Source: Bacteroides faecis (GTDB lineage: Bacteria > Bacillota > Clostridia > Oscillospirales > Acutalibacteraceae). Taken from it: a DNA stretch of 63,171 nt. The stretch spans positions 1 to 63,171 of the forward strand of contig CAVFTC010000001.1 of assembly GCA_963625295.1 (NCBI GenBank), written 5' to 3'. The first letter of the stretch is position 1, and the number at the start of each line of letters is the position of its first letter. Below are positions 1 to 63,171 of the stretch, in pieces. The position numbers and the translations under genes are program-made. The notes beneath the pieces were generated by a model that made no database searches, was not told the origin of the DNA, and was given only the letters and a program-made list of their open reading frames with translations.

Positions 1-113
1 AGGTTGTACAAAAATTTTGTAGGCTTGCTGACGCAAGTCAAGGAATTTTTGTGCAGCATGACGGAAACAGATTCAAGCAAGGCGTGCGCCTTAATTGTGC
101 GGTATTGCCTTAA
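1..113. mobile_element. Partial copy of the ~168-bp MITE-like repeat, about 55 nt missing at the window start; same orientation as the 19247-19414 copy
   Basis: Aligns base-for-base with the distal part of 19247-19414 (AGGTTGTACAAAAATTTTG...GCAGCATGACGGAAAC...TTGTGCGGTATTGCCTTAA). Ends in the terminal TTGCCTTAA. Confidence 0.85.
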
Positions 114-1032
114 TTATCTCCCTTACATAATTTTCCGTGCTAATCAATTCATCAATTATCATGCGCTGATATTTGGTGAATTTTTTTCTGTCGCACGAGC
201 GTGACCAGAGGCTCATCGGAACGCCGAGCCTGTTCATATGGTACTTTGCCGTTTGCGGATAAGCAAGGCCTTCAATAAATGAAGAAAGCGTGAGGAAGCC
301 CTGAACTCTTTCGGCTTTTTCCGGCTCATTTTCATAATTTTCGCATACCCATGCATACAAATCGGGATGGAAATTGCCCATAACGCCCGAAAAGCCTGCC
401 GCACCGTGTCTGAGTGTGTAGAGGAAGGTCTGTGAGTTGGCGTTAAAGAGCTTGATGCTCGTTCCCTTGAGCTGTTCGAGTCTTGCGTCGAGCATATCGG
501 GGTCACAACAGGTATCCTTGATAAAGGCAAATCTGCCCGTTGAAATGCACCAGTCAAGAATTTTCGGAGTGAGGATTCTCTTGTAAGGATAGGGGCACTC
601 GTAAATGCCGATTGCGATATCCTCGGGAAGCCTTGAAAGAAGATATTCGGCGTTCTTAATCCAAACATCGTCGCCGTCGTTATGAAGGTCAAGCCTGTTA
701 CTGACCCACACAATGGCATCAACGCCCGTTTCAGCCATAGCTGTCATTTCCTTGATCTGGGCGTCCATATCGTCTGAATTGTGACCCGAAGCGACAACCG
801 AGACATTCTTTCCACTCTCCCTGACCGTTTCAACAACGGTTCTTGCGATTTTGACCTTTTCGTCGAGCGAAAGATAAATCATCTCGCTTGATTGACAAAC
901 GGCAAAGATGCCTGTACAGCCGTTGTCGATGTACCAGCTTGTGATGTTCTTAACCGCATCATAATCAACCGTGTTGTCGTCATGAAACGGCGTTATCATC
1001 GTCGGGTATGTTCCTCTGTTGATATTCTTCAT
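91..1032 (-). CDS. DapA/N-acetylneuraminate-lyase family class I aldolase
   Basis: 313-aa ORF with DapA-family hallmarks: TPF near the N-terminus and the Schiff-base lysine context AFIKDT. The last six codons plus stop (KAIPHN*) are encoded by the repeat at 1-113. Confidence 0.85.
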   Translation of the reverse strand: MKNINRGTYPTMITPFHDDNTVDYDAVKNITSWYIDNGCTGIFAVCQSSEMIYLSLDEKVKIARTVVETVRESGKNVSVVASGHNSDDMDAQIKEMTAMAETGVDAIVWVSNRLDLHNDGDDVWIKNAEYLLSRLPEDIAIGIYECPYPYKRILTPKILDWCISTGRFAFIKDTCCDPDMLDARLEQLKGTSIKLFNANSQTFLYTLRHGAAGFSGVMGNFHPDLYAWVCENYENEPEKAERVQGFLTLSSFIEGLAYPQTAKYHMNRLGVPMSLWSRSCDRKKFTKYQRMIIDELISTENYVREIIKAIPHN

Positions 1033-1181
1033 TGCGTAACCTCCGTCTTTTTCTGTCTATCTGCAATTGTGTTTTTAGGCAATACAATCCGCACTGTTGC
1101 CTTTATTACATTGATTATAAAGCATAAAATGCAAAAAATCAATTCAAAATTCGCTAACTGACAAAAAAGTGAAATATTTTG

Positions 1182-1211
1182 TTGAAATTGTTCGATGAAG
1201 TATGATATAAT
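1182..1211 (+). promoter_or_regulatory. Sigma-70-type promoter upstream of nrdR
   Basis: TTGAAA, 18 nt, TGaTATAAT (extended -10), about 37 nt upstream of the nrdR ATG. Confidence 0.5.
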
Positions 1212-1247
1212 ACATATAATCATTTAGAGTATTGGATGTGATCTTCA

Positions 1248-1709
1248 ATGAAGTGTCCGTTTTGCGGCTACTCCGAAAGCAAGGTTATCGATTCCCGACC
1301 CACCGACGAGGGCGAAAGAATTCGCAGAAGGCGGGAATGTATGAATTGCGCCAAAAGATTTACCACCTATGAAATAATCGAAAGCGTTCCCATAATCGTT
1401 GTAAAAAAAGATAAATCGAGAGAGGCTTTTGACCGCAACAAGCTTTTCAACGGCTTGCTCCGTGCATGTGAGAAGCGCCCGGTTTCAATTGAAACAATCG
1501 AAAAAATCGTTGATGAGATTGAAACAACGCTTCAGAATTCACTTGACCGTGAGGTTACTTCGATCCACATCGGTGAGCTTGCCATGGATAAGCTAAAGGA
1601 TACGGACGAGGTTGCGTATGTTCGCTTTGCCTCCGTTTACAGACAGTTTAAGGATATAAACACCTTTATGGATGAGCTTGCAAAGCTCCTCGGCGAAAAA
1701 AATAAGTAA
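1248..1709 (+). CDS. nrdR: Transcriptional repressor NrdR
   Basis: MKCPFCG...CxxC zinc ribbon followed by an ATP-cone; 153 aa, typical NrdR length and sequence. Confidence 0.95.
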
Positions 1710-1725
1710 GCGAGATGACCGATTT

Positions 1726-2697
1726 ATGAAAAAGAAAAAGAATACAGCTCTCAAGGTAGGCTTGGGCGTTACGGCTGCCGTTTTGGCGGTCGCCGATTAT
1801 GCCTGCGACTATGCGATCAAGCGTCCCGATCCGACAAAGAAGAAAAAGCCGGAAACCCGTGAGATGTACATAAAGCGTGCCGAAATCAGGCGACAAAACA
1901 ATCAAAAGCTTTACGACCTTGACCCCGAGGATCTTACAATAAAGAGCATTTCGGGACTTGATATGAAGGCATGGTATCTTCCTGCCGAGAAGGAAACGAA
2001 GCGTTTTGTCATCTGCGTTCACGGTCACAAGTGCAACGGTCCCGATGAATTCAGCCATATGATGCCGTTCTACCACTATGACCTCGGCTACAATTATCTT
2101 CTCCCCGACCTCACAGGTCACGGCAGAAGCGAGGGCGAATATATCGGCTTTGGTTCATTTGACGCAAAGAATATTCTTCTCTGGGTAGATTATCTCATCA
2201 ATCGCTTCGGCGACGATATCGAAATAATTCTCCACGGAATTTCAATGGGTGCGGCAACCGTGCTCAACTGCAACGAAATGTCTCCGCCGGATCAGGTCAA
2301 GATAATCATCGAGGACTGCGGCTTTACGAGTACGGAGGCTGTAATGAACAACACGCTCAAGGATATGATAGGCTTCAAGTTTATGCCTATCGTTAAGCTC
2401 GGCAGCCTCGTCAGCAAGGTCAAGGCAGGATATTTCTTCTCGGAGAGCGATCCGCTTAAAAACATGAACAAGGCAAAGAATCCCGTTCTGTTCATTCACG
2501 GTGAAGAGGATACATATGTCCCGTTTGAATACGGCAAGCAGCTTTACGACGCTTGCCCAACGCCGAAGGATTATCTCTGGGTGCCAAACACCGTTCACGC
2601 CTTCAGCTACTATAACGCCAAGAACGAATACGAGCAGAAGGTCAAGGATTTCATTGCAAAATACATGGATAAAAAAGAAGAAGCTGTAACAGCATAA
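1726..2697 (+). CDS. Alpha/beta hydrolase with N-terminal membrane anchor
   Basis: MKKKKNTALKVGLGVTAAVLAV TM segment, nucleophile elbow GISMG, and HG..D catalytic context. I prefer the ATG at 1726 over the track start at 1672, which overlaps nrdR. Confidence 0.8.
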   Translation: MKKKKNTALKVGLGVTAAVLAVADYACDYAIKRPDPTKKKKPETREMYIKRAEIRRQNNQKLYDLDPEDLTIKSISGLDMKAWYLPAEKETKRFVICVHGHKCNGPDEFSHMMPFYHYDLGYNYLLPDLTGHGRSEGEYIGFGSFDAKNILLWVDYLINRFGDDIEIILHGISMGAATVLNCNEMSPPDQVKIIIEDCGFTSTEAVMNNTLKDMIGFKFMPIVKLGSLVSKVKAGYFFSESDPLKNMNKAKNPVLFIHGEEDTYVPFEYGKQLYDACPTPKDYLWVPNTVHAFSYYNAKNEYEQKVKDFIAKYMDKKEEAVTA

Positions 2698-2707
2698 TAA
2701 CATAGAC

Positions 2708-2734
2708 AAGGGCACAATCGTGCCCTTTGCTTTT
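2708..2734 (+). terminator. Rho-independent terminator
   Basis: AAGGGCAC-aatc-GTGCCCTT followed by a T-rich tail. Confidence 0.7.
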
Positions 2735-2744
2735 GGAGGCAAGC

Positions 2745-4019
2745 ATGGAATATAAAGATTTATCAAAGGAAAAGCTATTGGAAATAAAGAAAGAGCTTGA
2801 AGCCGAGTATGAGGCATTTAAGGCAATGGGACTTAAGCTTGATATGTCACGAGGCAAGCCGAACAAGGCTCAGCTCGACCTGACAAACGATATGCTTGAT
2901 ACGGTCAACTCGTCAAGCGATATGTCCGCCTCTGACGGCATGGAGACAAGGAACTACGGCGGACTTACGGGTATTCCGGAATGCCGCAAGCTCATGGCGG
3001 AGATCGTTGATGTTGACGAAAAGAATGTTATTCTCGGCGGTGTTGCAAGCCTTACGCTTATGTACGACTATATTTCTCAGTGCATGATTTTCGGCTGCGG
3101 CGGAAACGAGCCTTGGATAAAGCAGGGAGAAATCAAATTTCTCTGCCCCTGCCCCGGCTATGACAGGCATTTCGGAATTCTTGAGCATTTCGGCATCAAG
3201 ATGATAAACATTAAAATGAACGATGACGGTCCGGACATGGACAGCATCGAGGAATACATCAAGGATGAAAAGGTTAAAGGACTTTTCTGCGTTCCCAAGT
3301 ATTCAAATCCCGACGGAATAACATTTTCCGATGAGGTCGTTCGTCGTTTCGCCGCTCTCAAGCCTGCGGCAAAGGATTTCAGAGTAATCTGGGACAACGC
3401 CTACATTGTTCATGACCTCAACGACACACCCGACAAGCTGCTCAACATCTTTGACGAAGCAAAAAAATGCGGCAGTGAGGATATGTTCATCGAGGTTATC
3501 TCAACCTCAAAAATAAGCTTTGCCGGCGGCGGAATTTCCGCTGTTATCGCTTCGGACGCAAATATTGCCGAGATCAAGAAGCGAATGAGCATTCAAATCA
3601 TTTCAAACGATAAAATAAATCAGCTCAGACACGCAAGATATTTCAAAAATCTTGACGGCATAAAGGCACATATGAAAAAGCAGGCGACGATACTAAAGCC
3701 GAAATTCGATACGGTTACGGACGGCTTTGAAAAAGCATTTGACGGCACTGGCATTGCAAGCTGGAAAAAGCCTAACGGCGGATATTTCATCAGCCTGTTT
3801 GTCATGAAGGGCTGCGCAAAGCGTGTCGGAGAGCTTTGCAAGGAAGCCGGACTTACTCTGACAACAGTCGGTGCAACCTATCCCTACGGCATTGACCCCG
3901 ACGACAGCAACATCAGAATCGCGCCGTCATATCCCGATGTTGACGAGCTTCAAAAGGCAGTCGAGCTGCTTTGCATATGCGTCAAGCTTGCCGCCGTAGA
4001 AAAAATAACGGAAGAGTGA
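2745..4019 (+). CDS. PLP-dependent aminotransferase (class I/II fold)
   Basis: About 424 aa; SRGKP...LD motif region and the STSK lysine context typical of fold-type I aminotransferases. GGAGG RBS 5 nt upstream of the ATG at 2745. Confidence 0.8.
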   Translation: MEYKDLSKEKLLEIKKELEAEYEAFKAMGLKLDMSRGKPNKAQLDLTNDMLDTVNSSSDMSASDGMETRNYGGLTGIPECRKLMAEIVDVDEKNVILGGVASLTLMYDYISQCMIFGCGGNEPWIKQGEIKFLCPCPGYDRHFGILEHFGIKMINIKMNDDGPDMDSIEEYIKDEKVKGLFCVPKYSNPDGITFSDEVVRRFAALKPAAKDFRVIWDNAYIVHDLNDTPDKLLNIFDEAKKCGSEDMFIEVISTSKISFAGGGISAVIASDANIAEIKKRMSIQIISNDKINQLRHARYFKNLDGIKAHMKKQATILKPKFDTVTDGFEKAFDGTGIASWKKPNGGYFISLFVMKGCAKRVGELCKEAGLTLTTVGATYPYGIDPDDSNIRIAPSYPDVDELQKAVELLCICVKLAAVEKITEE

Positions 4020-4023
4020 TCCT

Positions 4024-5724
4024 ATGAACAAGCCCTTGTATGAAGTCAGAGAGTTTCACAATTTCAGAGAGCTGCTCAATCAAAGCGAGGAGCTTTACGG
4101 AAACAGCCCTGCATTCAAGATAAAAAACCAAATAGGTCAGATCCTCGACATAAGCTACACACGCTTCAAGGCTGATGTTGAGGCTCTCGGCACGGCATTG
4201 CTTGACCTCGGTCTTGAGGGCGAAAAAATAGCCGTTGCCGGGGCGAACAGCTATAAATGGTGTACAAGCTATCTTGCGGTTGGCTGCGGCGTAGGCGTTG
4301 TTGTTCCGACCGACAAGGAGCTCCCGTTTGACGACATTCTCAGCATACTGACCGTATCCGAAGCAAAGGCTGTCATCTTCGACAAAAAATTTGGAGAAAA
4401 GCTTCTTGATCATCGTGAAAAGCTGCCGAAAAATCTCATACTCATCTCAATGGAACAGAAAAAAGATTGTGACGGGATACTTTCCTACGACCTCATTTTA
4501 AACAACGGCTACCACCTTATCGGCAAAGGCAATTCGGATTACCTCGACCGTGAGGTTGCAGGCAACAAAATGACCGTTCTGCTCTTTACCTCGGGCACAA
4601 CGGGAATGTCAAAGGCAGTTATGCTCAGCGCAGATAATATCTGCTCCGATGTCAGAGCTATAATGGGATTTGTCAAGATCAACGAGGGTGAACGGATTCT
4701 TTCGCTGCTCCCTATACACCACACTTATGAATGTACGGTCACCTTCCTGTGCTGTCTTTACGGCGGTGTAACTATCTGCTTCTGCGACGGGCTTAGATAT
4801 ATCACAAAAAATCTTGAGGAATATAAGCCGAATATCTTGATCGTCGTTCCTCTCGTTCTTGAAAAATTTTACAAGCGAATAATGAAAGCAATCGACAAGG
4901 AACGGGGCGGTTCGGCAAAGGTTGCGCTTGCGAGCGCAATTACAAAGGCGGTCGGCGTTACAAAAATGGATGTCTCCAATATTTTCTTCGGGAAGATAAA
5001 AAAAGCCTTCGGCGGCTCGATAAGGCTCATCATTTCCGGAGCGGCGGGAATTGATCCGGAAATCATAAAAAATATGAACCGCTTCGGCATTCAGACCTTT
5101 CAGGGCTACGGCCTGACGGAATGCTCCCCTATCGTCATCTGCAACAGCGACAAGGATAACAAATACGACTCGATCGGTAAGCCTATCCCCTCTGTCGAAG
5201 CAAAGATTGTCAATCCCGATGAAAACGGAATCGGCGAAATCTGCATAAAAGGACCAATGGTCATGCTCGGCTACTATAAAGACCCTGACGCAACAAGGGC
5301 AACCTTTGACAGGAACGGCTGGTTTCATACCGGCGACCTCGGCAGAACCGACAAGGACGGTCATTATTATATCTGCGGCCGCTGCAAGAGCGTTATTGTT
5401 ACAACGAACGGTAAAAATGTTTATCCGGAGGAGCTTGAAAGTATGCTTCTCAGGGAAAAAGCGATCAAAGAGTGCATAGTAACCGGCCGAGAGGACGAGC
5501 GAGGCAACACTATTGTTTATGCCAGAATCTTTCCCGACCTCAAGGCGATCGGCGCAATGTACGGCAACAGGAGCATTACCGACAAAGAAATCAGCAAATC
5601 TGTTTCCGAAGCCGTCAAAAGCGTTAATTCACAGGTTGTCAGCTATAAATCGATCAAAAGATACGAAATCATCGATAAGGAGTTTGAAAAAACGACCACA
5701 TCGAAAATCAAACGGAATCAGTAA
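4024..5724 (+). CDS. AMP-dependent (long-chain-type) fatty-acid--CoA ligase
   Basis: 566 aa; AMP-binding signature LLFTSGTTGMSKAVMLS, and GYGLTE and TGDLG motifs. Confidence 0.9.
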   Translation: MNKPLYEVREFHNFRELLNQSEELYGNSPAFKIKNQIGQILDISYTRFKADVEALGTALLDLGLEGEKIAVAGANSYKWCTSYLAVGCGVGVVVPTDKELPFDDILSILTVSEAKAVIFDKKFGEKLLDHREKLPKNLILISMEQKKDCDGILSYDLILNNGYHLIGKGNSDYLDREVAGNKMTVLLFTSGTTGMSKAVMLSADNICSDVRAIMGFVKINEGERILSLLPIHHTYECTVTFLCCLYGGVTICFCDGLRYITKNLEEYKPNILIVVPLVLEKFYKRIMKAIDKERGGSAKVALASAITKAVGVTKMDVSNIFFGKIKKAFGGSIRLIISGAAGIDPEIIKNMNRFGIQTFQGYGLTECSPIVICNSDKDNKYDSIGKPIPSVEAKIVNPDENGIGEICIKGPMVMLGYYKDPDATRATFDRNGWFHTGDLGRTDKDGHYYICGRCKSVIVTTNGKNVYPEELESMLLREKAIKECIVTGREDERGNTIVYARIFPDLKAIGAMYGNRSITDKEISKSVSEAVKSVNSQVVSYKSIKRYEIIDKEFEKTTTSKIKRNQ

Positions 5725-5735
5725 TAAACAAAGTC

Positions 5736-5769
5736 CCCTCCTCATATCCTTTTGTGAGGAGGGATTTTT
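5736..5769 (+). terminator. Rho-independent terminator whose 3' arm also contains the SD of the next gene
   Basis: CCCTCCTCA...TGAGGAGGG followed by TTTTT, immediately before the ATG at 5770. Confidence 0.6.
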
Positions 5770-6180
5770 ATGTCCGAAAACAAACGAAGAAAGCCGACGG
5801 CAAGTGCAACAAATCTTACGGGAGTTGTTGTGTCGATACTTTTCGGTTCGCTTTTAAATATTATAATTTATGCCGCATTGTGCGCCGCTGCGTCGTTTGT
5901 TTGTCTCAAAGCCGACATCGGAACTGAATTCAACAAATATTTTATCTTTCTCATCGCCGGCATATCGGGCTTTTTCGGCGGCTTCAAGGCTGTCCGCACC
6001 GTCGGACGAAACGGGCTTTTGCTCGGTGCGGTCAGTGCGTTTCCGGCCTTCCTGCTCATTTTTCTTGTTTCTTCAATACTCAGCCGCACGGGTATTGCAT
6101 ACACCGGTTGGATAGCCGCTGCTGTCATGACTTTATTTTCCTCAGTCGGAGGAATAATCGGCGTAAACAGGCGCAGATGA
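5770..6180 (+). CDS. Small polytopic membrane protein (TIGR04086-like)
   Basis: 136 aa with four hydrophobic segments and a Gly-rich C-terminal helix. Confidence 0.6.
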   Translation: MSENKRRKPTASATNLTGVVVSILFGSLLNIIIYAALCAAASFVCLKADIGTEFNKYFIFLIAGISGFFGGFKAVRTVGRNGLLLGAVSAFPAFLLIFLVSSILSRTGIAYTGWIAAAVMTLFSSVGGIIGVNRRR

Positions 6181-6287
6181 ATATTTACAAAAACAATAAT
6201 TTCTGATATGATTGATGTACAAATTGCACATTAAGGGGCACGCATTGCTCACCACGCAAAATCGTCCCGAAGCAGGAGTTAAAAAGT

Positions 6288-7922
6288 ATGGATTTTATAA
6301 CAAAACAGGTTTCTTCACTTCAAAGAGTTTTTCTCGACGGAAAATGCAGCTTAAGCAAAATAAATCGGCTCTCCGCCTTAAAAGGCGAACGAATCTCATA
6401 TCAAATTGCGTACAAAAGCAGCGAGAGGTTTTTCGCAAAAATCGAACTTGACTCCCCTCTTTCGGAGTATTCCGTGATAAGAACGGTCATGAATGTTCCG
6501 TCCGAGCTGCCGGTATATAAAAGCGACTGCGGCCTATACGAAAGAACCGAGGCAGGTCTTTTTCCTGATGTGCTCCTACCTGTCGAAAATGATTGTGTGC
6601 TGATTAAGCCGAACAATTACTATTCTCTTTGGGTCACGGTCGAGCTGCCGAAGGATATTAACGCAGGCGAATATAATATCGCCGTCAGACTTTTGAAAGA
6701 CGGCGAGGAAGTAAGCGTCAATTCGCTTGACATTCATGTTATAAACGCTGTTTTGCCCGAGCAAAGGCTTATTTATACGCAGTGGTTTCATTGCGACGGA
6801 ATTGCAAATTATTATAGGACTCCCGTTTTCAGCGAAAATTTTTGGCAGCTTACTGAAAGCTTTATTAAAGCTGCCGTGCATACGGGCGTTAACATGCTGC
6901 TCACTCCGATTTTTACCCCTCCGCTCGATACTCAGATCGGCGGCGAACGGCTAACGATTCAGCTGACGGATGTGAAGCTTGAAAACGGCTGCTACAGCTT
7001 TGGATTTGAAAAGCTTATTCGCTGGGTAAGGCTTGCGCAAAAATGCGGAATAAAATACTTTGAAATGTCTCATCTCTTTTCTCAATGGGGAGCTGAATTT
7101 GCGCCGAAGATCATCGCCGATATCAACGGCACTCCGAAAAAGCTTTTCGGTTGGGACACCCCGGCAGCTTCGCCTGAATACGCCGAATTTTTGCACGCAT
7201 TTCTGCCCGAGCTGATTAAAGTTCTGCACTCTCTCGGAATCGAGAGGAATACCTTTTTTCACATATCGGACGAGCCTGACGACGAACAAATCAAGTCTTA
7301 TTCAAGGGCAAAGGAGCTTGTTGCACCGCTGCTTGAAAATTTCCCGATTATAGACGCTCTTTCGGATTACAGCTTTTATGAAAGCGGAATTATTTCCAAT
7401 CCGATCCCCTGCACGAACAGCATTGAAGCCTTCATCGAAAAAGGCTTTGAGCGTCCGTGGACATACTATTGCTGCGGTCAGGGCGAAAAGCTGAGCAATC
7501 GCTTTTTCGGAATGCCGCTCTCGGCAACAAGAATTATCGGCATTCAGCTTTTCAAATACGGAATTGAAGGCTTTTTGCAATGGGGCTTCAACTTTTATAA
7601 TTCTCGCTTTTCAATACGAAGCATAGACCCGTTTGCCGTCACCGACGCCGACTCGGCTTTCCCCTCGGGTGACGCATTCTCGGTTTATCCGGGCGAAAAC
7701 GGCGCATTGGAATCCGTTCGCAGCGAGGTTTTCTTTGAAGCATTGCAGGATATGCGAGCGGCAACGCTCCTCGCCGAAGCAATCGGAAAGGACAAGACTG
7801 TTGCCCTGATTGAAGAAAATTTCGGAAATATATCCTTCGAGGAATATCCGAGAGGCGTTGAAAATATGTTAATTTTGCGAGAATTTATCAACAATGCCTT
7901 GTACAATCTACACAAGCAGTAA
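6288..7922 (+). CDS. DUF4091-type glycoside-hydrolase-like protein
   Basis: 544 aa. The family assignment is from memory of DUF4091 proteins (TIM-barrel-like central region, C-terminal FLQWGFNFY region). Confidence 0.6.
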   Translation: MDFITKQVSSLQRVFLDGKCSLSKINRLSALKGERISYQIAYKSSERFFAKIELDSPLSEYSVIRTVMNVPSELPVYKSDCGLYERTEAGLFPDVLLPVENDCVLIKPNNYYSLWVTVELPKDINAGEYNIAVRLLKDGEEVSVNSLDIHVINAVLPEQRLIYTQWFHCDGIANYYRTPVFSENFWQLTESFIKAAVHTGVNMLLTPIFTPPLDTQIGGERLTIQLTDVKLENGCYSFGFEKLIRWVRLAQKCGIKYFEMSHLFSQWGAEFAPKIIADINGTPKKLFGWDTPAASPEYAEFLHAFLPELIKVLHSLGIERNTFFHISDEPDDEQIKSYSRAKELVAPLLENFPIIDALSDYSFYESGIISNPIPCTNSIEAFIEKGFERPWTYYCCGQGEKLSNRFFGMPLSATRIIGIQLFKYGIEGFLQWGFNFYNSRFSIRSIDPFAVTDADSAFPSGDAFSVYPGENGALESVRSEVFFEALQDMRAATLLAEAIGKDKTVALIEENFGNISFEEYPRGVENMLILREFINNALYNLHKQ

Positions 7923-7931
7923 CAAATAAAT

Positions 7932-7977
7932 CAATACCGCACATTTTGAACAAATCAATTTGTGCGGTATTGCCTTA
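7932..7977. repeat. MITE-end-derived hairpin (CAATACCGCACA / TGTGCGGTATTG) between convergent genes
   Basis: 12-bp perfect inverted repeat carrying the family terminus ...GTGCGGTATTGCCTTA. Confidence 0.8.
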
Positions 7978-7981
7978 TAAC

Positions 7982-8686
7982 TTATTCTGTCAATGCAGCG
8001 TCCTTTGAAAGCGTGAAATTAAACCTAATCGCCAGCGATTCAAAAAGCATCTGAATGGATTCGTTTGCGAGCGGAACAATATCCATGCTCAAGACCTTGG
8101 CTATTACCTCGTCCTGCTCCTCCTTCGGAACATTATATGCGCTCAGGCTCATTCTGAGGAAGCGCTCAAGCTTCTTTTCAAGTGAAAAATATTTGTCGCA
8201 CGGGCGGGACATATATGCTCTCATAATTCCGGCAGTGCCGATGTCGATCTCATAGAAATCGCTGACTGAATATTCAGGCAAATAAGAGCCAAAAATATCA
8301 TAAAGCTTAGAGGAGGTTTTCTGATAGATATACTCCGCAATGTGAGGCTGAGAATATGCCTCTACATAAATCTCCCTAAGGTGTTCGTCAAGCTCGGTAA
8401 CCGTTAACTGAAGCGCAGTTTCAACCGCATACAGCATAGCTCCGGAGATCTCGTTGTCGAAAAGGCTTTCGGTGATTTTGAACTGATTGTCAAACATGAA
8501 CTTAGCCAGTTCAAGAATTACACCGTCTTTTGTTTTAAAAATGTTGTAAAATGTGCTGCTCGTAACGCCTGCAAGTGAAAGAATTTCTTCATTCGTTGAC
8601 TTCCTGAAGCCGTTCTCGATAAAGAGCTTTACACAAACCGATAAAATTTTTCTTTTTGAATTTTCAGAACTGCGTGTTCTTGCCAT
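7982..8686 (-). CDS. TetR/AcrR family transcriptional regulator
   Basis: N-terminal HTH (KRKILSVCVKLFIENGFRKSTNEEILSLAGVTSSTFYNIFKTKD). The ATG at 8686 has an AAAGGAAGAG RBS. Confidence 0.85.
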   Translation of the reverse strand: MARTRSSENSKRKILSVCVKLFIENGFRKSTNEEILSLAGVTSSTFYNIFKTKDGVILELAKFMFDNQFKITESLFDNEISGAMLYAVETALQLTVTELDEHLREIYVEAYSQPHIAEYIYQKTSSKLYDIFGSYLPEYSVSDFYEIDIGTAGIMRAYMSRPCDKYFSLEKKLERFLRMSLSAYNVPKEEQDEVIAKVLSMDIVPLANESIQMLFESLAIRFNFTLSKDAALTE

Positions 8687-8801
8687 AACTCTCTTCCTTT
8701 CGGTGGATTGTACTCCAATGCTAACAAATTCCAACAAAAAAGTCAAGAGTTTTTTAAAATTTTACTGAAAAATATCTCATTTTTCGCTGTATTGGCCTGA
8801 A

Positions 8802-9470
8802 TTATGGCAAATCGTCAAACATTCCGAAGCCTGCAACCTCGCTCGTCGGCAAAGAAAAAACAATTGCCTGTGCTTCCGTATTTGCGCCTGCCTTTTCGAG
8901 AATTGAGCGCATGATATCTGATTTTTGCTCTTTTTTTGCAACTATGAGAATGACCTCTTTTTCGCTTGCGATAGAAACATTGTAGAACTTTTCCTCGTTT
9001 TTGCCTCCCTCGCCTTTTCCATGAAGGACGGTTCCTCCTGTCGCTCCCGCCGCTCTTGCGGCATTCATCACCATGTCCATTCTGCCTTCGTTCGCAATGG
9101 CGACTATCAACTCATATGACGGGTTGAATTCCGGCTTGCTGCCGATCGACTGAGTGCTTGCGTCAAGCTTTTCCATCGTCCTTTTTCCTCCTATGCTCTT
9201 TATCGGAACCGAAACGACAATTCCGTGACCCGGCACGCCGATAAACATATTTTTCTTCTGTTCTTTTATAAATCTTTTCAGCTTGTCGTTATCCGCAACG
9301 GAAAAAACGACGCGCTTTTCGTTGCTTTCAAGCCCGAGCAGGTCAAGCATGCTTCTGACCGCCGTTCCCCTGCCCCTGAGAATAACATTTATGGGAAGCT
9401 CAAGCTCATGACATATTTTTTTCAAAACGCCGATATTATCGGGATTGCATATTGAAATCACAAAATTCAT
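8802..9470 (-). CDS. Double P-II-like (nitrogen regulatory protein fold) protein
   Basis: 222 aa, overlapping by 4 nt with the upstream DUF1538 gene. This is the usual DUF1538 / P-II-like pairing. Confidence 0.6.
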   Translation of the reverse strand: MNFVISICNPDNIGVLKKICHELELPINVILRGRGTAVRSMLDLLGLESNEKRVVFSVADNDKLKRFIKEQKKNMFIGVPGHGIVVSVPIKSIGGKRTMEKLDASTQSIGSKPEFNPSYELIVAIANEGRMDMVMNAARAAGATGGTVLHGKGEGGKNEEKFYNVSIASEKEVILIVAKKEQKSDIMRSILEKAGANTEAQAIVFSLPTSEVAGFGMFDDLP

Positions 9471-11020
9471 ATTGCGTTATCCTCCCAAAGCTCCACTATA
9501 TCGTAATCGCCGAATTCCGTTGCCGTTCGCTTCTCCGACCGTTTGTCCCTCAAGGTATAGAAAAGTCCGAACGACTGAATAGTAATCAGCGGCATCATGG
9601 CTACCATGGCGACTGCGCCGAATGCGTCCTTGAGCACATCGCCGCCGAGAGCGATGCTTGCACCGATAAAAAATTGAAGCATAAATGTCGCCGTCATCGG
9701 TCCGGAAGCAACTCCGCCGGAGTCAAATGCGATAGCTGTATAAATATCCGGCACGAAGAACGAAAGCAGCAGTGCCAAGGCGTAGCCCGGAATAAGAAAC
9801 CAAAGAATTGAAATTCCCGTCATAACCCTGAGCATTGCGATTCCCATAGCGGCGGCGATCGCAGCAGAAAGGCTGAGCTTAATGGCCTTTCCCGAAATTG
9901 CACCTGCGCTGACCTCCTCAATTTGATTTTCGAGCACAGCCACGGCAGGCTCGGCTGAAATTATAAACCATCCGAAAACCATAGCCAGCGGTATCATTAT
10001 GTATTTTGTCCAGCCCTCGGCAAGCACAGCTCCAAGCACCGAGCCGAGCGAAGAAAATCCAACATTGACTCCTGTCAGGAAAAGCACAAGTCCTACATAT
10101 GTGTAAACAAGTCCGACGCAGATTTTTGCAAAGCTGCGCTTAGAAATTTTCAGAATCAAAATCTGCAGCAGCAGAAATATTCCTATTATCGGCAAAAGCG
10201 AAACCGCAACCTCGCCCATATATTTCGGCAGCTCCGTCAAATATACCCTGCCTATCTCGCCGGTGCTGCCAAACGAAAGCACGCTGACATCGGCAACGGC
10301 GTCTGCGCCGGGATAGAAAAATCCGAGCACTAAAACCGCAAGGATAGGACCTATCGAGCTTAGCGCAACAAGACCGAAGCTGTCTGCCTCCGCCTTATCG
10401 TCGCTTCGGATATTGGAAACGCCGACGCCCAACGCAAGAATGAACGGGACGGTCATCGGACCGGTCGTAACTCCGCCGGAGTCAAAGGCGATGCTTAAAA
10501 ATTTATCGTCCGTAAATGCCGCCAGAATAAAAACAACGGCATAAAACGCAATCAAAAGCCACCGAAGCTTTATACCTGTCAGGATTCTGACCATGCAAAC
10601 CGCAAGGAAAAATCCGACTCCGACGCCGACCGTTATCAGCAATACGGAATTGTTGATGTGCGGAACAGTTTCGGCGAGAACCTGCAAATCAGGCTCGGCG
10701 ATCGTTACGGCAAAGCCGAACGCAAAGCTGACAAGCACGATCAGCGGCAGCTTTTTTGTTTTAGTCAGCGCCGTTCCGATTTTGTTTCCTATTTTGATCA
10801 TCGATGTATCCGCTCCGAGCGAAAAAAGACCGATACCTATAACCACCATCAGCGTGCCTATAAAAAAATTCAGCATCAGGTCTGTTTCAATAGGCGCAAT
10901 GCTGAAGCATAACAATGTAACGATAGCAACTATGGGGATAACCGAGCGAGTCGCTTCCTTGATCTTTTCCGTTACGGCGGATCGGTTCTTGAGTATAATT
11001 TCCTTTTTCAAAAGCCTCAC
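9467..11020 (-). CDS. DUF1538 family polytopic membrane protein (two internal repeats)
   Basis: 517 aa. The repeated motif FDSGGVTTGPMTVPF / FDSGGVASGPMTATF is characteristic of DUF1538. Confidence 0.75.
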   Translation of the reverse strand: MRLLKKEIILKNRSAVTEKIKEATRSVIPIVAIVTLLCFSIAPIETDLMLNFFIGTLMVVIGIGLFSLGADTSMIKIGNKIGTALTKTKKLPLIVLVSFAFGFAVTIAEPDLQVLAETVPHINNSVLLITVGVGVGFFLAVCMVRILTGIKLRWLLIAFYAVVFILAAFTDDKFLSIAFDSGGVTTGPMTVPFILALGVGVSNIRSDDKAEADSFGLVALSSIGPILAVLVLGFFYPGADAVADVSVLSFGSTGEIGRVYLTELPKYMGEVAVSLLPIIGIFLLLQILILKISKRSFAKICVGLVYTYVGLVLFLTGVNVGFSSLGSVLGAVLAEGWTKYIMIPLAMVFGWFIISAEPAVAVLENQIEEVSAGAISGKAIKLSLSAAIAAAMGIAMLRVMTGISILWFLIPGYALALLLSFFVPDIYTAIAFDSGGVASGPMTATFMLQFFIGASIALGGDVLKDAFGAVAMVAMMPLITIQSFGLFYTLRDKRSEKRTATEFGDYDIVELWEDNAI

Positions 11021-11129
11021 CTATACAATCTTTATGACAATGTGTATGACATTACCTTATACAAATATAATACTTAATTTTTATGATTTATGCAAGCAAA
11101 ACGGCGAAAAGTTCAATATTTATTTACAT

Positions 11130-11158
11130 TTGACTTTTTTTACATTAGGTTTTATAAT
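11130..11158 (+). promoter_or_regulatory. Sigma-70-type promoter
   Basis: TTGACT, 17 nt, TATAAT, 35 nt upstream of the ATG at 11194. Confidence 0.6.
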
Positions 11159-11193
11159 AAGTATAAATTATTACAACCCGAAAGGATATTTTT

Positions 11194-12501
11194 ATGAAAG
11201 TTGTTATAGCAGGAGCAGGTCACGGAGGTCTTGTCGCAGCGGCGGAGCTTGCCAAGACGGGTTATGATGTCAGCGTTTATGAGACAAAGCACCGAAAAGA
11301 GCTTGGACACGACTGGGAGGATCGTTTCACATTTGATTTGCTTTTAGAAGCAGTCGGAAAGGACGAGCTTCCGGACGGAAGCTGGCGCTACAGGGGCGAT
11401 TGCGCCTTTGTATCGCCGAACTATAAGACGAATATTGTTATCAACTATACCGACGAAAACCGTCAAAAAATCATGTGGCGCAAGCCGCTGATAGATATGC
11501 TGACGGATAATGCCGAAAAATGCGGTGCAAAGCTTATTTTCGACACAGAGGTCACCGCTCCGATCGTCAGAGGCGGCCGTGTTGTTGGCATAAAAACCTC
11601 AAGCGGCGATATCGAAGCTGATCTTGTCATTGACTCGGCAGGTGTTTTTTCACCCGTCCGCAGCAAGCTGCCCGAAAGCTTCGAAATCGAGAAAAAGCCG
11701 AAGCGAGGCGATGTTTTCTATGCATACAGAGCCTATTTCAACAAGACTGACAATGAGCTTCCCAATGTTCCATTTGAGGTTTATCTCTGCCACGCAAGAG
11801 AGCAGGGTCTTTCATGGTGCTGCACAAATGACGACAGCGTCGATATACTCATCGGCAGAATCGATCCACTTAACGAAGAGATGCTTCAAAAGCATATTGA
11901 AAATTTCCGTAAAACGCACCCGTACATCGGCCATGAAATTTTACACGGCGGCAATTACGGAATAATCCCCGTTCGCCGTCCGCTTGCGTTGATGGTTGCC
12001 AACGGATATGCCGCAGTGGGTGACAGCGCATTCATGACAACTCCGATGAACGGAATGGGAATCGACCTTTCGCTGCAAGCAGGCAAGCTGCTTGCCGATA
12101 CCGTAATAAAAAGCGGCGGCGACGCTTCGATCGAAAATCTTTGGAAATACAACCGTGATTTTCATTCGCTTTACGGTGCGGAAACGGCAAAGAACGAGGG
12201 ATTAAAAAACGCTCTGCTGAATCTTCCCGGAGAGGGCGTTGACTTCCTTTTTGAAAGTGCTGTTATTGAAGCCTCGGACCTTGCCGGAGCAGGAAAAGAC
12301 ACCGATATAATCAATCTTCTCGGCAAATTTGTAAGAGGAATGAAAAATCCGTCGCACTTCATGACTGTTATCGACGGAATTGCTCAGGGAACGGTTATGT
12401 CCAAGCTGTTGAAATACGCTCCCGGAGAGTTTAACAGAGATAAAATAATGAAATGGCAAAAGGAAATTCAGCGGCATGTAATCAAGATCGAAAGAAAATA
12501 A
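11194..12501 (+). CDS. NAD(P)/FAD-dependent oxidoreductase (geranylgeranyl-reductase-like)
   Basis: N-terminal Rossmann motif VVIAGAGHGGLVAAAELAK...YE; 435 aa. Confidence 0.8.
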   Translation: MKVVIAGAGHGGLVAAAELAKTGYDVSVYETKHRKELGHDWEDRFTFDLLLEAVGKDELPDGSWRYRGDCAFVSPNYKTNIVINYTDENRQKIMWRKPLIDMLTDNAEKCGAKLIFDTEVTAPIVRGGRVVGIKTSSGDIEADLVIDSAGVFSPVRSKLPESFEIEKKPKRGDVFYAYRAYFNKTDNELPNVPFEVYLCHAREQGLSWCCTNDDSVDILIGRIDPLNEEMLQKHIENFRKTHPYIGHEILHGGNYGIIPVRRPLALMVANGYAAVGDSAFMTTPMNGMGIDLSLQAGKLLADTVIKSGGDASIENLWKYNRDFHSLYGAETAKNEGLKNALLNLPGEGVDFLFESAVIEASDLAGAGKDTDIINLLGKFVRGMKNPSHFMTVIDGIAQGTVMSKLLKYAPGEFNRDKIMKWQKEIQRHVIKIERK

Positions 12502-12514
12502 GGGAGGAAACAAA

Positions 12515-13426
12515 ATGGCAAAGGGGTTAAACAACATATTTTTTCCGTTCCCGACCTGGATAAAAGCGCTTCGGGGACGCTATACGCATAAGGATATCGG
12601 CGGATTCTGCAATAGCAATTGGATGGCGGAAATTGACGGAGAAAAATTTATAAACGAGTTCTCAATTCCCGGCTCTCACGATTCCTGCGCACTGTACGAA
12701 CCCCTCAGAGAGCTTGCACAGTGCCAATCTCATACAATTACAGATCAGCTCAACATGGGCGTTCGCTATCTCGATATCCGAGCCAATGTTGTCAAAGGCG
12801 ACCTTGCCATATCCCACGGACCGATTTTTCAAGGTATAACCTTTGACAAGGTTATCAGCCAATGCTGCGATTTTCTCGGCAAAAATCCGAGCGAGACGAT
12901 TATAATTTCGCTCAAGCACGAGCTTGTTTCAAGGGATAAAAAGAATGAGTTTAACTCGATATTTTTTAAAAAGCTCGAAGCCCACAAGGAAATATGGTTC
13001 ATCGAAAACCGCCTGCCGAAACTCTCCGAGGTCAGAGGAAAATTGATCCTCCTTAGCCGTGTAAAGGGGCTCGGAATCGGAATCGACGCTTCGGAAAATT
13101 GGATTCACAACGGCGTTTCAATGATCGAACACAGCGACTTTTACCTGCATATTCAAGATAAATTCAAGCTCGAAAGCATTGAAGAAGCGTGGGATTTTGC
13201 AACGGCGCATATCCGTGAAATCCGCAAGGAAATTGACGGAAAGATGACCCTCAGCATAAATTTTCACAGTGGAGTTCTGGGGTATCCTCATGTTCCGAGA
13301 GTTGCAGAATATGTTAATTCAGAATTTTTGAAGCTTTTCCGCAACAAAAAATCGCACCTCGGCATTGCCGTTTTCGACTTCATTACGCCGGAAATTTGCA
13401 GTACGGTTATTGACACAAACAAATAA
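12515..13426 (+). CDS. Phosphatidylinositol-specific phospholipase C X-domain protein
   Basis: IPGSHDS and YLDIR motifs of the PI-PLC X domain; no obvious signal peptide. Confidence 0.75.
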   Translation: MAKGLNNIFFPFPTWIKALRGRYTHKDIGGFCNSNWMAEIDGEKFINEFSIPGSHDSCALYEPLRELAQCQSHTITDQLNMGVRYLDIRANVVKGDLAISHGPIFQGITFDKVISQCCDFLGKNPSETIIISLKHELVSRDKKNEFNSIFFKKLEAHKEIWFIENRLPKLSEVRGKLILLSRVKGLGIGIDASENWIHNGVSMIEHSDFYLHIQDKFKLESIEEAWDFATAHIREIRKEIDGKMTLSINFHSGVLGYPHVPRVAEYVNSEFLKLFRNKKSHLGIAVFDFITPEICSTVIDTNK

Positions 13427-13433
13427 ATACAAA

Positions 13434-13470
13434 GTGACCGTCCTCGTTTGAGAGCGGTCACTGCCTTTAT
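13434..13470 (+). terminator. Probable terminator hairpin
   Basis: GTGACCG...CGGTCAC followed by a T-rich tract, directly abutting the MITE copy. Confidence 0.5.
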
Positions 13471-13638
13471 TTAAGGCAACACCGCACAAATCGAGGCGCA
13501 CGCCTTGCTTGAATATGTTTCCGTCATGCTGCACAAAAATTCCTTGACTTGCGTCAGCAAGCCTACAAAATTTTTGTACAACCTGACGAAAAATCTTACT
13601 GCGCAATTCGCACACCTCAATTGTGCGGTATTGCCTTA
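13471..13638. mobile_element. Full-length ~168-bp MITE-like element with terminal inverted repeats
   Basis: TTAAGGCAACACCGCACAAATCGAGGCGCAC... at one end. The reverse complement of the other end is TAAGGCAATACCGCACAATTGAGGTGTGCG. Homologous copies lie at 19247, 60523, 1 and 63131. Confidence 0.85.
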
Positions 13639-13644
13639 GTTTTT

Positions 13645-14700
13645 TCAGAACTTAAAATCGGAATATTTGACTGTCGTTGATGCCGAGCCACCGGCATTTT
13701 TTATTGTTACAACATACTTTGTATCGGTAAGAGTAACCGAGAAGTCAAACGAAACCGTCAGACTTTCGAGATTTCCGCTCGAGGCATTTACAACAGCAAC
13801 ACATTTTACATTCGACGAGCTTTCGTTTACGGACTTAACAGATGCGCCGTCGGTGTTGTTGATTGCCGAATAAAGATTTTCCGCACACTTGTGGTCATAT
13901 GCGGATTTATCGCCCGTTCCGACAAGTATTCCGCTTCGGTCAACGGGAGAGCTGTTCTTTTTGTTAGCCGAATCGGCTGAGCTTGAGCCGTTGTTGAGAA
14001 CAAGCGTGTATGTATATTTTCCGCCGCTGAGCGTATAGCTTGCGCTTTTAACATCTGCGTCCTTAAGCGCAGCGGTTGACATAAACTCGCTTTTGCCTTT
14101 TGCGTTTGAAAATGTCTTGTCGCCTACGCCGAGGAAATCTGAAACAGCGTCCTTGACAACGCTCATTTTTCCGAACGCACCTGCGTCAAGGCTGTTGAGC
14201 TTCGTGTTTCTCGACTTTGAATAGCCGGCCTTTGAGCTTATAGCCTTATTGACTGCGGCATTATAATTACCGATAATCTGCGCAGTCGTGAGCTTCGCCG
14301 GAGCAGTCGTAGTTTTCTTTGTTGTGGTGGTTACATTTTTGGTGGTGGTCGTAGCCTTCTTCGTGGTTGTAGCCTTTTGTGTCGTCGTTGTTTTCTTTGT
14401 AGTATTTTTTTCGGCCGCAGTTGTCTTGGCCGGTTCTGCTTTGGCTGTGGTGCTTTCACCGGTAGCGGCTTCGGTCGTTGCTTCCTGCGACTGAGCTTCG
14501 GTTGTATTTTCCGTTTCAGGCTCGGTTGTCGTAACAATTTCCTTTTCCTCTTTGCCGCCGTCGTTTTTTGTCGAAGTAAGAATTGACGGGATAAACTTGC
14601 CGATGCGTTCGTTAAAGCCCTTGCCTACATACACGAACGATCCGCACATCATTGCAACGCAAAGCACAACGGTAACGCAAATAACAATCGTTTTCTTCAT
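13645..14700 (-). CDS. Membrane-anchored or secreted protein with a Thr/Lys-rich linker
   Basis: MKKTIVICVTVVLCVAMMCGSFVYV anchor, about 100 aa of T/K/A/E low complexity, then a globular C-terminal domain. I prefer the start at 14700. Confidence 0.65.
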   Translation of the reverse strand: MKKTIVICVTVVLCVAMMCGSFVYVGKGFNERIGKFIPSILTSTKNDGGKEEKEIVTTTEPETENTTEAQSQEATTEAATGESTTAKAEPAKTTAAEKNTTKKTTTTQKATTTKKATTTTKNVTTTTKKTTTAPAKLTTAQIIGNYNAAVNKAISSKAGYSKSRNTKLNSLDAGAFGKMSVVKDAVSDFLGVGDKTFSNAKGKSEFMSTAALKDADVKSASYTLSGGKYTYTLVLNNGSSSADSANKKNSSPVDRSGILVGTGDKSAYDHKCAENLYSAINNTDGASVKSVNESSSNVKCVAVVNASSGNLESLTVSFDFSVTLTDTKYVVTIKNAGGSASTTVKYSDFKF

Positions 14701-14862
14701 TTTTAACACATCCTTTTCTTTTTTCTCTCTCCTGAGCTGCCGTCGGGTAAATTGTCGGACATCTCCCACTTTCATTATAAGATATTTATCTTTATTTAGC
14801 AACTGTTTTCTTGAATCGGGATATGAAATGTGATATAATTCTTCCGAAATGAGGTGCGTTAA

Positions 14863-16491
14863 ATGATAACCCGAGAAGAATGGAAAAATATAAGAGGCTC
14901 AAAGAAGCAGCCCGATCATATTATGCTTTCGATAAACGGCGACCCGACCGAAGCTATGACGGTCACTTGGCGAACCTGCGTCGAAACAGAAAACGGTTAC
15001 GCTCTTTTCAGAAAAAAAGGTGAAAGCGATTGGCAAAGAGCCGAAGCCGAAACCGAACGCTTTGATTCCGACATGGACAGCAGCAACATTTTTTGGGCGC
15101 ATATGACCGCCCTTGAGCCTGAAACGGAATATGAATATACCTGCGGCAGCGACGAATACAGGAGCGAAATTTACAGCTTCAAAACGGCTGAAAAGAATCT
15201 TGAAAGCTTTGAATTTCTCTGCCTGACGGATATTCAGCACGGAGAAGCAGAGCCGCCTGCGGATTACTCCGAATTGAACGGCATCATAAAAGAAATTTTG
15301 AAACAGCACCCTGAGGTGCGCTTCATTCTTACGGCAGGCGACAATACCAATTGCGGTCAAACGGATATCCAATGGACAGGCTTGCTTGACGGACTGAAAG
15401 GAATCATTGAGCATATTCCCTTTATGATGGCTCTCGGTAACCATGACGACATGGGCTTTGAAAACTACTTTGAATATAAGAACAAATATTATTCGGAGAA
15501 GGCGGAATATTTCAGCAAACAGTTCAAAGGTTCTTATCCGTACAACGGTCCGAAGGACTGGAAAACAGCTAATTACAGCTTCAATTACGGCAACTCCATG
15601 TTCTGCGTTATCGGCACAAGCGGCCCTGAATTTGTGAACGAATGGCTAATTGAGCAGGCCGACAGCTGCGATAAAACATGGAAATTCGGCTCTCAGCATT
15701 TTCCTGTCTGCTATCAAGGCTCGACTCTTGCGTGTGAGGATACATACCCGATGATGCGTGAGGGAATGGAAAAATTCGATGTTATTTTCAGCGGACATGA
15801 GCACTGCTTTTCCCGAAGCTATCCGAGGCGGGGCGATAATCTCTACGACAAGCCCTCGCAGGGTACGGTTTTTTACAACATGGGCAGCGGACACAGAAAT
15901 CCGTGTATGCTTCTTGCGACGCCGAAGCTTTGGAACTGCGCATATTATCCCCACGAGGAAAAGGAGTCAATGTACACGATCGTCGCTGTCAACGGTAAAA
16001 AGCTGACTCTCACCTCCTACCTTGAGGGCGACAAGGCGGTTGACAGCTGCGTAATAGACAAGGAAAACGACGCAATATACCCGATTGCGCTCGCTCCCGT
16101 ATTCAGCAAAGCCCGAATGATGTTCAAGGGCGCAGATTTGGGAATATGTGCCATAAGCCAGCCCTGCGAAAAAATTGACGGTGTATGGTTTGTCTCCGCC
16201 GGAGTCCTTTTCAGATACATCGGCTTTGATGTTGAATTAAAAGAAGGCTCAATAACCATAGAGGCGTACGGGCACAAGGCGACCTTTACGGAAAACAGCT
16301 CAACCGTCACAACGGAAAACGGCAGCTTTCAAATGCCTGACGAGGTCAAGCGTATGAATCGAGGACAGCTTTATGTTCCCGCCGAGGGAATTTGCAAAGT
16401 ATTCGGCATGAGATGCGAAATCTTTGACCGAAACAATATCCTTTCCTTTGAGCACGAAAGCGAATTCAGCCCTATCCCCTGCCAGCCTTAA
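14863..16491 (+). CDS. Purple-acid-phosphatase-like metallophosphoesterase with a C-terminal copper-amine-oxidase-like stalk domain
   Basis: GDN, GNHD and GHEH metallophosphoesterase motifs. The C-terminal ~110 aa resemble the Cu-amine-oxidase N-terminal-like domain common in clostridial surface proteins. Confidence 0.75.
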   Translation: MITREEWKNIRGSKKQPDHIMLSINGDPTEAMTVTWRTCVETENGYALFRKKGESDWQRAEAETERFDSDMDSSNIFWAHMTALEPETEYEYTCGSDEYRSEIYSFKTAEKNLESFEFLCLTDIQHGEAEPPADYSELNGIIKEILKQHPEVRFILTAGDNTNCGQTDIQWTGLLDGLKGIIEHIPFMMALGNHDDMGFENYFEYKNKYYSEKAEYFSKQFKGSYPYNGPKDWKTANYSFNYGNSMFCVIGTSGPEFVNEWLIEQADSCDKTWKFGSQHFPVCYQGSTLACEDTYPMMREGMEKFDVIFSGHEHCFSRSYPRRGDNLYDKPSQGTVFYNMGSGHRNPCMLLATPKLWNCAYYPHEEKESMYTIVAVNGKKLTLTSYLEGDKAVDSCVIDKENDAIYPIALAPVFSKARMMFKGADLGICAISQPCEKIDGVWFVSAGVLFRYIGFDVELKEGSITIEAYGHKATFTENSSTVTTENGSFQMPDEVKRMNRGQLYVPAEGICKVFGMRCEIFDRNNILSFEHESEFSPIPCQP

Positions 16492-16533
16492 CAATACAAT
16501 TTCAATAAATGTAAAAATATCAATGCATATGCC

Positions 16534-16563
16534 TTGACATAACACAAATGAATGTGATAAAAT
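16534..16563 (+). promoter_or_regulatory. Sigma-70-type promoter for the small ORF
   Basis: TTGACA, 18 nt, TGaTAAAAT. Confidence 0.55.
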
Positions 16564-16622
16564 ACTTACAAGATAGCAGGTCAGTACTGTTACCGAGTAT
16601 TCTATGAAAGGAGTTTGACATT

Positions 16623-16769
16623 ATGAATTTCGATTTCAGCGCAATTCTTGATAAGATCGACATTGATGCAATCATGAACAAGATTGTAGATCTCATCGTT
16701 CAGATCAACATTTCAGATGTACTCAACAAGATTATTGATCTGGTTATGAAGTTTGTTAACCCGGCATGA
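16623..16769 (+). CDS. Unannotated 48-aa acidic amphipathic small protein
   Basis: ATG preceded by AAAGGAG. It has its own promoter and a downstream hairpin plus T-run. Sequence: MNFDFSAILDKIDIDAIMNKIVDLIVQINISDVLNKIIDLVMKFVNPA. Below the 60-aa cutoff of the ORF track. Confidence 0.55.
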   Translation: MNFDFSAILDKIDIDAIMNKIVDLIVQINISDVLNKIIDLVMKFVNPA

Positions 16770-16886
16770 TCATTCTGTTCGAACTACAATTTTCTGAAAT
16801 AACAAACAGCAGTGGCGGCGAAAGCTGTCACTGTTGTTTTTTGAGTCAAAACGGCAACGGCATTTGCATAATTTGCCCAAAAACGC

Positions 16887-16915
16887 TTGACTTTGGTAAA
16901 TATTTGTAGTATACT
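16887..16915 (+). promoter_or_regulatory. Sigma-70-type promoter upstream of the mgtC pair
   Basis: TTGACT, 17 nt, TATACT. Followed by an 8-bp hairpin (CGGACGTG...CACGTCCG) in the leader. Confidence 0.55.
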
Positions 16916-16986
16916 TATACATCATATTAAGCGACGGACGTGGAACAAATTTCACGTCCGTACATAATTATATAATAATAAAGAAT

Positions 16987-17013
16987 AAAGGCGATACCGC
17001 ACAAATTGCCTAA
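16987..17013. repeat. Solo, degenerate MITE terminus
   Basis: AAGGCGATACCGCACAAATTGCCTAA matches the family terminus. Confidence 0.6.
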
Positions 17014-17031
17014 ACACCGGAGGTAAAACAA

Positions 17032-17766
17032 ATGGATTCGCTTCTTCCCATTTTTGATCCGATACGGGGCGTAACAATGCCTGCGCTGCTGCTGAAAATA
17101 CTTTTATCCGTATTTTTCGGCGGCCTTATCGGTCTTGAACGAGGTCACAAGCACAGAGCCGCCGGCAGCCGTACATATATGATAGTCTGCATGGGCGCAG
17201 CGCTTACAATGATCCTGAGCCAGTATGAAAGCGAGCTTTTAAGCACAAACTGGAGAGCATTTTCGGAAGCCATCGGAATCAAAACCGATGTTTCAAGATT
17301 CGGTGCTCAGGTCATTAACGGCATCGGCTTTCTCGGCGCAGGAACAATTATTTTAACCGGCCGCCAAGAAATCAAGGGCTTGACGACAGCCGCCGGTCTT
17401 TGGGCTTCTGCATGTATGGGACTTGCGATTGGCTCCGGCTTTTACGAGTGCGCAATTCTCGGCTTCATTCTCATTCTTTTTACGACCGTTCTTCTCGACA
17501 GAGTCAGCTCATGGATAGTTTCAAACGCAAGAAACATGGATCTTTACATTGAATTTGAAAAGATGGAGGATCTCGGAACGATCATCGCTACATTTAAAGA
17601 GATGAATATCCAGATTTTCGATGTAGATATTCAGCGTGAAAAGCAATCAAACGGCGTAACGATCGGCGTTGTAATTTCCGCTCGCCTTCCAAAAAAAGAA
17701 ACCCATTCCAATGTCATGTCGGTAATTTCCAAATTTGATTTTGTTACCGTCGTTGACGAAATATAA
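17032..17766 (+). CDS. mgtC: MgtC/SapB family protein
   Basis: GLERG.KHRAAG.RTY motif, four to five TM segments and a C-terminal soluble domain. Confidence 0.85.
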   Translation: MDSLLPIFDPIRGVTMPALLLKILLSVFFGGLIGLERGHKHRAAGSRTYMIVCMGAALTMILSQYESELLSTNWRAFSEAIGIKTDVSRFGAQVINGIGFLGAGTIILTGRQEIKGLTTAAGLWASACMGLAIGSGFYECAILGFILILFTTVLLDRVSSWIVSNARNMDLYIEFEKMEDLGTIIATFKEMNIQIFDVDIQREKQSNGVTIGVVISARLPKKETHSNVMSVISKFDFVTVVDEI

Positions 17767-17783
17767 AGAAGGAGGTAGATACG

Positions 17784-18464
17784 ATGCTTCATTTCCTTGA
17801 TCCGCTCAGAGAAATAACAACGGTAGCCGTACTCGTTCGGCTGCTTTCCGCAATGCTTTGCGGCGGTGCGATCGGCATTGAACGAGAGCACAAGCGACGC
17901 ACGGCAGGCTTTAGAACACATATTCTTATCTGCCTCGGCGCAGCCATGACGACAATGGTCAGCCAGTTCCTTTTTCGTGAAATGCATATGTATACTGATA
18001 TCGGCCGTCTCGGCGCACAGGTAATTGCCGGAATCGGTTTCATCGGCGCAGGTACGATCATTGTTACAAAACGCCGTCAGGTCAAGGGTCTTACGACCGC
18101 CGCAGGTCTTTGGACATGCGCAATAATCGGCCTTGCCGTCGGCGCAGGCTACTATGAAGCCGCCGTTTTGGCAACGGTAATAATTCTTCTTGCGGAAATA
18201 TTTTTCTCACGCTTTGAATATTGGGTGCTCGACAACGCAAGAAACATCAATATTTATGTTGAATATTCAGGCACGGATAATCTTGATTCCGTTATCCGCA
18301 CGCTTAAAACATATCGGGTCATTATCCTTGACCTTGAAATTACAAAGTCAGGTCAAAACTCGTGTGCCATCTTCCAGCTTCAGCTCCCTAAAAAGCTCTC
18401 GCACGATAAGCTCATGACCGTCGTTTCCACCTCGGAGGGAATTATATCCGTCGAGGAGCTGTAA
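17784..18464 (+). CDS. mgtC: MgtC/SapB family protein (tandem paralog)
   Basis: GIEREHKRRTAGFRTH motif and the same architecture as the preceding gene. Confidence 0.85.
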   Translation: MLHFLDPLREITTVAVLVRLLSAMLCGGAIGIEREHKRRTAGFRTHILICLGAAMTTMVSQFLFREMHMYTDIGRLGAQVIAGIGFIGAGTIIVTKRRQVKGLTTAAGLWTCAIIGLAVGAGYYEAAVLATVIILLAEIFFSRFEYWVLDNARNINIYVEYSGTDNLDSVIRTLKTYRVIILDLEITKSGQNSCAIFQLQLPKKLSHDKLMTVVSTSEGIISVEEL

Positions 18465-18470
18465 AAAATA

Positions 18471-18511
18471 TAGGCAATACCGTTCTATCGAGATGTACGG
18501 TATTGCCTTAA
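18471..18511. repeat. Mini MITE derivative (both termini, GGCAATACCG / CGGTATTGCC hairpin)
   Basis: TAGGCAATACCG...CGGTATTGCCTTAA, located between convergent gene ends. Confidence 0.75.
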
Positions 18512-18547
18512 TCTTTATATAACATACTATCACCGAAAATTCGGCGG

Positions 18548-19219
18548 TTATTCGTTTTTTACCGGCACAAACATCATGCCGAAGCTTATTGATAAAAGAA
18601 CGCAGCAAATCCAGATTGCCCTGTCGCCGACAAGCTTTGTTACAAAGCTTCCGATTCCTGCGCCGACGGCGAACACGAGAATAACGGAAAAATAAGTCAA
18701 CGCTTTCTTGAGAGCCTCCCGGTTATGCGTATGATAATATGCACACAAAGCCTCGGTGCCGCTGCGCATATTGCCAATACACATTGTGCTTGCATATGCA
18801 TGACCTCTGACCTTATGGAATGTCTGAACCTGAAGAGCGCAAACATATGAAACAAGAGCATTTGCGATAAAATCAACCTTATGCGGAAGAAATCCGACAG
18901 CAAAAAGCAAAATGATTTCGGAGAAAAGAATTATCTGCCTCCAATGTATTTTTTCATAATGCTTGAGATGCATATGCACGACTTCAGCGATTGCAATTCC
19001 GAATATAAACGAAACAACGGGAATCAGATACTTAAAAACTCTGCCTGTATCGCCGTCAAAAATCGCTGAGCTCATAAGAACTATATTTCCGGTTTGAGCA
19101 TTGGCGAATACGCCGCCCCGTGAAATATATGTATACGCATCCTGAAATCCGCCCGACAGTATAATGAACAGCGCCGTGCGGAAACGGTCGGACATCTGCC
19201 CGTGAAAATGTTTAATCAC
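18548..19219 (-). CDS. YoaK/DUF1275 family membrane protein
   Basis: 223 aa, polytopic; conserved FANAQTGN and MCIGNMRSG-type motifs of DUF1275. Confidence 0.75.
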   Translation of the reverse strand: MIKHFHGQMSDRFRTALFIILSGGFQDAYTYISRGGVFANAQTGNIVLMSSAIFDGDTGRVFKYLIPVVSFIFGIAIAEVVHMHLKHYEKIHWRQIILFSEIILLFAVGFLPHKVDFIANALVSYVCALQVQTFHKVRGHAYASTMCIGNMRSGTEALCAYYHTHNREALKKALTYFSVILVFAVGAGIGSFVTKLVGDRAIWICCVLLSISFGMMFVPVKNE

Positions 19220-19246
19220 TCTTGCTCACTTTCCTTTGTGATTCCT

Positions 19247-19414
19247 TTAAGGCAATACCGCATAATTGCGGTGAACGGATTGCGCAGTAAGATTTTTCAT
19301 CAGGTTGTACAAAAATTTTGAAGGCTTGCTGCCGCAAGTCAAAGAATTTTTGTGCAGCATGACGGAAACATATTCAAGTAAGGCGTGCACCTCAATTTTG
19401 CGGTGTTGCCTTAA
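19247..19414. mobile_element. Full-length ~168-bp MITE-like element, inverted relative to the 13471 copy
   Basis: Bounded by TTAAGGCA...TGCCTTAA. About nine in ten positions match the reverse complement of 13471-13638 by eye. Confidence 0.85.
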
Positions 19415-19452
19415 AAAAAGGCAGTGATTCCTAATCAGAAACCGCTGCCTTT
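19413..19452 (-). terminator. Probable terminator of the lipoprotein gene
   Basis: On the minus strand: GGCAGCGG...CACTGCC followed by TTTTTTT. Confidence 0.5.
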
Positions 19453-19500
19453 ATTATTCGTTCTGTGCCGAATCCGGCAACAATATTTTATGACGATGCC

Positions 19501-19875
19501 TTAACCTATTACGGTAACCTTGTATGCCTTGATAGTTTTCGGGCTGTCCTTTGCAAGCTTGCCGTCATAAGAAATTTCAAGCGTTGCACCCACGGTGAGA
19601 TCGTCACGAGAAAGCTCCTTGCCGTCTGCGTCGTAGATTTTATCCTTGCCGCCGACAAACTTTATGTACAAGCCGTCCTTGTCATAAAGCTTCTCGTAAA
19701 CGCCGCCGAGGTTCTGAACCTCAACGATAAAGCTCTTGTCGTCATCTGAATTTTTTATGCTGTAATTGGCAATTATCGTGCTCGCATTTTCCACATCGGC
19801 GGTTGAAGCACCGCACGAGCAAAGAAGGAATAATCCCGTTAATGCGATCAACATAACCGAAACGATTTTTTTCAT
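19501..19875 (-). CDS. Small lipoprotein
   Basis: Signal peptide with lipobox (LLCSC). 124 aa from the ATG at 19875. Confidence 0.7.
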   Translation of the reverse strand: MKKIVSVMLIALTGLFLLCSCGASTADVENASTIIANYSIKNSDDDKSFIVEVQNLGGVYEKLYDKDGLYIKFVGGKDKIYDADGKELSRDDLTVGATLEISYDGKLAKDSPKTIKAYKVTVIG

Positions 19876-19886
19876 TATATCGCCTC

Positions 19887-21197
19887 TTATCTCCATGACA
19901 TATAGACGGTCTTGCCGTTCTCGGCAACCGCATATTTTGCGCTCTTGGTCGATGACTCATATTCGGAAAGAGAAAGACCTGTAAACTTAATGCTTCTGGA
20001 TCTCTTCGGTGAGTTATGGTCAATCGTGGTTGTGTTTTCAAGTCCGCCGATAAATGCATTTGCCTGCTCTGCGGTCTGGAAATTGATAGTATATTCCGCC
20101 TTGAGCTTTGCGGTTTCATCGGGGTTGATAACATAGCTTCCTGCGCTGAGAGTTCCCGGAGTGAAGCCGGTGAGCCACCATGTTGTTGTCGGCGATCTCT
20201 GGAAAAGAAGATTGTACTTATTCTGATCGCTCGTATCCTGTCTGTAAACCTTAACGCTCATGTTGAGCTTCTCGGCATCTGTTACGCAGTCATAATATGT
20301 GCTGCTTGTTTTGCCGATGTCACGGTTATAAAGACCAAGCTCCGCACCAATAAGAACCAAGCCGTACTGGCCCTTCCAGTACTGCATCATCCATTCCTTG
20401 TTGTTGTAGTTAAACTTAACACGAATTGTATCGTATGAAATTGCACCTGCGCCGGAAACATTATCGTAAGTCTCCTCGAAGCCGAAATTTCTCTGCCATG
20501 CGTCCTCTGCCGTGTAGAATACCTGATCCGTCATGCTGTATTTGAAGCCGAAAAGACCCGTATCCTTGCCGTCGGGACTGACGACAGTCCAGCTGTCCGT
20601 TTCCTCGTCATACTTGAACTTAACGGATTCCGAGAAACGCTTGAGGCTGGCATTGAGATCCGTAACAAACTTTTTCGCATCAAACTTGGTTGTGTTCTTG
20701 TTGCTGCTGTTGCCGCTGTTACCGCTGTTGCCGCCGCTGTTTGAATTGCTTCCGCTGTTTGAGCCGCCGCTGTTAGATCCACCGCCGCTGTTACCGCCGC
20801 TGCTTGAACCTCCATTGCTTGAACCGCCGCTCGAACCGCCACTGATGGAACCGCCGCTGCTTGAGCCGCCGCTAACATAACCGGAATTCATATCAAGCGT
20901 TTCAATCGTGTTGCCGTTGTTGTCAACAACATCAATCTGATTTGCAGTCTGATCATATTTCCATGTCTGGCCGCAATCGTTGCAGACATATGTGCCGTCA
21001 CCGTTATCCTTGATATTGGTTGACTGACAAACAGGGCAGCAAAGCTGATTTCCCGTATCGTCAACAACCGGCGTTACCGACGAATTGTTTTTCTTGGTTT
21101 GCCCGATAAAATTACATCCGGGCAATATAGTAAGAATCGCAAGCGTAAGAACACAAACGATTGCGATCACCCTCAACCCTCTTTCTTTACCTTTCAT
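19887..21197 (-). CDS. Membrane-anchored zinc-ribbon / Gly-Ser-linker / DUF4474-like protein
   Basis: N-terminal TM, CPVC...CNDC ribbon, about 60 aa of G/S/N low complexity, and a C-terminal domain with the WQRNFGF motif that I associate with DUF4474. Confidence 0.6.
   Translation of the reverse strand: MKGKERGLRVIAIVCVLTLAILTILPGCNFIGQTKKNNSSVTPVVDDTGNQLCCPVCQSTNIKDNGDGTYVCNDCGQTWKYDQTANQIDVVDNNGNTIETLDMNSGYVSGGSSSGGSISGGSSGGSSNGGSSSGGNSGGGSNSGGSNSGSNSNSGGNSGNSGNSSNKNTTKFDAKKFVTDLNASLKRFSESVKFKYDEETDSWTVVSPDGKDTGLFGFKYSMTDQVFYTAEDAWQRNFGFEETYDNVSGAGAISYDTIRVKFNYNNKEWMMQYWKGQYGLVLIGAELGLYNRDIGKTSSTYYDCVTDAEKLNMSVKVYRQDTSDQNKYNLLFQRSPTTTWWLTGFTPGTLSAGSYVINPDETAKLKAEYTINFQTAEQANAFIGGLENTTTIDHNSPKRSRSIKFTGLSLSEYESSTKSAKYAVAENGKTVYMSWR
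20700..20880. repeat. Coding low-complexity nucleotide repeat (GCCGCC/GCTGTT-type) encoding the Gly/Ser/Asn linker
   Basis: Iterated CCGCCGCTG / TTGCCGCTG units. They create long spurious ORFs on both strands (20531-20880). Confidence 0.7.
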
Positions 21198-21299
21198 CTC
21201 TTCCTTTGTACCTCCGTAATTTTTTTGTAATCATCGATTACTTTGCCATTATATCATATCCGCCCAAAAAAAGCAACCGCATATTTTATCTTCAAAATA

Positions 21300-21328
21300 T
21301 TGACTAAAAAGTAAAAAAAGTATATAAT
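21300..21328 (+). promoter_or_regulatory. Sigma-70-type promoter
   Basis: TTGACT, 17 nt, TATAAT, about 97 nt upstream of the ATG at 21426. Confidence 0.6.
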
Positions 21329-21425
21329 ATACCAATAAAGTAGTCGCCGAGCAAGATGAAACACGATTTTCGGCGGTTATCGAGAGTCAAAATGACTAAA
21401 CTGCAATAATGTTAGGAGTTTTTTT

Positions 21426-22556
21426 ATGAAGGAGATCAAGTCCTCCACCTTAAATGAAATAATCAGCTCTTTCCCGTTTAAAGGCGAATTGACCAACATA
21501 GAACAGACCGACACCGGTCTTATCAATTCCACCTTTGTGCTGACCTTTTCCGATGGTAATCAGGATTATCAGTATATTCTGCAAAAAATCAACACCAATG
21601 TTTTTAAAAAACCGGACGAGCTGATGTCAAACATTATGAATGTTACGGGCTTTCTCCGCAACAAGATAAACCAAATGGGTGGAAACGCCGCAAGAGAAAC
21701 TCTCTCCTTTCTTTACACAAAGGAAAACACTCCCTATTATCTTGACAAGGATGGCGGCTGCTGGAGAAGCTATACATATATCGGCAAATGCTACACCTGC
21801 GACAAAATAGACTCCGAGACTAAGGCGTTCCGCTCCGGCAAGGCCTTCGGAAAATTTCAGAAAATGCTCTCGGACTATCCTGCGGCAAGTCTTTTTGAAA
21901 CCATACCTCATTTTCACGACACGCCATCAAGATTTAACGATCTGAAAAAATCGGTTGAGGACAATCTTTCCGGCAGGCTTGAAAGCGTTAAGGACGAGCT
22001 TTCCTTTGCTCTTGATCGTGAAAAGGACGCTTCAAAGCTCGTCGATCTTGCCGCCGAGGGTAAAATTCCGATGAGAGTTACCCATAACGACACGAAGATC
22101 AACAATGTTCTTTTTGACAGCATCACGAACGAAGCGATTTGCGTCATTGATCTCGACACGATTATGCCGGGTCTTTCCCTCTACGATTTCGGCGACAGCA
22201 TCCGCTCGGGAGCGGTCACATCGGACGAAAATGAAAAGGATCTCAGCAAATACGGTCTTGATGTTGAGCTTTTCAAGAGCTATACGGAGGGCTTCCTTTC
22301 CGAGGCCGGCCATGCGCTCAACGAGGAGGAAATCAAAAATCTTGCTTTCTCCGCCAAGCTCATGACGCTTGAATGCGGCGTAAGATTTCTTACCGATTAT
22401 CTCAACGGAGATACATATTTCAAAACAGATTACCCCGAGCACAATCTTGTCAGATGCAGAACCCAGTTCAAGCTTGTTGAGGATATTGAAAACCACATCG
22501 ACGAGCTTAACGGCTGCGTAGACGAGATATACAGGAGGAGTTTGATTGAAGGCTGA
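21426..22556 (+). CDS. nahK: N-acetylhexosamine 1-kinase-like phosphotransferase (APH fold)
   Basis: Close colinear resemblance to bifidobacterial NahK: HFHDTP.RF, RVTHNDTK.NN, IDLDTIMPG, FDFGDSIR, YPEHNLVR.RTQ.KLV. Confidence 0.8.
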   Translation: MKEIKSSTLNEIISSFPFKGELTNIEQTDTGLINSTFVLTFSDGNQDYQYILQKINTNVFKKPDELMSNIMNVTGFLRNKINQMGGNAARETLSFLYTKENTPYYLDKDGGCWRSYTYIGKCYTCDKIDSETKAFRSGKAFGKFQKMLSDYPAASLFETIPHFHDTPSRFNDLKKSVEDNLSGRLESVKDELSFALDREKDASKLVDLAAEGKIPMRVTHNDTKINNVLFDSITNEAICVIDLDTIMPGLSLYDFGDSIRSGAVTSDENEKDLSKYGLDVELFKSYTEGFLSEAGHALNEEEIKNLAFSAKLMTLECGVRFLTDYLNGDTYFKTDYPEHNLVRCRTQFKLVEDIENHIDELNGCVDEIYRRSLIEG

Positions 22557-23406
22557 GAAAAAAGGCGTTATTGCCGTTTCGATAATCATAATAATCGTTG
22601 TCGCTGCGGCTTTGATCCTTATTCCCCTTTTAAGCAATAATTCTGTTTCGGGATATATGAGGGAGGACATTAAAAATGTTGACAATGTTTCTCTTATTTC
22701 CCGATGCAGTGAAATTGACGGCAAAAAAGCTTCCGTTGCAGGTGTTAAGGAAAGCGTCAGACTCGGTGCAAATGCCGTAATAGCCGATCTCTGCTTCCGC
22801 AGCGACGGAACTCCGGTGATATCCGAAAGCTATGCAGGCGCAGACAGTGCGGAAACCGTCGAAGAGCTTTTCAAGGCCATGAACGAGGATAAATTCAGTA
22901 AAATTACGGTTTATCTGAACATCGTTCAGCTTTCCGATATTTCAAAGCTCAACACACTGGCGGTTGATTACAATATGCTTGACAGGCTTTTTCTGATCGG
23001 CATCGATTCCGACCGTTACGAGCTTATAAGCTCGGACGATACGATAATCCCCTTTCTTCTTGACTATACCTTCAGCTCGCAGGAGCTTTCGTCAATAAAG
23101 GACGGCAGCTTCAAAAAGCCCGACATTCTCGAAGAAAAAGGCGCAGTCGGACTTGTTCTCGACGCTTCTCAAATTTCGCCTGAGCTTGTTGAGGTTCTCA
23201 ACGATTACGGAATAATTTTTGTTGTCGAAAATATTGAAAGCAACGCCGAAATGTGTCAAACAATACTTGACGGCGCAAATAATATCATTGTCAACGACAT
23301 TGAAAAATCAAAAGAAATTTTGGATAAATGGATCGAGCAAATGCAGGAGCGTTTCAAAGCCTCGGTCGATAAATCAATAAAAGAGCTTTCCGAGAAAGCA
23401 GACTAA
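22546..23406 (+). CDS. Membrane-anchored glycerophosphodiester-phosphodiesterase-like protein
   Basis: TTG start with an AGGAGGAG RBS; N-terminal TM. The weak GDPD-like region (ADLCFRSDGTPVIS) lacks clear catalytic His motifs. Confidence 0.5.
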   Translation: MKAEKKGVIAVSIIIIIVVAAALILIPLLSNNSVSGYMREDIKNVDNVSLISRCSEIDGKKASVAGVKESVRLGANAVIADLCFRSDGTPVISESYAGADSAETVEELFKAMNEDKFSKITVYLNIVQLSDISKLNTLAVDYNMLDRLFLIGIDSDRYELISSDDTIIPFLLDYTFSSQELSSIKDGSFKKPDILEEKGAVGLVLDASQISPELVEVLNDYGIIFVVENIESNAEMCQTILDGANNIIVNDIEKSKEILDKWIEQMQERFKASVDKSIKELSEKAD

Positions 23407-23430
23407 AATAACACAACAGGAGTGGTAATT

Positions 23431-24114
23431 ATGGCAAAAATACTTATTGCAGATGACGAAAGCAAGCTTCGCAGACTTGTCTGTGACTTCCTCAAGCGTT
23501 CGGGACATACGCCGGTCGAAGCAAGCACGGGTCGTCAGGTTCTTGATATTTTTAATTCAGACGAAAAAATCGACCTCTATCTTCTCGACATAATGCTTCC
23601 GGAGGTTGACGGTTGGGAGCTTTGCCGTCAGATACGCAAAACCTCCTCGGTTCCCATCATTCTGCTTACGGCAAGGGTTGCCGAGCACGATCAGATCATG
23701 GGCTTTGAGGCTGGCGCTGACGATTATGTTACGAAGCCCTTCAGCCTTGCCGTTCTCATGAAGAGAATTGATGTTATTCTCAAGCGTTCGGCTTCCGGCA
23801 AGGTCAGAACGGACAAGGATGTAATCTCCCTTGACGGACTGATTCTCAACAACGACGCTCACCGTGTAACTATTGACGGTCAGCAGATAGACCTCACCCT
23901 CAAGGAGTACTATATCCTCGAAAAGCTTGTTTCAAGCCGAGGAAGAGTTTACACAAGAGAACAGCTTCTTGACGATATTTGGGGCTATGACTATGTCGGC
24001 GACACAAGAAATGTTGACTCCCATGTTGCACGCTTGCGCGGTAAGCTCGGCGTTTGGGGCGCAAATCATCTCAAAACAATATACGGCATAGGCTACAAAA
24101 TTGAGGTGAACTGA
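23431..24114 (+). CDS. OmpR-family response regulator
   Basis: Receiver domain (ILIADDE...DLYLLDIMLP) plus a winged-helix output domain (RVYTREQLL...NVDSHVARLR.K). Confidence 0.9.
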   Translation: MAKILIADDESKLRRLVCDFLKRSGHTPVEASTGRQVLDIFNSDEKIDLYLLDIMLPEVDGWELCRQIRKTSSVPIILLTARVAEHDQIMGFEAGADDYVTKPFSLAVLMKRIDVILKRSASGKVRTDKDVISLDGLILNNDAHRVTIDGQQIDLTLKEYYILEKLVSSRGRVYTREQLLDDIWGYDYVGDTRNVDSHVARLRGKLGVWGANHLKTIYGIGYKIEVN

Positions 24115-24115
24115 T

Positions 24116-25687
24116 TTGAGCTCGCCGAAGAACGCTGAGGGCAAAACGCTTGTCCGTAACATGAAGGCTCAGGTTTTTCTTCAATTTGTGCTGATACTGA
24201 TGGTAGTTCTCTGCGTTATTCTTTTGACCTCGACCTCGCTTTATACCAACATCATCTCCGGAATGATGCTTTCAAATCTGCGTGACGCTGTTGAGGAAGC
24301 AAAAACGGTCGATGTATCAAAAAACGAAAATGTAATCAAAACCGTTGAAGGAATTGAACGGAAGCGGTCGGTTTTCATCGAGGTTTACGGCAAAAATCCC
24401 GAGGATAAGGACGGAGAATACAATCAGATCGTATACACAAAATATTCCTACGACAGCTTTTACGACCGCAATTCCGGAAACAAATACACCAAAAAACCGA
24501 CTTCGTTCGTCGGCTTCAACAGCGGAATTTTTGAAGCCGACAGAACCTATGCGGACGGCAGTGTTGTCGGTAAGCTGAAAAATCCCGGCAATTCCTATGA
24601 ATTCTATGTTCTTGCTGCTCCCGGTCTGACGGGCGCATACCGTATTGTCGCCGCCGTATCCTATTCATTGATTGAGCAGCAGGCAAGAACGGTCAGCATA
24701 ACGATGGGGCTTATAATTCTTCTTGTTTTCATTGCTGTCAGCATCGTCGTTTATTTCTATGTGACCCAGATCACAAGGCCTATCAAAAAAATTACCGAAA
24801 TAACGCAGCGAATGGCGGTTGAAGACGATCCGAATCTGAGGATTCCCTCCGGCGGAAGAAGCGTGAACACGGAGGTTGACGCTTCCATTGCAAGCATCAA
24901 CGCCATGTATTCCTCATGGATGATAACCAAGGAAAAGCTTGCCGAAAGGTCGGAATTCCTGCTTGAACAGCTTCACGAAAAGGAGCTTGAGAAAAAATAC
25001 AGAGAGGAATTCATCGCCGGCATTTCTCACGAGCTGAAAACACCGATAGCAATCGTTCAGGGCTATGCCGAGGGAGCAAAGTATTCGCTTGACGATAAGG
25101 AAACCATCAACGAATATTGCGACACGATCATTGACGAATGTACAAGAATGAATGATCTTGTCGTCAACATGATGAGCCTTTCAAATATTCAGCAGAACTC
25201 TGATTCGCTGAACTTTGAAGATTTTTCGATTACGAATTTCATTGCCGACACTCTTTCATCGCTTTCGATAGTTTTCCAGAAGCACGGAATTGAGGTCGAA
25301 AATCTCGTTAAAGATCAGATAATCGGAAAGGCTGATTTATCGAAGCTGCCGTTTGTTCTCAACAATCTGATTTCAAACGCAATCTCCTACATCGGCGGCG
25401 ACCCGAAAATCATTCGTGTCCGCTACGAGGACGCAGGAGTTTCCTACAGAATCTTCGTTTTCAATTCGGGCAACAATATCCCCGATGATGTAATGGAAAA
25501 ACTTTGGTTCAGCTTCTACCGTCACGATGCGGCAAGAATGAGAAATGAAGGCCATTTCGGTCTTGGACTTTCAATCGTCAAGGGAATTCAGGACGCTCAC
25601 TCAGAGCAGTGCGGCGTAAACAATGCCGAGGGCGGCGTTGAATTCTGGTTTGATATCGGAAAGGGTTCGTTTGACGACGAAGAATAA
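24116..25687 (+). CDS. Sensor histidine kinase
   Basis: Two TM segments, a HAMP-like region, the H-box FIAGISHELKTP, and N and G boxes. The start is uncertain: TTG at 24116 or ATG at 24161. Confidence 0.85.
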   Translation: MSSPKNAEGKTLVRNMKAQVFLQFVLILMVVLCVILLTSTSLYTNIISGMMLSNLRDAVEEAKTVDVSKNENVIKTVEGIERKRSVFIEVYGKNPEDKDGEYNQIVYTKYSYDSFYDRNSGNKYTKKPTSFVGFNSGIFEADRTYADGSVVGKLKNPGNSYEFYVLAAPGLTGAYRIVAAVSYSLIEQQARTVSITMGLIILLVFIAVSIVVYFYVTQITRPIKKITEITQRMAVEDDPNLRIPSGGRSVNTEVDASIASINAMYSSWMITKEKLAERSEFLLEQLHEKELEKKYREEFIAGISHELKTPIAIVQGYAEGAKYSLDDKETINEYCDTIIDECTRMNDLVVNMMSLSNIQQNSDSLNFEDFSITNFIADTLSSLSIVFQKHGIEVENLVKDQIIGKADLSKLPFVLNNLISNAISYIGGDPKIIRVRYEDAGVSYRIFVFNSGNNIPDDVMEKLWFSFYRHDAARMRNEGHFGLGLSIVKGIQDAHSEQCGVNNAEGGVEFWFDIGKGSFDDEE

Positions 25688-25735
25688 AAAATTACAGACT
25701 GTATCGACATCATTGGTTGATACAGTCTGTTTTTT
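25686..25735. terminator. Bidirectional terminator between convergent genes
   Basis: 12-bp perfect stem ACAGACTGTATC...GATACAGTCTGT flanked by an A-run and a T-run. Confidence 0.8.
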
Positions 25736-25762
25736 ATTGTTTGCAGTTAACGAGCAGCAACA

Positions 25763-26947
25763 TTACTTTGCGAAATGTTCAATGATTCTCTTTGCCGCTT
25801 CCTTTGTGTCGTCGGGATCGCCGAAGGCGGAAAGTCTGAGAAAGCCCTCACCGCATGAACCGAAGCCCACGCCGGGAGTGCCGACGATTTGAAGCTCGTT
25901 AAGCAGATAATCAAAGAACTCCCAGCTGCCCATTGCATTCGGGCACTTCATCCAAACATACGGGGAGTTTTTACCTCCGACATACCAAAAGCCGCATTGG
26001 TCAAGAGCATTCATAATAACCTTTGCGTTTTTCTTGTAGACTGAGATGCTTTCATGAATCTGCTTCTGTCCCTCCGGAGTAAACACAGCCGACGCACCCT
26101 TTTGCAGAATGTATGAAACACCGTTTGTCCGTGTCTCACGGTTTCTCGACCAAAGGGCATTGAGGTTTACACCCATGCGCTCAAGTGCCGACGGAACGAT
26201 CGTGTAGCCGGCTCTTGTGCCGGTGAAGCCGGCGGTTTTTGAGAATGAGCAAATCTCTATGGCGCAGGTTTTCGCACCCTCAACCTCATAAATACTGTGA
26301 GGGACATCGTCCTCCTCGATAAATATTTCATATGCGGCGTCGTAAAGAATAACGGCGTCCTTTTTGTTTGCGTAATCGACCCACTTTTTAAGCTTATCAC
26401 GGGTATATGCCGAGCCGGTCGGATTGTTCGGAGAGCAAATATAAATTATATCGGCGTCAATGCTTTCGTCCGGAAGCGGGAGAAAGCCGTCTCCCTCGCC
26501 TGCCGGCAAATGAATAACCCTTCTGCCGTAAAGCAGGTTTGTGTCAACATACTCGGGGTACGCAGGCTCGATGACAAGAACGGTATTTTCACGGTCAAAC
26601 ATCTCAAGCAAATCGCCGAGATCGTCGCAAGCACCGCTTGAAATAAAGACCTCGTCGGTCGTCATATCAACATTCCAGCCCGAATAATACTTCGCTATCG
26701 CCTCACGAAGGAACATTGCGCCGTGCTCCGGCATGTAGCCGTGAAAGGTTTCTATCCTCGACTGGTCGTCAACCGCCTCGTGCAGGGTTTCTATGACCTT
26801 TTGGCAAAGAGGATAGGAAACATCGCCGACTCCGAGCTTCAAAACCCTTTCTCCCGGATGAGCGGCAAGATATTCGTCCGTCTTTCTGTAAATCGTGTTA
26901 AAAAGATATGTATCCTTAAGCTCCGTGTAGTGCATATTCGGTTTCAT
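25763..26947 (-). CDS. dapL: LL-diaminopimelate aminotransferase
   Basis: 394 aa; YLF..I, LGVGD and SFSKTAGFTG.R motifs of DapL. Translationally coupled to dapF. Confidence 0.85.
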   Translation of the reverse strand: MKPNMHYTELKDTYLFNTIYRKTDEYLAAHPGERVLKLGVGDVSYPLCQKVIETLHEAVDDQSRIETFHGYMPEHGAMFLREAIAKYYSGWNVDMTTDEVFISSGACDDLGDLLEMFDRENTVLVIEPAYPEYVDTNLLYGRRVIHLPAGEGDGFLPLPDESIDADIIYICSPNNPTGSAYTRDKLKKWVDYANKKDAVILYDAAYEIFIEEDDVPHSIYEVEGAKTCAIEICSFSKTAGFTGTRAGYTIVPSALERMGVNLNALWSRNRETRTNGVSYILQKGASAVFTPEGQKQIHESISVYKKNAKVIMNALDQCGFWYVGGKNSPYVWMKCPNAMGSWEFFDYLLNELQIVGTPGVGFGSCGEGFLRLSAFGDPDDTKEAAKRIIEHFAK

Positions 26948-27741
26948 TTTACTTTTACCTCGCCTTCAAAAGATATTGCTGCAGGACCTGTCATTGTTAC
27001 CGTGTTGTCCTCTGCAATGTTGATTATAAGAGTTCCGCCGTCAAGCTCTACGGCAATGTCGGTATTGTAGCGACAAAGCCCGATTGAAATCGCCGCCATG
27101 ACCGATGCGCACGAGCCTGTACCGCACGCCATTGTTACGCCGCTGCCTCGCTCCCAAACTCTCATTCTCAGCTTGTTGTCGGCAAGCGTTTGAACAAACT
27201 CGACATTCACTCCGTTGGGGAATCTATCGCAACGCTCCATCGCAGGTCCTATTTCCGTAATCTCCGCCTTGGAAATATCATCAACAAAAATCACGGCATG
27301 AGGATTGCCCACGGAAACGGGAATGTACTCAAGGTCGTTTCCGCAAATTTCAATTCTGCTGGCAAGCCCCGGAGCAGCTTTGCCCATATTGACGGAAACG
27401 GACTCAACTTCGCCCTTTTTGACATCCAAATCAAGCGTCTTGATTCCCGAAAGCGTTTCGACGGTTATTTTTTCCTTTTTGGTTAAGCCCTTATCATATA
27501 CATATTTTCCGACGCATCTGATGCCGTTGCCGCACATCATCGCCTCGCTGCCGTCGGCATTGAAAATTCTCATCTTGAAGTCGGCAATTTTTGACGGCAA
27601 GATCCAAATTATTCCGTCCGAACCGATGCCGAAATGACGGTCGGACAGCTTTATTGAAAGCTTATCCGGATTTTTAGGCTCTCTTTTTGAATAAACATAA
27701 ATATAGTCGTTTCCGAGTCCCTGCATTTTTGTAAATTTCAT
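26944..27741 (-). CDS. dapF: Diaminopimelate epimerase
   Basis: MKFTKMQGLGNDYIYV N-terminus and both catalytic Cys contexts (MCGNG, ACGTG). Confidence 0.95.
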   Translation of the reverse strand: MKFTKMQGLGNDYIYVYSKREPKNPDKLSIKLSDRHFGIGSDGIIWILPSKIADFKMRIFNADGSEAMMCGNGIRCVGKYVYDKGLTKKEKITVETLSGIKTLDLDVKKGEVESVSVNMGKAAPGLASRIEICGNDLEYIPVSVGNPHAVIFVDDISKAEITEIGPAMERCDRFPNGVNVEFVQTLADNKLRMRVWERGSGVTMACGTGSCASVMAAISIGLCRYNTDIAVELDGGTLIINIAEDNTVTMTGPAAISFEGEVKVK

Positions 27742-27901
27742 TGTCGAAGCCTCCTATAAAGAAAAAATGCCTTTGAGAGTGCAAAAACCCCTCAAAGACA
27801 CCATTGCCTTAATCCTTTTTCTATGATATTTTAACCTCGGTTTGCTTATTTGTCAAGTGTTTTATTTATCTTACATAACGAACGAAATAAAGGAAAACAT
27901 A

Positions 27902-27930
27902 TTGACGAATAATATCAGTTCTGTTATAAT
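27902..27930 (+). promoter_or_regulatory. Sigma-70-type promoter
   Basis: TTGACG, 17 nt, TATAAT upstream of the 28008 gene. A divergent TTGACA-17-TAAAAT for dapF is present on the minus strand around 27830-27860. Confidence 0.6.
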
Positions 27931-28007
27931 TTTTATGTGCAAAACAAACAGCACAAAAGCTGATTAACCTTCGGTTCTGTCCGTGGTTATCCAAATGGAG
28001 GTACAAT

Positions 28008-28265
28008 ATGAAAACTCGCGTCGCAGTCATGGCAATCATACTGGAATCAAAGGAAAACGCAGAGCAGCTCAACGCCGTGCTTCACGATTACCGTGAATAT
28101 ATCCTCGGCAGAATGGGTCTGCCCTACCCCAAGCATGAGATAAACATTATCAGCGTTGCGCTTGACGCTCCGCAGGATATAATCAACTCTCTTGCCGGAA
28201 AAATCGGAAGAATAGACGGAGTAAATGTTAAAACGGCATACTCGAACAACGAATACACCGTATAA
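28008..28265 (+). CDS. TM1266-family putative iron-only hydrogenase system regulator (ACT-like)
   Basis: 85 aa, colinear with Thermotoga TM1266-type proteins (...LH.Y...I.GR.G.PY......I..V.L.......I..L.GK.G.I.GV.VK). Confidence 0.75.
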   Translation: MKTRVAVMAIILESKENAEQLNAVLHDYREYILGRMGLPYPKHEINIISVALDAPQDIINSLAGKIGRIDGVNVKTAYSNNEYTV

Positions 28266-28272
28266 AAGCTCA

Positions 28273-28310
28273 AAAGACTGTGGCAGATAAATTCCGTCAC
28301 AGTCTTTTTA
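28273..28310. terminator. Bidirectional terminator
   Basis: AGACTGTG...CACAGTCT flanked by A- and T-runs, between convergent genes. Confidence 0.7.
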
Positions 28311-28322
28311 TATTGAAATTGA

Positions 28323-29783
28323 TTACTCCGTATAGGCTACAGAATCGTCGTAGAGCTTTTCTATCTCTTTGCTCGGCTTCTCTGTGCAGAGCGTAACGGC
28401 AACTGCAGCAATCATACTTGCGGCAAAGCCGGGAATGATCTCGTAAATGCCGATATCGGAGAAGAGTACAAGCCAGCAGATATCAACAACTGCACCGACA
28501 ACAATTCCGGCAACAGCACCGCTGAAATTAAAGCGCTTCCAGAAAAGGCTGAGCATAATGGCAGGTCCGAAGGCTGCGCCGAAAACGCCCCACGCATTGG
28601 AAACAAGCGACATGATTGTGCCCGAGCCGGGATTCGATGCAATAACGAGTGCAAAAATCGCAATGGCAAGAACAACGATTCTGCCCGACCAAAGCATCTC
28701 CTTATCGCTCGCCTTATTCTTTCTGATAACAGGCTGATAAACATCGCTGGAAAATGCCGACGCCGCTGCAAGAAGCTGGCTGTCCGCCGTGCTCATTGAA
28801 GCCGCAAGAACGGCAGAAAGAAGAACGCCCGAAATAACGCCGGGGAATATCTTACGAACCATGGTAATGAAAACAAGTGAGCCTTCGTTGATCTCCTCGT
28901 CAAAGCCGAAAGCAAGACGGCCGATAATACCGATGAGAGCGGCAAAAACAACGATTATCAATGTCCATGAGATACCGATTTTTGCCGACTTTTTAAGCTC
29001 CTTCTGGCTCTTGAGCGACATAAATCTGATTATGATATGAGGCATACCGAAGTATCCGAGTCCCCAACCGAGGCCGGAGGCAATATCCTTCCAGCTGGAA
29101 AACGCATTCCAAAAGCCCGGTGTTTCCTGAGTGATAACGGCTGTATCGGAAAGAGTAAGAACCGATGCGGCAGCGATCGGAGCGATGAGCATTGCGCCGA
29201 GAATGAGCATACCCTGGAAGAAATCCGTCCAGCAAACGGCATCAAATCCGCCGAGGAAGGTATAGCCGACAATAATAACTGCGGCAAGATACATTGCGCT
29301 CTGCTCGCTCATACCCGTAACAGTATGGAAAAGAGTTCCGCAAGCCTTAACGCTCGATGCAGCATAAACCGTATAAGCTACAAGGAAAACTATAGCGCAG
29401 ATGACCTGCAAAGCCTTTGATTTTGAAAGAAATCTGTTTGTAAGGTACTGCGGAATGGTGATCGAATCGTTTGCGACAATCGAAAAACGGCGAAGTCTCG
29501 GTGCTTCGACAATCCAGCTTATCGTATAGCCGATCGCAAGTCCGACGGGAATCCATACCTGTCCGAGTCCGAGAGCGTAAATCGAAGTCGGCAGACCCAT
29601 GAGCACCCATGCGCTCATATCCGATGCGCCGGCCGAGAGAGCCGTTACCCAAGCGCCCATTTGACGGCCGCCGAGGAAATAAGTTTTTTCTGATCCGTCC
29701 TTACTCTTGAAGAAGAAATAGAAGCCTATTCCCAGCATGAACAAGAGATAGATGGCGAAAACCACAACTTCTGAAATTTTCAT
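28323..29783 (-). CDS. putP: Sodium/proline symporter (SSS family)
   Basis: 486 aa; YFLGGR.MG.WV.ALSAGASDMS.W N-terminal signature; about 13 TM segments. Confidence 0.9.
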   Translation of the reverse strand: MKISEVVVFAIYLLFMLGIGFYFFFKSKDGSEKTYFLGGRQMGAWVTALSAGASDMSAWVLMGLPTSIYALGLGQVWIPVGLAIGYTISWIVEAPRLRRFSIVANDSITIPQYLTNRFLSKSKALQVICAIVFLVAYTVYAASSVKACGTLFHTVTGMSEQSAMYLAAVIIVGYTFLGGFDAVCWTDFFQGMLILGAMLIAPIAAASVLTLSDTAVITQETPGFWNAFSSWKDIASGLGWGLGYFGMPHIIIRFMSLKSQKELKKSAKIGISWTLIIVVFAALIGIIGRLAFGFDEEINEGSLVFITMVRKIFPGVISGVLLSAVLAASMSTADSQLLAAASAFSSDVYQPVIRKNKASDKEMLWSGRIVVLAIAIFALVIASNPGSGTIMSLVSNAWGVFGAAFGPAIMLSLFWKRFNFSGAVAGIVVGAVVDICWLVLFSDIGIYEIIPGFAASMIAAVAVTLCTEKPSKEIEKLYDDSVAYTE

Positions 29784-29920
29784 AACAAAACCCCTTCATA
29801 GAAATTATTTAATGATTATACCATACAGAGTGCAAAAAGTAAACTGATTTTTACATATTTCGCTGTTTTTCACCTTTTTTGCCCTTTTGCACACAGCTGT
29901 CTTTATACAAAACTACTATA

Positions 29921-29948
29921 TTGACATTTGCAATAAAAGTGCTATAAT
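29921..29948 (+). promoter_or_regulatory. Promoter of tRNA-Leu
   Basis: TTGACA, 16 nt, TGcTATAAT (extended -10), 13 nt upstream of the tRNA 5' end. Confidence 0.65.
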
Positions 29949-29961
29949 ATCTGCGATATTT

Positions 29962-30046
29962 GCGGATATGGCGGAATTGGCAGACGCGTTGGATTTAGGA
30001 TCCAATATCTTCTGATGTGCAGGTTCAAGTCCTGTTATCCGCACCA
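29962..30046 (+). tRNA. tRNA-Leu (anticodon UAG), type II with long variable arm and encoded CCA
   Basis: Acceptor GCGGATA/TATCCGC, anticodon arm TTGGA-TTTAGGA-TCCAA, T-loop TTCAAGT, discriminator A, then CCA. Confidence 0.9.
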
Positions 30047-30111
30047 TAAAAGCAACCAAGGACAAATGTTTTCGGTTGCTTAATTTAACTGAACATTTTT
30101 ATATTAAAGTA

Positions 30112-31491
30112 ATGAAAGGCGGCAATTTTGTGAAAATTATTGTTGTCGGAATCGGCAAGGTCGGTTATACCGTCGCTGAACAGCTTTCAAACGAAAAGCA
30201 CGATGTAACCATTGTCGATACAAATGAAAAAGTGCTGAATTCAACGCTGAACAGCCTTGATGTTATCGCAGTCAGCGGTAACGGTGCTTCCCGTCAGGTT
30301 TTGAGCGAGGCCGGTGTTGATGAAAGCGATCTCGTTATCGCTCTGACGGGCAGCGACGAAATCAACCTGCTTTGCTGTCTGCTTGCGACAAAGCTCGGAG
30401 CAAACGGAACAATCGCCCGTGTCAGAAACCGTGAATACAACGAAGATATACGACTTATAAAGGACAGCCTCGGTCTTTCGATGGTAATAAATCCCGAAAA
30501 AGAGGCGGCGGAGGAAATCCTTCGCATTCTCAAATACCCGTCGGCAAAGAACATTGATACCTTTGCAAAGGGCAAAATAAATATTGTCAGCTTTACGGCG
30601 ACAAAAAACTGCACCCTTTGCGGCAAGGCGGTCAAGGATTCTTTCTCAGGTCTGAAGGCAAGAGCACTCGGCTGCGCCGTTGAACGCGGAAACGAAATTT
30701 TCATCCCGTTCGGTGATTCCGTTATCGAGGAAAACGATGTTGTTGCGGTGCTTGTAGCCCCCGACGAAACTCCGACATTTTTCAGAGAGATCGGTCTTCC
30801 GGTTAACTCGGTAAAAAAGACGATGATAATCGGCGGAGGAAAAATTGCGCTTTACCTCGCAACGGAAATGTGTCGGCTTAACATGGACACAACAATAATC
30901 GAGAGCAATCCTCAAACAGCGGAAAATCTCAGCTATATTCTTCCGAAAGCAAATGTTATCTGCGGCGACGGAACAAATCGCACGCTTTTAATGGAGGAGG
31001 GCTTGCGTGACGCAAGCGCAATATGCTGCCTCACCGGCTTTGACGAGGAAAACCTTATTCTTTCGCTTTTTGCGAAAAATGTTGTGCCGAACATCAAAAC
31101 GATAACCAAAATCAACAGAACAGGCTTCAATGAGGTTGTGCGTTCGCTTGACATAGGCAGCGTTGTCTATCCCAAGTTCATTACCTCGAGCCAAATTCTT
31201 CAGCATGTTCGTGCCAAGAAGAATAATATCGGCAGCAATGTAGAAACCCTCTACAAAATAATAGACAACAAGGTTGAAGCGTTGGAATTTCATGTCAGCG
31301 AGGAAAGCGAGCTTATCAACACTTCTCTTGAGGAGCTTCAGCTTCGCAGCAATGTTATCATCGGCTCAATCAGCAGAAAGGGCAATGTTTTTATTCCCCG
31401 AGGCAAGGATTCGCTCCAGGTCGGCGATTCCGTTGTTGTCGTAACCACGATTCAGGGTCTTTCCGATCTTGACGATATCAAGAAGGACTGA
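30112..31491 (+). CDS. trkA: Trk potassium uptake system NAD-binding subunit TrkA
   Basis: Two RCK/TrkA-N domains (IIVVGIGKVG and MIIGGGKIA). The start could be the ATG at 30112 or the GTG at 30130. Confidence 0.9.
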   Translation: MKGGNFVKIIVVGIGKVGYTVAEQLSNEKHDVTIVDTNEKVLNSTLNSLDVIAVSGNGASRQVLSEAGVDESDLVIALTGSDEINLLCCLLATKLGANGTIARVRNREYNEDIRLIKDSLGLSMVINPEKEAAEEILRILKYPSAKNIDTFAKGKINIVSFTATKNCTLCGKAVKDSFSGLKARALGCAVERGNEIFIPFGDSVIEENDVVAVLVAPDETPTFFREIGLPVNSVKKTMIIGGGKIALYLATEMCRLNMDTTIIESNPQTAENLSYILPKANVICGDGTNRTLLMEEGLRDASAICCLTGFDEENLILSLFAKNVVPNIKTITKINRTGFNEVVRSLDIGSVVYPKFITSSQILQHVRAKKNNIGSNVETLYKIIDNKVEALEFHVSEESELINTSLEELQLRSNVIIGSISRKGNVFIPRGKDSLQVGDSVVVVTTIQGLSDLDDIKKD

Positions 31492-31495
31492 CGCC

Positions 31496-32959
31496 ATGAA
31501 CAAGAAAATGATAACCTATATTTTAGGTATTTTGCTTATAACCGAAGGAGCATTGCTCCTGCTGCCCATGCTTGTCGGCATTTACTACAAGGAGGATTTT
31601 CGTTCCTTCCTGTATTCGATAGCTGCGGCGGTGATCACGGGCTTCATTATGACCCGATTCAAGCCCAAGGATAAAACAATCGTTGCAGGCGACGGCTTTG
31701 CTATCGTTTCACTGGGATGGATTCTTATCAGTCTTTTCGGTGCTCTCCCCTTTTTCCTGAGCGGAGAAATTCCGAGCTATCTTGACGCCGTGTTTGAGGT
31801 CGTTTCCGGCTTCACGACAACAGGCTCAAGCATTCTGACCGATGTTGAAGCGCTGAGCAAGCAAATGATTTTCTGGCGAAGCTTCACCCACTGGGTCGGC
31901 GGCATGGGTGCGCTTGCCTTCATTATGGCGATTCTTCCTCTTGCCAAAGGCGGCGGAAACCTGCACCTAATGAAAGCGGAAAGCCCCGGACCGGATGTTG
32001 AAAAGCTTGTTCCGAAAGCAAAAAGCACAGCAAGAATTCTTTACGGAATTTATGTCATAATGACAATCGTGCTGATATTGCTGCTTCGCTGCGGCGGACT
32101 TTCGTTCTTTGAAAGCGCAACGCTGAGCTTCGGCACGGCAGGCACAGGCGGCTTCGCAATCGTCAATTCAAGCATCGCCGATTACAGCCTTTATACTCAA
32201 ATAATCATCGGCGTTTTCATGATGCTTTTCGGAATCAACTTCAACTTCTATTTTCTGCTATTCTGCGGAAAATTCAAATCTGCATTTAAAAATCTTGAGG
32301 TTCGCTCATATCTCGGCATCATGGGCACGGCAATACTTTTGATTGCATTCAATATCCGTCATATGTTCGGCTCGTTCCTTGAGGCGCTGCACCAGTCGGC
32401 GTTCCAGGTCAGCTCCGTAATGACGACTACGGGATATGCAACGACAGACTTCGACAAATGGCCGGAGTTCAGCAGAATGATAATGCTGATAGTTATGTGC
32501 GTCGGTGCTTGCGCCGGAAGCACAGGCGGCGGCTTCAAGGTTTCAAGGGTTGTTATACTTGCCAAATCAGCAAGGCGTGAGTTAAAAAAGCTTGCCCACC
32601 CGAGAAGCGTAAGCGTAATAACCATGGACGGCAAGCGTGTCAGCGACGAGGTTGTAACCGGAACAAACCTTTTCTTCTTTGTTTACATTGTCATTTTTGT
32701 TGCGTCCCTGCTTATCGTATCGCTGGATACTCAGGATATGGTCACGAATATTTCGGGCGTTATCGCAACGCTCAACAACATAGGTCCCGGACTCGGAAAG
32801 GTCGGTCCGCTCGGAAACTTCTCCGTCTACAGCTGGTATTCAAAGGTCGTATTTATCCTCGATATGCTGCTCGGCAGACTTGAGATTTTCCCGTTCCTAA
32901 TGCTTTTCACTCCAAAGCTTAAAAGGAGCAAAAAAATTAAGGCAATACCGCACAATTGA
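31496..32959 (+). CDS. trkH: Trk potassium uptake membrane subunit TrkH
   Basis: TrkH-type pore repeats (TTTG, GTGGF, TTTGYAT, GSTGGG). The last codons IKAIPHN* are encoded by the mini-MITE at 32937-32972. Confidence 0.9.
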   Translation: MNKKMITYILGILLITEGALLLLPMLVGIYYKEDFRSFLYSIAAAVITGFIMTRFKPKDKTIVAGDGFAIVSLGWILISLFGALPFFLSGEIPSYLDAVFEVVSGFTTTGSSILTDVEALSKQMIFWRSFTHWVGGMGALAFIMAILPLAKGGGNLHLMKAESPGPDVEKLVPKAKSTARILYGIYVIMTIVLILLLRCGGLSFFESATLSFGTAGTGGFAIVNSSIADYSLYTQIIIGVFMMLFGINFNFYFLLFCGKFKSAFKNLEVRSYLGIMGTAILLIAFNIRHMFGSFLEALHQSAFQVSSVMTTTGYATTDFDKWPEFSRMIMLIVMCVGACAGSTGGGFKVSRVVILAKSARRELKKLAHPRSVSVITMDGKRVSDEVVTGTNLFFFVYIVIFVASLLIVSLDTQDMVTNISGVIATLNNIGPGLGKVGPLGNFSVYSWYSKVVFILDMLLGRLEIFPFLMLFTPKLKRSKKIKAIPHN

Positions 32960-32972
32960 GGTGTTGCCTTAA
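32937..32972. repeat. 36-bp mini MITE derivative (both termini retained)
   Basis: TTAAGGCAATACCGCACAATTGAGGTGTTGCCTTAA. It supplies the trkH stop codon. Confidence 0.8.
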
Positions 32973-32986
32973 ATAACGCAAAAATA

Positions 32987-33015
32987 GAGCATGGCTTCGG
33001 TCATGTTCTTTTTTT
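32987..33015 (+). terminator. Terminator of trkAH
   Basis: GAGCATG-gcttcggt-CATGTTC followed by TTTTTTT. Confidence 0.6.
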
Positions 33016-33479
33016 CATTTGTACAAATCACAAAGAATGGGCATGATGCCGTTGTCGAGAATATCGACCATCGCATATTTTCCGACCGAAACAGAGCCGG
33101 GATTTATATACCAAATTCCGTCCTCGTATGTTGTGTCAGGGACATGCGTATGACCGTATAATGCAATAGAAGCGGAACAGTTATTCGCCTTTTGCTTCAG
33201 CCCGGCAAGCGAATATTTCACGCTTTCATAGTGCCCGTGAGCTGCGTAAACAATCCTTCCGCCGAATTTTTCGAGCAGAAAGGTCGGCAGCGATGAATTG
33301 TAATCGCAGTTGCCGCAGACGGAATAAAGCTTGATTTCAGGGTGAAGCTGCTTGAGAAACTCAACATCCCTTTCGCCGTCACCGAGAAAGATAACGGCGT
33401 CGGCCTCCGGATGAAGCTCAACAGCCTTGAGAAGCAGATTTTTTCTGCCGTGCGAATCCGATAAAACAAGCAAACGCAT
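33015..33479 (-). CDS. YfcE/MJ0936-family metallophosphoesterase
   Basis: MRLLVLSDSHG, GDGE, GNCD, HGH and GHTH motifs. Confidence 0.85.
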   Translation of the reverse strand: MRLLVLSDSHGRKNLLLKAVELHPEADAVIFLGDGERDVEFLKQLHPEIKLYSVCGNCDYNSSLPTFLLEKFGGRIVYAAHGHYESVKYSLAGLKQKANNCSASIALYGHTHVPDTTYEDGIWYINPGSVSVGKYAMVDILDNGIMPILCDLYK

Positions 33480-33524
33480 ACATACAACACCTTTCAAATA
33501 TAATTTAACGGAGTGTGAGGATAA

Positions 33525-33743
33525 ATGTCAAACAACAATTTTTCGGAATTCTTCTCTGCGCCGGTCAACAAGGCGGATGCAGAAAAAAAAGCAGAGAAGT
33601 TGATAAACGGGCTAAGGGCGGAGGAAAAAGACGAGCTTAATGAAATTCTCTCTGACCGGGATAAAATAAATGCGGTTCTTTCCTCCCCTGCCGCTCAAAA
33701 AATAATGCAGAAGCTAAACGGCAAAAAAGATGGACATCAATGA
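33525..33743 (+). CDS. Hypothetical small protein (first of three coupled small ORFs)
   Basis: 72 aa, charged and helical; overlaps the next ORF by 14 nt. Confidence 0.45.
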   Translation: MSNNNFSEFFSAPVNKADAEKKAEKLINGLRAEEKDELNEILSDRDKINAVLSSPAAQKIMQKLNGKKDGHQ

Positions 33744-34071
33744 AATTCTCTCGTCTCTCACTCCCGACGACATAGAAGGGCTGAAAGCAACCGCCGAAGC
33801 GGTTTTCGGCAAAGGCGAGGATCACGCCGAAAAGCAACAGCCGCTGACAGGAACGGATATATTTTCCTCAATTGACCCCAAAATGATTGGCAGACTGACA
33901 AAAATCATGGGCGCAATGAACGGAGAATCCGGCCGCAGATGCAAGCTGATTGAAGCTCTGAAGCCGAATCTTTCGCCCGAGAGGCAGAAAAAAGCCGACC
34001 AGGCAATACAAATACTTAAGCTGCTGGAAATTTTACCGTTAATAAACAATCTAACCAATCGGGATGATTAG
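33730..34071 (+). CDS. Hypothetical small protein (second of three)
   Basis: 113 aa; its stop lies 2 nt before the next ATG. Confidence 0.5.
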   Translation: MDINEILSSLTPDDIEGLKATAEAVFGKGEDHAEKQQPLTGTDIFSSIDPKMIGRLTKIMGAMNGESGRRCKLIEALKPNLSPERQKKADQAIQILKLLEILPLINNLTNRDD

Positions 34072-34073
34072 CT

Positions 34074-34376
34074 ATGCCTCAACAGGATTTCAATACCGCC
34101 GAGCGTCAGGCAATAATGAGAGCAAAGGAGATGTACCGTCGGGCAACAATGTCCCAAAACGGCGGAGAGCCTTTCTTTCAAAAGCAGCCCGCATCGCCGC
34201 AGCTCAACCGCTGTCCGCCGCCTCCGAAGCCCGAGCCTAAACGAAAAAATGAAAGCCGTTCGCCCGGAGCATTTTTTGACGGGGACATGAAGATAATAAT
34301 CGCAATGATGCTCCTGCTTTCCGGAGACGGAGGAGACACGCTGCTGCTGCTTGCGCTGATGTATATAATGCTTTGA
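34074..34376 (+). CDS. Hypothetical small protein with Pro-rich middle and hydrophobic C-terminal tail (third of three)
   Basis: 100 aa; the C-terminus IIIAMMLLLSGDGGDTLLLLALMYIML looks like a membrane anchor. Confidence 0.5.
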   Translation: MPQQDFNTAERQAIMRAKEMYRRATMSQNGGEPFFQKQPASPQLNRCPPPPKPEPKRKNESRSPGAFFDGDMKIIIAMMLLLSGDGGDTLLLLALMYIML

Positions 34377-34432
34377 CCTTGACAAATAATCTCAAATGGA
34401 TTATCATGTTTTCAACAAGGAGGTACAAAGCA

Positions 34433-34690
34433 ATGACATATGAGTATAAAACCAAGGGGACTTGTTCCTCACGCATTACATTTGACCTCGACGGCGACAC
34501 GATAAAAAATGTCAAGTTTATTGGCGGCTGCAGCGGAAACCTTAAAGGAATTTCCGCAATCGTCGAGGGAATGAAGGCCGACGAGGTTGAGAAAAGACTC
34601 AGCGGCATCACCTGCGGCTATAAAAACACATCATGTCCCGACCAGCTTGCCAAGGCAATCGCCGAGGCCTGCGCAAAGAAAAACGGATAA
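34433..34690 (+). CDS. TSCPD-domain (TIGR03905-type, four-Cys) protein
   Basis: 85 aa from the ATG at 34433 (AGGAGG RBS). It has the GTCSS...GGCSGN...CG.K.TSCPDQ pattern. Confidence 0.8.
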   Translation: MTYEYKTKGTCSSRITFDLDGDTIKNVKFIGGCSGNLKGISAIVEGMKADEVEKRLSGITCGYKNTSCPDQLAKAIAEACAKKNG

Positions 34691-34720
34691 GGCGAGCGTT
34701 GCTAAAGCTATACAGCATTC

Positions 34721-34765
34721 AAAATGGCGGAAATCACCGGTTGATTTCCGCCATTTTCTGTTTTT
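34721..34765. terminator. Bidirectional terminator
   Basis: 14-bp stem AATGGCGGAAATCA...TGATTTCCGCCATT with a T-rich tail, between convergent genes. Confidence 0.8.
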
Positions 34766-34766
34766 A

Positions 34767-35849
34767 TCAGTCAAGCTTTACCTTGTATGTCCAGCCCATG
34801 TCGTCCTCAACATGACCTGTCTGCATACCGTAGAGCGTATCGTAAAGCTTCTGAGCGATCGGACCTACATTGCCGTCGGCAACCTTGTAATCCTCGCCCA
34901 TGTAATAAAGTGTGCCGATCGGAGAGATAACTGCGGCAGTACCGCTGGCAAATACCTCCTTGAGAGTGCCTGCCTTGGAGGCTGCGCATACATCGTCGAT
35001 TGAAAGGCGTCTCTCCGATACCTTTACTCCCCACTTCTTGAGAAGCTCGATGACGGACTTTCTTGTAATACCGGGAAGAATCGTACCCATAAGCGGAGCA
35101 GTGATGACCTCGTCGCCGATTACGAAGAAGGCGTTTGAAGTGCCGATCTCCTCAACATACTTATGCTCAACAGCGTCAAGCCAAAGAACATCCTTGCAGT
35201 CATGCTCCATAGCCTTTGCCGAAGCCTTCATGCCACCTGCATAGTTGCCGCCGCACTTTGCAAAGCCTGTACCGCCGACAGCCGCACGGATGAATTCATC
35301 CTCAACATAAATCCTTGTCGTGTGAAGTCCGCCGTCGTTTGCGGCATAGTAAGAACCGACGGGGCAAAGAATGATGATAAAGCGATAATGCTTTGCCGGA
35401 AGAACGCTGAACGAAACCTCGTCGCCGAAGATAAACGGTCTGATATAAAGAGCGGTTGCCGGCTCGGTGGGTATCCAATCCTTATCAACGGTAATAAGCT
35501 GGTTGATGGCGTCAAAGAAAATATCCTTTTCCATATGCGGAATACACATACGGTCATTGGTTCTGTTCATACGCTCAAAGTTCTCCTCGGGTCTGAAAAG
35601 CTGAACATCGCCCGACGGAGTTTTATATGCCTTCATGCCCTCGAACATCATCTGGGCATAGTGGAGCACGCATGAAGCGGGTTCAATGGCGATCGGCTCA
35701 TGCGGAACAATTCTTCCGTCATGCCAGCCCTGTCCCTCATCGTAGTCGATCATAAACATATGATCCGTGAAATATTTACCGAAGCCGAGCTTCTTCTGAT
35801 CCGGCTTCTCCTTCGGATGTGTTGTTCTTGTTACTGGAAATGTATACAT
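34767..35849 (-). CDS. ilvE: Branched-chain amino acid aminotransferase
   Basis: About 360 aa from the ATG at 35849 (AAAGGAG RBS). Type IV aminotransferase motifs: FGKYFTDHMF, EGMKAY, GGTG.AK.GGNYA. Confidence 0.9.
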   Translation of the reverse strand: MYTFPVTRTTHPKEKPDQKKLGFGKYFTDHMFMIDYDEGQGWHDGRIVPHEPIAIEPASCVLHYAQMMFEGMKAYKTPSGDVQLFRPEENFERMNRTNDRMCIPHMEKDIFFDAINQLITVDKDWIPTEPATALYIRPFIFGDEVSFSVLPAKHYRFIIILCPVGSYYAANDGGLHTTRIYVEDEFIRAAVGGTGFAKCGGNYAGGMKASAKAMEHDCKDVLWLDAVEHKYVEEIGTSNAFFVIGDEVITAPLMGTILPGITRKSVIELLKKWGVKVSERRLSIDDVCAASKAGTLKEVFASGTAAVISPIGTLYYMGEDYKVADGNVGPIAQKLYDTLYGMQTGHVEDDMGWTYKVKLD

Positions 35850-35881
35850 TTCTGTCGCTCCTTTCAAAGCATTCATTTTGT

Positions 35882-35917
35882 CAATGCCGCACATCTCAAT
35901 TGTGCGGATTTGCCTTA
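35882..35917. repeat. Solo MITE terminus (contains the internal CCGCACA/TGTGCGG hairpin)
   Basis: The reverse complement reads TAAGGCAAATCCGCACAATTGAGATGTGCGGCATTG. Its terminal TAA is the stop codon of the C-N hydrolase gene. Confidence 0.75.
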
Positions 35918-36721
35918 TAATTCATAGAGATCGGGTTTTCTGTCGTTGAAAACATTGATCGAGCTTCTTATATCCTTTATTATTCCGAAATCGCAGTCAG
36001 CTGTGATGACCTCCTGCGCCTCGCCTGCCGCAGCGAGCACCTCGCCCCACGGGTCGATTATCTGCGAATGACCGCCGAAAACTGCGTCCGGTGTTTTTCC
36101 GCAGGAGTTGCAGCAGACAACAAACATCTGATTTTCAATCGCTCTTGCTCTTGTGAGTGTAACGATGTGTTCCTTTCTCGCAAGAGGCCACTGCGACACC
36201 ATAAACAGCATGTCAATGCCCCTTAGGGCAAGGCTTCTGACAAGCTCGCAGAAGCGGATATCGTAGCAGATTACGACGCCGCACTTATGTCCGTCAAGCT
36301 CGAAGGTCACAAGCTTTTCGCCGAAGCTAAAATATTTGTGCTCGTCCATCGGGGTGAAAAGGTGCGTCTTGTCATATTCGGCAACGACATCGCCCTTACG
36401 GTTGAAAACAAACGCCGTGTTGTAAATCCCGCCGTTCTTTTCGTTGGCGATACTGCCGGCAACGATGTTTACATTAAGCTCCCTTGCCAACGCCGAAAAG
36501 GTCTTTTTCAGCCTCTCGCCGTCTTTGTCACAATAGCTCGAAAGATTTTCCTTGGGATAATATCCCGTCGTCCATGTTTCGGGAAGAACGATAACATCGG
36601 ATTTTTCTTTCGCTGCCGTCTCCCTTATCAGTCTGACAGCCTCGTTGTAGTTATATTCAACATCGCCGAGCTTCATATCAAGCTGAATGCAGGAAGCCTT
36701 CATTGTATTATTCATAATCAT
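35915..36721 (-). CDS. Carbon-nitrogen hydrolase (nitrilase/omega-amidase superfamily)
   Basis: Catalytic E-K-C contexts: VLPE, the Lys in YDKTHLF and the Cys in GVVICYDIRF. Alternative starts are 36739, 36715 or 36703. Confidence 0.8.
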   Translation of the reverse strand: MIMNNTMKASCIQLDMKLGDVEYNYNEAVRLIRETAAKEKSDVIVLPETWTTGYYPKENLSSYCDKDGERLKKTFSALARELNVNIVAGSIANEKNGGIYNTAFVFNRKGDVVAEYDKTHLFTPMDEHKYFSFGEKLVTFELDGHKCGVVICYDIRFCELVRSLALRGIDMLFMVSQWPLARKEHIVTLTRARAIENQMFVVCCNSCGKTPDAVFGGHSQIIDPWGEVLAAAGEAQEVITADCDFGIIKDIRSSINVFNDRKPDLYEL

Positions 36722-37247
36722 AACCTGCCTTGACAGCACCCTTGTTCACATCAAGGAGATCAAGGTGACGGGCGGAAACAACCTTCTTGAGTGCGTCATC
36801 GGTATAATCAATCGAAAACTGCGGCACTTCCTTGAGAATCTTGCCCGTGATTATCATATTCGCAAGGGTCGGCGTTCCGTTATCGTTCGCCATTTTTGTT
36901 GCAGGAATATAATATACATCAACATCTGTTCTGTCAATCTTTTTGTCGATCATTGTTGAATCAACAAAAATCTTTCCGCCGCTGACAACATCGTTTTCGT
37001 ATTTTTCAAGTGACGGAAGATTCATTGCAACAAGCACATCCGGCTTGTCAACGATTGGAGAGCCGATCGGCTCGTCGCTGATAATCACGGAGCAGTTGGC
37101 AGTGCCGCCTCTCATTTCCGGTCCGTAGGACGGAAGCCAGCTGACCTGCTTGCCCTCGATAAGTCCCTTATATGCAAGGAATTTGCCTGCAAACAGAATT
37201 CCCTGTCCGCCGAAGCCTGCGAATAACATTCTGCAAGTGCTGCTCAT
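36708..37247 (-). CDS. 2-oxoacid:ferredoxin oxidoreductase, gamma subunit
   Basis: 179 aa; the GFGGQGI motif typical of POR/KOR/VOR gamma subunits. Confidence 0.85.
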
Positions 37248-37999
37248 TTTTCTTCCTCCTTTGCATAGATATCCTTGTAAACGCCGAGAGGATAGTAAGG
37301 AATCATGTTCTCCTCTGCCCAGTCAAGAGCCTTCTGCGGAGTCATTCCCCAGTTTGTAGGGCAGGTTGAAATAACCTCAACGAGAGAAAAGCCCTTGCCC
37401 TCAAGCTGATTCTTGAATGCCTTTTTGATAGCCTTTTTAGCGTTCTTGACATTTTTTACATTGTTGACAGCAACTCTCTCAAGATATGCCGCACCGTCAA
37501 CATTTGAAAGAAGCTCGCAAACCTTAACGGGATAGCCGACGGTGTTGACATCTCTGCCGTAGGGTGAGGTCTGGGTGACCTGACCGGGAAGCGTTGTCGG
37601 AGCCATCTGACCGCCCGTCATACCGTAAATAGCATTGTTAACGAAAATAACGGTGATATTCTCCCGTCTTGCAGCGGCATGAACCGTCTCGGCAGTACCG
37701 ATAGCGGCAAGGTCGCCGTCGCCCTGATATGTGAATACAACCTTTGACGGGTCGCTTCTCTTAACGCCTGTTGCAACGGCAGGAGCACGGCCGTGAGCCG
37801 CCTGAACAAAATCACATGTGAAATAGTTATATGCCATAACAGAGCAGCCGACCGATGCGACGCCGATCGTATCACCCTCGATTCCAAGCTCATCAATTAC
37901 CTCTGCAACCAGACGGTGAATAATACCGTGAGTACAGCCGGGACAATAGTGAAGCGTTGCGTCCGTCAATGATTTCGGTTTTTCAAATACAACTGACAT
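37244..37999 (-). CDS. 2-oxoacid:ferredoxin oxidoreductase, beta (TPP-binding) subunit
   Basis: CPGCTHG, GDGD....G and [10 protein letters not shown] motifs. The start at 37999 overlaps the alpha stop (TAATG). Confidence 0.85.
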
Positions 38000-39057
38000 T
38001 ATTCTGCACCTCCGTTTGACATGATAGCCGAAAGAACATCCTCCGGCGTCGGGATCATTCCGCCGACACGGTTGCAAAGCTCAACCGGTCTTTTGCAATC
38101 GATCGCAAGCTTCACATCGTCGATCATCTGACCCATGTTCATTTCAACAGTTATAAATCTCTTGCACTTCTCGGCAGCAGCCTTGAGCGGCTTTGTCGGG
38201 AACGGCCAGAGCGTGATCGGTCTTATCATGCCGACCTTGACGCCTCTCTTGCGTGCCTCATTGACTGCGTTCTTTGCCACACGGGCGGTGATACCGAACG
38301 CAACAACGCAAACCTCGGCGTCCTCCATGAGATATTCCTCGTACATCGTTTCGTTTTCTTCGATCGTCTTATATTTCTGATATCTCTCGAAATTCTTTAT
38401 TTCAAGCTCCTCGGGCTTGAGGTAAAGCGAATTGACTATGTTATGCTCTCTCTCACACTTTGTGCCGGTGAGTGCCCACGGCTTTTCAACCGGAGTTACC
38501 TCGGCAACATCGAGGGAAACCGGCTCCATCATCTGACCCATTGTGCCGTCGGCAAGGATCATTGCAACCATTCTGTATTTATCCGCAAGCTCAAAGCCCT
38601 TGACGGTGAGGCTTGCCATTTCCTGAACGGAAGCCGGTGCAAGTACGATATTGTGGTAATCGCCGTGTCCGCCACCCTTTGTTGACTGCCAGTAATCCGA
38701 CTGTGAGGGCTGAATTCCGCCGAGTCCGGGGCCGCCACGCTGAACATTGACCACGAGTGCGGGAAGGTCGCAGCCGGCGAGATATGAAATACCCTCGCTT
38801 TTAAGCGAAACTCCGGGGCTGGAGGAGGAGGTCATGACTCTCTTGCCTGTTGACGAAACGCCGATAACCATGTTGATTGCAGCGATCTCGCTCTCCGCCT
38901 GCAGGAATGTTCCGCCGATCTTCGGCATACGCTTTGACATGTAAGCCGCAACCTCTGTCTGCGGAGTTATGGGATAACCGAAGTAATGTCGGCAGCCTGC
39001 TCTGATAGCAGCCTCGGCAATTGCTTCGTTGCCTTTCATAAGTACTTTATCTGACAT
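37999..39057 (-). CDS. vorB: 2-oxoacid:ferredoxin oxidoreductase, alpha subunit (VorB-like)
   Basis: [36 protein letters not shown]-terminus typical of VorB/KorA-type alpha subunits. The longer track ORF runs into the ferredoxin gene. Confidence 0.8.
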
Positions 39058-39062
39058 TTTCT

Positions 39063-39269
39063 TCACCTCTCTACCGTAATAACACAATCGGGGCACATTG
39101 TAGCGCAGAAGGCGCATCCGATACACTTTTCCTGTTCCGTCACAACTGCGGGATGATGTCCCTTGTTGTTCAAAGTCGTCTCTGACAAATGAACTATTCC
39201 CTTGGGACAAGCGTTCACGCAAAGTCCGCAGCCCTTGCAAAGGTCTGTTTTGAATGTTACTTTAGCCAT
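39063..39269 (-). CDS. 2x[4Fe-4S] ferredoxin (delta subunit)
   Basis: Two CxxCxxCxxxCP motifs in 68 aa. Confidence 0.9.
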   Translation of the reverse strand: MAKVTFKTDLCKGCGLCVNACPKGIVHLSETTLNNKGHHPAVVTEQEKCIGCAFCATMCPDCVITVER

Positions 39270-39281
39270 TTGACATTCCTC

Positions 39282-39938
39282 CTAATTTATTTTCGCCTGT
39301 AGGGTAAGCGGAAGCATATTGCTCACTCGCCCGTACAGCTCTTTATAAAGCGTCTTTTTTACGGTAGTCATCGCAACGGGAAGCCCCGTAAGCTTTGAAA
39401 CCTCATCGGCATATTTGAGCGAATCAAGAACATCCTGAGCGGTCGTCTCCTCGCCGAGATTTGAGTTGTTTATTATAGCCGTAAATTTCATTGAACCGGC
39501 TTTTTCGATTTCATTCATGACCTCAAGGGTGCTGTAAGCGTCCCTTGTCAGCGGTCTGTACATGTTTATTACAAGAAACATCTCATAGTCGTTTTCCCGT
39601 ACTATGCTTTCGGAATAGCGGCCGAGAGCGTATGCGCCTCTGTCGTCGCCGCCGATATCCATAACAGCGTATTCCGTGCGGTCGTCAATGACAGAATATA
39701 TATCCTGCGGCAGCGAGGGAAGATCAACATTTGAGCTTGCAAAGTCCGAGCAGATAAGTCTTATCCCGGCGGCTTTAAGCTCCTTTTCGCTGTCCTTGGT
39801 TCTGAAATACGGGTTGACGATATCCAAATCCGCAACAGCCACCTCAAGACCCTGCTGTCTGAGCTTAAAAGCGTAATTGACCGCTATATTCGTTTTTCCG
39901 CTGCCGTAATGACCGGCAAAAAGCGTTATGCGCTTCAT
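39282..39938 (-). CDS. MinD/ParA/CooC-like P-loop ATPase
   Basis: Deviant Walker A GHYGSGKTN; 218 aa; first gene of the oxidoreductase operon. Confidence 0.7.
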   Translation of the reverse strand: MKRITLFAGHYGSGKTNIAVNYAFKLRQQGLEVAVADLDIVNPYFRTKDSEKELKAAGIRLICSDFASSNVDLPSLPQDIYSVIDDRTEYAVMDIGGDDRGAYALGRYSESIVRENDYEMFLVINMYRPLTRDAYSTLEVMNEIEKAGSMKFTAIINNSNLGEETTAQDVLDSLKYADEVSKLTGLPVAMTTVKKTLYKELYGRVSNMLPLTLQAKIN

Positions 39939-39953
39939 TATTTCACCCCAATA

Positions 39954-39988
39954 TAGATTTTAGACTTTAGATTGTAGATATTAGATAT
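39954..39988. repeat. Five tandem heptads TAGATNN
   Basis: TAGATTT TAGACTT TAGATTG TAGATAT TAGATAT, 16 nt upstream of the P-loop gene start and overlapping its putative -10. Confidence 0.8.
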
Positions 39989-40000
39989 TCCGATAATCAA
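39971..40000 (-). promoter_or_regulatory. Candidate promoter of the P-loop/VOR operon
   Basis: On the minus strand: TTGATT, 18 nt, TACAAT. Confidence 0.4.
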
Positions 40001-40020
40001 ATCTTTAATATCTAATCGGT

Positions 40021-40330
40021 GTGCCAAACCTTAGGATAAATTGTTCAGCGTGCGTCGAGTTCAAGGCGACAGGCTGACGCAACTATGTGTATTGCTAAGT
40101 CTGTCAACGCAGAAATCGGCGTACCAAACCTTAGGATAAATTGTTCAAGGTGCGTCGAGTTCAAGGCAACAGGCTAACGCAATACTATGTGTATTGCTAA
40201 GTCTGTCAACGCAGAAATCGGCGTGCCAAACCTTAGGATAAATTGTTCAGGGTGCGTCGAGTTCAAGGCGACAGGCTGACGCAATACTATGTGTATTGCT
40301 AAGTCTGTCAACGCAGAAATCGGCGTGCCA
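40021..40330. repeat. Three head-to-tail ~101-bp direct repeats plus a 6-nt partial fourth unit
   Basis: Units at 40021-40120, 40121-40222 and 40223-40324. Unit 1 vs unit 3 differ by 1 substitution and a 2-nt indel; unit 2 vs unit 3 differ by 4 substitutions. Each unit holds a ~17-bp imperfect hairpin. Confidence 0.95.
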
Positions 40331-40338
40331 TGGACAAT

Positions 40339-42609
40339 TTACAGCTGATTACGGATGATTTTGCCGCTTATAGTCTTTGGAAGCTCGTCCTTGAACACAA
40401 CGATTCTCGGGTACTTGTAAGGAGCGGTGTGCTTCTTAACATAGTTCTGAATTTCTTTTTTAAGCTCCTCGGTCGGCTCTGTGCCCTTGGTAAGGACAAT
40501 GGAAGCCTTGACGACCTGTCCTCTTACCTCGTCGGGAGCAGCGGAAACGCCGCACTCAAGAACATAAGGAAGCTCCATGATAACATTTTCGATCTCGAAC
40601 GGTCCGATACGGTAGCCGGACGATTTGATAACATCGTCGATACGGCCGACATACCAGAAATATCCGTCCTCATCACGCCATGCGATATCGCCCGTGTGAT
40701 AAACGCCGTCGTGCCAAACCTCGTCTGTACGATCCTGATTTCTGTAGTAGCCGAGGAATATACCGCACGGTACTTTCTCGGAAGTGTTGACGCAGATTTC
40801 ACCGGTTTCACCGATATCCGCTTCCGTTCCGTCGGGACGAAGAATCTTGATGTCGTAAAGCGGCGTCGGCTTGCCCATTGAGCCGGGCTTCGGAGTCATT
40901 CCGGTGAGCGTTGCTATTCCAAGAGTCATCTCCGTTTGACCGAAGCCCTCCATAAGCTCAAGTCCGGTAGCATTATAGAACTGGCGGAATACCTCCGGGT
41001 TAAGTGCCTCACCGGCTGTTGTTGCGTGACGGATAGAGGAAAGATCGTACTTTGCGAGATCCTCCTTTATCATCATTCTGTACATCGTCGGAGGTGCGCA
41101 GAATGTTGTGATGTTATATTGCTTGAACATCGGAAGAATATCCGACGCATCGAAGCGGTCGAAGTTATATACAAATACTGCGCCCTCGCAGAGCCACTGT
41201 CCGTAGAGCTTGCCCCAAAGAGCCTTGCCCCAGCCGGTGTCGGAGATTGTAAGGTGAAGTCCGTCCTTGCTTACGCAGTGCCAATATTTAGCGGTGATAT
41301 AGTGTCCGAGCGGATATTTGTAGGAATGGGTTGCGATTTTCGGATAGCCCGTTGTGCCGGAGGTGAAGAACATAAGCATCGGATCGTTTCCGCACGGTGC
41401 GTCCTCTTCCCTTCTGTATCTTCTGGAGAACAGGCTGTATTCGCTGTCGAAGCTGTGCCAGCCCTCACGCTCGCCGCCGACAATGATTTTGTTGACGAGA
41501 GTATGCGTCTTTGCGTCGGCGATGTCAACCTGATGAGCGGTGTCGCCGTCGGCTGTGCAAAGAATTGTCGTTACTCCTGCCGCCTCAAATCTGTACTCAA
41601 AGTCATGGTCAACAAGAAGATTCGTTGCCGGAATTGCGATTGCGCCGATCTTATGAAGCGCAAGGATTGCAAACCAGAACTGATAATGACGCTTGAGAAC
41701 AAGCATTACCCTGTCGCCCTTCTTTATGCCGAGCGACTTGAAGTAGTTGGCCGCCTGTGCCGAGTGCTCCTTGACATCCTTAAATGTGAAGATGCGTTCC
41801 GTCTTATCGCGGTCAACATGAACGAGTGCACGCTTGTCAGGGGATTTTTTTGCAATTTTATCAACGATATCAAAAGCGAAGTTGAATTCATCCTCATGAT
41901 TAAAATCAATGGAAACAAGATTTCCGTTTTCGTCCTCTGTTGCGTCAATAAACTTCTCGCAAACATAGCTGCCCTTTGCCTTTACGCCCTTGACAGCTCT
42001 TTCGTGAACGATATTCGTTACCGTATCATCACTTGCCATGACCATCGCAAGGAAGAGACAATCCCTGCCGTCGATGGCAACCATTCCGTGAGGCGTTGAG
42101 GAGTTATAATAAATGCTGTCGCCCTCGTTAAGAATCTCCTCATGATTTCCGACTCTTACTCTCAGTGAACCGCTGATAACGATATCGAACTCCTGACCAC
42201 CGTGAGTTACGGTGCTTATCGGTTTATTTTCAAGCTCCGCGTCATACTCGTATCTAACCCAGTACGGCTCGGAAAGCTTTTTTCTGAAATTCGGTGCAAG
42301 GTTTTTGATTTCGATTCCGTTCTCGCTGGCGGTGATCTGACCCTTGCCCAGTCTTGTAACGGTATAGGATGAAAGCACGGCGCTGTGACCTTCAAGAAGA
42401 TCCGTAATGCCAATGTCAAAAGCAAGTGCACACTTGTGAATAAAAGTGAAAGGAAGGTCAACCGTTCCGCTCTCATAGAGCCTGTAGGTTTCAACAGAGA
42501 CTTCAGACTTCTCCGCCATTTCCTCAACGGTAAAGCCGCATATGTCTCTCATTTCCTGGATACGCTCAGCAACCTCATAAAGCTTGTTTGATTCGTTTTG
42601 ATTTGACAT
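40339..42609 (-). CDS. XRE-HTH + cupin domain fused to an AMP-forming medium-chain acyl-CoA synthetase
   Basis: N-terminal ~190 aa: HTH (ICGFTVEEMAEKSEVSVETYRLYESG) and cupin (GQEFDIVISGSL...YYNSSTPHGM). Remainder: ACSM/MacS-like ligase (MFFTSGTTGYPK, YGQTE, YHTGD, SGKIIR). Confidence 0.85.
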   Translation of the reverse strand: MSNQNESNKLYEVAERIQEMRDICGFTVEEMAEKSEVSVETYRLYESGTVDLPFTFIHKCALAFDIGITDLLEGHSAVLSSYTVTRLGKGQITASENGIEIKNLAPNFRKKLSEPYWVRYEYDAELENKPISTVTHGGQEFDIVISGSLRVRVGNHEEILNEGDSIYYNSSTPHGMVAIDGRDCLFLAMVMASDDTVTNIVHERAVKGVKAKGSYVCEKFIDATEDENGNLVSIDFNHEDEFNFAFDIVDKIAKKSPDKRALVHVDRDKTERIFTFKDVKEHSAQAANYFKSLGIKKGDRVMLVLKRHYQFWFAILALHKIGAIAIPATNLLVDHDFEYRFEAAGVTTILCTADGDTAHQVDIADAKTHTLVNKIIVGGEREGWHSFDSEYSLFSRRYRREEDAPCGNDPMLMFFTSGTTGYPKIATHSYKYPLGHYITAKYWHCVSKDGLHLTISDTGWGKALWGKLYGQWLCEGAVFVYNFDRFDASDILPMFKQYNITTFCAPPTMYRMMIKEDLAKYDLSSIRHATTAGEALNPEVFRQFYNATGLELMEGFGQTEMTLGIATLTGMTPKPGSMGKPTPLYDIKILRPDGTEADIGETGEICVNTSEKVPCGIFLGYYRNQDRTDEVWHDGVYHTGDIAWRDEDGYFWYVGRIDDVIKSSGYRIGPFEIENVIMELPYVLECGVSAAPDEVRGQVVKASIVLTKGTEPTEELKKEIQNYVKKHTAPYKYPRIVVFKDELPKTISGKIIRNQL

Positions 42610-42651
42610 GATTTTTACCTCCGTAACATACCGGGAACCGATTTCGGATAA

Positions 42652-42947
42652 AACAAAAAATCCGTCCCAAAGTCATTAGAACTTTGAGACGGATTTGAAT
42701 ATCCGCGGTACCACTCAAATTGCGATCTGCTATTGCTTCTCGCCTCTCTGCAGGATCTGACAATCCCTCAACACTGACGTAGTTGTCACGGGAGAAACTA
42801 CTGTAGTTTTCATCTCTCCGGCTCGGAAGTGATGGGCTTTACATTTACCTCGCTATCGGCTCGCACCAAACGCCGACTCTCTGAAAGGACATAAACGCAA
42901 CCGTCTTCGTCACAGCCTTTGTTTCAACAGGTTATTTGTACCTGTTG
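42652..42947 (-). promoter_or_regulatory. T-box riboswitch leader, putative Ile (AUC) specifier
   Basis: Minus strand shows a K-turn (TGACGAAG / CTTCCGAGCC), AGAGAG bulge, distal loop GGTGCGA, T-box AATTTGAGTGGTACCGCGG (42703-42721) and the terminator TCCGTCTCAAAG...CTTTGGGACGGA + TTTTTT. Confidence 0.85.
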
Positions 42948-42953
42948 CGGTAC

Positions 42954-42982
42954 ATTATAAGATACTTTTCACAATTTTTCAA
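42954..42982 (-). promoter_or_regulatory. Promoter of the T-box(Ile) leader
   Basis: On the minus strand: TTGAAA, 17 nt, TATAAT. Confidence 0.7.
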
Positions 42983-42991
42983 GGGATATTT

Positions 42992-43009
42992 TGTAATATA
43001 AGTATTACA
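42992..43009. promoter_or_regulatory. Palindromic operator candidate TGTAATA-N4-TATTACA
   Basis: Perfect 7-bp inverted repeat 9 nt upstream of the -35. An identical motif with identical spacing lies at 47278-47295. Confidence 0.6.
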
Positions 43010-43019
43010 TTGTGTAATG

Positions 43020-45518
43020 TTACGCAGTTACAACAGAATTTGCCTTTTGCAGTCCGTATTTCTTGATTGCGTCCTCACGCATCTTGTATTTAAGAATCTT
43101 ACCGGCAACATTCATCGGGAACTCGGACACAAAGTCAATGTACTTCGGCACTTTATGCTTCGCCATATGAGAAAGAACATAGTCCTTCATCTCCTGCTCG
43201 GTCATGGTTTCGCCCTCCTTGAGGATAATGCAAGCCATTATCTCCTCGCCGAGTCCCTCGTCGGGAACGCCGATTACCTGAACATCCTTGACCTTCGGGT
43301 GGGTGTAAATGAACTCCTCAATCTCCTTGGGATAGATATTCTCGCCGCCACGGATAATCATATCCTTAAGTCTGCCTGTGATTCTGTAGTTGCCCTCCGG
43401 AGTGCGGCACGCAAGGTCGCCGGTATGAAGCCAGCCGTCCTTGTCGATTGCGCTTGCCGTAGCCTTCGGCATTTTATAGTAACCCTTCATGATGTTGTAT
43501 CCACGGGCAACGAACTCACCGGTCACATTGTCCGGGCATTCAAGACCCGTATCGGGGTCAACGATTTTACATTCGATTTTCGGAAGCGGATGACCGACAG
43601 TAGCCACACGATCCTCCAGCGGGTCGTCAGTGCTGCTCATCGTACAGCCCGGAGATGATTCCGTCTGACCGTAAACGATTGTGATTTCGGTCATATGCAT
43701 TTTTTCGACAACCTCACGCATCTTTGAGATCGGACACGGCGAGCCTGCCATGATACCCGTTCTCATGTATGAAAAATCGGTCTTTTCAAAGTCGGGGTGC
43801 TGTAGCATTGCGATAAACATCGTCGGAACGCCGTGGAAAGCCGTTATACGCTCGGAATTTATACACGCAAGCGATGATTTCGGCGAGAAATACGGTAATG
43901 GGAGAGCCGTTCCGCCGTGGGTCATGATGGCAGTCATGGCAAGAACCATGCCGAAGCAATGGAACATCGGAACATGGATCATCATTCTGTCCGCCGTTGA
44001 AAGATCCATTCTGTCGCCGATACACTTACCGTTGTTTACGACATTGTAGTGGGTAAGCATAACGCCCTTCGGGAAGCCTGTTGTACCGGAGGTGTACTGC
44101 ATATTGCATACATCGTCCCTCCTGACAAGAGAAGCCATTCTGTAGACCTCCTCGACAGGAACCTCGCTCGACTTGTCAACCGCCTGCTCCCATGTCATAC
44201 AGCCCTGCTGCTCATAGCCGACCGTAATAATATTTCTCAAAAACGGCAATCTCTTTGCGTGGAGCTTTTCGCCGCTCTTGGTGCTTTCCAGCTCAGGGCA
44301 AAGCTCAGCCATGATCTCGTCATAGTGTGAGTCTCTGTAGCCCTTTATCATAATCAGCGTATGAGTATCCGACTGTCTGAGCAGATATTCCGCCTCGTGA
44401 ATTTTATATGCCGTGTTCATTGTAACAAGAACAGCGCCGATTTTGGTGGTCGCCCAAAACGAAATATACCACTGCGGAACATTGGTTGCCCAAACGGCAA
44501 CATGAGAGCCGGCTTTTACGCCCATTGCAATAAGCGCTCTCGCAAAGGTATCAACATCGTCACGGAACTGCGCATATGTTCTCGTATAGTCAAGCGTTGT
44601 ATATTTGAATGCAAGCTGATCGGGAAACTCCTCAACCATTCTGTCAAGAACCTGCGGGAATGTCTCCTCGATAAGCTCCTCTTTTTTCCAGATGAATTTG
44701 CCTGTATGGGTCTTGTTGTAGTAGTATTTCTTCTTGCTTGTCTCGTCCGCAACAGTCTCCATAAAGCTCTCATAATGAGTCAAAATGATTTCAAGATCGT
44801 CTATCGACTCGAACCACTCGGGATTCCATTCAACGCAAACAAAGCCGTTGTAATTTATCGAGCCGAGAGCATTCATCATGTCCTTGATAGGCATTGCGCC
44901 CTCGCCGATGAGAGTGTGCTCGCCTGCCTTCACGGCGTCGGTCAGATGGACAAGCTTGACATATGCGCCAAGGTTGGTAATGGTCTTTTCCGAATCCTCG
45001 CCGCCGACGAAGTATGTTTCATACATATTCCAATCTGCGCCGATAAAGTCGCTTGCAAAATAGTTCATCAAATCGCAGAGCCTTGTCGTGTCGGCAAAAA
45101 TGCCCGTCGTTTCGACAAGGACGATAACATTGTGCTTTTCGCCCTCTGCGATAGCCTTGCCGATGAACTCAAGCGCCTTTTCGTAAGCGTCTTCGCCACC
45201 CTCAACATAGAGCTTGACATAGGGAATGTTTATGTTGCTTGCAACGGTGATAGCCGAGTTCATTTTTTCAATATTTTCGTCGGAATTATCTGCGGCGTTG
45301 CAGTTTGAATTTATGCAAACTATGCTCTTTTTCGAGTTGATGAGCTTTCTTTTGGTTGCCGAAGCCATGTCAGGATTAAACGGTGAGGTTCTGCCTGAAA
45401 ACATTGCGTCACGAAAATCGTGGATCTCAACTCCGCCGTATTTCAGCTCATCCGCCATATTGAGAAAGTCATCAAAGCTTTTATTCTTATGAAATCTTGT
45501 AGAAAAAGCTAATTTCAC
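43020..45518 (-). CDS. Xylose-isomerase-like TIM-barrel domain fused to an AMP-dependent acyl-CoA ligase
   Basis: N-terminal ~270 aa resemble AP-endonuclease-2 / sugar-phosphate-isomerase TIM barrels. The C-terminal ~560 aa are a FadD-type ligase (MQYTSGTTGFPKGVMLTH, YGQTE, LHTGD, AGKILK). GTG start with a GGAGGG RBS, 2 nt after the upstream stop. Confidence 0.8.
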   Translation of the reverse strand: MKLAFSTRFHKNKSFDDFLNMADELKYGGVEIHDFRDAMFSGRTSPFNPDMASATKRKLINSKKSIVCINSNCNAADNSDENIEKMNSAITVASNINIPYVKLYVEGGEDAYEKALEFIGKAIAEGEKHNVIVLVETTGIFADTTRLCDLMNYFASDFIGADWNMYETYFVGGEDSEKTITNLGAYVKLVHLTDAVKAGEHTLIGEGAMPIKDMMNALGSINYNGFVCVEWNPEWFESIDDLEIILTHYESFMETVADETSKKKYYYNKTHTGKFIWKKEELIEETFPQVLDRMVEEFPDQLAFKYTTLDYTRTYAQFRDDVDTFARALIAMGVKAGSHVAVWATNVPQWYISFWATTKIGAVLVTMNTAYKIHEAEYLLRQSDTHTLIMIKGYRDSHYDEIMAELCPELESTKSGEKLHAKRLPFLRNIITVGYEQQGCMTWEQAVDKSSEVPVEEVYRMASLVRRDDVCNMQYTSGTTGFPKGVMLTHYNVVNNGKCIGDRMDLSTADRMMIHVPMFHCFGMVLAMTAIMTHGGTALPLPYFSPKSSLACINSERITAFHGVPTMFIAMLQHPDFEKTDFSYMRTGIMAGSPCPISKMREVVEKMHMTEITIVYGQTESSPGCTMSSTDDPLEDRVATVGHPLPKIECKIVDPDTGLECPDNVTGEFVARGYNIMKGYYKMPKATASAIDKDGWLHTGDLACRTPEGNYRITGRLKDMIIRGGENIYPKEIEEFIYTHPKVKDVQVIGVPDEGLGEEIMACIILKEGETMTEQEMKDYVLSHMAKHKVPKYIDFVSEFPMNVAGKILKYKMREDAIKKYGLQKANSVVTA

Positions 45519-45520
45519 AA

Positions 45521-46936
45521 TTAACCCTCCTCGTATGCTATCTTGTTCAGTGCGCTGACATATGCACGGATGCTTGCGCCGATAATATCTGTCGAAATGC
45601 CTGTTCCGGAATAGAGCTTTCCGGTCGAGCTTCTGAGCTTAACGAGCGCATGACCCATGGCCTCACGACCCTCGGTAACGGCTTGAATCTGGAAATCGTC
45701 CAGCTCGTAGTGATGTCCGATAATCTGCTCGATTGCAAGAAACGCCGCATCAATCGGACCGTCTCCGACGCTCACACCGCTGACCACCGTGCCATCCTTG
45801 ACAAGCTTGATGTTAGCGGTTGCGGTAATAATGTTACCGCTGTTGATAACATAGCTTTCAATCGAATAGCTTGAGGGAACCTGCAATGCGGAGGAGGCTA
45901 TAATTACTTCAAGCTCCTTTGTGCCGACAAAGTCCTTCTTAACGGCAACACGCTTGAACGCCTCATAAACATTTGAATTATCCTCGGGAGAAAGGTCGTA
46001 GCCGATTTTTTTAACCGCCTTTATAACGGTTGCTATCGTGTCGTTTTTATCAAGAGTGAGGCTCTCGCCGTCCTCGTTTACACCTGTTTCAAACGGCGTA
46101 TTCTCACTCTTGGAGGTGTTGAGCATTCTTTTTATTTGACCCGTAACACGCTGAAGCTCTGTCGTCCTTATCTTGCTTGAGGCCTTTATAGAATCACCTC
46201 TGAGGGTGAATATCTTCATGATTTTTTCAACCGTCGGGAAGTTGAAATTGTCTGCCGTAACCTTGATCTGCGACGCTCCGGCTTCGATTGCGGCGAATGC
46301 GGAGGCGGAGGCCATGTTCATTGAGTCAACGACCTCAACGCCGACCGTAGCATTCTTGGCGGACGGAACATTCTCAAAAATATCCGAGATAAAGCCGCCG
46401 AATTCGGACGGGAACATCGTACCCTCGGAGTCGCAAACAGTGACCCTCGTTGCGCCTGCCTTTATCGCTTCTTCTATCGCCTGATACAGGAACGGTCTTT
46501 CGGCTCTCACTGCGTCCTCAGCCGAGAATTCAATGCTGTCGGTGTACTTTTTGCACTCGGTGATAAGCTCTGTTACCATGCTCATCACCACCGGCGGCTT
46601 TTTGCCGCACTTGAACTCCATCTGAACCGCAGACATCGGGAGAGAAACCTTAAGAGAAAACTTCTTTGCACCCTTTGCGCAGTTATAAGCCGTTTCAACG
46701 CCCGCCGCATCATAACCAACATCAACGGCGATTTCCGAATGCTTCATAAGCGAAGCGATCGTTTTTATAAGAAGAACATCGGTTGATGTGTTCTTTATTT
46801 TCGGCATCTCGATGATATCGCAGTGCAGCTTGTCCATCTGCTTTGCGATCTCGATCTTCTCCTTAAAGCTTAAGGAATGGCTGGCTGACGACTCGCTTTC
46901 TCTGAGCGTCACATCGGATAAAATTACTTTTCTCAT
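45521..46936 (-). CDS. 2-isopropylmalate-synthase homolog (HMGL-like TIM barrel + LeuA regulatory domain) with degenerate catalytic motifs
   Basis: 471 aa from the ATG at 46936 (AAAGGAG RBS). Colinear with LeuA, but DTTLRDGEQ is SDVTLRESES, HTHxD is VEVVD and GIGERAGN is ADNFNFPT. The C-terminal LeuA-dimer-like domain is intact. Confidence 0.8.
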   Translation of the reverse strand: MRKVILSDVTLRESESSASHSLSFKEKIEIAKQMDKLHCDIIEMPKIKNTSTDVLLIKTIASLMKHSEIAVDVGYDAAGVETAYNCAKGAKKFSLKVSLPMSAVQMEFKCGKKPPVVMSMVTELITECKKYTDSIEFSAEDAVRAERPFLYQAIEEAIKAGATRVTVCDSEGTMFPSEFGGFISDIFENVPSAKNATVGVEVVDSMNMASASAFAAIEAGASQIKVTADNFNFPTVEKIMKIFTLRGDSIKASSKIRTTELQRVTGQIKRMLNTSKSENTPFETGVNEDGESLTLDKNDTIATVIKAVKKIGYDLSPEDNSNVYEAFKRVAVKKDFVGTKELEVIIASSALQVPSSYSIESYVINSGNIITATANIKLVKDGTVVSGVSVGDGPIDAAFLAIEQIIGHHYELDDFQIQAVTEGREAMGHALVKLRSSTGKLYSGTGISTDIIGASIRAYVSALNKIAYEEG

Positions 46937-46959
46937 AACGATTCTCCTTTTGAAGTTAT

Positions 46960-47233
46960 AAAAAAACAAAGTCCCGGAAGTATTCAAACTTCCGGGACGA
47001 TAAAACATGTTTACCGCGGTACCACCCGCATTGCCTAAACGGCCTCTTCGGATTCTGACAAATCCTAAGCTGTGATAACGGTGCTTGCCGTAGCTCCTTA
47101 TACAGTAAAGACGGTTGGGGAGCTCTGCTCGGATACGAGACAGCAATTAAATTTCCATATCGGCTCACACCTACCGCCGACTCTCTGAAATCAGAAATAA
47201 AACGCTTAATATCTTCAACGCATTTCAAATATT
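46960..47233 (-). promoter_or_regulatory. T-box riboswitch leader, putative Leu (CUC) specifier
   Basis: Minus strand shows a K-turn (GCGTTGAAGATA / TATCCGAGCA), AGAGAG bulge, distal loop GGTGTGA, T-box GCGGGTGGTACCGCGG (47014-47029) and the terminator GTCCCGGAAG...CTTCCGGGAC + TTTGTTTTTTT. Confidence 0.85.
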
Positions 47234-47239
47234 GCAGTT

Positions 47240-47268
47240 ATTATAGTAAACTTTTTTTAATTTGTAAA
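47240..47268 (-). promoter_or_regulatory. Promoter of the T-box(Leu) leader
   Basis: On the minus strand: TTTACA, 17 nt, TATAAT. Confidence 0.7.
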
Positions 47269-47277
47269 CAGACAAAA

Positions 47278-47295
47278 TGTAATATTTGTATTACA
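47278..47295. promoter_or_regulatory. Palindromic operator candidate TGTAATA-N4-TATTACA (second copy)
   Basis: Perfect 7-bp inverted repeat 9 nt upstream of the -35, with the same geometry as 42992-43009. Confidence 0.6.
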
Positions 47296-47303
47296 AAATG
47301 TAA

Positions 47304-48125
47304 TTACTTCAAAAGCTCCGCATTGAGCGTTTTTCCGTAAGCTGTTGCGGCATTGACAAGACCCTCATCGGGAATCGTCTGCATAATGGGCTTGCCGGTG
47401 CTGAGAATTCTGCAATAGATCTCCGCTGATTTCTCGATTGTATGCATAAGACCGAAGGCTGCGTCAAATGTGTTGCCCGATACAAAAAGTCCGTGGTGCG
47501 CCCATACGATGGCGTCGTATTTCTTTTGAAGCTCGCAGGTCTTGTGAGCTATCTCCGCTCCGCCGGGAATCATCCATTCAACAACGCCGACGCCGTTCGG
47601 GAAAATGATCGGGCACTCCGTCATGCTCTCCCAGAGAACTCTTGAGAAAGCCTCGGAGGTAAGCGGAAGAACAAATGTGAGAGCGATAATGTTAACGGGA
47701 TGGGCATGGTAGATAACTCTGCAAGCGCCGTCCGTTGCCGCAACACGAACGCTGTGGTTCATGAAATGGGTCGGGAACTCGCTTGTCGGGCCGCCGCCGT
47801 TAACAAGACCCCATACGATTCTGTAGCCGTCGCCTGCGTCGTTGATTTCAAGAATGCACATATTTGCCGCCGGATCTCTGATAACATTCTGGAAGAACTT
47901 ACCCGTACCCGTTACCATGAAATACTCATTTTTAAGGTTGTCCGCCTGAACGCCGAGATCAACCCACGGCCTGTCATATGTAAAGTAAGGCTTGCAAGCC
48001 TCTACCTCTTCGGCTGTCATACGGTAGGAAAGGTTTCCGCCGTTGCCCTCATGCCAGCCCTGCTCATAGCCGTCGTTGCAGGTAAGAGCAAACTTTTTGA
48101 TTACATCAAGATCCAAAATACTCAT
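47304..48125 (-). CDS. rhaD: Rhamnulose-1-phosphate aldolase (class II aldolase)
   Basis: 273 aa, colinear with E. coli RhaD: GW.E.NGGNL, VTG.GKFF.NV..DPAAN, PTSE.P.HF, HAHP.N.IALT, HGLF..G. Confidence 0.85.
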   Translation of the reverse strand: MSILDLDVIKKFALTCNDGYEQGWHEGNGGNLSYRMTAEEVEACKPYFTYDRPWVDLGVQADNLKNEYFMVTGTGKFFQNVIRDPAANMCILEINDAGDGYRIVWGLVNGGGPTSEFPTHFMNHSVRVAATDGACRVIYHAHPVNIIALTFVLPLTSEAFSRVLWESMTECPIIFPNGVGVVEWMIPGGAEIAHKTCELQKKYDAIVWAHHGLFVSGNTFDAAFGLMHTIEKSAEIYCRILSTGKPIMQTIPDEGLVNAATAYGKTLNAELLK

Positions 48126-48195
48126 TTTAAAAACTCCTATATTTAAAATTCAAATTATGTTACCACTTTAAGCCGCTGTTGTCAATCATGAGTTC

Positions 48196-48296
48196 TTAAG
48201 GCAACACCGCACAAATCGAGGCGCACGCCTTGTTCGGTAACCGCTGATTAAACCATAGCACAATTCGCACACCTCAATTGTGCGGTATTGCCTTAA
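48196..48296. mobile_element. Internally deleted (~101-bp) MITE derivative retaining both termini
   Basis: TTAAGGCAACACCGCACAAATCGAGGCGCACGCCTTG...ATTCGCACACCTCAATTGTGCGGTATTGCCTTAA. It encodes the araB C-terminal KAIPHN*. Confidence 0.85.
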
Positions 48297-49941
48297 TCTC
48301 TTTAAGACGCTTCATGACATTGTTCTCTCCCCTTCCGAAATAATCGTGGAGGGTTTTATACTCGGCAAAAAGCTTATCGTAAAGCTCAACATTCTCGGGA
48401 ATCGGATAATAGACCTTATCCTTGACCTTGCCGAGAGCTGCCGCACCGTCATAAAGGCTGTCATAGCCGCCCTTCTCCGCTCCTGCGGCACATGCGCCGT
48501 AAATCGCACTGCCGAGCGCACCGCCCTGTTCGCAGTCGGCGATCTTGATAGGCATATTGATAACATCGGCATAGATCTGCATCGTCATCGGATCCTTCTG
48601 ACTGATACCGCCTGCGGCATAGAAGGAGTTGACATCGACGCCGTTCTCTTTGAACACATCAATAATCATTCTTGTTCCGTAGGCCGTTGCTTCAATCAAG
48701 GCTCTGTAAATATCCTCGGGCTTTGTTCTGAGCGTCATTCCGAGTATCATACCCGAAAGATCCGCATCGACAAGCACAGAACGAACACCGTTCCACCAAT
48801 CAAGCGCAACAAGTCCGCTCTCGCCGGGCTTTTTCTGTTCACACTTTTGACGGAGGAATTTATGTATATTTACTCCCTGCTTCTCCGCCTCGTCATAGTA
48901 GCTCTTCGGCAGACAGTTGTCTATGAACCAGCTGAAGTGGTCGCCGACGCAGCACTGACCGGCTTCGTAAGCATAAAGTCCGGGAAGAATACCGTCGGCT
49001 ACAACGCCGCTGATGCCCGGTACGGGAATTTCCTCCTCGCTCAGAAGCATATGACAGGTTGAAGTACCCATGATAGCCAGCATCTCGCCCGGCTTCGTGA
49101 TGCCTACGGCAGGAACGAAAACATGAGCGTCAATGATAGGAACGGCAACAGCCGTGCCCTCCTTGAGTCCTGTCAGCTCGGCAAACTCAGCCGTGACCTC
49201 GCCCGCCTTTGAGCCGAGAGGAAGAATATCTCTTGAGAATTTCTCGTCAATAACATGCTCCATTCTTGGGTCAAGAGCTTTGAAAAACTCGTCCGACGGG
49301 TATCCGTTTTTCTTGTTCCACATGCCCTTGTAGCCGGCGCAGCAGGAATTGCGGATCTCATGACCGCACATCTGCCAGACGACCCAGTCGGCTGCTTCAA
49401 TAAAACGGTCGGCCTCGTCATAAATCTCGGGGGCTTCGTCAAGAATCTGCCAAAGCTTAGGAATCGCCCACTCGGAGGAAATCTTTCCGCCGTAGAGCTT
49501 GAGCCAGTCCTGATTCATCTTTTCGGCAATCTCATTGAGCTTTGTTGCCTGAGCCTGCGCGGCATGGTGCTTCCAGAGCTTAACATAAGCGTGCGGCTCG
49601 TCTTTAAACTTATCAATAAAGCAAAGCGGCGTGCCGTCCTTCTTGACGGGCATAACCGTGCAGGCGGTGAAATCAAGTCCAAGACCGATGATATCCTCCG
49701 CATTTACTCCGCTCTTTTTTATAACATCGGGAATCGTTGTTTTGAGCACATCAAGATAATCCTGCGGATCTTGAAGCGCCCAGTCGGCTCCGAGCTTTTT
49801 GCCGCTCGGAAGCGTCTCGTCCATTACGGCATGAGGATAATCGAGAACCGAGGTTGCAAGCTCCTCGCCTGTTTTCACATCAACGAGCAGCGTTCTGCCC
49901 GAAAGAGTACCGAAATCCACGCCGATTGCGTATTTAGCCAT
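48274..49941 (-). CDS. araB: Ribulokinase (FGGY family)
   Basis: 555 aa, closely colinear with Bacillus AraB: [39 protein letters not shown]. Confidence 0.9.
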
Positions 49942-49962
49942 ATTAAACCTCCGTTTTTTTCG

Positions 49963-50502
49963 TCATGCCAAAAGTGCGGCAACGATATTTGAATAAACTC
50001 CGGCAGGGTCATCAAGAAATTTTTCCTTAACGGCAAGAGCCTGCTCATAGTCGGCAACAAAGAGCTTCACGCTCATTATTTCGTCCTCGGCATCAAGCAC
50101 GGAAATTGACACATTGCAGCCCTTTTCGACCCTGTCGATCTGAATTTTATTTTCACGCTCGCGTCTGAGCCTCGTTTGAAGTCGGACGGCAGCGTTAAAA
50201 GCCTTTTCCCTCACCGTATAGGGAATATCATGCTCCAGCGTTTCGGAGTTTTTTCTGCCCTTATCGGTGATAAATATATTGTTATCTCTGATGAAAACAT
50301 TGCCGTTATCGGCAAGCTCACCGAGCGCCTGACTCATCTCGAAATAATTTGCAAGCTCCTCGCCGCAAATCACCTCGTTAAGCTGCTCCTTCGTCAGCGG
50401 CGCATCAAGGCGGCAGAGAAGATAACCGATAAGAATTTTTATCTCGTTCTTCGTCCTCAGTCCACCAAGCTCAATGCCTTCGCTAAAGGAATCGTATTCC
50501 AT
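49963..50502 (-). CDS. DUF4364 family protein
   Basis: 179 aa; the N-terminal LRTKNEIKILIGYLL region is typical of clostridial DUF4364 proteins (assignment from memory). Confidence 0.6.
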   Translation of the reverse strand: MEYDSFSEGIELGGLRTKNEIKILIGYLLCRLDAPLTKEQLNEVICGEELANYFEMSQALGELADNGNVFIRDNNIFITDKGRKNSETLEHDIPYTVREKAFNAAVRLQTRLRRERENKIQIDRVEKGCNVSISVLDAEDEIMSVKLFVADYEQALAVKEKFLDDPAGVYSNIVAALLA

Positions 50503-50513
50503 GGGAGCACCTC

Positions 50514-51326
50514 CTATTCTATCGGGATTTCGACAGGCTTTCTGTGCCTGAAGATCAGCACGCTGTCAAAGCCGCACTTCTTCGCAAGAAGCATTCCCTG
50601 CTCAATACCCGCACCCATATGCTCAACAAAGTGCGAATCCGAGCCGACGGTCACATACTTTCCGCCAAGCTCCTTAAAGCGGCGAACATAGCTCTCATCC
50701 GGCAGCGTTTTGCCGATGGGCTGTCTAAGCCCCGAGGTATTGATCTCGAGCGGCTTATCCTTTTCAATAAGCAATGAAAAAATCTCGTCAATATCTTTTT
50801 GATATCTCGCCATATCAACCTCAATATGATTTTCACCGACGATATAGCGCAAGGGATATGTAAGGTGAGCAAAGGTGTCAAATTTGCCCCACTCGGCGAG
50901 CATTTTCATCTCACGAAAATAATCGTCAAGAAGCGGATAAACACCGTCGGCGCAATAGCTCAGCTCACAAAAATCCGGCGTTTTTCTGAGGTTGTGAATT
51001 GAACCGATCACAATATCGTAGTCCTTGGAGGCAATAAGAGCCTCGCTCTCGGCAAGGTCATATGTCGGCTCGCCCATCTCAACTCCAACGCAAACCTCGA
51101 TTCTGTCCCTGTACTGCTCCTTAGCCCTTGAAACATCGGCAAAGGACTCATCCGCCGTTTTGTCAAAATGATTTTGCCGAAAAATATCCATTTCGACATG
51201 ATCCGTAAACGCAACGATTTTAATACCCTTTTCAATGGAGCTTTCGATCATCTCGTCAACGGAATAGTGACCGTCGAATGAATGAATCGTATGCGCATGC
51301 ATATCAACTATATTTTTTAAAGCCAT
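50514..51326 (-). CDS. PHP-family histidinol-phosphatase-like hydrolase
   Basis: VDMHAHT.HS.DG and FTDH metal-binding motifs; 270 aa. Confidence 0.8.
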   Translation of the reverse strand: MALKNIVDMHAHTIHSFDGHYSVDEMIESSIEKGIKIVAFTDHVEMDIFRQNHFDKTADESFADVSRAKEQYRDRIEVCVGVEMGEPTYDLAESEALIASKDYDIVIGSIHNLRKTPDFCELSYCADGVYPLLDDYFREMKMLAEWGKFDTFAHLTYPLRYIVGENHIEVDMARYQKDIDEIFSLLIEKDKPLEINTSGLRQPIGKTLPDESYVRRFKELGGKYVTVGSDSHFVEHMGAGIEQGMLLAKKCGFDSVLIFRHRKPVEIPIE

Positions 51327-51392
51327 TTGCGACCATAACCTTTCAAATGAACACGATCAATGTATTTTCCTGATAAATTTTATCACAACGGG

Positions 51393-51893
51393 CTATAGGC
51401 TGTCAACCGTAATTGCCCATTCTTTCACAAGCTCGTCAACGCTTTTTGCCGCATTGGCAGGGCTGGTGGACGGCAGACGCACGGCGTTGACCCCGATTGT
51501 GGGAAAAATGTACTTTTTGTAAAGCCTATCTGCGGTTGCGCCGTTGGTGAAAATATGCTCAATGCTGCTGTTTTCCATAATAAAGCCGATATCGTTCGGC
51601 ACGGCGTTTTTTATCGAGCTGTCTGCCGAGCCGTGAATATCGCACGAAGCGATAACATCCCAAAGTGCAACATGATTATTCAAAAGCATAGCTTTCTTTT
51701 CTTCGATCGTAACAGGAGCTTCAACGCCGAGAAGCTTGGACATAACCGCCCAGAATCTGTTTCTCGGATGACCGTAAAAGAACATCTGCTCCCTGCTTTT
51801 GACCGACGGAAAGCTGCCTAAAATCAAAATCTTACTTTCCCCGTCCCATACAGGGTCAAACGGGTGCTCAACATGCACCGACGCTTTGTCCAT
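51393..51893 (-). CDS. DNA-deoxyinosine (hypoxanthine) glycosylase, UDG superfamily
   Basis: ILILGSFPS..S, FYGHPRN.FW and PSTSPANA motifs. Confidence 0.8.
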   Translation of the reverse strand: MDKASVHVEHPFDPVWDGESKILILGSFPSVKSREQMFFYGHPRNRFWAVMSKLLGVEAPVTIEEKKAMLLNNHVALWDVIASCDIHGSADSSIKNAVPNDIGFIMENSSIEHIFTNGATADRLYKKYIFPTIGVNAVRLPSTSPANAAKSVDELVKEWAITVDSL

Positions 51894-51979
51894 CTTACCA
51901 CCTCACAGACATTTTCTGCGGTTACATAAAAACACCCCGAAAGGCATTTGAGCTTTTCGGAGTGCTGATTGTGATTGAA

Positions 51980-54028
51980 TTATTCCTCAACAGGTGCTTC
52001 TGCAGCTTCCTCTGCCGGAGCTTCCTCTGCAGCTTCCTCAACCGGAGCTTCTTCGGTTGCTTCTTCGTTAGCCTCATCAGCCTTCGGAAGAAGGGCACGG
52101 ATCGAAAGGCTTACACGGCTCTTGTCAAAGTCGATAGCTGTGATCTTGCACTTAACCTTCTCGCCGATCTGAAGAACATCGGACGGCTTGCCGATTCTCT
52201 GATCAGCAATCTGAGAAATGTGGATAAGTCCGTCAATGCCCGGGATAACGGTTGCGAATGCACCGAAGGTGGTAAGACCTACGATCTCGGAATCAATAAC
52301 GGTATCAACCGGATAGTCACGACGAAGGATCTCCCAAGGATTGTCCTCAGCCTTCTTGTAGCCGAGAGAAATTTTCTTGTTTTCCTTATCAAGGCTCTTG
52401 ATATAAACCTCGATCTCCTGACCGATGGCAAGAACCTCAGAGGGATGCTTGATTCTCTTCCACGACATCTCGGAAATATGTACCATTCCGTCTACGCCGC
52501 CGATATCAACGAATGCGCCGTAATTTGTGAGGGACTTAACCACACCGTGATAAACCTGTCCCTCCTCGGCCTGTGCCCAGAAGGCTTCCTCAGCAGCCTT
52601 GCGAGCCTCTCTGATAACAGCCTTGATAGAACCGATAGCCTTCTTGCGGCCACGCTCGGACTTAACCTCAATAATCTTGAGGTCAACCTTTGTCTTGAGA
52701 AGCTCATCAAGAGAATCTCCTCTTGAAGCGGTGGCAAGCGATGCCGGAACAAATACTCTGACGCCGCTTACAACGACGATAACGCCGCCCTTGACAACAT
52801 CTGTAACCGTACCGGAAACGACCTCGTCGTTCTCCTTGGCAGCTTCGATCTTATCCCAAGCGCCCTGAGCGTCATATCTCTTCTTGGAAAGCATAACAGT
52901 GCCTTCCTGATCGTTTGTTTTCATGATTATGAGCTTGATCTCGTCACCGATCTTCAGCTCCTTCATCGGATCTGCTGTCGGATCTGCGCTGTACTCATCG
53001 GCAGGAACATAGCCTGTCTGCTTTCTGCCGATATCGACCTGGATCTCACTCGGTGAAATACCTGTGACCACACCGACAACCTTCTGCTCGGTGCTCATAT
53101 TGTTAAGAGACTCTTCGAGCGCCTCCATAAAATCAAGATCTTCAGCGGAAGCTTTTGCCACCTCCTCTGCATTTTCAATCGGGTTTGCGTTTACATTTTC
53201 TGACATTGTTGAAAGTACCTCCTTTATGATTGCCGCCGGAGTTGATGCTCCTGCGGTTACACCCACCTTTCGACATCCCGTAAAGCTGATATTTTTCAGC
53301 TCATCCGCCGTTTCGATAAGATAGGTCGGACAGCAGTTTTCACACACAGCCTTCAACTTCACTGTATTGGAGCTTTGCCGTCCTCCTACTATGATCATTG
53401 CGTCACATTCCTTGGCCAAATTGATGGCTTCGTCCTGCCGCTCATTAGTAGCATTACATATTGTATCAAAAATTAAAGCACTTGTACAGTCTTTTTTTAA
53501 TTTTTTTAAACATTTTTCCCATTCTACCGTATTAAAAGTGGTTTGGGCAACAACTATTATTCTTTTTTCACAATTTAGTTCCGATTTTTCAAGCTCCTCA
53601 AGATTTTTGAACACGATGACCTCGCCCTTGCAGTAGCTTTTAATTCCCTGAACCTCGGGGTGATTTGCGTCTCCTGCAATGAGAACCACGGAATTTTCGT
53701 CCGAATTGTCGGTTACAATCTTATGTATTTTTTTCACAAAAGGACATGCGGCGTCCCAGTATTCGTAGCCCCTTGCCTTTAATTCGTCGATTACCTGCTT
53801 CTCAACGCCGTGAGTTCTGAGCACGAGCTTTGTGTTCTGCGGAATCTCGTCTATCGAGTTCGCTATCACAACGCCCTTGCTTTTGAGATCGTCGATGACC
53901 TGCGGATTATGTATTATCGGACCGAGGGTGCATACGCTTTCGCCGCTTTTCACCATCTGATAAAGCCGATCGACCGCACGGTTCACCCCGAAGCAGAAGC
54001 CGGCGGTTTTTGCAAGCTTAATCTGCAT
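51980..54028 (-). CDS. ispH: Bifunctional IspH (HMBPP reductase) / ribosomal protein S1-repeat protein
   Basis: N-terminal IspH (AGFCFGVNRAV) followed by four S1 domains and an acidic tail. This is a known clostridial fusion. Confidence 0.9.
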   Translation of the reverse strand: MQIKLAKTAGFCFGVNRAVDRLYQMVKSGESVCTLGPIIHNPQVIDDLKSKGVVIANSIDEIPQNTKLVLRTHGVEKQVIDELKARGYEYWDAACPFVKKIHKIVTDNSDENSVVLIAGDANHPEVQGIKSYCKGEVIVFKNLEELEKSELNCEKRIIVVAQTTFNTVEWEKCLKKLKKDCTSALIFDTICNATNERQDEAINLAKECDAMIIVGGRQSSNTVKLKAVCENCCPTYLIETADELKNISFTGCRKVGVTAGASTPAAIIKEVLSTMSENVNANPIENAEEVAKASAEDLDFMEALEESLNNMSTEQKVVGVVTGISPSEIQVDIGRKQTGYVPADEYSADPTADPMKELKIGDEIKLIIMKTNDQEGTVMLSKKRYDAQGAWDKIEAAKENDEVVSGTVTDVVKGGVIVVVSGVRVFVPASLATASRGDSLDELLKTKVDLKIIEVKSERGRKKAIGSIKAVIREARKAAEEAFWAQAEEGQVYHGVVKSLTNYGAFVDIGGVDGMVHISEMSWKRIKHPSEVLAIGQEIEVYIKSLDKENKKISLGYKKAEDNPWEILRRDYPVDTVIDSEIVGLTTFGAFATVIPGIDGLIHISQIADQRIGKPSDVLQIGEKVKCKITAIDFDKSRVSLSIRALLPKADEANEEATEEAPVEEAAEEAPAEEAAEAPVEE

Positions 54029-54662
54029 GGCCTAACCTCCAAAGCTCCTTTATTCTGTCCATTATGAGTGCCGAGCCGTAGCGAAGATCCTTCATCTTGT
54101 CGATATCGTCGTGGAAATTAAGCTCCTCATATTTTATCGGCTCGCCGTACCGAACGGTCAGCCTTGTTCCCTTTTTAGCCTCGTCGCTTGTATAGATTGA
54201 AACGGGAACAACATCGCATTTGCACTTTTTCGCAACATAGCAAACTCCGCCCTTGGCTTCGTGAGGCTTAAAATCATGCGAGCGTGTGCCCTCGGGAAAA
54301 ATGCCGAGTGCTCCACCATTCTCAACAACCTTGACGGCATGGTTCATCGCCGGGAAGTCGAACTTGCTTCTGTCAACGGGAAAAGCATTGAGGTTAGCAA
54401 GAAACCAGCCGACAATATCCTTTTCAAAAAGCTCCTCCTTGGCAATGAAATGGAACTTCAACTTGCAGCCGACGCCGATTATGATGGGATCCATCGCCGT
54501 GATGTGGTTTGCGGCAAGGATAATGCCCCTGTCGGTCGGAATATTCTCCACGCCGACATAGGTTATTTTGTATTTTGAACTTACGATTATCTTTGCAAGA
54601 GGTCTTATTATCTTGTAAAGGAAATGACTTTTGTGTGATTCATAGTTGTATTTGTATGCCAT
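54018..54662 (-). CDS. plsC: 1-acyl-sn-glycerol-3-phosphate acyltransferase
   Basis: NHITAMD (HX4D) and FPEGTRS motifs. Confidence 0.85.
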   Translation of the reverse strand: MAYKYNYESHKSHFLYKIIRPLAKIIVSSKYKITYVGVENIPTDRGIILAANHITAMDPIIIGVGCKLKFHFIAKEELFEKDIVGWFLANLNAFPVDRSKFDFPAMNHAVKVVENGGALGIFPEGTRSHDFKPHEAKGGVCYVAKKCKCDVVPVSIYTSDEAKKGTRLTVRYGEPIKYEELNFHDDIDKMKDLRYGSALIMDRIKELWRLGHAD

Positions 54663-54683
54663 AGTGAATTTTCCTTTATGTCA

Positions 54684-55352
54684 TCATTTCAAATGATCCT
54701 TGATAATTCCGAGGAGATATTCTGCGCCGTTTTCAAGGTCATAACCGCCGTTATCGACATAGATAGCATCGTCCGCCTGCTTGAGCGGCGCAACCTCTCT
54801 GTGGCTGTCCTGATAGTCACGCTTTTTTATATCCTCTAAAATATCATTATAATCCGCTTTTTCGCCTTTTTCAAGCATTTCCTTATACCGTCTGTTCGCT
54901 CTCTCCTCAACGGAGGTCGTGAGAAAAATTTTAACATCCGCATTCGGCAAAACGACCGTGCCGATATCTCTGCCGTCCATTATGCAGTTGTTCTCGGCGG
55001 CAATGCTTCTCTGCAAATCAAAGAGAAATTCCCTGACCCTCGGAATAGCCGAAACATTTGACGCACCCATTGAAGCCTCCGGCGTTCTGATAGCGTCCGA
55101 AACATCCTCGCCATTGAGGAAAACATGCTGAGAGCTGTCAACAAATTTAAGCTCGACCTTAATGTCAGGCAAGGTAGCAACGACCTTTTCGGCATCCTTT
55201 GTGTCAATGCCCTTTCTTATCGAGTAAAGTCCGACCGTTCTGTAAAGTGCGCCCGTGTCAACATAGATGTAGCCGAGCTTCTTTGCAATAACCTTGGCCG
55301 TGCTGCTTTTTCCTGCGCCGGCAGGACCGTCAATAGCTATGTTTATCGCCAT
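54684..55352 (-). CDS. cmk: Cytidylate kinase
   Basis: IAIDGPAGAGKS P-loop and the DTGALYR motif. The ATG at 55352 has a GGAGG RBS. Confidence 0.95.
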   Translation of the reverse strand: MAINIAIDGPAGAGKSSTAKVIAKKLGYIYVDTGALYRTVGLYSIRKGIDTKDAEKVVATLPDIKVELKFVDSSQHVFLNGEDVSDAIRTPEASMGASNVSAIPRVREFLFDLQRSIAAENNCIMDGRDIGTVVLPNADVKIFLTTSVEERANRRYKEMLEKGEKADYNDILEDIKKRDYQDSHREVAPLKQADDAIYVDNGGYDLENGAEYLLGIIKDHLK

Positions 55353-55365
55353 AAAAATACCTCCG

Positions 55366-56601
55366 TTATACATTTTCACCGGCTAAGCGTCCGGTTGAAA
55401 AAGCAATTTGTAAATTAAATCCGCCCGTGTATGCGTCAACATCAATTACCTCGCCGGCAAAGTAAAGCCCCGGCAAAAGCTTCGACTGCATGGTTTTCGG
55501 GTCAATTTCCGAAATCTTCACACCGCCCGAGGTTACTATCGCCTCGTCTATCGGTCGGAAGCTCTTTATCGTAACTCTGAAATCCTTGAGCAGCTCAACG
55601 AGCCTGCGTCTTTGCTCCTTGGTTATCTGATTGACCTTTTCGTTCGCCCTGATTCCGCTAAGCTTCACAACAACGGGAATCAGCTTTCTCGGCAGAAGCG
55701 CACCGAGCGAATTGATAAAATCCTTGTTAGTATTCCCGGAAAAGTCTCTGAGAATTCGTGCGTCAAGCTGCTCGTGAGTGAGCGCAGGCTTGAGGTCGAT
55801 CGAAACGATATACCTGCCCGGCTCCATGTCACGGAGCATTGAGCTTGCCGAGAGAACCATGGGACCCGAAATTCCGAAATGAGTGAAAAGCATCTCGCCG
55901 AACTCGTCATATACGATTTTGTTTTTCTTCTTCGTATCAATAACCTTCATTGTGACATTTCTCAGCGAAAGTCCCATGAGGTCGGTACAAAAGCCCTCAT
56001 GCGCATTGAGCGGCACAAGCGACGGCTTCGGCTCGATTATCGTATGGCCTGCCTGCCTTGCAAGCTCGTAGCCGTCACCCGTCGAGCCTGTCAGCGGATA
56101 GGATTTGCCGCCCGTTGCGATAATTATTTTATCTGCGTTAATTTCCTCGCCGTCAAAGGTGCGAACGCCCTTGAGCACACCGTCCTTTATAATAAGCTCC
56201 TTTGCTCTGCCGTGAACTATCCGTGCTCCGTCGTCCGTTCCGTAATGAACAAGCGCATCGACAATATCCATCGCCTTATCCGAGCAGGGAAAGACCCTGT
56301 TGCCCCTTTCGCATTTGAGAGGAACGCCCATATCCTCGATAAGCTCTATCGTGTCCTGCGGCATAAAATTTGAAAATGCGCTGTAAAGAAATCGGCCGTT
56401 GGTCGGAACATTGGCAATCAGCTGAGAAAGCTCCTTGCAGTTGTTTGTAACATTGCAGCGACCCTTACCCGTTATTGCGACCTTTCTCGCCGGCTTATCG
56501 TTGCGCTCAAGGATCGTAACATCCTTGCCTCTGCCCGATATCGTGCCTGCCGCCATAAGTCCCGCCGCTCCTGCGCCGATAATTAAAATCTTTTCTGACA
56601 T
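55366..56601 (-). CDS. HI0933/BaiN-like NAD(P)/FAD-dependent oxidoreductase
   Basis: IIGAGAAGLMAA Rossmann motif, ITGKGRCN, and C-terminal GGFNLQ.AF.TG. Confidence 0.85.
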   Translation of the reverse strand: MSEKILIIGAGAAGLMAAGTISGRGKDVTILERNDKPARKVAITGKGRCNVTNNCKELSQLIANVPTNGRFLYSAFSNFMPQDTIELIEDMGVPLKCERGNRVFPCSDKAMDIVDALVHYGTDDGARIVHGRAKELIIKDGVLKGVRTFDGEEINADKIIIATGGKSYPLTGSTGDGYELARQAGHTIIEPKPSLVPLNAHEGFCTDLMGLSLRNVTMKVIDTKKKNKIVYDEFGEMLFTHFGISGPMVLSASSMLRDMEPGRYIVSIDLKPALTHEQLDARILRDFSGNTNKDFINSLGALLPRKLIPVVVKLSGIRANEKVNQITKEQRRRLVELLKDFRVTIKSFRPIDEAIVTSGGVKISEIDPKTMQSKLLPGLYFAGEVIDVDAYTGGFNLQIAFSTGRLAGENV

Positions 56602-56725
56602 TATATTCTCCTATGATATAAAAAACATGAATAAATCCAAACATAGATATTTTATAATAAATTTATGAAAAATGCAAGATAATTGATTGACTTTAATATG
56701 AACAATCAGTTATACTCTTACCGTA

Positions 56726-56757
56726 AAAGCAATATCGCACAATTGAGATGCTGCACA
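56726..56757. repeat. Degenerate solo MITE terminus
   Basis: AAAGCAATATCGCACAATTGAGATGCTGCAC resembles the family terminus. It creates the spurious ATG at 56748. Confidence 0.5.
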
Positions 56758-56780
56758 ATATTACTTTGGAGGTTATATAC

Positions 56781-59081
56781 TTGAAAAAAGGTTCACAATA
56801 TTTATGGTACAGCCACCCTGCGACGGCGTGGGTAGAGGCTTTACCTATCGGAAACGGCAGCCTCGGCGCAATGGTGTTCGGCGGCGTGGAAACGGAAGCT
56901 CTCGGTCTTAATCTCGACACGCTTTGGTCAGGTTCATGCCACGGCTATAAGGTCGAGAACAAGGTTGAGCACTTCAAGAAGGGTCGTCAGCTCATCCTTG
57001 AGGATAAAAAGCTTGAGGCAAGGGATTATATCGAAAAAAATCTCGGCGGAGATCCGTCGGAATGGTATCTTCAGCTCGGAAAGCTCATGATCACATCAAT
57101 GAAGAACATGTGCCCGAGGGATTATATCCGTGACCTGGACCTTGAAACCGGAATTGCAACGATCAGCTACAATTCGAGCGACACAAGCTACGCCCGTGAG
57201 AGCTTCATCAGCTTCCCCGACAAGGTGCTTGTTTACAGAATGACCGCAGACGGCAAGAACAAGCTCGACTTCAAGGCGATGGTCAACTGTGAGCTTCGCA
57301 ATGAGGTCACTGCCGACGGCAATACATATTTCCTTGACGGCATAGCTCCGACGCATATCGAGGAAAGCAGCAACGGTCCCGTCTGCACCTACGAGGACGG
57401 CGATAGACAGGGCATCAGCTTCCGCTGCGCTTTCAGAATAGACACCGACGGCAAGGTAAAGGCAAACAAGAACCACCTTCATGTTACGGACGCCGCATAT
57501 GCGACAATCTACCTGACGGCGGAAAACAATTTTGAAAGCTGGAACAAGTCGGTCGCACATTCGCAGAAGGACTATAAAGGCATCTGCGTTTCCCGTCTTG
57601 AAAATGCGGCAGCCAAGGGCTTTGAAGCTGTCAAGGCTGATCATATAAACGATTTCAGTCGGTACTTTAACCGTGTTTCGATCGACCTCGGCGAGAGCAA
57701 AAAGGATAATGTTCCGACGGATCGCCGAATTCATGATTTTCTTCACAGCAAAAAGAACGACAACAATCTTTATTGCCTTTTGTTCAACTATGGTCGCTAT
57801 CTCACAATTTCCGCTTCCCGTGAAGGCTCACAGGCTATGACGCTTCAGGGCATATGGACATTTGAGATGTGCTCCCCGTGGCGTTCAAATTATACGGTCA
57901 ACATCAACACGGAGATGAACTACTGGCCGACGATGATGTGCTCAATGCCGGAAATGAACATGCCGCTGATTAAATTCATCGGTGAAATTGCCGAATCAGG
58001 CAAAGAAACAGCAAAGCAGTTCTACGGCATTGACGGCACCTGCTGTCATCACAATGTTGACCTTTGGAGGATCACCACTCCCTCGGGCGGCAATCCGGTT
58101 TGGTCGTTCTGGTCGCTGGCAGGCGCATGGTTCTGCCGCCATCTTTACGAATATTACGAGTACACGCTTGACAAGTCCTACCTCAAGGAAACGGCAGTTC
58201 CCATCATGGAGGAAAACGCACGCTTCTGCCTTGATATGCTCATTGACGACGGCAACGGATATCTCATCTTCTGCCCCTCAACCTCACCCGAAAACGAATA
58301 CAAGGTCGGCTTAAAGGATACATCCGTCAGCAAAACAACATACATGACAATGGAAATAGTCACAGACCTTTTCACAAATCTTCGCTCGGCATATGATATC
58401 CTCGGCGTTGAGAATGACATAAGCCGCAGGATCGGTGAGGCTCTCCCCCGTCTTCTCCCTCTCAAGCAGGGCAAGGACGGCGGACTCATGGAATGGTACT
58501 ATGACGAAAAGGGCTTCGACAAGCATCACCGCCATGTTTCACATCTTTATGCTCTTCACCCGGCAAATCTCATTGATGTTGAGCGCACACCTGAGCTTGC
58601 CTCCTATGCTAAAAAGACTCTCGAAAACAGGGGCGACGGCGGCACGGGCTGGAGCTTAGGCTGGAAAATCAACTTCTGGGCAAGACTGCGTGACAAGGAC
58701 AAGGTCATCAAGCTCATCAACAATCAGCTCAGGTATATTCCGCCGAAATACAAGCCCGGCAGAGGCGGCACATTCCCGAATATGTTCGACGCTCATCCTC
58801 CGTTCCAGATCGACGGAAACTTCGGTGCAACGGCAGGTATCGCTCAGGCACTCATGCAGAGCTTCGGCAACCGCATTATCATTCTCCCCGCTCTCCCTGA
58901 CGAATGGGCAAACGGCCACATTCACGGCTTAACGGCAAAGGGCGGAGTCAAGGTCGATATTGACTGGGCGAACGGCAAGCTCACAAAGCTTACGCTTGAC
59001 GGCAAGGGTGAATTTGAGGTCGTTTACAACGGCACTTCAAAGCTTGTCACTCTCGACGGTAAAAAGGAAGTTGATTTCTGA
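56781..59081 (+). CDS. GH95 alpha-L-fucosidase-type glycoside hydrolase
   Basis: LWY..PA..W.EALP.GNG.LGAM.FGG...E...LN..TLWSG N-terminal signature. I prefer the TTG at 56781 (GGAGG RBS 8 nt upstream) over the ATG at 56748. Confidence 0.85.
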   Translation: MKKGSQYLWYSHPATAWVEALPIGNGSLGAMVFGGVETEALGLNLDTLWSGSCHGYKVENKVEHFKKGRQLILEDKKLEARDYIEKNLGGDPSEWYLQLGKLMITSMKNMCPRDYIRDLDLETGIATISYNSSDTSYARESFISFPDKVLVYRMTADGKNKLDFKAMVNCELRNEVTADGNTYFLDGIAPTHIEESSNGPVCTYEDGDRQGISFRCAFRIDTDGKVKANKNHLHVTDAAYATIYLTAENNFESWNKSVAHSQKDYKGICVSRLENAAAKGFEAVKADHINDFSRYFNRVSIDLGESKKDNVPTDRRIHDFLHSKKNDNNLYCLLFNYGRYLTISASREGSQAMTLQGIWTFEMCSPWRSNYTVNINTEMNYWPTMMCSMPEMNMPLIKFIGEIAESGKETAKQFYGIDGTCCHHNVDLWRITTPSGGNPVWSFWSLAGAWFCRHLYEYYEYTLDKSYLKETAVPIMEENARFCLDMLIDDGNGYLIFCPSTSPENEYKVGLKDTSVSKTTYMTMEIVTDLFTNLRSAYDILGVENDISRRIGEALPRLLPLKQGKDGGLMEWYYDEKGFDKHHRHVSHLYALHPANLIDVERTPELASYAKKTLENRGDGGTGWSLGWKINFWARLRDKDKVIKLINNQLRYIPPKYKPGRGGTFPNMFDAHPPFQIDGNFGATAGIAQALMQSFGNRIIILPALPDEWANGHIHGLTAKGGVKVDIDWANGKLTKLTLDGKGEFEVVYNGTSKLVTLDGKKEVDF

Positions 59082-59650
59082 TGCTTGCAGATCTCTACGA
59101 TTTTGACAAAACCGTTTTCAACGGCGAATCGGGCAGCGAATTCTGGCATTTTTGTCTGAAGCGCCACCCCTCGATTATAAGATTTCTCCCGAAGCAGGCT
59201 GTCGGATTTTTCGGCCGCTATGTTTTTCGCATAATGAGTCAGGAGCGTTCAAAGGAGCTGTTCTATTCTTATCTCAAGGCGATTGACGCCGAAAAGGAAG
59301 CCGAGCTTTTTTGGCAGGAAAACGCCGTTAAAATGAACGGATGGTTCAAGCCGATAGAGCACGATGTTCAAACGGTTGTCTGCTCTGCCTCCCCTGTTTT
59401 TCAGATCAAGCCCATTTGCGACAGACTCGGAGTAAATCTTCTCGTAGCAACAAAAATGGATTCCGCCACAGGGCTTATCGACGGTAAAAACTGCAAGGGC
59501 GAAGAAAAAGTTCGCCGCTTAAAAAGAGAAGCCGCCGATTACGAATTCCGTGATACCTACACGGATAATCTTGTTTCAGACAAGCCGATTCTTGACCTTG
59601 CGACAAGGGATAAATATCATGTTGAGAACGGAAGTCTGACGAAAATTTAG
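59081..59650 (+). CDS. HAD-IB family hydrolase
   Basis: DFDKT (DxDxT) motif. The start overlaps the GH95 stop (TGATG). Confidence 0.75.
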   Translation: MLADLYDFDKTVFNGESGSEFWHFCLKRHPSIIRFLPKQAVGFFGRYVFRIMSQERSKELFYSYLKAIDAEKEAELFWQENAVKMNGWFKPIEHDVQTVVCSASPVFQIKPICDRLGVNLLVATKMDSATGLIDGKNCKGEEKVRRLKREAADYEFRDTYTDNLVSDKPILDLATRDKYHVENGSLTKI

Positions 59651-59804
59651 ACATTTTGTAATAAAAATCAAAAAAATTTGTCACAGTTTTGTTTTTTGCT
59701 TGAAAAAAATTTTCATCAATGGTAAAATTCAGTAAACGGCCGAGGAAATATCAATCGCAAGCTTGCATTTTTCTTCGGGTCGTTAATTGAAATGAGGTGT
59801 GCCT

Positions 59805-60545
59805 ATGGTAAAAAAAGAAAACAAAGCTTTGAAATACGCATCACTGATCTTCGGTATAGTCACGATTGCATATCTTTGGCTGTACGACAGGCTTCTTGAG
59901 CCTAATCCGCTTTACGGCGACCGTGCGTCAACGGCGAGCAATGTTGGCAGAGATCATTGGATTGCTTTTATATTCTGGGGTATGCTCATAGCAGCCTCGA
60001 TCGTACTCAACCTCAACTATTCGCTCGAAAAATTCAATGTTGACCGCAGATTTCCGAAAGCACTGTCGGTAGTAGGGCTGTTCGCCATGTTCGGAGTCGT
60101 GATGTGCAAAAACGAAAAGCTGAAAAGATTCACGCTTACGCTCAATTACGAAACCTACACCGCTCCGTCCTACACAAGCGACTATGCGGATCAAACGCTC
60201 GATACGCAGACCAATCTTATCAACTTCTTCTTATCCAAGAAAAGCCTGCATTCTGCGTTTGCGGTTTTATTCGGCCTTTGCATTGCAACGGCGGTCATAT
60301 ATTTCCTTGTCTATAAAGCAAGGACAAACAGGAAATTTTTCAATCTCACGATCGCTTTTTTCATTTGGATATGCATTGCTGCGATTTATCTCAAGGTTAG
60401 GCTCGGCGGAACGGCGGAAATTGTCGTTCTCACCGTTACGATGATCCCCATGCTGATAGTCAATCACACAAGGATCATGGAGTTGCCCGAGGAACGGGTC
60501 GAATGCATTGAAAAAGAAGAGGCCAAGGCAACGCCGCACAATTAA
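59805..60545 (+). CDS. Polytopic membrane protein, unknown function
   Basis: About six hydrophobic segments. The terminal AKATPHN* is encoded by the MITE at 60523-60690. Confidence 0.6.
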   Translation: MVKKENKALKYASLIFGIVTIAYLWLYDRLLEPNPLYGDRASTASNVGRDHWIAFIFWGMLIAASIVLNLNYSLEKFNVDRRFPKALSVVGLFAMFGVVMCKNEKLKRFTLTLNYETYTAPSYTSDYADQTLDTQTNLINFFLSKKSLHSAFAVLFGLCIATAVIYFLVYKARTNRKFFNLTIAFFIWICIAAIYLKVRLGGTAEIVVLTVTMIPMLIVNHTRIMELPEERVECIEKEEAKATPHN

Positions 60546-60690
60546 GGCGCACGCTTTGCTTGAAGCTATTTCCGTCATGCTGCACAAAAATTCCTTGACT
60601 TGCGACAGCAAGCGTGCAAAATTTTTTTACAACCTGGCAAAAAATCTTACTGCGCAATCCGCACACCTAAATTGTGCGGTATCGCCTTAA
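60523..60690. mobile_element. Full-length ~168-bp MITE-like element, same orientation as the 13471 copy
   Basis: CCAAGGCAACGCCGCACAATTAAGGCGCAC...CACACCTAAATTGTGCGGTATCGCCTTAA, with the central core conserved. Confidence 0.85.
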
Positions 60691-60780
60691 AATCCATATT
60701 GTTATAAATAATTCAGGAAAGGCATTAAGTTATAAAGGATAACCGTTATGACAATGCCTTTCTTTTTTGGAGGTATCACA

Positions 60781-63081
60781 ATGAAATTCAGCACAAAATT
60801 CATCTCCGCAACAAAGGATTTCTGCGAATTTTTGCATTTTGTTCCCGCTCCCTATCTCAGAAAGAGCTTTGTTGTGGATTTTGTTCCCGAAAAGGCAGAA
60901 ATGCTCGTAACGGGTCTTGGCTTCTATGAGTTTTGGCTCAACGGCGAACGCCTTACAAAGGGCTGCCTTGCGCCTTACATCTCGAACCCCGACGACCTTA
61001 TTTATTACGACCGCTACGACCTTTCTGACAAGCTCAAAAAAGGCAAAAATGTTATTGCATTCGCTCTTGGCAACGGTATGCAAAACCCAATCGGCGGCGA
61101 GGTATGGGACTTCCAGCTTGCACGCTGGAGAAGTGCACCGAAGCTTGCTTTATGCTTTGAATGCTCCGGCGAGGGCAAGGAAATATTCTTTGAAGCCGAT
61201 GAAAGCTTCAAGGTTCACGCTTCGCCGACTTATTTCGACGATCTCCGCTGTGGCGAACGCTATGACGCAAGAAATGAGATCGACGGCTGGAATCTTCCCG
61301 ATTTTGACGACAGCGATTGGGACGAAGCCATTCCCGTTGCCGCTCCGTCCGGCGAGTGTCTTGAGGGAAGCCATACGCTTATAAAGAAAATCCGTGAGAT
61401 TAAGCCCGTTAAACTTTACAAGGGTCATATCTCGGCTTTTGCGAACCCGAGAGAAAATCTTCCGAAGCATATTCTTCCCGAAGAAGAATACTGCAACGAT
61501 GGATACATATACGATTTCGGCGAAAATATCACCGGTATTGTTCGCCTTAAAATTAAGGGTCGCAAGGGACAAAAAATCGTTATGTCCTGCGGCGAAAGTC
61601 TCTTTGACGGCGGACTTGATATGCACAATATCTGCGAATTTCAGCCCATAGGCATGACTCAGGTTCAGGTCTATATCTGCAAGGGCGAGGGCGAGGAGAT
61701 TTGGGAACCGATGTTCTGCTACCACGGCTTCCAATACTGCTTTGTGACCGGCATTGACGACGAGCAGGCGACCGAGGAGCTGCTCACATATGTCGTTATG
61801 CATGCTGATGTTCCGCAGCTCGGCGGCTTCACCTGCTCCGATGAGCTTGTCAACAAGCTCCAGGAGGCCACGCTCAGAAGCGACCTTGCAAATATGTTCT
61901 ATTTCCCGACCGACTGTCCGCACCGTGAGAAAAACGGCTGGACGGGCGACGCTCACCTTTCCGCTGAGCAGTTCATGATGAATATCGGCGCAGAAAATAC
62001 ACTGCGTGAGTGGCTGCACAGCGTCAGAAAATCACAGGACGAAAGAGGTGCGCTTCCGGGAATCGTGCCGACCGCCGGCTGGGGCTTTGAGTGGGGCAAC
62101 GGTCCTGCTTGGGATGCAGTTTTAACGGAGCTGCCGTACAGAATGTGGCAGTACAAAGGAAACAAAACGGTTCTTGAGGAGAACGCAACGGCGATCTTCC
62201 GCTATGTTTCGTATCTCTCGACAAGGCTCGACGAAAAGGGTCTTATCCATATCGGTCTGGGCGATTGGCTTCCCGTTGACAATGTTACGCCCTGTCCGCT
62301 CGAAGTCACTGACACCCTCGTTTCGATGGATATTTGCAAAAAAGCTGCCGAAATATTCAGAGTATGCGACATGCCGCTTCGTGCCGAGTTTGCGCAAAAG
62401 CTCCACGATAACCTTCGTGCAAGCTTCCGTGAGCATCTGATTGACAGCGAGCTTCTTGTTTACGGCAATCATCAGACCACACAGGCTGCGGCTCTTTACT
62501 ACGGAGCATTTGATGAGGACGAAAAAGAAAAAGCGTTCGCCCATCTTCTCCGTCTTATTCATGACGCAAACGACAGCATGACCGTCGGCATCATCGGAGC
62601 AAGAACGATGTTCCATGTCCTCTCCGAGTTTGGCTATGAGGAGCTTGCGCTTCATATGATCGCAAAGCCCGATTATCCGTCATTCGCAAGCTGGATAACG
62701 GAATACAATGCCAACACCCTCTTTGAGGTCATCACCCACGATCCGCCGAACGGCTTCTCACACAACCATCATTTCTTCGGCGACATCTCGGCGTGGTTTA
62801 TCAAAAATCTTGCAGGTATCATTCCAAATGCCGATGTTTGCGACCCGAACTGTATCGTCATCTCCCCCGCCTTTGTCAGCTCGTTGAGCTATGCGGAGGG
62901 TTGGTACACAGCACCGGCAGGCAAAATATCCGTCCGCTGGGAGCGTGTCGGCGATGAAATCAAGCTGAATGTAAGCGTACCCGACGGAGTAAAGGGTAAA
63001 ATAAAGCTCCGCCACGGTGCACGGCTTGCAAGCGGCGAAGCAGAAATTGATCTCCGAAGCGGAGAATTCATCATCAAATAA
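60781..63081 (+). CDS. GH78 alpha-L-rhamnosidase
   Basis: About 766 aa; the YLRK.F...........GLG.YE.WLNG.R region and FPTDCP.REK.GWTGD catalytic-domain motif. The ATG at 60781 has a GGAGG RBS. Confidence 0.85.
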   Translation: MKFSTKFISATKDFCEFLHFVPAPYLRKSFVVDFVPEKAEMLVTGLGFYEFWLNGERLTKGCLAPYISNPDDLIYYDRYDLSDKLKKGKNVIAFALGNGMQNPIGGEVWDFQLARWRSAPKLALCFECSGEGKEIFFEADESFKVHASPTYFDDLRCGERYDARNEIDGWNLPDFDDSDWDEAIPVAAPSGECLEGSHTLIKKIREIKPVKLYKGHISAFANPRENLPKHILPEEEYCNDGYIYDFGENITGIVRLKIKGRKGQKIVMSCGESLFDGGLDMHNICEFQPIGMTQVQVYICKGEGEEIWEPMFCYHGFQYCFVTGIDDEQATEELLTYVVMHADVPQLGGFTCSDELVNKLQEATLRSDLANMFYFPTDCPHREKNGWTGDAHLSAEQFMMNIGAENTLREWLHSVRKSQDERGALPGIVPTAGWGFEWGNGPAWDAVLTELPYRMWQYKGNKTVLEENATAIFRYVSYLSTRLDEKGLIHIGLGDWLPVDNVTPCPLEVTDTLVSMDICKKAAEIFRVCDMPLRAEFAQKLHDNLRASFREHLIDSELLVYGNHQTTQAAALYYGAFDEDEKEKAFAHLLRLIHDANDSMTVGIIGARTMFHVLSEFGYEELALHMIAKPDYPSFASWITEYNANTLFEVITHDPPNGFSHNHHFFGDISAWFIKNLAGIIPNADVCDPNCIVISPAFVSSLSYAEGWYTAPAGKISVRWERVGDEIKLNVSVPDGVKGKIKLRHGARLASGEAEIDLRSGEFIIK

Positions 63082-63090
63082 AAAATATAT

Positions 63091-63132
63091 AAATCCCCGG
63101 AAGCACAAATCAATGTGTTTTCGGGGATTTTT
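63091..63132 (+). terminator. Rho-independent terminator
   Basis: AAATCCCCG...CGGGGATTT followed by T residues, abutting the MITE start. Confidence 0.7.
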
Positions 63133-63171
63133 AAGGCAATACCGCACAATTGAGGTGTGCGGATTGCGTAG
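63131..63171. mobile_element. First 41 nt of a MITE copy, truncated by the window end
   Basis: TTAAGGCAATACCGCACAATTGAGGTGTGCGGATTGCGTAG matches the start of 19247-19414. Confidence 0.8.

Follow-up and report, generated by a model that had tools for sequence, protein, structure and literature searches.

An isoleucine T-box operon that opens with an XRE-like HTH-cupin module fused to a predicted 2-methylbutyrate-CoA ligase

Organization of the Locus

The window, that is, the whole stretch of 63,171 nucleotides analysed, contains two neighbouring operons, one behind an Ile and the other behind a Leu T-box leader (Table 1). The Ile operon opens with an ATG-initiated gene of 756 aa, in which a helix-turn-helix (HTH) domain, a cupin and an acyl-CoA ligase are joined, whereas the Leu operon carries a second fused ligase gene, whose pairing with a LeuA-like gene was found to be conserved across loci. 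T-boxes turn genes on when the cognate tRNA is uncharged. The Ile T-box ascribed to the fusion gene in a first-pass annotation was borne out by Rfam RF00230 and by AUC followed by A at the specifier position; its score, specifier, UGGUACCGCG sequence and terminator are all those of an Ile T-box, and the AUC specifier was read in 42/42 decoded orthologous leaders. Similarly, CUC was read in all 11 decoded orthologous leaders of the Leu-type (third) ligase. Downstream of the fusion gene, the 2-oxoacid:ferredoxin oxidoreductase belongs to the VorB subfamily, with an alpha subunit above the NF005507 cut-off and adjacent beta, gamma and Fer4 genes, and the order ligase, P-loop protein, ferredoxin, oxidoreductase alpha, beta and gamma, (amidase) and IlvE recurs in dozens of loci. 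Anaerobic gut hosts were assigned to the related loci from the record titles. The tandem repeat that follows the fusion gene reaches 5.2 copies in one related locus (L001).

Table 1. Features of the Ile and Leu T-box operons, listed in the direction of transcription.
Feature	Position	Strand	Basis or remark
Second operator-like site (putative), ATTACA-N3-TGTAATACAAATATTACA	47278..47304	.	Phylogenetic footprint; palindrome 47278-47295
Leu operon promoter, TTTACA-17-TATAAT	47240..47268	-	
T-box leader, specifier CUC (Leu)	46990..47227	-	Rfam, 94.9 bits
Divergent LeuA-like protein (HMGL-like + LeuA_dimer)	45521..46936	-	Below every isopropylmalate synthase cut-off
Second fused ligase, 832 aa, candidate isovalerate-CoA ligase	43020..45518	-	Xylose-isomerase-like TIM barrel + fatty-acid-CoA-ligase-family enzyme
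Operator-like site (putative), ATTACA-N3-TGTAATACTTATATTACA	42992..43018	.	Phylogenetic footprint in L001, L086, L088
Sigma-70-type promoter of the Ile operon, TTGAAA-17-TATAAT	42954..42982	-	11/12 matches
T-box leader, specifier AUC (Ile)	42682..42922	-	Rfam RF00230, 103.2 bits, gathering score 93
Intrinsic terminator of the Ile T-box leader	42658..42696	-	17-pair stem then T-run
Fusion gene, predicted 2-methylbutyrate-CoA ligase with XRE-like HTH + cupin head	40339..42609	-	ORF, Pfam, PDB 3etc, full-length homologs
HTH domain, residues 13-74, five-helix XRE fold, net charge -9	42388..42573	-	Pfam HTH_3, AF2 helices, net charge
Cupin barrel, residues 90-191, invariant H136/E140/H174	42037..42342	-	Pfam Cupin_2, invariant columns, HppE alignment
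Cupin-to-ligase linker, ~26 residues (192-217), poorly conserved	41959..42036	-	Alignments, few invariant positions
Ligase part, residues 218-756 + stop codon, core motifs intact	40339..41958	-	Alignments, PDB 3etc, motifs
102-nt tandem repeat, 3.1 copies, between fusion gene and next gene	40014..40330	.	
CbiA/MinD-like P-loop protein	39282..39938	-	Conserved between ligase and ferredoxin genes; no NCBIfam match
2x[4Fe-4S] ferredoxin (delta-type subunit)	39063..39269	-	
2-oxoacid:ferredoxin oxidoreductase alpha, VorB type	37999..39057	-	NCBIfam NF005507, 545.7 bits, cut-off 399; Pfam POR_N, PFOR_II
Oxidoreductase beta subunit (TPP-binding)	37244..37999	-	
Oxidoreductase gamma subunit	36708..37247	-	
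Carbon-nitrogen hydrolase, amidase of Nit/omega-amidase kind	35915..36739	-	
Branched-chain amino acid aminotransferase IlvE	34767..35894	-	NCBIfam NF009897, 465 bits, cut-off 307

Architecture and Distribution of the Fusion Protein

The first-pass annotation had read an XRE-type HTH, a cupin and a MacS/ACSM-type acyl-CoA synthetase in a single frame, and this architecture, with its exact gene boundaries, was confirmed by the ORF check of the window and by Pfam, which identified HTH_3 (residues 17-71; 24.5 bits against a gathering score of 23), Cupin_2 (residues 135-188; 39.4 bits against 27.2), AMP-binding (residues 251-622, E 1.9e-63) and AMP-binding_C (residues 672-750, E 7e-21). An assembly artefact or frameshift at the cupin-ligase junction, raised there as a concern, was ruled out by the recurrence of the same continuous ORF in hundreds of independent assemblies. 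The proposed XRE-cupin character of the N-terminal module also held, with end-to-end homology to stand-alone XRE-cupin proteins of ~190 aa (33-47% identity) and an XRE-type HTH followed by a cupin in Pfam, in the AF2 model and in the match to 1y9q, although the module is not a free-standing protein of ~180-200 aa but is joined to a 540-aa ligase. The AF2 model of the module (pLDDT 89.6) places the HTH helices at residues 2-24, 28-34, 39-46, 54-64 and 68-73 (pLDDT 87-98). The full-length AlphaFold model (pLDDT 61, pTM 0.56, cupin below 40) was built on a shallow alignment of 72-95% identical sequences and is for that reason uninformative on module-ligase docking.

The same architecture of ~755 aa was found, among the matches listed, in at least 120 protein clusters from NCBI, ENA, Logan and JGI assemblies at 72-95% identity, and a relative matched through the linker is encoded in at least 508 species-representative genomes. 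The best 80 loci of these genomes comprised 70 with a complete ORF of 734-811 aa and intact A3 and A10 motifs, 7 in which the ORF was cut by the contig end and 3 with a complete ORF that was truncated or N-terminally short (L003, L047 and L072), the first of which encodes 737 aa with both motifs intact. In other genera, the module occurs as a separate gene; five such stand-alone relatives were examined, each followed after 3-124 nt by a ligase gene of ~550 aa in the same orientation. In these loci, the free-standing form is always directly upstream of the ligase gene. Alignment of one split ligase (L081) with the fused ligase gave 60% identity from residue 218 on. A single Ile T-box precedes the module-ligase pair in two of the three split loci tested with Rfam. 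No oxidoreductase adjoins the Ile T-box and ligase in the split loci, so the acyl-CoA may also serve other ends there.

A paralogous fusion sits behind a Val T-box, with a GUA or GUC specifier in 25/25 decoded leaders. The Ile-type and Val-type paralogs are told apart by G461 and G476, the former being changed to alanine in the TGWGK stretch of the Val-type ligase. None of the positions that distinguish them lies in the recognition helix. The N-terminal module contains eight such positions, mostly with conservative changes, and so the comparison does not point to a particular cupin ligand.

Ligase Half and Predicted Pathway

The assignment to the MacS/ACSM type was upheld by PDB 3etc, the Macs enzyme of M. 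acetivorans, which matches residues ~239-754 at E 1.6e-193, as well as by Pfam and the core motifs TSGTTGYPK, GFGQTE, YHTGD, GRIDDVIKSSGYRIGPFEIE and PKTISGK. Judged against the ANL motifs (P-loop TSGTTGxPK, YxxGD, GRxDD..K..G.RI and the catalytic Lys in PKTxSGK), the protein belongs to the Macs/ACSM branch, with both AMP-binding domains and with core motifs that are also present in 70 of the 80 loci. The best-scoring NCBIfam model was MbcS (NF047394; 432.4 bits), which stays below its equivalog cut-off of 850. The preferred substrate of Macs was reported to be 2-methylbutyrate (PMC10455477), which fits the Ile T-box of the fusion gene; from this similarity and the T-box, 2-methylbutyrate is predicted to be the substrate here.

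Gut anaerobes are known to build Ile from 2-methylbutyrate and Leu from isovalerate, both of them branched-chain volatile fatty acids (PMC10658910). The presence of ferredoxin, the VorB-type oxidoreductase and IlvE downstream of the ligase suggests that the operon most likely makes Ile from 2-methylbutyrate. The opposite, catabolic direction (Ile degradation) was rejected, the ligase being AMP-forming and the T-box being on when tRNA-Ile is uncharged.

N-Terminal Module and Candidate Operators

The recognition helix of the HTH is SVETYRLYE (residues 38-46), acidic and variable across the family. The domain has an overall charge of -9 (mean of the family, -7.7), compared with about -2 to +5 for six DNA-binding XRE domains; net charge is an indirect argument on DNA binding. 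Acidic residues (E40 and D51) occupy positions that read DNA in 434 repressor, and the family is acidic or variable there. The most conserved HTH surface is the near-invariant helix 4 and not helix 3, which varies even among close orthologs. Together, these features make DNA binding by the N-terminal part of the fusion doubtful, and a classical operator-binding repressor is the less likely description of the module, despite the fact that, among the XRE-cupin proteins studied so far, most bind DNA and repress metabolic genes next to their own (PMC7901475).

In the cupin, the invariant residues H136, E140 and H174 match the Fe(II) ligands H138, E142 and H180 of HppE in the alignment (PMC7916636), giving a 2-His-1-Glu triad in a cupin that follows an HTH-like domain. 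Foldseek placed HppE chains at the top (E 4.5e-13) and the regulator-annotated 1y9q second, the two being ranked equally, whereas the profile search gave 1y9q as the best match (E 2e-9) and matched HppE over its whole length. The identity to HppE in the Foldseek alignments is only 17-20%, and the closest relatives of the module are annotated as regulators, not enzymes. No phosphonate genes, the context of HppE, were found in the window or in related loci.

Two 18-bp palindromes of the form TGTAAT-N6-ATTACA, described in the first-pass annotation as paired operators flanking the fusion gene, proved to be real and conserved but not flanking, since both lie 5' of the gene on the coding strand, one in its own promoter region (42992-43009) and the other 4.3 kb further upstream, in the promoter region of the neighbouring Leu T-box operon. 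The gap to the -35 box is 9 nt in each case, and both are centred about -54 (-62 to -45) of their T-box promoters. They are the sole matches in the window at up to two mismatches (0.12 expected), and in four related genomes the half-sites are invariant and the spacers free. The palindrome is restricted to a narrow clade of at least 82% protein identity; of the 80 representative loci searched, all of which keep the module, 79 lack it. No family-wide operator or clade-specific replacement was found when the 80 loci were scanned for the palindrome, all promoter regions were inspected and the several T-box promoters of single genomes were compared for common inverted repeats. The one further repeat that seemed to be shared, TTTTTG-N10-CAAAAA, was discarded, since a single site between two divergent genes had been counted twice. 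Inverted repeats upstream of the -35 box were in excess (18 observed against 4.6 expected), but, as they consist mostly of A/T tracts and were compared with a mononucleotide-shuffled control, this enrichment was not relied on. In a scan, CodY boxes were in no more than modest excess, with none in the clade of this DNA. As for other local regulators that might recognize the palindrome, NrdR, TetR-family, OmpR-type and DUF4364 genes are present in the window, none of them in or next to the two operons, in which the HTH of the fusion gene is the sole DNA-binding-type domain encoded. The palindromes are best regarded as putative sites through which the Ile and Leu promoters receive a further transcriptional input, distinct from the module and confined to this clade.

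Proposed Function and Alternatives

The fusion protein is very probably a 2-methylbutyrate ligase that starts Ile salvage. It would be the first, ATP-spending enzyme of the route, in which 2-methylbutyrate, a fermentation acid, would be converted to 2-methylbutyryl-CoA by the MacS-type ligase; reductive carboxylation by the VorB-type oxidoreductase with ferredoxin would then yield 2-oxo-3-methylvalerate, and transamination by IlvE would yield isoleucine, with uncharged tRNA-Ile gating transcription of the whole unit through the T-box. The HTH-cupin module appears to have long been a dedicated companion of this line of ligases: in most genera the two are fused, and in some the module is a co-transcribed gene of its own. 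It would most likely serve as a small-molecule-sensing and/or assembly part that acts on the ligase itself, probably in a metal-dependent manner through the His/Glu/His site, and it could mediate feedback by the end product or the 2-oxoacid. This sensing role, rather than DNA binding, is favoured tentatively, and the explanation as a whole, an Ile-salvage ligase with a ligand-sensing or assembly module, is considered to have about an even chance of being right.

The best surviving alternative, although an unlikely one, is a trigger enzyme comparable to BirA, in which a dimer of the fusion protein would bind TGTAAT-N6-ATTACA in a ligand-gated manner and tune initiation on top of T-box attenuation, the signals being the levels of branched-chain acid, acyl-adenylate or amino acid. 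The HTH_3 score above the Pfam threshold and the end-to-end homology to a family whose members act as local repressors and bind palindromes in dimeric form (PMC7901475) point in this direction, as do the palindromes themselves, with their invariant half-sites and free spacers in four genomes and identical -35 spacing at both linked promoters, and the lack of any other regulator gene inside the two operons. In addition, a DNA-binding acyl-CoA ligase has a precedent in FadD1 (PMC12754631), and a divergent relative (P0169) that has lost the ligase motifs keeps the module, with an HTH charge of -3 and S/Q in the helix. Against this stand the extreme acidity of the HTH, with E40 and D51 facing DNA, the variation of helix 3 among close orthologs and the missing palindrome in 79/80 loci that keep the module. 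The genomes that retain the palindrome share the helix V[ST]VE[TQ]Y[RK][LI]YE[SA]G and those without it differ, but with only a handful of genomes this match is inseparable from shared ancestry. Moreover, the site lies at -62 to -45, whereas characterized operators of the family are located between -20 and +10, overlapping the core promoter (PMC12724383), and the placement of module and enzyme under one T-box, fused or split, suits a subunit better than a regulator. A BirA-like version, in which the head would sit at both the Ile and Leu promoters with its occupancy set by the ligand of the ligase or cupin (branched-chain acid, acyl-adenylate, 2-oxoacid or amino acid), is rated as rather unlikely. 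The trigger enzyme of the first-pass annotation is partly supported; it stands as regards architecture, MacS type, T-box and palindromes, and is weakened by the acidic HTH, the lack of a shared operator and the likeness to HppE; the two-layer control suggested with it remains plausible, the second layer being more likely control of the enzyme than of transcription.

A role like that of MbcS in Staphylococcus, in which 2-methylbutyryl-CoA from the ligase would chiefly prime anteiso branched-chain fatty acids instead of feeding Ile synthesis, is improbable; the Ile T-box would in that case reflect the loss of the Ile-derived primer in Ile limitation. MbcS is the best NCBIfam model, and in the split loci no oxidoreductase gene stands next to the ligase behind the Ile T-box; nevertheless, the MbcS cut-off is not reached, the genes for the VorB-type oxidoreductase, ferredoxin and IlvE run in the same direction as the ligase gene in this locus and in most others, and the three ligases have specifiers for three different amino acids, which fits amino-acid supply better than lipid supply. 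Most improbable is a catalytic cupin, namely an HppE-like metal enzyme that adds a step on the acid, acyl-CoA or 2-oxoacid and uses the HTH-like domain for oligomerization, since the HppE matches in Foldseek and along the whole profile, the invariant triad and the metal-dependent-isomerase-type fold (xylose-isomerase-like TIM barrel) at the N-terminus of the Leu-type ligase are offset by the low identity to HppE, by closest relatives annotated as regulators, by a three-step route that needs no extra reaction, by anaerobic hosts, in which an oxygen-dependent reaction of the HppE type is unlikely, and by the Val-type paralog, which keeps the module with an achiral substrate, isobutyrate, so that the cupin is not an epimerase for the chiral centre.

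Significance and Comparison with Known Systems

Branched-chain fatty acids have long been known to act as growth factors for anaerobes of the rumen and gut. A literature search found no paper on this gene set, on T-box control matched to the amino acid or on the fused ligases, and no description of branched-acid genes or their control in the large uncultured Oscillospirales/Christensenellales groups. The locus suggests a compact and testable set consisting of three ligases, each with a T-box specifier matching its product (Ile, Val or Leu), one oxidoreductase and one transaminase. If confirmed, it would make it possible to recognize, by annotation, genomes that can convert isoacids to amino acids, which matters for ruminant nutrition and gut cross-feeding. 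The HTH-cupin partner, fused or split, is conserved in over 500 species as a hitherto unstudied accessory to an adenylate-forming enzyme and would represent either a new allosteric or assembly module of regulator fold or a new trigger enzyme, both of which would be informative on the reuse of regulator folds; were the trigger reading true, one protein would couple precursor availability to initiation, and the T-boxes tRNA charging to elongation.

The XRE-cupin factors PsdR, PauR, ErfA, DbuR and 1Y9Q share with the fusion the order of HTH and cupin and a module size of ~190 aa, and they are linked to neighbouring metabolic genes and have palindromic operators of 15-25 bp (PMC7901475, PMC12724383). 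They are free-standing and bind at -20 to +10, whereas the module described here is fused to, or co-transcribed with, one enzyme, is strongly acidic and has no family-wide operator, its sole candidate site lying at -62 to -45. HppE shares the two-domain fold (HTH-like plus cupin) and the positions of the Fe(II) ligands, and its third helix is likewise acidic (ETPETVAAWENGE); it is, however, an oxidase of the fosfomycin pathway, whereas the fusion locus lacks phosphonate genes and its hosts are anaerobes. Macs (PDB 3ETC) resembles the ligase half over the whole enzyme but is archaeal and lacks the HTH-cupin module, and we know of no T-box or oxidoreductase context for it.

BirA, which is also adenylate-forming, as well as NadR, PutA and the archaeal RbkR, combine a catalytic and an N-terminal DNA-binding-type domain in one chain, as the fusion does. 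RbkR has been described in PMC5397151. For these four proteins, DNA binding and co-conserved operators have been demonstrated, while the operator evidence for the fusion is comparative and comes from one narrow clade. FadD1, an acyl-CoA ligase from Pseudomonas aeruginosa for which promoter binding and a response to a fatty-acid signal were reported (PMC12754631), differs in having no HTH, its binding being ascribed to a leucine-zipper-like motif inside the ligase, and in being a long-chain enzyme without a T-box. A chemical parallel is the reductive carboxylation of rumen and gut anaerobes, in which the same chemistry as that predicted here leads from acid to acyl-CoA, 2-oxoacid and amino acid. 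The conversion of branched-chain volatile fatty acids to amino acids by this reaction is known from classic rumen work.

Architecture and Distribution of the Fusion Gene

The gene was found exactly at the position given in the first-pass annotation, with a GGAGG ribosome-binding site ahead of its ATG, and the proposed union of helix-turn-helix (HTH), cupin and acyl-CoA synthetase in one ORF was borne out, all four Pfam domains lying in a single frame. Among the matches listed from a search of 5.8 billion proteins, at least 120 protein clusters showed 72–95% identity to the fusion, all of about 755 aa and all with the precomputed Pfam set HTH, Cupin_2, AMP-binding and AMP-binding_C; their sources were NCBI, ENA, Logan and JGI assemblies, and 'AMP-binding protein' and 'acyl-CoA synthetase' were the only names given to them. 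More distant full-length fusions (37–46% identity) were retrieved by an exhaustive HMMER search with fusion residues 1–241. When one genome per species was scanned with an alignment of fusion N-termini including the linker, at least 508 species genomes were found to encode a relative, the best 80 loci belonging to gut and rumen MAGs of Oscillospirales and Christensenellales. In seven of these 80 the ORF was interrupted by a contig end and in three (L003, L047 and L072) it was complete but truncated or N-terminally short, the A3 and A10 motifs being intact in L003 (737 aa). In the remaining 70 the ORF was complete, at 734–811 aa, and both the P-loop and the catalytic-lysine motif were intact; this recurrence of a continuous full-length ORF across independent assemblies answered the earlier concern about the junction and showed the fusion to be real and widespread.

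The 95%-identical ortholog, L001, was deposited as 'uncultured Coriobacteriaceae bacterium'; every other relative belongs to the Clostridia (Acutalibacteraceae, Oscillospiraceae and Christensenellaceae), so the name probably reflects an error in binning or naming. The TM1266-like regulator gene of the window fits an anaerobic Clostridia host. Upstream of the fusion locus, the metagenomic contig of L087 carries a gene for a reverse transcriptase fused to Cas1 and then cas2 (590–2745).

Features of the window and domains of the fusion protein
Feature	Position	Strand	Details
NrdR repressor gene	1248–1709	+	
TM1266-like putative iron-only hydrogenase system regulator	28008–28265	+	
tRNA gene (one)	29962–30043	+	
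Branched-chain aminotransferase IlvE		-	Above equivalog cut-off (465 vs 307)
Carbon-nitrogen hydrolase	35915–36739	-	Nit/omega-amidase kind; between oxidoreductase gamma subunit and IlvE
2-Oxoacid:ferredoxin oxidoreductase, alpha/beta/gamma		-	Alpha above NCBIfam VorB cut-off (545.7 vs 399)
Ferredoxin		-	2x[4Fe-4S]; downstream of P-loop gene
CbiA-like P-loop protein	39282–39938	-	CbiA/MinD-like, 218 aa; first gene after fusion; no NCBIfam match
Fusion gene	40339–42609	-	ATG start, 756 aa
HTH_3	Residues 17–71		Pfam, 24.5 bits (threshold 23)
Cupin_2	Residues 135–188		Pfam
AMP-binding	Residues 251–622		Pfam
AMP-binding_C	Residues 672–750		Pfam
Terminator closing Ile leader	42696–42658	-	17-pair stem and T-run
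Ile T-box leader	42922–42682	-	Rfam, 103.2 bits (threshold 93)
Ile operon promoter			TTGAAA-17-TATAAT, near-consensus
Palindrome, Ile promoter	42992–43009		
TIM-barrel-ligase fusion	43020–45518	-	832 aa; xylose-isomerase-like TIM barrel (AP_endonuc_2) and fatty-acid-CoA-ligase-family enzyme
LeuA-like protein	45521–46936	-	LeuA_dimer (leucine-binding) domain kept; below every isopropylmalate-synthase cut-off
Leu T-box leader	47227–46990	-	Rfam; specifier CUC then G; ahead of LeuA-like and TIM-barrel-ligase genes
Leu operon promoter			TTTACA-17-TATAAT, near-consensus
Palindrome, Leu promoter	47278–47295		

T-Box Control and the Proposed Isoleucine Pathway

The Ile T-box claimed in the first-pass annotation was confirmed by Rfam directly upstream of the fusion, with the specifier AUC followed by A (both window specifiers were taken from Rfam's alignment). 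An AUC specifier was found in all 42 decoded leaders of the copy most like the window fusion. Transcriptional control of the fusion is supplied by this T-box, the element being observed and its function read from established T-box knowledge. T-boxes turn downstream genes on when their cognate tRNA is uncharged, and the Ile operon should therefore increase isoleucine supply.

The MacS-type assignment of the ligase half also stood, with a match to PDB 3etc at E 1.6e-193; this structure is that of the Methanosarcina acetivorans enzyme Macs, which prefers 2-methylbutyrate as substrate (PMC10455477). The fusion gene is followed downstream, on its own strand, by genes for a P-loop protein, a ferredoxin, the oxidoreductase, a carbon-nitrogen hydrolase and the branched-chain aminotransferase, an order that recurs in dozens of related loci. 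The route from acid to acyl-CoA and, by reductive carboxylation, to amino acid is classic in rumen anaerobes. The simplest reading of the Ile operon is such a chain, in which 2-methylbutyrate would be activated to 2-methylbutyryl-CoA, reductively carboxylated to 2-oxo-3-methylvalerate and converted to isoleucine, and the fusion protein is very probably the committed ligase of this salvage pathway. The use of 2-methylbutyrate for isoleucine and of isovalerate for leucine is on record (cited in PMC10658910).

The carbon-nitrogen hydrolase, found at the same place in several relatives and replaced by an Amidohydro_2 gene in L087, could serve to clear 2-oxoglutaramate, should glutamine be the amino donor. 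In nearly all loci the CbiA/MinD-like gene separates the ligase gene from that of the ferredoxin. Between the fusion and the P-loop gene, the window operon contains a 102-nt tandem repeat (40014–40330, 3.1 copies, 94% matches), each unit with a promoter-like TTGACA-16-TAGTAT site and a 7-bp hairpin (GCAATAC...GTATTGC); its RNA fold is only weakly better than that of shuffled sequence (z = -2.1), and it is present in 5.2 copies in L001 and absent from L086–L089 (intergenic gaps of 0–129 nt).

Split Genes and Counterparts Behind Val and Leu T-Boxes

Many free-standing HTH-cupin proteins of about 185 aa were also found by exhaustive HMMER search (33–47% identity, aligned over fusion residues 9–191). 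Five of the closest were examined, among them the proteins from the cultured Hydrogenoanaerobacterium saccharovorans, Ligaoa zhengdingensis and Zongyangia hominis, and in all five the module gene lay 3–124 nt upstream of a co-oriented AMP-binding gene of about 550 aa. The one split ligase aligned (L081) was 60% identical to the fused ligase, the alignment beginning at residue 218. Of three split loci searched with Rfam, two had a single T-box with an AUC specifier ahead of the pair. As the module adjoins the same ligase whether split or fused, module and ligase lineage belong together, under the same tRNA-Ile sensor.

In many genomes a second, paralogous HTH-cupin-ligase directly follows the first; the window holds the Ile-type copy only. 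The specifier was GUA or GUC (Val) in all 25 decoded leaders of the paralog, one of which was confirmed in Rfam's own alignment; tandem copies behind such a Val T-box were seen in L004, L005 (8635–10900), L009, L012 and many others. In the ligase, Ile-type and Val-type copies are told apart by only two positions, G461A and G476A. In acetyl-CoA synthetases the equivalent of G461, which comes after the Trp in TGWGK, lines the acyl pocket; with a bulkier residue the pocket would suit isobutyrate, the smaller acid.

All 11 decoded leaders of the LeuA-like/TIM-barrel-ligase pair read CUC (Leu). The pair is a candidate arm leading from isovalerate to leucine. Its LeuA-like member has TLRESE near the N-terminus, where the canonical isopropylmalate synthase motif is LRDGEQ, and might be a leucine-sensing partner. 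In about 34 of the 80 loci the pair is a conserved neighbour of the fusion.

Palindromes at the Ile and Leu Promoters

The paired operator-like sequences noted earlier do exist as two exact TGTAATA-N4-TATTACA palindromes, the sole window matches at up to two mismatches (0.12 expected). They do not flank the fusion gene, as had been stated; each lies upstream of a promoter, that of the Ile or the Leu operon, preceded by a third half-site (ATTACA-N3) and with its end exactly 9 nt from the -35 hexamer, which places its centre near -54. Among the 80 representative loci the palindrome was found only in L001, and the footprint set was extended with loci of homologs at 90, 84, 82 and 77% identity. 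TGTAAT-N6-ATTACA upstream of the Ile promoter was kept in four genomes, the window, L001 (95% protein identity), L086 (90%) and L088 (82%), with the spacers ACTTAT, GGCGAT, GTAGTC and AAATGC, respectively. The Leu-promoter site was also kept in the window (ACAAAT), L001 (ATCAAT) and L086 (GCCTAT, with one mismatch, the right half-site being ATTACT). The palindrome decays with divergence: L087 (84%) keeps only ATTACA-N3-TGTAAT and L089 (77%) one half-site, and L002 has none. At the Leu T-box promoter of L088 (about 1100–1180), a different perfect inverted repeat, TAGACAAAA-N6-TTTTGTCTA, stands in its place. With half-sites invariant and fixed in distance and spacers free to vary, the palindromes look like the site of a dimeric protein and were therefore accepted, on this footprint, as functional sites within a narrow clade only.

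The fusion itself is a candidate binder, having the sole DNA-binding-type domain inside the two operons and a similar recognition helix in the genomes that keep the site, although this match is inseparable from shared descent, hundreds of species have the module without any such site, and the site position is atypical for XRE-cupin regulators. Good matches to the CodY box (AATTTTCWGAAAATT) lie just upstream of the -35 box in some T-box promoters of other clades, perfect in L080 (about 5600) and with one mismatch in L042 (about 5600); at up to two mismatches they were found in four promoters (L080, L042, L052 and L059; about one expected), and none in the window's clade. This hints that upstream input to the T-box promoters may differ between lineages.

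Role of the HTH-Cupin Module

The AlphaFold model of the module (pLDDT 89.6) shows a five-helix XRE domain and a cupin; that of the full-length fusion was too poor to read any docking of the module on the ligase. Foldseek ranked two matches to the module equally, HppE, an enzyme (E 4.5e-13), and 1y9q, which is annotated as a regulator (E 8.7e-13); the module family profile aligned to the whole length of HppE. The HTH-like domain of HppE is not known to bind DNA. The invariant H136, E140 and H174 of the module fall on the Fe(II) ligands H138, E142 and H180 of HppE (PMC7916636). The HTH-cupin is tentatively regarded as a partner dedicated to the ligase, serving in ligand sensing or assembly and probably dependent on a metal.

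The trigger enzyme of the first-pass annotation, with the HTH-cupin as a DNA-binding regulator, is possible but rather unlikely. The module passes the Pfam HTH_3 threshold and is confidently modelled as an XRE domain plus cupin, and XRE-cupin proteins that have been characterised act as local repressors, binding palindromes of 15–25 bp as dimers (PMC7901475, PMC12724383). Against this, besides the equal match to HppE, the HTH net charge is -9 in the window fusion (family means -7.7 in fusions and -5.4 in free-standing relatives), compared with about -2 to +5 in six DNA-binding XRE domains. Aligned to 434 repressor, the base-reading and phosphate-touching positions hold the conserved E40, the invariant D51 and small variable residues; among orthologs of 72–95% identity, residues 39, 41, 43 and 44 of helix 3 vary while the following helix 4 stretch, DLPFTFIHKCALAF, is almost invariant. 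In the paralog comparison, no position distinguishing Ile from Val copies was found in the recognition helix. Catalysis by the cupin is less likely still and was judged improbable.

In P0169, a divergent 758-aa fusion, the P-loop, the Asp of YxxGD and the catalytic Lys are gone and the ligase motifs are degenerate (no TSGTTGxPK; FHTGT; IECFGYRI; KDANGV); the module is kept, its HTH far less acidic (-3) and with Ser/Gln in helix 3. The P0169 sequence speaks for a regulatory role of the fusion independent of catalysis, and it may be a pseudo-enzyme turned regulator.

Relation to Known Systems

In the literature search, no description was found of the fused HTH-cupin-ligase architecture and its split counterpart, of its consistent T-box control or of a ligase triad matched to three amino acids. 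The system is relevant to amino-acid metabolism in gut and rumen and to the reuse of regulator folds, and every part of it is a member of a known family.

Follow-up and report, generated by a model that had tools for sequence, protein, structure and literature searches.

A T-Box Leader with an Ile Specifier Heads a Gene Cluster That Probably Makes Isoleucine from 2-Methylbutyrate

The Gene Cluster and Its Two T-Boxes

The window (by which we mean the whole stretch of 63,171 nucleotides analyzed here) carries on its minus strand a gene cluster preceded by a T-box leader RNA (42652-42947, reckoned from its predicted start through the terminator U-run). The first gene behind this leader (40339-42609) encodes a 756 amino acid fusion protein; a domain search finds HTH_3, Cupin_2, and AMP-binding domains in it, in agreement with the initial annotation, which had called the regulated open reading frame an acyl-CoA synthetase fusion. 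We propose that this AMP-forming synthetase is a 2-methylbutyrate-CoA ligase. Next comes a CbiA/ParA-like P-loop protein (39282-39938; domain search), which stands between the synthetase and the oxidoreductase genes in nearly all related loci that reach it. These genes encode a 2-ketoisovalerate:ferredoxin oxidoreductase (VOR) with all of its subunits present: a 68 amino acid 2x[4Fe-4S] ferredoxin with two CxxCxxCxxxCP motifs (delta; 39063-39269), an alpha subunit of the VorB subfamily (37999-39057; NF005507, 544.9 bits against a cutoff of 399) whose correct start codon is the ATG at 39057, a beta subunit that binds thiamine diphosphate (37244-38077; domain match, position of the start codon uncertain), and a gamma subunit (36708-37247; domain match). 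TPP_enzyme_C and POR domains are found among them, and the models for the beta and gamma subunits score below their equivalog cutoffs. The cluster continues with a carbon-nitrogen hydrolase of the nitrilase superfamily (35915-36739; domain match), which occurs in few related loci only, and with the branched-chain aminotransferase IlvE (34767-35894), which exceeds the equivalog cutoffs of both NF009897 (465.4 versus 307) and TIGR01123 (375.6 versus 250). A palindromic terminator hairpin (34721-34757; terminator scan) closes the operon. The genes that flank the cluster are unrelated to it (rhamnose genes, TrkAH, a GH95 fucosidase, housekeeping genes), and none of the standard ilv pathway genes lies within the window.

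A second T-box unit lies upstream on the same strand. Its leader (46990-47227; Rfam match) has a promoter at 47240-47268 (consensus scan), a Leu specifier, CUC, at 47137-47139 (T-box alignment), and a terminator at 46971-46998 (terminator scan). Under this Leu T-box stand a LeuA-like synthase with HMGL-like and LeuA_dimer domains (45521-46936) and a fusion of a xylose-isomerase-like TIM barrel with another AMP-forming acyl-CoA synthetase (43020-45518). No terminator-like site is seen between this last gene and the promoter of the Ile T-box, so transcripts of the Leu unit should run into the Ile T-box.

Anatomy and Specifier of the Ile Leader

The Ile leader matches the Rfam covariance model RF00230 along its whole length (model positions 1-219; 42682-42922, minus strand) with 103.2 bits and an E-value of 1.1e-21, the gathering score being 93 bits, and each of the T-box hallmarks claimed for it at the outset is found where it had been placed on the minus strand. 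A permissive Rfam scan of the neighborhood (34000-48500) reproduced the match. Just upstream, at 42954-42982, there is a promoter-like site, TTGAAA-17-TATAAT, which is a consensus match only (11 of 12 positions). Stem I (42821-42916; covariance-model alignment and covariation) is built of a K-turn base, a specifier loop, an AG bulge, and a distal loop. At its base, GC..UGUGAC..GAAG pairs with CUUC..CGA..GC. The bulge reads AGAGAG (42877-42882; sequence inspection), and the distal stem GUCGGC/GCCGAU is capped by the 11-nucleotide loop GUUUGGUGCGA; AGAGA and this loop align to the RF00230 consensus for the elements that dock onto the tRNA elbow. The alignment also contains Stem II and the IIA/B element, which makes this a full-length T-box and not one of the short glyQS-type layout. 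The specifier had initially been positioned by analogy with that short layout, and the position stands while the analogy does not.

The T-box sequence AAUUUGAGUGGUACCGCGG (42703-42721; sequence inspection) forms an antiterminator (42685-42721; covariance-model alignment) of the order UGAG / UGGUACC bulge / GCGGA-loop-UCCGU / CUCA, in which the UGGU of the bulge occupies 42710-42713 (sequence inspection and covariance-model alignment). It competes with an intrinsic terminator, a hairpin and U-run at 42650-42696, which has a 15-bp stem (42658-42696) followed by UUUUUUGUUUU. The 3' strand of the antiterminator sits inside the 5' arm of the terminator, UCCGUCUCA being common to both structures, and the two are mutually exclusive. 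Compared with dinucleotide shuffles, the folding energy of the terminator region (-32 kcal/mol) has a z of -4.7. The overlap agrees with the alternative pairing of the 5' arm that had first been suggested. Downstream of the terminator come a ribosome-binding site, GGAGG, and then the ATG of the synthetase at 42609. Judged by its sequence, the leader is a canonical transcription-attenuation T-box, and the RNA itself is an ordinary member of a known family.

How well is the structure of Stem I supported by its relatives? We aligned 147 Stem I sequences (MAFFT) on the Rfam-derived structure. In this structure 84% of the cells pair, compared to 69% in column shuffles and 27-44% when the partners are slid, and changes on both sides are seen at all 21 pairs. 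Support is strongest at the K-turn base and lower helix, where the lower stem pairs in 99.5-100% of the cells with GC/AU/UA/CG exchanges; the distal stem, which also covaries, pairs in 93.8%. The middle of Stem I pairs poorly under the Rfam register (47-49% in the MAFFT alignment), and for the Ile class RNAalifold predicts a helix there that is shifted toward the codon; we therefore do not rely on the Rfam register in this part. According to the RNAalifold prediction, the specifier loop of the Ile class closes down to 5' AC / 3' (C/U)AUC(N), and a helix with covariation of its own (UA36/CG20/AU8/UG4) stands directly above the loop, within one base of the codon. The consensus AGUA/GAA nucleotides of the S-turn are absent from the specifier loop in the Ile class. 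The leaders of this class form a large natural set with a compact specifier loop without the S-turn consensus and in this respect extend T-box biology.

The specifier itself is AUC (Ile; 42831-42833), followed by an A at 42830. The covariance model aligns this region as GUAAAG-ccc-AUC-A-CUUC-CGA-GC, with AUC and A in the specifier slot, at the price of a three-nucleotide insertion (ccc) directly 5' of AUC. The initial annotation had predicted this very triplet and had named the RF00230 alignment as a check on it. We also read the triplet in three classes of T-box by anchoring on the lower stem and K-turn. T-boxes before the orthologous synthetase (Ile class) have ATC in 74 of 75 cases; those before a second synthetase paralog (Val class) have GTA in 42 and GTC in three (45/45 Val); and those before the LeuA-like gene (Leu class) have CTC in 29 and CTG in three (32/32 Leu). 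The Val and Leu classes thus change solely synonymously at the predicted specifier position, and this indicates that the triplet functions as a codon. The surroundings are less constant. In the Ile class the base 3' of ATC varies (A38/C26/G9/T2) and the base 5' of it is C or T; the purine expected after the specifier is found in the window and in 47 of 75 leaders across the class. Rfam alignments of eight loci agree on the registers AUC+A, GUA+A, CUC+G/A, and CUG+G, and the Rfam alignments, the anchor-based tabulation, RNAalifold, and the pair counts all give the same register. From the UGGU bulge a discriminator A73 had been predicted. This prediction is sound, and A73 fits tRNA-Ile; it also fits tRNA-Val and tRNA-Leu, so that the specificity for the tRNA rests on the codon.

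Set beside canonical T-boxes (RF00230; the tyrS and ileS leaders of B. subtilis), the Ile leader shares the K-turn base, the specifier 5' of the 3' strand of the lower stem, the AG bulge, and the distal loop, as well as Stem II, the IIA/B element, the UGGN antiterminator bulge, and the competing terminator. It differs in the compact loop of its class (5' AC / 3' C-AUC-A), which is without the S-turn consensus, in the base after the codon, which is not a conserved purine across the class, and in its target, an acyl-CoA synthetase fusion instead of a tRNA synthetase, a transporter, or a standard biosynthetic gene.

Related Loci and the Synthetase Family

The 756 amino acid protein has many relatives in metagenome genomes of Clostridia, with which it forms a large family of HTH, cupin, and AMP-binding fusions. 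Scanning one genome per species, we obtained at least 594 loci coding for relatives of this protein, and 80 of these were analyzed, with T-boxes located by nhmmer (using the leader of the window) and genes by tblastn (using the proteins of the window). The 80 loci come from Acutalibacteraceae, Ruminococcaceae, and Oscillospiraceae and from human, ruminant, horse, and deer guts. Rumen and gut are the sources of the relatives' genomes.

A T-box lies directly upstream of the orthologous synthetase in all 78 loci that have upstream sequence. The synthetases of the related loci are 68-99% identical to the protein of the window; the locus with 99% identity (L003) belongs to the same species as the window. 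The paralog of the Val class (58-65% identity) is present in most loci and absent from the window. In nearly all related loci VOR and IlvE follow the synthetase in tight linkage. Across these loci the pairing of T-box class with synthetase type is conserved.

Which acid does the synthetase activate? Its catalytic domain matches PDB entry 3ETC with an E-value of 3e-193 and 54% identity over 515 residues. This structure belongs to the Methanosarcina acetivorans enzyme MacsMa, which prefers 2-methylbutyrate as its substrate (PMC10455477). The identity of 54% to this one characterized enzyme extends over the whole catalytic domain and suggests that the synthetase of the window, too, prefers 2-methylbutyrate; MacsMa, in contrast, is without the HTH-cupin N-terminal domain of the fusion. 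To our knowledge, no T-box is to be expected in an archaeon such as the host of MacsMa. Among the NCBIfam models, that of the methylbutyryl-CoA synthetase MbcS (NF047394; 432.4 bits, E-value 2e-129) matches the synthetase domain best; in Staphylococcus aureus this enzyme likewise acts on branched short-chain acids. The score is far under the equivalog cutoff of 850, and the identification as MbcS was rejected; we therefore do not file the protein under that name.

A Putative Branched-Acid Route to Isoleucine

We think it likely that a tRNA-Ile T-box controls here an operon for the synthesis of isoleucine from exogenous 2-methylbutyrate. With charged tRNA-Ile, the 15-bp terminator would form and transcription would halt before the first gene. 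Uncharged tRNA-Ile would pair twice, by its anticodon with AUC and by its free ACCA end with the UGGU bulge; this would stabilize the antiterminator, and the operon would be transcribed. The MacsMa-like AMP-forming synthetase would then convert 2-methylbutyrate to 2-methylbutyryl-CoA, the four-subunit VOR would reductively carboxylate this to 2-keto-3-methylvalerate, and IlvE would transaminate the product to isoleucine. The target had been described at first as noncanonical. The first gene is indeed an acyl-CoA synthetase fusion, yet only its name is unusual: the gene stands first in an operon that would encode a complete route to isoleucine, and in function it would thus be a gene of amino acid supply, as other T-box targets are.

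The VOR reaction is reversible, and it is solely from the regulation that we infer the carboxylating direction here. Genes behind a T-box are induced by uncharged cognate tRNA, a signal that fits synthesis better than breakdown, and AMP-forming ligases work in the direction of activation, that is, of thioester formation; together these favor the biosynthetic direction. The conversion of 2-methylbutyrate to isoleucine by reductive carboxylation is a recognized route of rumen anaerobes and has been put forward to explain why Methanobrevibacter ruminantium requires 2-methylbutyrate (PMC2812497). For Prevotella, a paper of 2020 still regards the reverse reaction of VOR as theoretical, or unproven (PMC7709123). 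The cluster of the window resembles the reductive carboxylation of rumen anaerobes and methanogens in that its genes, all on one strand, provide for acid activation, ferredoxin-dependent carboxylation, and transamination; the physiology was defined there by labeling, whereas our assignment comes from genes alone.

The extent of the regulon in this strain deserves some attention. The synthetase is separated from the P-loop gene by a spacer of 400 nucleotides (between 39938 and 40339), most of it taken up by 3.1 copies of a 102-nucleotide tandem repeat (40014-40330). Two of the repeat units contain exact promoter-like sites on the gene strand, TTGACA-16-TAGTAT (40182-40209 and 40284-40311). The repeat has 1.9 copies in L003, of the same species, and such a spacer is absent from two close relatives (L001 and L002), in the first of which the P-loop gene begins about 25 nucleotides past the end of the synthetase match. 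A decayed Val T-box in the spacer was considered and rejected: with matches admitted up to an E-value of 1, the Rfam scan of 34000-48500 returned only the two T-boxes and chance miRNA hits. From the synthetase to the VOR genes, the terminator scan gives no terminator-like site on the gene strand, so T-box-dependent transcripts should continue downstream. The initial annotation had likewise seen no terminator after the synthetase and had suggested read-through into VOR; this is plausible, and co-transcription through the spacer would follow, with the amendment that the promoter-like repeats may also feed VOR. Given these repeats, VOR and IlvE may have some transcription in this strain that is independent of the T-box. 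Could the T-box govern the synthetase only, the P-loop protein, VOR, and IlvE being expressed mainly from the repeat promoters irrespective of the charging of tRNA-Ile? The two exact sites and the differing copy number speak for such an arrangement, which we regard as unlikely while giving it real weight; the sites are consensus matches only, transcripts from the T-box should still read on, and close relatives do without the spacer. If it were true, it would alter the extent of the regulon and leave the pathway as it is.

A second alternative concerns the fate of the acyl-CoA. In S. aureus, MbcS supplies 2-methylbutyryl-CoA as the primer for anteiso fatty acids, for which isoleucine is the usual source of primer; it serves membrane fatty acid synthesis and is not linked to VOR and IlvE. 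By analogy, the Ile T-box might drive the synthetase to supply this primer for the membrane when isoleucine is scarce, with amino acid synthesis secondary or absent. The best NCBIfam match of the synthetase domain points this way, ruminococci build branched acids into higher branched-chain fatty acids according to classical work cited in PMC7709123, and the acyl-CoA could be put to both uses. However, a role in primer supply would leave unexplained the tight linkage to VOR and IlvE in nearly all related loci, the Val and Leu T-boxes on the sister synthetases, and the LeuA-like gene in the Leu unit, and we consider it improbable.

It is far less probable still that the cluster is catabolic, with IlvE and VOR degrading isoleucine to 2-methylbutyryl-CoA and the link to the T-box incidental or inverted. 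What is best known of VOR enzymes is their oxidative direction in amino acid fermenters, and gut studies (e.g., bioRxiv 10.1101/401489) tie such enzymes to the production of branched short-chain acids. Against this, induction by an uncharged tRNA is the wrong signal for degrading the very amino acid concerned, the AMP-forming ligase spends ATP on activating acids, three amino-acid-specific T-boxes match three ligases, and there is no ATP-yielding enzyme that converts acyl-CoA to acid among the assigned gene products; on these grounds we reject it. Finally, that some other triplet is the specifier, or that the T-box has decayed and no longer binds tRNA, is extremely unlikely: the missing S-turn nucleotides and the ccc insertion would allow it, but 74 of the 75 orthologous leaders keep the triplet although the loop bases on either side of it vary, the sister classes change only synonymously at the same position, and both the terminator and the other motifs of the T-box are intact.

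The reading that we prefer, isoleucine synthesis from exogenous 2-methylbutyrate under a tRNA-Ile T-box, can be extended to the related loci. In Oscillospirales, as many as three synthetases would feed one core of VOR and IlvE, and an Ile, a Val, or a Leu T-box would stand before each according to the amino acid it serves. That Ile, Val, and Leu specifiers are matched one-to-one with three ligases on one VOR/IlvE cluster would otherwise be hard to explain. The branched-chain T-box operons of Bacillales and Clostridia (PMC2494555) are alike in that an uncharged branched-chain tRNA induces the supply genes of that amino acid; theirs, however, belong to the standard ilv/leu pathway, whereas the route in the window would begin with a branched short-chain fatty acid. 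Two surveys of T-box regulons (PMC2494555; PMC3766115) do not mention acyl-CoA ligases or ferredoxin oxidoreductases, and in the full-text literature, with few subscription journals included, we found no paper that links T-boxes with acyl-CoA synthetases, VOR, or the assimilation of branched acids. What appears to be new is a T-box-labeled regulon for a long-known route, that of reductive carboxylation to branched-chain amino acids, and with it the acyl-CoA ligase cluster would be a new class of T-box-regulated genes.

Here the T-box specifier serves as a genomic label that names the amino acid served by the genes downstream. The specifiers suggest likely substrates for the three types of ligase (2-methylbutyrate; isobutyrate; isovalerate or a leucine precursor) and argue for a carboxylating VOR in hundreds of uncultured species of gut and rumen Oscillospirales. 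Two questions become testable: which genes lie behind the requirement of fiber-degrading ruminococci for branched-chain volatile fatty acids, and how cross-feeding of branched acids supports the amino acid supply in the gut. It is tempting to go further and to hypothesize that the cluster is the genetic basis of this long-known requirement in ruminococci and related bacteria, that the three leaders act as an RNA-level substrate selector, each turning on its own acid-activating ligase for the shared VOR/IlvE core, that serial T-boxes tie downstream expression to more than one amino acid, and that the HppE-like HTH-cupin domain on the Ile and Val ligases adds a second layer (metal or ligand sensing, or DNA binding). 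We offer this wider scheme tentatively, being almost evenly divided about it.

The HTH-cupin domain was traced by profile. A single-sequence search of PDB with the 220 N-terminal residues of the fusion gave no match. A profile of the N-terminal 190 residues from 11 sequences, the Val paralog included, matches the HTH_3/cupin regulator 1Y9Q and, across its full length, the epoxidase HppE (1ZZ6; E-value 4e-4). Both have the same order of domains, HTH and then cupin, as the N-terminus of the window protein, in which this pair, in contrast to them, is fused to an acyl-CoA synthetase. His136, Glu140, and His174 are invariant among the profile sequences. The HTH-cupin and P-loop proteins are conserved, yet they stand outside the three pathway steps proposed above.

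T-boxes in series and the Ile-class leaders

In most of the related Oscillospirales loci, a second HTH-cupin-ligase paralog lies behind a T-box with a Val specifier (GUA or GUC; for example, 6404-6690 in locus L008 and 11317-11620 in locus L016). This unit is inserted between the Ile-controlled ligase gene and the genes of the four-subunit 2-ketoisovalerate:ferredoxin oxidoreductase (VOR), so that two T-boxes of different specificity stand in series along one string of genes. The window carries no such unit of Val T-box and second paralog. Other arrangements are found in single relatives: in L069 a third T-box (8454-8730) immediately precedes the P-loop and VOR genes, and the Val T-box of L009 (3112-3362) directly precedes the P-loop gene, with no ligase between them.

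In Stem I of the Ile-class leaders (42821-42916 in the window, and 70 relatives), the predicted specifier loop measures just 2 x 5 nucleotides and the S-turn consensus is missing. While the usual T-box has a purine 3' of the codon, that position is occupied by C or U in 28 of the 75 Ile-class specifiers read.

The N-terminal 190 residues of the fusion (41950-42609, minus strand) comprise an HTH_3 and Cupin_2 domain pair whose architecture resembles that of PDB entry 1Y9Q and of the HppE epoxidase. Three residues of this part (His136, Glu140, His174) are invariant across both the Ile- and the Val-controlled paralogs, and this conservation in the sequences suggests a metal site.

Genes and repeats downstream of the ligase

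The spacer between the synthetase and P-loop genes contains a 102-nucleotide tandem repeat (40014-40330; 3.1 copies, 94% matches). A GCAATAC/GTATTGC hairpin is present in every repeat unit, and two of the units hold an exact promoter-like site, TTGACA-16-TAGTAT. The copy number is 1.9 in L003, a locus of the same species, versus 3.1 in the window; two other related loci (L001 and L002) lack a spacer of this kind.

Next comes a CbiA/ParA-like P-loop protein (39282-39938, minus strand), assigned from weak Pfam matches and without a match in NCBIfam. In nearly every related locus long enough to include this region, its gene separates VOR from the ligase genes, and the protein may have a role in Fe-S cluster delivery. 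The ferredoxin-type delta subunit of VOR is encoded by a 68-amino acid open reading frame (39063-39269, minus strand) with two CxxCxxCxxxCP motifs; it is overlooked at default ORF length thresholds and masked when the alpha-subunit frame is spuriously extended to a TTG codon. Between VOR gamma and the branched-chain aminotransferase gene ilvE lies a nitrilase-superfamily hydrolase gene (35915-36739, minus strand), which occurs only in the window and in L003, L044, L046 and L062. One could speculate that it encodes an omega-amidase that pulls glutamine-dependent transamination forward.

The Leu T-box unit and an intergenic palindrome

A second T-box of the window (46990-47227, minus strand; 94.9 bits) has the Leu specifier CUC and its own promoter and terminator. 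It controls two minus-strand genes: a divergent LeuA-like synthase (45521-46936), which scores below every NCBIfam isopropylmalate synthase cutoff, and a fusion of a xylose-isomerase-like TIM barrel with an acyl-CoA synthetase (43020-45518). Among the related loci the position of this unit varies, being upstream, downstream or divergent. The sole tRNA gene of the window, a tRNA-Leu with anticodon UAG (29962-30046, plus strand), is not the CUC-reading tRNA that this T-box would need.

Between the rhamnulose-1-phosphate aldolase gene and its neighbour, an FGGY-family sugar kinase gene, a palindromic stretch (48197-48295) matches a miRNA model weakly, at 31.6 bits on one strand and 25.9 bits on the other (both below the gathering score of 88), and is most likely just a hairpin.

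Follow-up and report, generated by a model that had tools for sequence, protein, structure and literature searches.

The concept discussed here is not new: the B. subtilis ilv-leu operon is a textbook case of a T-box combined with binding sites for transcription factors. That operon combines CcpA, CodY and TnrA sites upstream of its promoter with a Leu T-box; the upstream protein sites act at initiation and the T-box at elongation (PMC6123439), and CodY usually represses branched-chain amino acid genes (PMC6123439). The stretch of DNA that we analysed (the window, 63 kb) holds two T-box operons for which we propose the same logic, an upstream activator site joined to amino-acid-specific attenuation; however, the motif differs from those of ilv-leu, a single element is common to two T-box operons with different specifiers, and the operons are built on acyl-CoA synthetase and 2-oxoacid:ferredoxin oxidoreductase. 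It is plausible that the element is a fairly ordinary extra layer of control above the T-boxes; if real, it would place under one signal two operons that otherwise respond independently, one to the charging of tRNA-Ile and the other to that of tRNA-Leu, in uncultured Clostridia of gut and rumen. The operons, their leaders and their core promoters are:

34767 to 39938, minus strand: remainder of the Ile T-box operon (CbiA/ParA-like gene, 2-oxoacid:ferredoxin oxidoreductase alpha, beta and gamma subunits, CN hydrolase, class IV (branched-chain) aminotransferase)
40339 to 42609, minus strand: 756-aa fusion of HTH_3, Cupin_2 and AMP-binding domains, whose gene opens the Ile T-box operon
42682 to 42922, minus strand: T-box leader 1, specifier AUC (Ile), Rfam RF00230, with its terminator at 42658-42696
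42925 to 42947, minus strand: 5'-proximal leader hairpin CAACAGGT-N7-ACCTGTTG, between the -10 hexamer and T-box 1
42954 to 42982, minus strand: copy 1 core promoter, TTGAAA, 17 nt, TATAAT, matching the consensus at 11 of 12 positions
43020 to 46936, minus strand: Leu T-box operon, a LeuA-like gene followed by a fusion gene (next two lines)
43020 to 45518, minus strand: xylose-isomerase-like TIM-barrel and AMP-binding fusion
45521 to 46936, minus strand: LeuA-like gene (HMGL-like and LeuA_dimer domains)
46990 to 47227, minus strand: T-box leader 2, specifier CUC (Leu), Rfam RF00230, with its terminator at 46971-46998
47240 to 47268, minus strand: copy 2 core promoter, TTTACA, 17 nt, TATAAT, matching the consensus at 11 of 12 positions

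The operons seem to serve the synthesis of branched-chain amino acids by a route that is unusual and non-canonical, in which acyl-CoA synthetase, 2-oxoacid:ferredoxin oxidoreductase and branched-chain aminotransferase would apparently act together to reductively carboxylate branched-chain acids; a small ferredoxin gene in the Ile T-box operon was seen in relatives. The two leaders scored 103.2 and 94.9 bits against the RF00230 covariance model (gathering threshold 93), their specifiers being read from the aligned specifier positions, and a promoter scan ranked both predicted promoters as the top two sigma-70-like matches in 5 kb. The 34-nt leader segment with the 5'-proximal hairpin folds at -10.7 kcal/mol and shows compensatory changes among relatives, the hairpin being missing in L084 and L086. 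Genes upstream of both copies of the element run in the same direction as the operons.

Read on the minus strand, copy 1 consists of the palindrome TGTAATActtaTATTACA (43009 to 42992), 9 nt, TTGAAA (42982-42977), 17 nt and TATAAT (42959-42954), while copy 2 consists of TGTAATAcaaaTATTACA (47295 to 47278), 9 nt, TTTACA (47268-47263), 17 nt and TATAAT (47245-47240). Both TGTAATA-N4-TATTACA palindromes (42992-43009 and 47278-47295, with the Ile and the Leu T-box downstream, respectively) are perfect, and the original prediction, that palindrome, gap, spacer and TATAAT recur with the same geometry at both promoters, agrees exactly with the sequence. Its motif was nevertheless incomplete, as it overlooked a third hexamer, ATTACA, 3 nt upstream of each palindrome (43013-43018 in copy 1, 47299-47304 in copy 2), and included the A/T at half-site position 7, which is unconserved among relatives. 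The parts of the element are:

43013 to 43018, minus strand: copy 1 H1, ATTACA, outer half of the distal dyad, starting 1 nt past the stop codon of the TIM-barrel/AMP-binding gene
43004 to 43009, minus strand: copy 1 H2, TGTAAT, completing the distal dyad ATTACA-N3-TGTAAT as its inner half-site, with the dyad centre near -64 from the predicted transcription start
42992 to 42997, minus strand: copy 1 H3, ATTACA, outer half-site of the dyad nearer the promoter, at a constant 9 nt from the -35 hexamer
42983 to 42991, minus strand: copy 1 9-nt gap, aaaTATCCC, an N3 spacer and a degenerate fourth half-site, H4
47299 to 47304, minus strand: copy 2 H1, ATTACA, sharing the last base of the aldolase stop codon
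47290 to 47295, minus strand: copy 2 H2, TGTAAT
47278 to 47283, minus strand: copy 2 H3, ATTACA
47269 to 47277, minus strand: copy 2 9-nt gap, tttTGTCTG, an N3 spacer and a weak half-site H4

The unit looks like two 15-bp dyads ATTACA-N3-TGTAAT, a strong one near -64 and a degenerate one near -43 that abuts the -35 hexamer (positions that assume a transcription start 7 nt after TATAAT), and the 18-bp palindrome is probably the junction of these neighbouring dyads, i.e., their inner halves. We prefer this parse to the single palindrome proposed earlier because the spacing inside the palindrome, between H2 and H3, is 5, 6 or 7 bp depending on the species. No part of the sites, which span about -71 to -36, reaches the -35 hexamer downstream of them. 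H4 is a weak half-site, with TGT in about half of the sites and ATTACA-N3-T[GA]Tnnn abutting -35; it reads TGTATC in L087, L088 and L211 and TGTCTG in copy 2, and the mean information content of the 9-nt gap was 0.93 bit, compared with 0.47-0.68 bit in the remaining spacers.

The two copies are identical at 18/18 hexamer bases, as against 4/9 spacer bases and 3/9 gap bases; they are not a recent DNA duplication. The same contrast was found among relatives. We compared 12 sites found via protein homology (from the window, L002, L081, L084 and L086-L089), which are therefore free of pattern-based ascertainment: variable columns numbered 6/18 in the hexamers and 18/18 in the spacers (p = 3e-5), and departures from the column majority 13/216 and 84/214, respectively, although the compared sequences are related and such cell-level statistics overstate independence. 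Hexamers held constant across orthologous promoters while spacers vary are what is generally expected of a transcription-factor operator. H2 was unchanged in 12/12 of these sites (it is degenerate, AGTTAT, in L211), and H1 occurred among relatives as ATTACA, ATTACG and ATAACT. Two spacings did not vary, the N3 inside the distal dyad and the 9-nt stretch separating H3 from -35. The H2-H3 linker measured 6 bp for the most part among relatives, but 5 bp in L086 and 7 bp in L210. Reduced forms also occur: L211 keeps mainly the proximal dyad (ATTACAaaaTGTATC, beside TTGAAA) and L084 mainly the distal one. The element stays with the T-box promoter even where the upstream gene has changed, e.g., to glutamate dehydrogenase (L084) or an acetyltransferase (L086). 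TATAAT is present at all sites recovered by a pattern requiring TATAAT; L210 has TATACT.

Within the DNA searched, the element is specific to these two promoters. A search of the window allowing ≤2 mismatches returned only the two copies (0.12 expected from shuffles), and in 217 kb of related DNA matches at ≤1 mismatch were confined to the two promoters save for one chance-level stray in the window and one extra match a few bases upstream of the L086 site. The stray, at 21226-21242 (TGTAATcatcgATTACt), falls between divergent genes, ahead of an operon with an OmpR-type response regulator; we treated it as chance, as its spacing is N5, it deviates at one position, H1 is missing and the promoter is at another distance, and about 1-1.5 such matches are expected in 217 kb. 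The DUF4474 gene in L084 had no site like it. A metagenome search for ATTACA-N3-TGTAAT-N5/6-ATTACA gave matches of which most, among those listed, were A/T-rich, repeat or marine/soil sequences without relation to the operons; of the matches listed, the same T-box promoters accounted for L114, L119, L161 and L188 alone, and none was a new regulon member. These four loci were left out of the conservation test because they had been selected by the pattern itself. A recurrent sequence, ATTACAAAATGTAATGTAAACATTACA, in high-GC peat/soil contigs was considered as a lead to a regulator family; L105, however, is archaeal (FtsZ, SecE, Spt5), and these contigs are therefore unrelated.

Taxonomically the element is limited to a single lineage: it is missing from about 66 orthologous T-box promoters of greater evolutionary distance. 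In 63/66 of these the -35 hexamer is TTGACA or TTGACT, whereas promoters with the element have TTGAAA, TTGCAA, TTGCAT or TTTACA. The leuA promoter of L087 and L088 also has TTTACA as its -35, yet no hexamers. As the distant promoters combine a consensus -35 with, often, CodY-like boxes at the same position, the element offers a clean example of lineage-specific rewiring.

The explanation that we favour, and hold to be rather probable, is that a helix-turn-helix regulator, sequence-specific and probably dimeric, uses the element as its composite operator and has its gene elsewhere in the genome, and that the acyl-CoA synthetase fusion is probably not that regulator. At each promoter such a regulator would use the strong distal dyad near -64 and the proximal ATTACA-N3-TrTnnn near -43, whose last base abuts -35, and would set the initiation rate of both operons in response to one common signal, for which the supply of branched-chain amino acids, branched-chain acids or acyl-CoA, or nitrogen or redox state, are candidates; each T-box would then separately decide transcript completion by tRNA-Ile or tRNA-Leu charging. 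A dedicated DNA-binding regulator layered on the riboswitches had been suggested from the outset, and this part of the suggestion is supported by the hexamer/spacer contrast, the fixed distance to -35, the persistence of the element beside changed upstream genes and its confinement to these two promoters in 217 kb of related DNA; the reader that had been proposed for it is not (see below). Within the operator explanation we consider activation somewhat more likely than repression, because all parts of the sites are located ahead of the core promoter, where their positions resemble those of class I/class II or LysR RBS/ABS sites, and because the -35 hexamer departs from consensus at just those promoters that carry the element; the TTTACA without hexamers at the L087/L088 leuA promoter makes the activator argument weaker. 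Promoters matching 11/12 consensus positions should work without an activator, an observation that sits awkwardly with the operator explanation.

The position of the sites recalls LysR-type regulators, whose binding regions comprise a recognition site near -65 and an activation site beside -35, e.g., the BenM/CatM ATAC-N7-GTAT. Here too a 15-bp dyad with T-N11-A, aTTACAnnnTGTAAt, is centred -64 from the predicted start; what may be a second, degenerate dyad near -43 abuts -35, the centres being 20-22 bp apart. However, no LysR-type gene is nearby or divergently transcribed among the window ORFs, the linker is 5 to 7 bp, and the half-sites are unlike characterised LysR boxes. A rigid tetramer, as LysR-type regulators are, would not usually tolerate dyads at variable distance, and in this respect too the operator explanation meets an awkward observation. 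The window as a whole has no LysR- or Lrp-type gene, nor any HTH_1 or LysR_substrate protein among its ORFs; other regulators in it are NrdR, a TetR-family protein, an OmpR-type response regulator and a DUF4364 protein. The last of these (49963-50502, 2.7 kb upstream of copy 2) was considered as the regulator and set aside, as it had no PDB sequence match and no further Pfam hit, and is an operon neighbour in the window and L081 only.

Activation from upstream sites is also possible for the TyrR and TnrA/GlnR families, which control genes of amino-acid or nitrogen metabolism, the TyrR box of enterobacteria being TGTAAA-N6-TTTACA and the TnrA/GlnR box TGTNA-N7-TNACA (17 bp). TGTAAT-N6-ATTACA has the 18-bp geometry of a TyrR box, with one position per half differing, while read as TGTAA-N8-TTACA (18 bp) the window sites are 1 bp longer than a TnrA/GlnR box, and the 17-bp form (N5) was found only in L086. 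A rigid dimer is unlikely to occupy H2-H3 as one site, given that the spacing of these hexamers differs between species (5 to 7 bp), and we identified no TyrR, TnrA or GlnR homologue. The window sites likewise exceed a TnrA box by 1 bp, do not have the CG found at the centre of a cre site, and show by eye 4-6 or more mismatches to the CodY box (in the conspecific L002 the best match upstream of -35 has 6 mismatches to AATTTTCWGAAAATT); none of the CodY, Rex, TnrA/GlnR, CRP/FNR/NtcA, ArgR, Fur/Zur, PadR, OhrR and WalR consensus sequences fitted both sequence and spacing. The operators of BlaI/MecI/CopY winged-helix repressors (TACA-N2-TGTA) are closer in their half-site core, TTACA / TGTAA, and are often two dyads; the family's core is KACA-N2-TGTM and the refined cop box RNYKACANNTGTMRNY, with ATTACAnnTGTAA examples in the L. 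lactis CopR table (PMC7253601). However, that family has ACA-N2-TGT, while we found ACA-N3-TGT (in both window copies, 16/16 recovered sites and L210), its sites overlap the promoters that they repress, and the operons here have no functional link to copper or beta-lactam sensing. A literature search on the motif in several notations found no regulator with such a site; the 45-bp element itself (43018-42974 in copy 1) offers a concrete bait for finding one.

A rather unlikely alternative is that the dyads are repressor sites, at which the same factor would block contacts of the RNA polymerase alpha C-terminal domain or sigma region 4 upstream of -35 and so stand in for the CodY-like control of other species. 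The near-consensus promoters (11/12) would then need no activator, the proximal dyad abuts -35, and orthologues without the element carry an A/T-rich, CodY-box-like sequence at the same position: 26/67 of them had ≤4 mismatches to AATTTTCWGAAAATT, compared with about 5% of shuffles, and several had 0-2 (L043 0, L047 1). Repression is harder to reconcile with sites that do not overlap -35, -10 or the start site, with a strongest dyad that is the distal one near -64, and with -35 hexamers weakened exactly where the element is present.

We consider improbable the autoregulation implied by the original prediction, in which the N-terminal XRE-HTH and cupin module of the acyl-CoA synthetase would bind the hexamers and tune both operons, its ligand being sensed by the cupin or adenylating domain as in the bifunctional ligase/repressor BirA. 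The fusion was said to be encoded between the two copies; it lies at 40339-42609, downstream of copy 1, and the genes between are the LeuA-like and TIM-barrel/AMP-binding ones. It has the required domains (HTH_3 at 24.5 bits with a cut-off of 23, Cupin_2 at 39.4 bits), is the sole protein in both regulated operons with a recognised DNA-binding-type domain, and has copy 1 as its own promoter. XRE-cupin proteins are, moreover, typically palindrome-binding local regulators of adjacent metabolic genes (PMC7901475), and the HTH_3 and cupin pair of that family (PauR, PsdR, ErfA; PMC7901475) is found here in the first gene of the regulated operon; the module here, however, is fused to a 550-aa adenylating enzyme, is strongly acidic and is present in many species without the element.

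Co-occurrence, domain charge and the recognition helix all fail to support the fusion as reader. Fusion and T-box are kept in about 80 Oscillospirales species, of which about 66 are without the element; the fusion was present in all 80 retrieved loci and the element in the window's near relatives only. For instance, L001, whose protein is 80% identical and has a similar recognition helix, is without the element at both promoters. Conversely, helix 3 differs between the window (VSVETYRLYESG) and L211 (TTPELYNEYESG), although the hexamer ATTACA beside -35 is common to both (the other L211 hexamers are degenerate). The HTH-like domain of the fusion has a net charge of -9 (mean of the closest homologues -8.5, range across 120 retrieved homologues -11 to -2), whereas the classical XRE DNA-binding domains of SinR, 434 and P22 have +1 to +9. 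Judged from its sequence, the domain would thus seem to have neither an XRE-typical DNA-binding surface nor a recognition helix that tracks the operator, and the HTH-cupin module is also found in a pure enzyme, HppE, among its nearest PDB sequence matches. Known XRE-cupin factors are thought to occlude the promoter (PMC7901475), but the sites here lie upstream of -35 and do not overlap the core promoter as occlusion would need. All this suggests that the acyl-CoA synthetase fusion is probably not the regulator. Very doubtful, too, is the more specific idea that the acidic HTH-cupin N-terminus is a lineage-specific, BirA-like trigger-enzyme module reading the dyads at its own and the leuA promoters; if true, occupancy of the adenylating enzyme (by branched-chain acid, acyl-AMP or CoA) would directly influence the transcription of two riboswitch-gated operons.

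It is most improbable that the element works at the RNA level, with H1:H2 or H2:H3 hairpins in read-through transcripts serving as terminator or processing signal: both copies do begin at, or 1 nt past, the upstream stop codon, the two pairings exclude each other, and the H1 variant ATTACG still pairs via G-U, but the predicted hairpin has little stability (-3.7 kcal/mol, z = -1.9, a single G-C pair), copy 1 is not followed by a T-run, and a terminator scan gave no call there. Further, the hexamer sequence itself is conserved with no compensatory double changes while loops and spacers vary (H2-H3 loop length 5 to 7), the variants ATAACT (L088, L089) and ATACAT (L084) break the pairing, and the distance is fixed to -35, not to the upstream stop codon. 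Energy and the absent covariation led us to reject the terminator/hairpin reading. An inverton, in which inverted repeats would flank an invertible promoter, was likewise rejected, there being no matching repeat downstream of the promoter.

Equally remote is the view that the element has no dedicated function, being either a generic UP-like element rich in A/T or the outcome of gene conversion or promoter copying from one locus to the other. UP elements do sit at this location, and the region is A/T-rich; moreover, the promoter pairs of the window and L002 share 10-11/17 bases of the -35/-10 spacer, which suggests some sequence exchange. However, the hexamers are arranged as dyads with G and C conserved across lineages while the spacers are saturated with changes, and the L081 and L086 promoter pairs share only 5-6/17 spacer bases but 16/18 hexamer bases.

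The two palindromes of the original prediction, TGTAATA-N4-TATTACA at 42992-43009 and 47278-47295, proved to be perfect and were the only matches in the 63-kb window at up to two mismatches (0.12 being expected from shuffles). A third hexamer, ATTACA, lies 3 nt upstream of each palindrome and had been overlooked.

Features of the two T-box operons and their promoters
Upstream of copy 2, minus strand: FGGY kinase and class II aldolase genes
47306 down to 47240, minus strand: copy 2, ...TA-ATTACA, ttt, TGTAAT, acaaat, ATTACA, ttttgtctg, TTTACA, 17 nt, TATAAT
46990-47227, minus strand: Leu T-box leader downstream of copy 2 (Rfam; specifier CUC; terminator called)
45521-46936, minus strand: short LeuA-like gene (471 aa), first after the Leu T-box
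43020-45518, minus strand: xylose-isomerase-like TIM-barrel and AMP-binding fusion (832 aa), following the LeuA-like gene and preceding copy 1
43022 down to 42954, minus strand: copy 1, TAA stop, c, ATTACA, caa, TGTAAT, acttat, ATTACA, aaatatccc, TTGAAA, 17 nt, TATAAT
42682-42922, minus strand: Ile T-box leader downstream of copy 1 (Rfam; specifier AUC; terminator called)
40339-42609, minus strand: HTH_3, Cupin_2 and AMP-binding fusion, first gene after copy 1 and the Ile T-box
After the HTH-cupin fusion, minus strand: CbiA/ParA-like gene, small ferredoxin gene (called in relatives), then three subunits of a 2-oxoacid:ferredoxin oxidoreductase
End of the Ile operon, minus strand: CN hydrolase and class IV (branched-chain) aminotransferase genes

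The Leu T-box operon, consisting of the LeuA-like gene and the TIM-barrel/AMP-binding fusion, spans 43020-47227 (minus strand), and the Ile T-box operon 34767-42922 (minus strand); the same Ile operon recurs in four of the homologous loci compared with the window (L081, L087, L088 and L210). In a consensus scan of the 5-kb region the two promoters came out first, both with 11 of 12 positions matched. Between the copies the hexamer bases are identical (18/18), whereas spacers agree at 4/9 and gaps at 3/9 bases, and the T-box leaders have little in common outside the conserved core of the family; the copies are not a recent DNA duplication.

Full-length homologues of the HTH-cupin fusion number in the hundreds in Oscillospirales MAGs (Acutalibacteraceae, Oscillospiraceae and Ruminococcaceae among them), and a core-motif search identified a T-box-like sequence upstream of the fusion in 72 of the 80 loci retrieved with this protein. 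We compared 66 promoters of other species than that of the window: none has the hexamers, and in 63 the -35 is TTGACA or TTGACT. Both promoters carry the element in L002 (99% identical protein), L081 (90%) and L086 (85%), and the Ile promoter carries it in L089 (86%), L084 (84%), L087 (82%), L088 (81%) and L210 (80%); it is partial in L211 (77%) and absent from both loci of L001 (80%), where the promoters are consensus. Judged by these loci, the element is restricted to closer relatives. Across 12 sites found through protein homology the hexamers were near-invariant and the spacers effectively randomised (6/18 versus 18/18 variable columns, p = 3e-5). As L084 and L086 have a different gene upstream of the Ile promoter and retain the element, it is part of the promoter and not of the upstream gene's 3' end. 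A scan of 217 kb from relatives that carry the element placed matches with at most one mismatch at these two promoters, with two exceptions: an extra match in L086, a few bases upstream of the site there, and a stray in the window at chance level. This stray, TGTAATcatcgATTACt (21226-21242), is the sole other near-match in the window; it falls in the intergenic space that separates a DUF4474 gene from a divergently transcribed operon encoding an OmpR-type response regulator and histidine kinase (23422-25687).

Numbering the hexamers H1 to H3, we found the H1-H2 spacer (3 nt) and the distance from H3 to the -35 (9 nt) to be constant across the species compared; the H2-H3 linker varies, being 6 bp in most relatives but 5 bp at both promoters of L086 and 7 bp in L210. 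The 9-nt gap exceeds the other spacers in information content and comprises N3 and a weak fourth half-site (TGTATC in L087, L088 and L211; TGTCTG at leuA promoters). L211 retains mainly the proximal pair, ATTACAaaaTGTATC, adjoining TTGAAA, and L084 mainly the distal pair. On the simplest reading the element would be two 15-bp dyads, ATTACA-N3-TGTAAT, with centres at about -64 and -43 (the start being assumed 7 nt after TATAAT), with the reported 18-bp palindrome formed by their inner halves. The original parse, which had a palindrome correctly in place, is slightly wrong; the seventh base of its half-sites is not conserved in relatives.

Three known operator types come near this element in sequence, and one defining feature fails in each. 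TyrR boxes have geometry in common with the H2-H3 pair and TnrA/GlnR boxes are 1 bp shorter than the window's site, the comparison being with their consensus sequences. BlaI/MecI/CopY operators share the TTACA/TGTAA core, with N2 in place of N3 as the spacing (PMC7253601). By position a LysR-type layout fits best, but the linker length varies and no LysR gene is nearby; the regulators encoded in the window are NrdR, a TetR-family protein, an OmpR-type response regulator and a DUF4364 protein, none being of LysR or Lrp type, and in the literature we found no regulator with this site. We regard the element as a real, conserved, lineage-restricted, promoter-upstream predicted operator common to two T-box operons. 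The same layered logic is seen in the ilv-leu operon of B. subtilis, in which a Leu T-box is combined with sites for CcpA, CodY and TnrA (PMC6123439). The element adds one more case to a known kind of layered control. More unusual biologically is what the operons encode: acyl-CoA synthetase fusions gated by T-boxes, accompanied by a 2-oxoacid:ferredoxin oxidoreductase and a branched-chain aminotransferase. A reductive-carboxylation route to branched-chain amino acids is known from rumen bacteria; from the enzymology we infer that the Ile operon encodes such a route, in which a branched-chain acid would be converted via its acyl-CoA and then the 2-oxo acid into the amino acid, and the operon's content suggests that isoleucine is made by reductive carboxylation of 2-methylbutyrate.

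Recognition by a protein that would read the element as DNA upstream of both T-box promoters is the best explanation of these patterns. We favour activation of both promoters, since the sites lie wholly upstream of the core promoter, at what would be class I/II or LysR-type RBS/ABS positions, which are typical of activators, and the -35 is non-consensus where the element occurs. Repression, in which the bound factor would block upstream polymerase contacts, is a serious alternative, given the 11/12 consensus matches of the promoters and the promoter of leuA in L087 and L088, which has the same TTTACA -35 and no hexamers. In their place these two loci have another perfect palindrome, TAGACAAAA-N6-TTTTGTCTA, abutting the -35 (about 1140-1180 in L087 and 5300-5340 in L088); window copy 2 keeps its right arm (ttttgtctg) alone.

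As the reader of the element, the original prediction proposed the HTH-cupin-synthetase, placing its gene between the copies; it is in fact encoded downstream of copy 1. Of the layered regulator that was envisaged, the shared, conserved operator holds up and the named protein is unsupported. The fusion is present in 80/80 loci retrieved with it, most of them without the element, and its HTH-like domain has a net charge of -9 (the closest homologues average -8.5 and the others -6.5). Helix 3 of the window's protein is unlike that of L211 at most variable positions, yet both loci have ATTACA beside the -35, and the L001 helix resembles that of L210 although L001 is without the element. Enzymes also have HTH-cupin modules (the nearest PDB sequence matches include HppE), and promoter occlusion is the presumed mode of action of the XRE-cupin factors that have been characterised. 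Co-occurrence, domain charge and helix 3 all count against this protein, and we consider its binding to the hexamers quite improbable. The XRE-type domain (residues 10-75) is unusually acidic, with net charges from -11 to -2 across 120 homologues.

An RNA hairpin or terminator role for the hexamers is unlikely, as the stem reaches only -3.7 kcal/mol (z = -1.9) with no terminator called there, the hexamers are conserved as sequence and not through compensatory change, and pairing is lost in the variants ATAACT and ATACAT. A separate 5' leader hairpin, CAACAGGT-N7-ACCTGTTG (42925-42947, minus strand; -10.7 kcal/mol for the 34-nt leader segment containing it), lies between the -10 and the Ile T-box and may act as a stem-loop that stabilises the transcript 5' end; relatives show compensatory changes (CAACAGA/TCTGTTG, CAACAA/TTGTTG and CAATGAGA/TCTCATTG), but L084 and L086 lack the hairpin and none was seen in L001.

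Many of the 66 hexamer-less promoters have a CodY-box-like sequence at the position of the element (sought in the first 170 nt upstream of the T-box), which suggests that control by CodY plus T-box is the more widespread state. Sequences like the CodY box AATTTTCWGAAAATT are frequent just upstream of consensus TTGACA, as in L043 (no mismatches), L047 (one), L010, L066 and other orthologous promoters.

Among other observations, a small secreted-protein gene in peat/soil contigs (L092, L105, L125, L153, L158 and L195; GC 0.55-0.58) is repeatedly preceded, at about 50 nt, by ATTACAAAATGTAATGTAAACATTACA; of these contigs L105 looks archaeal (FtsZ, SecE, Spt5). The sequence is unrelated to the window but seems to be a conserved element of its own. 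In L084 the synthetase operon has, a few kb further upstream, a gene for a reverse-transcriptase-Cas1 fusion followed by cas2 (3590-5745). The window contains a TM1266-like gene ('iron-only hydrogenase system regulator', 28008-28265), and in L211 (1614-5619) a TM1266-family gene, two radical-SAM genes and one gene with a HydF domain follow one another immediately ahead of the Ile T-box operon, the last three probably encoding the hydrogenase maturases HydE, HydG and HydF.
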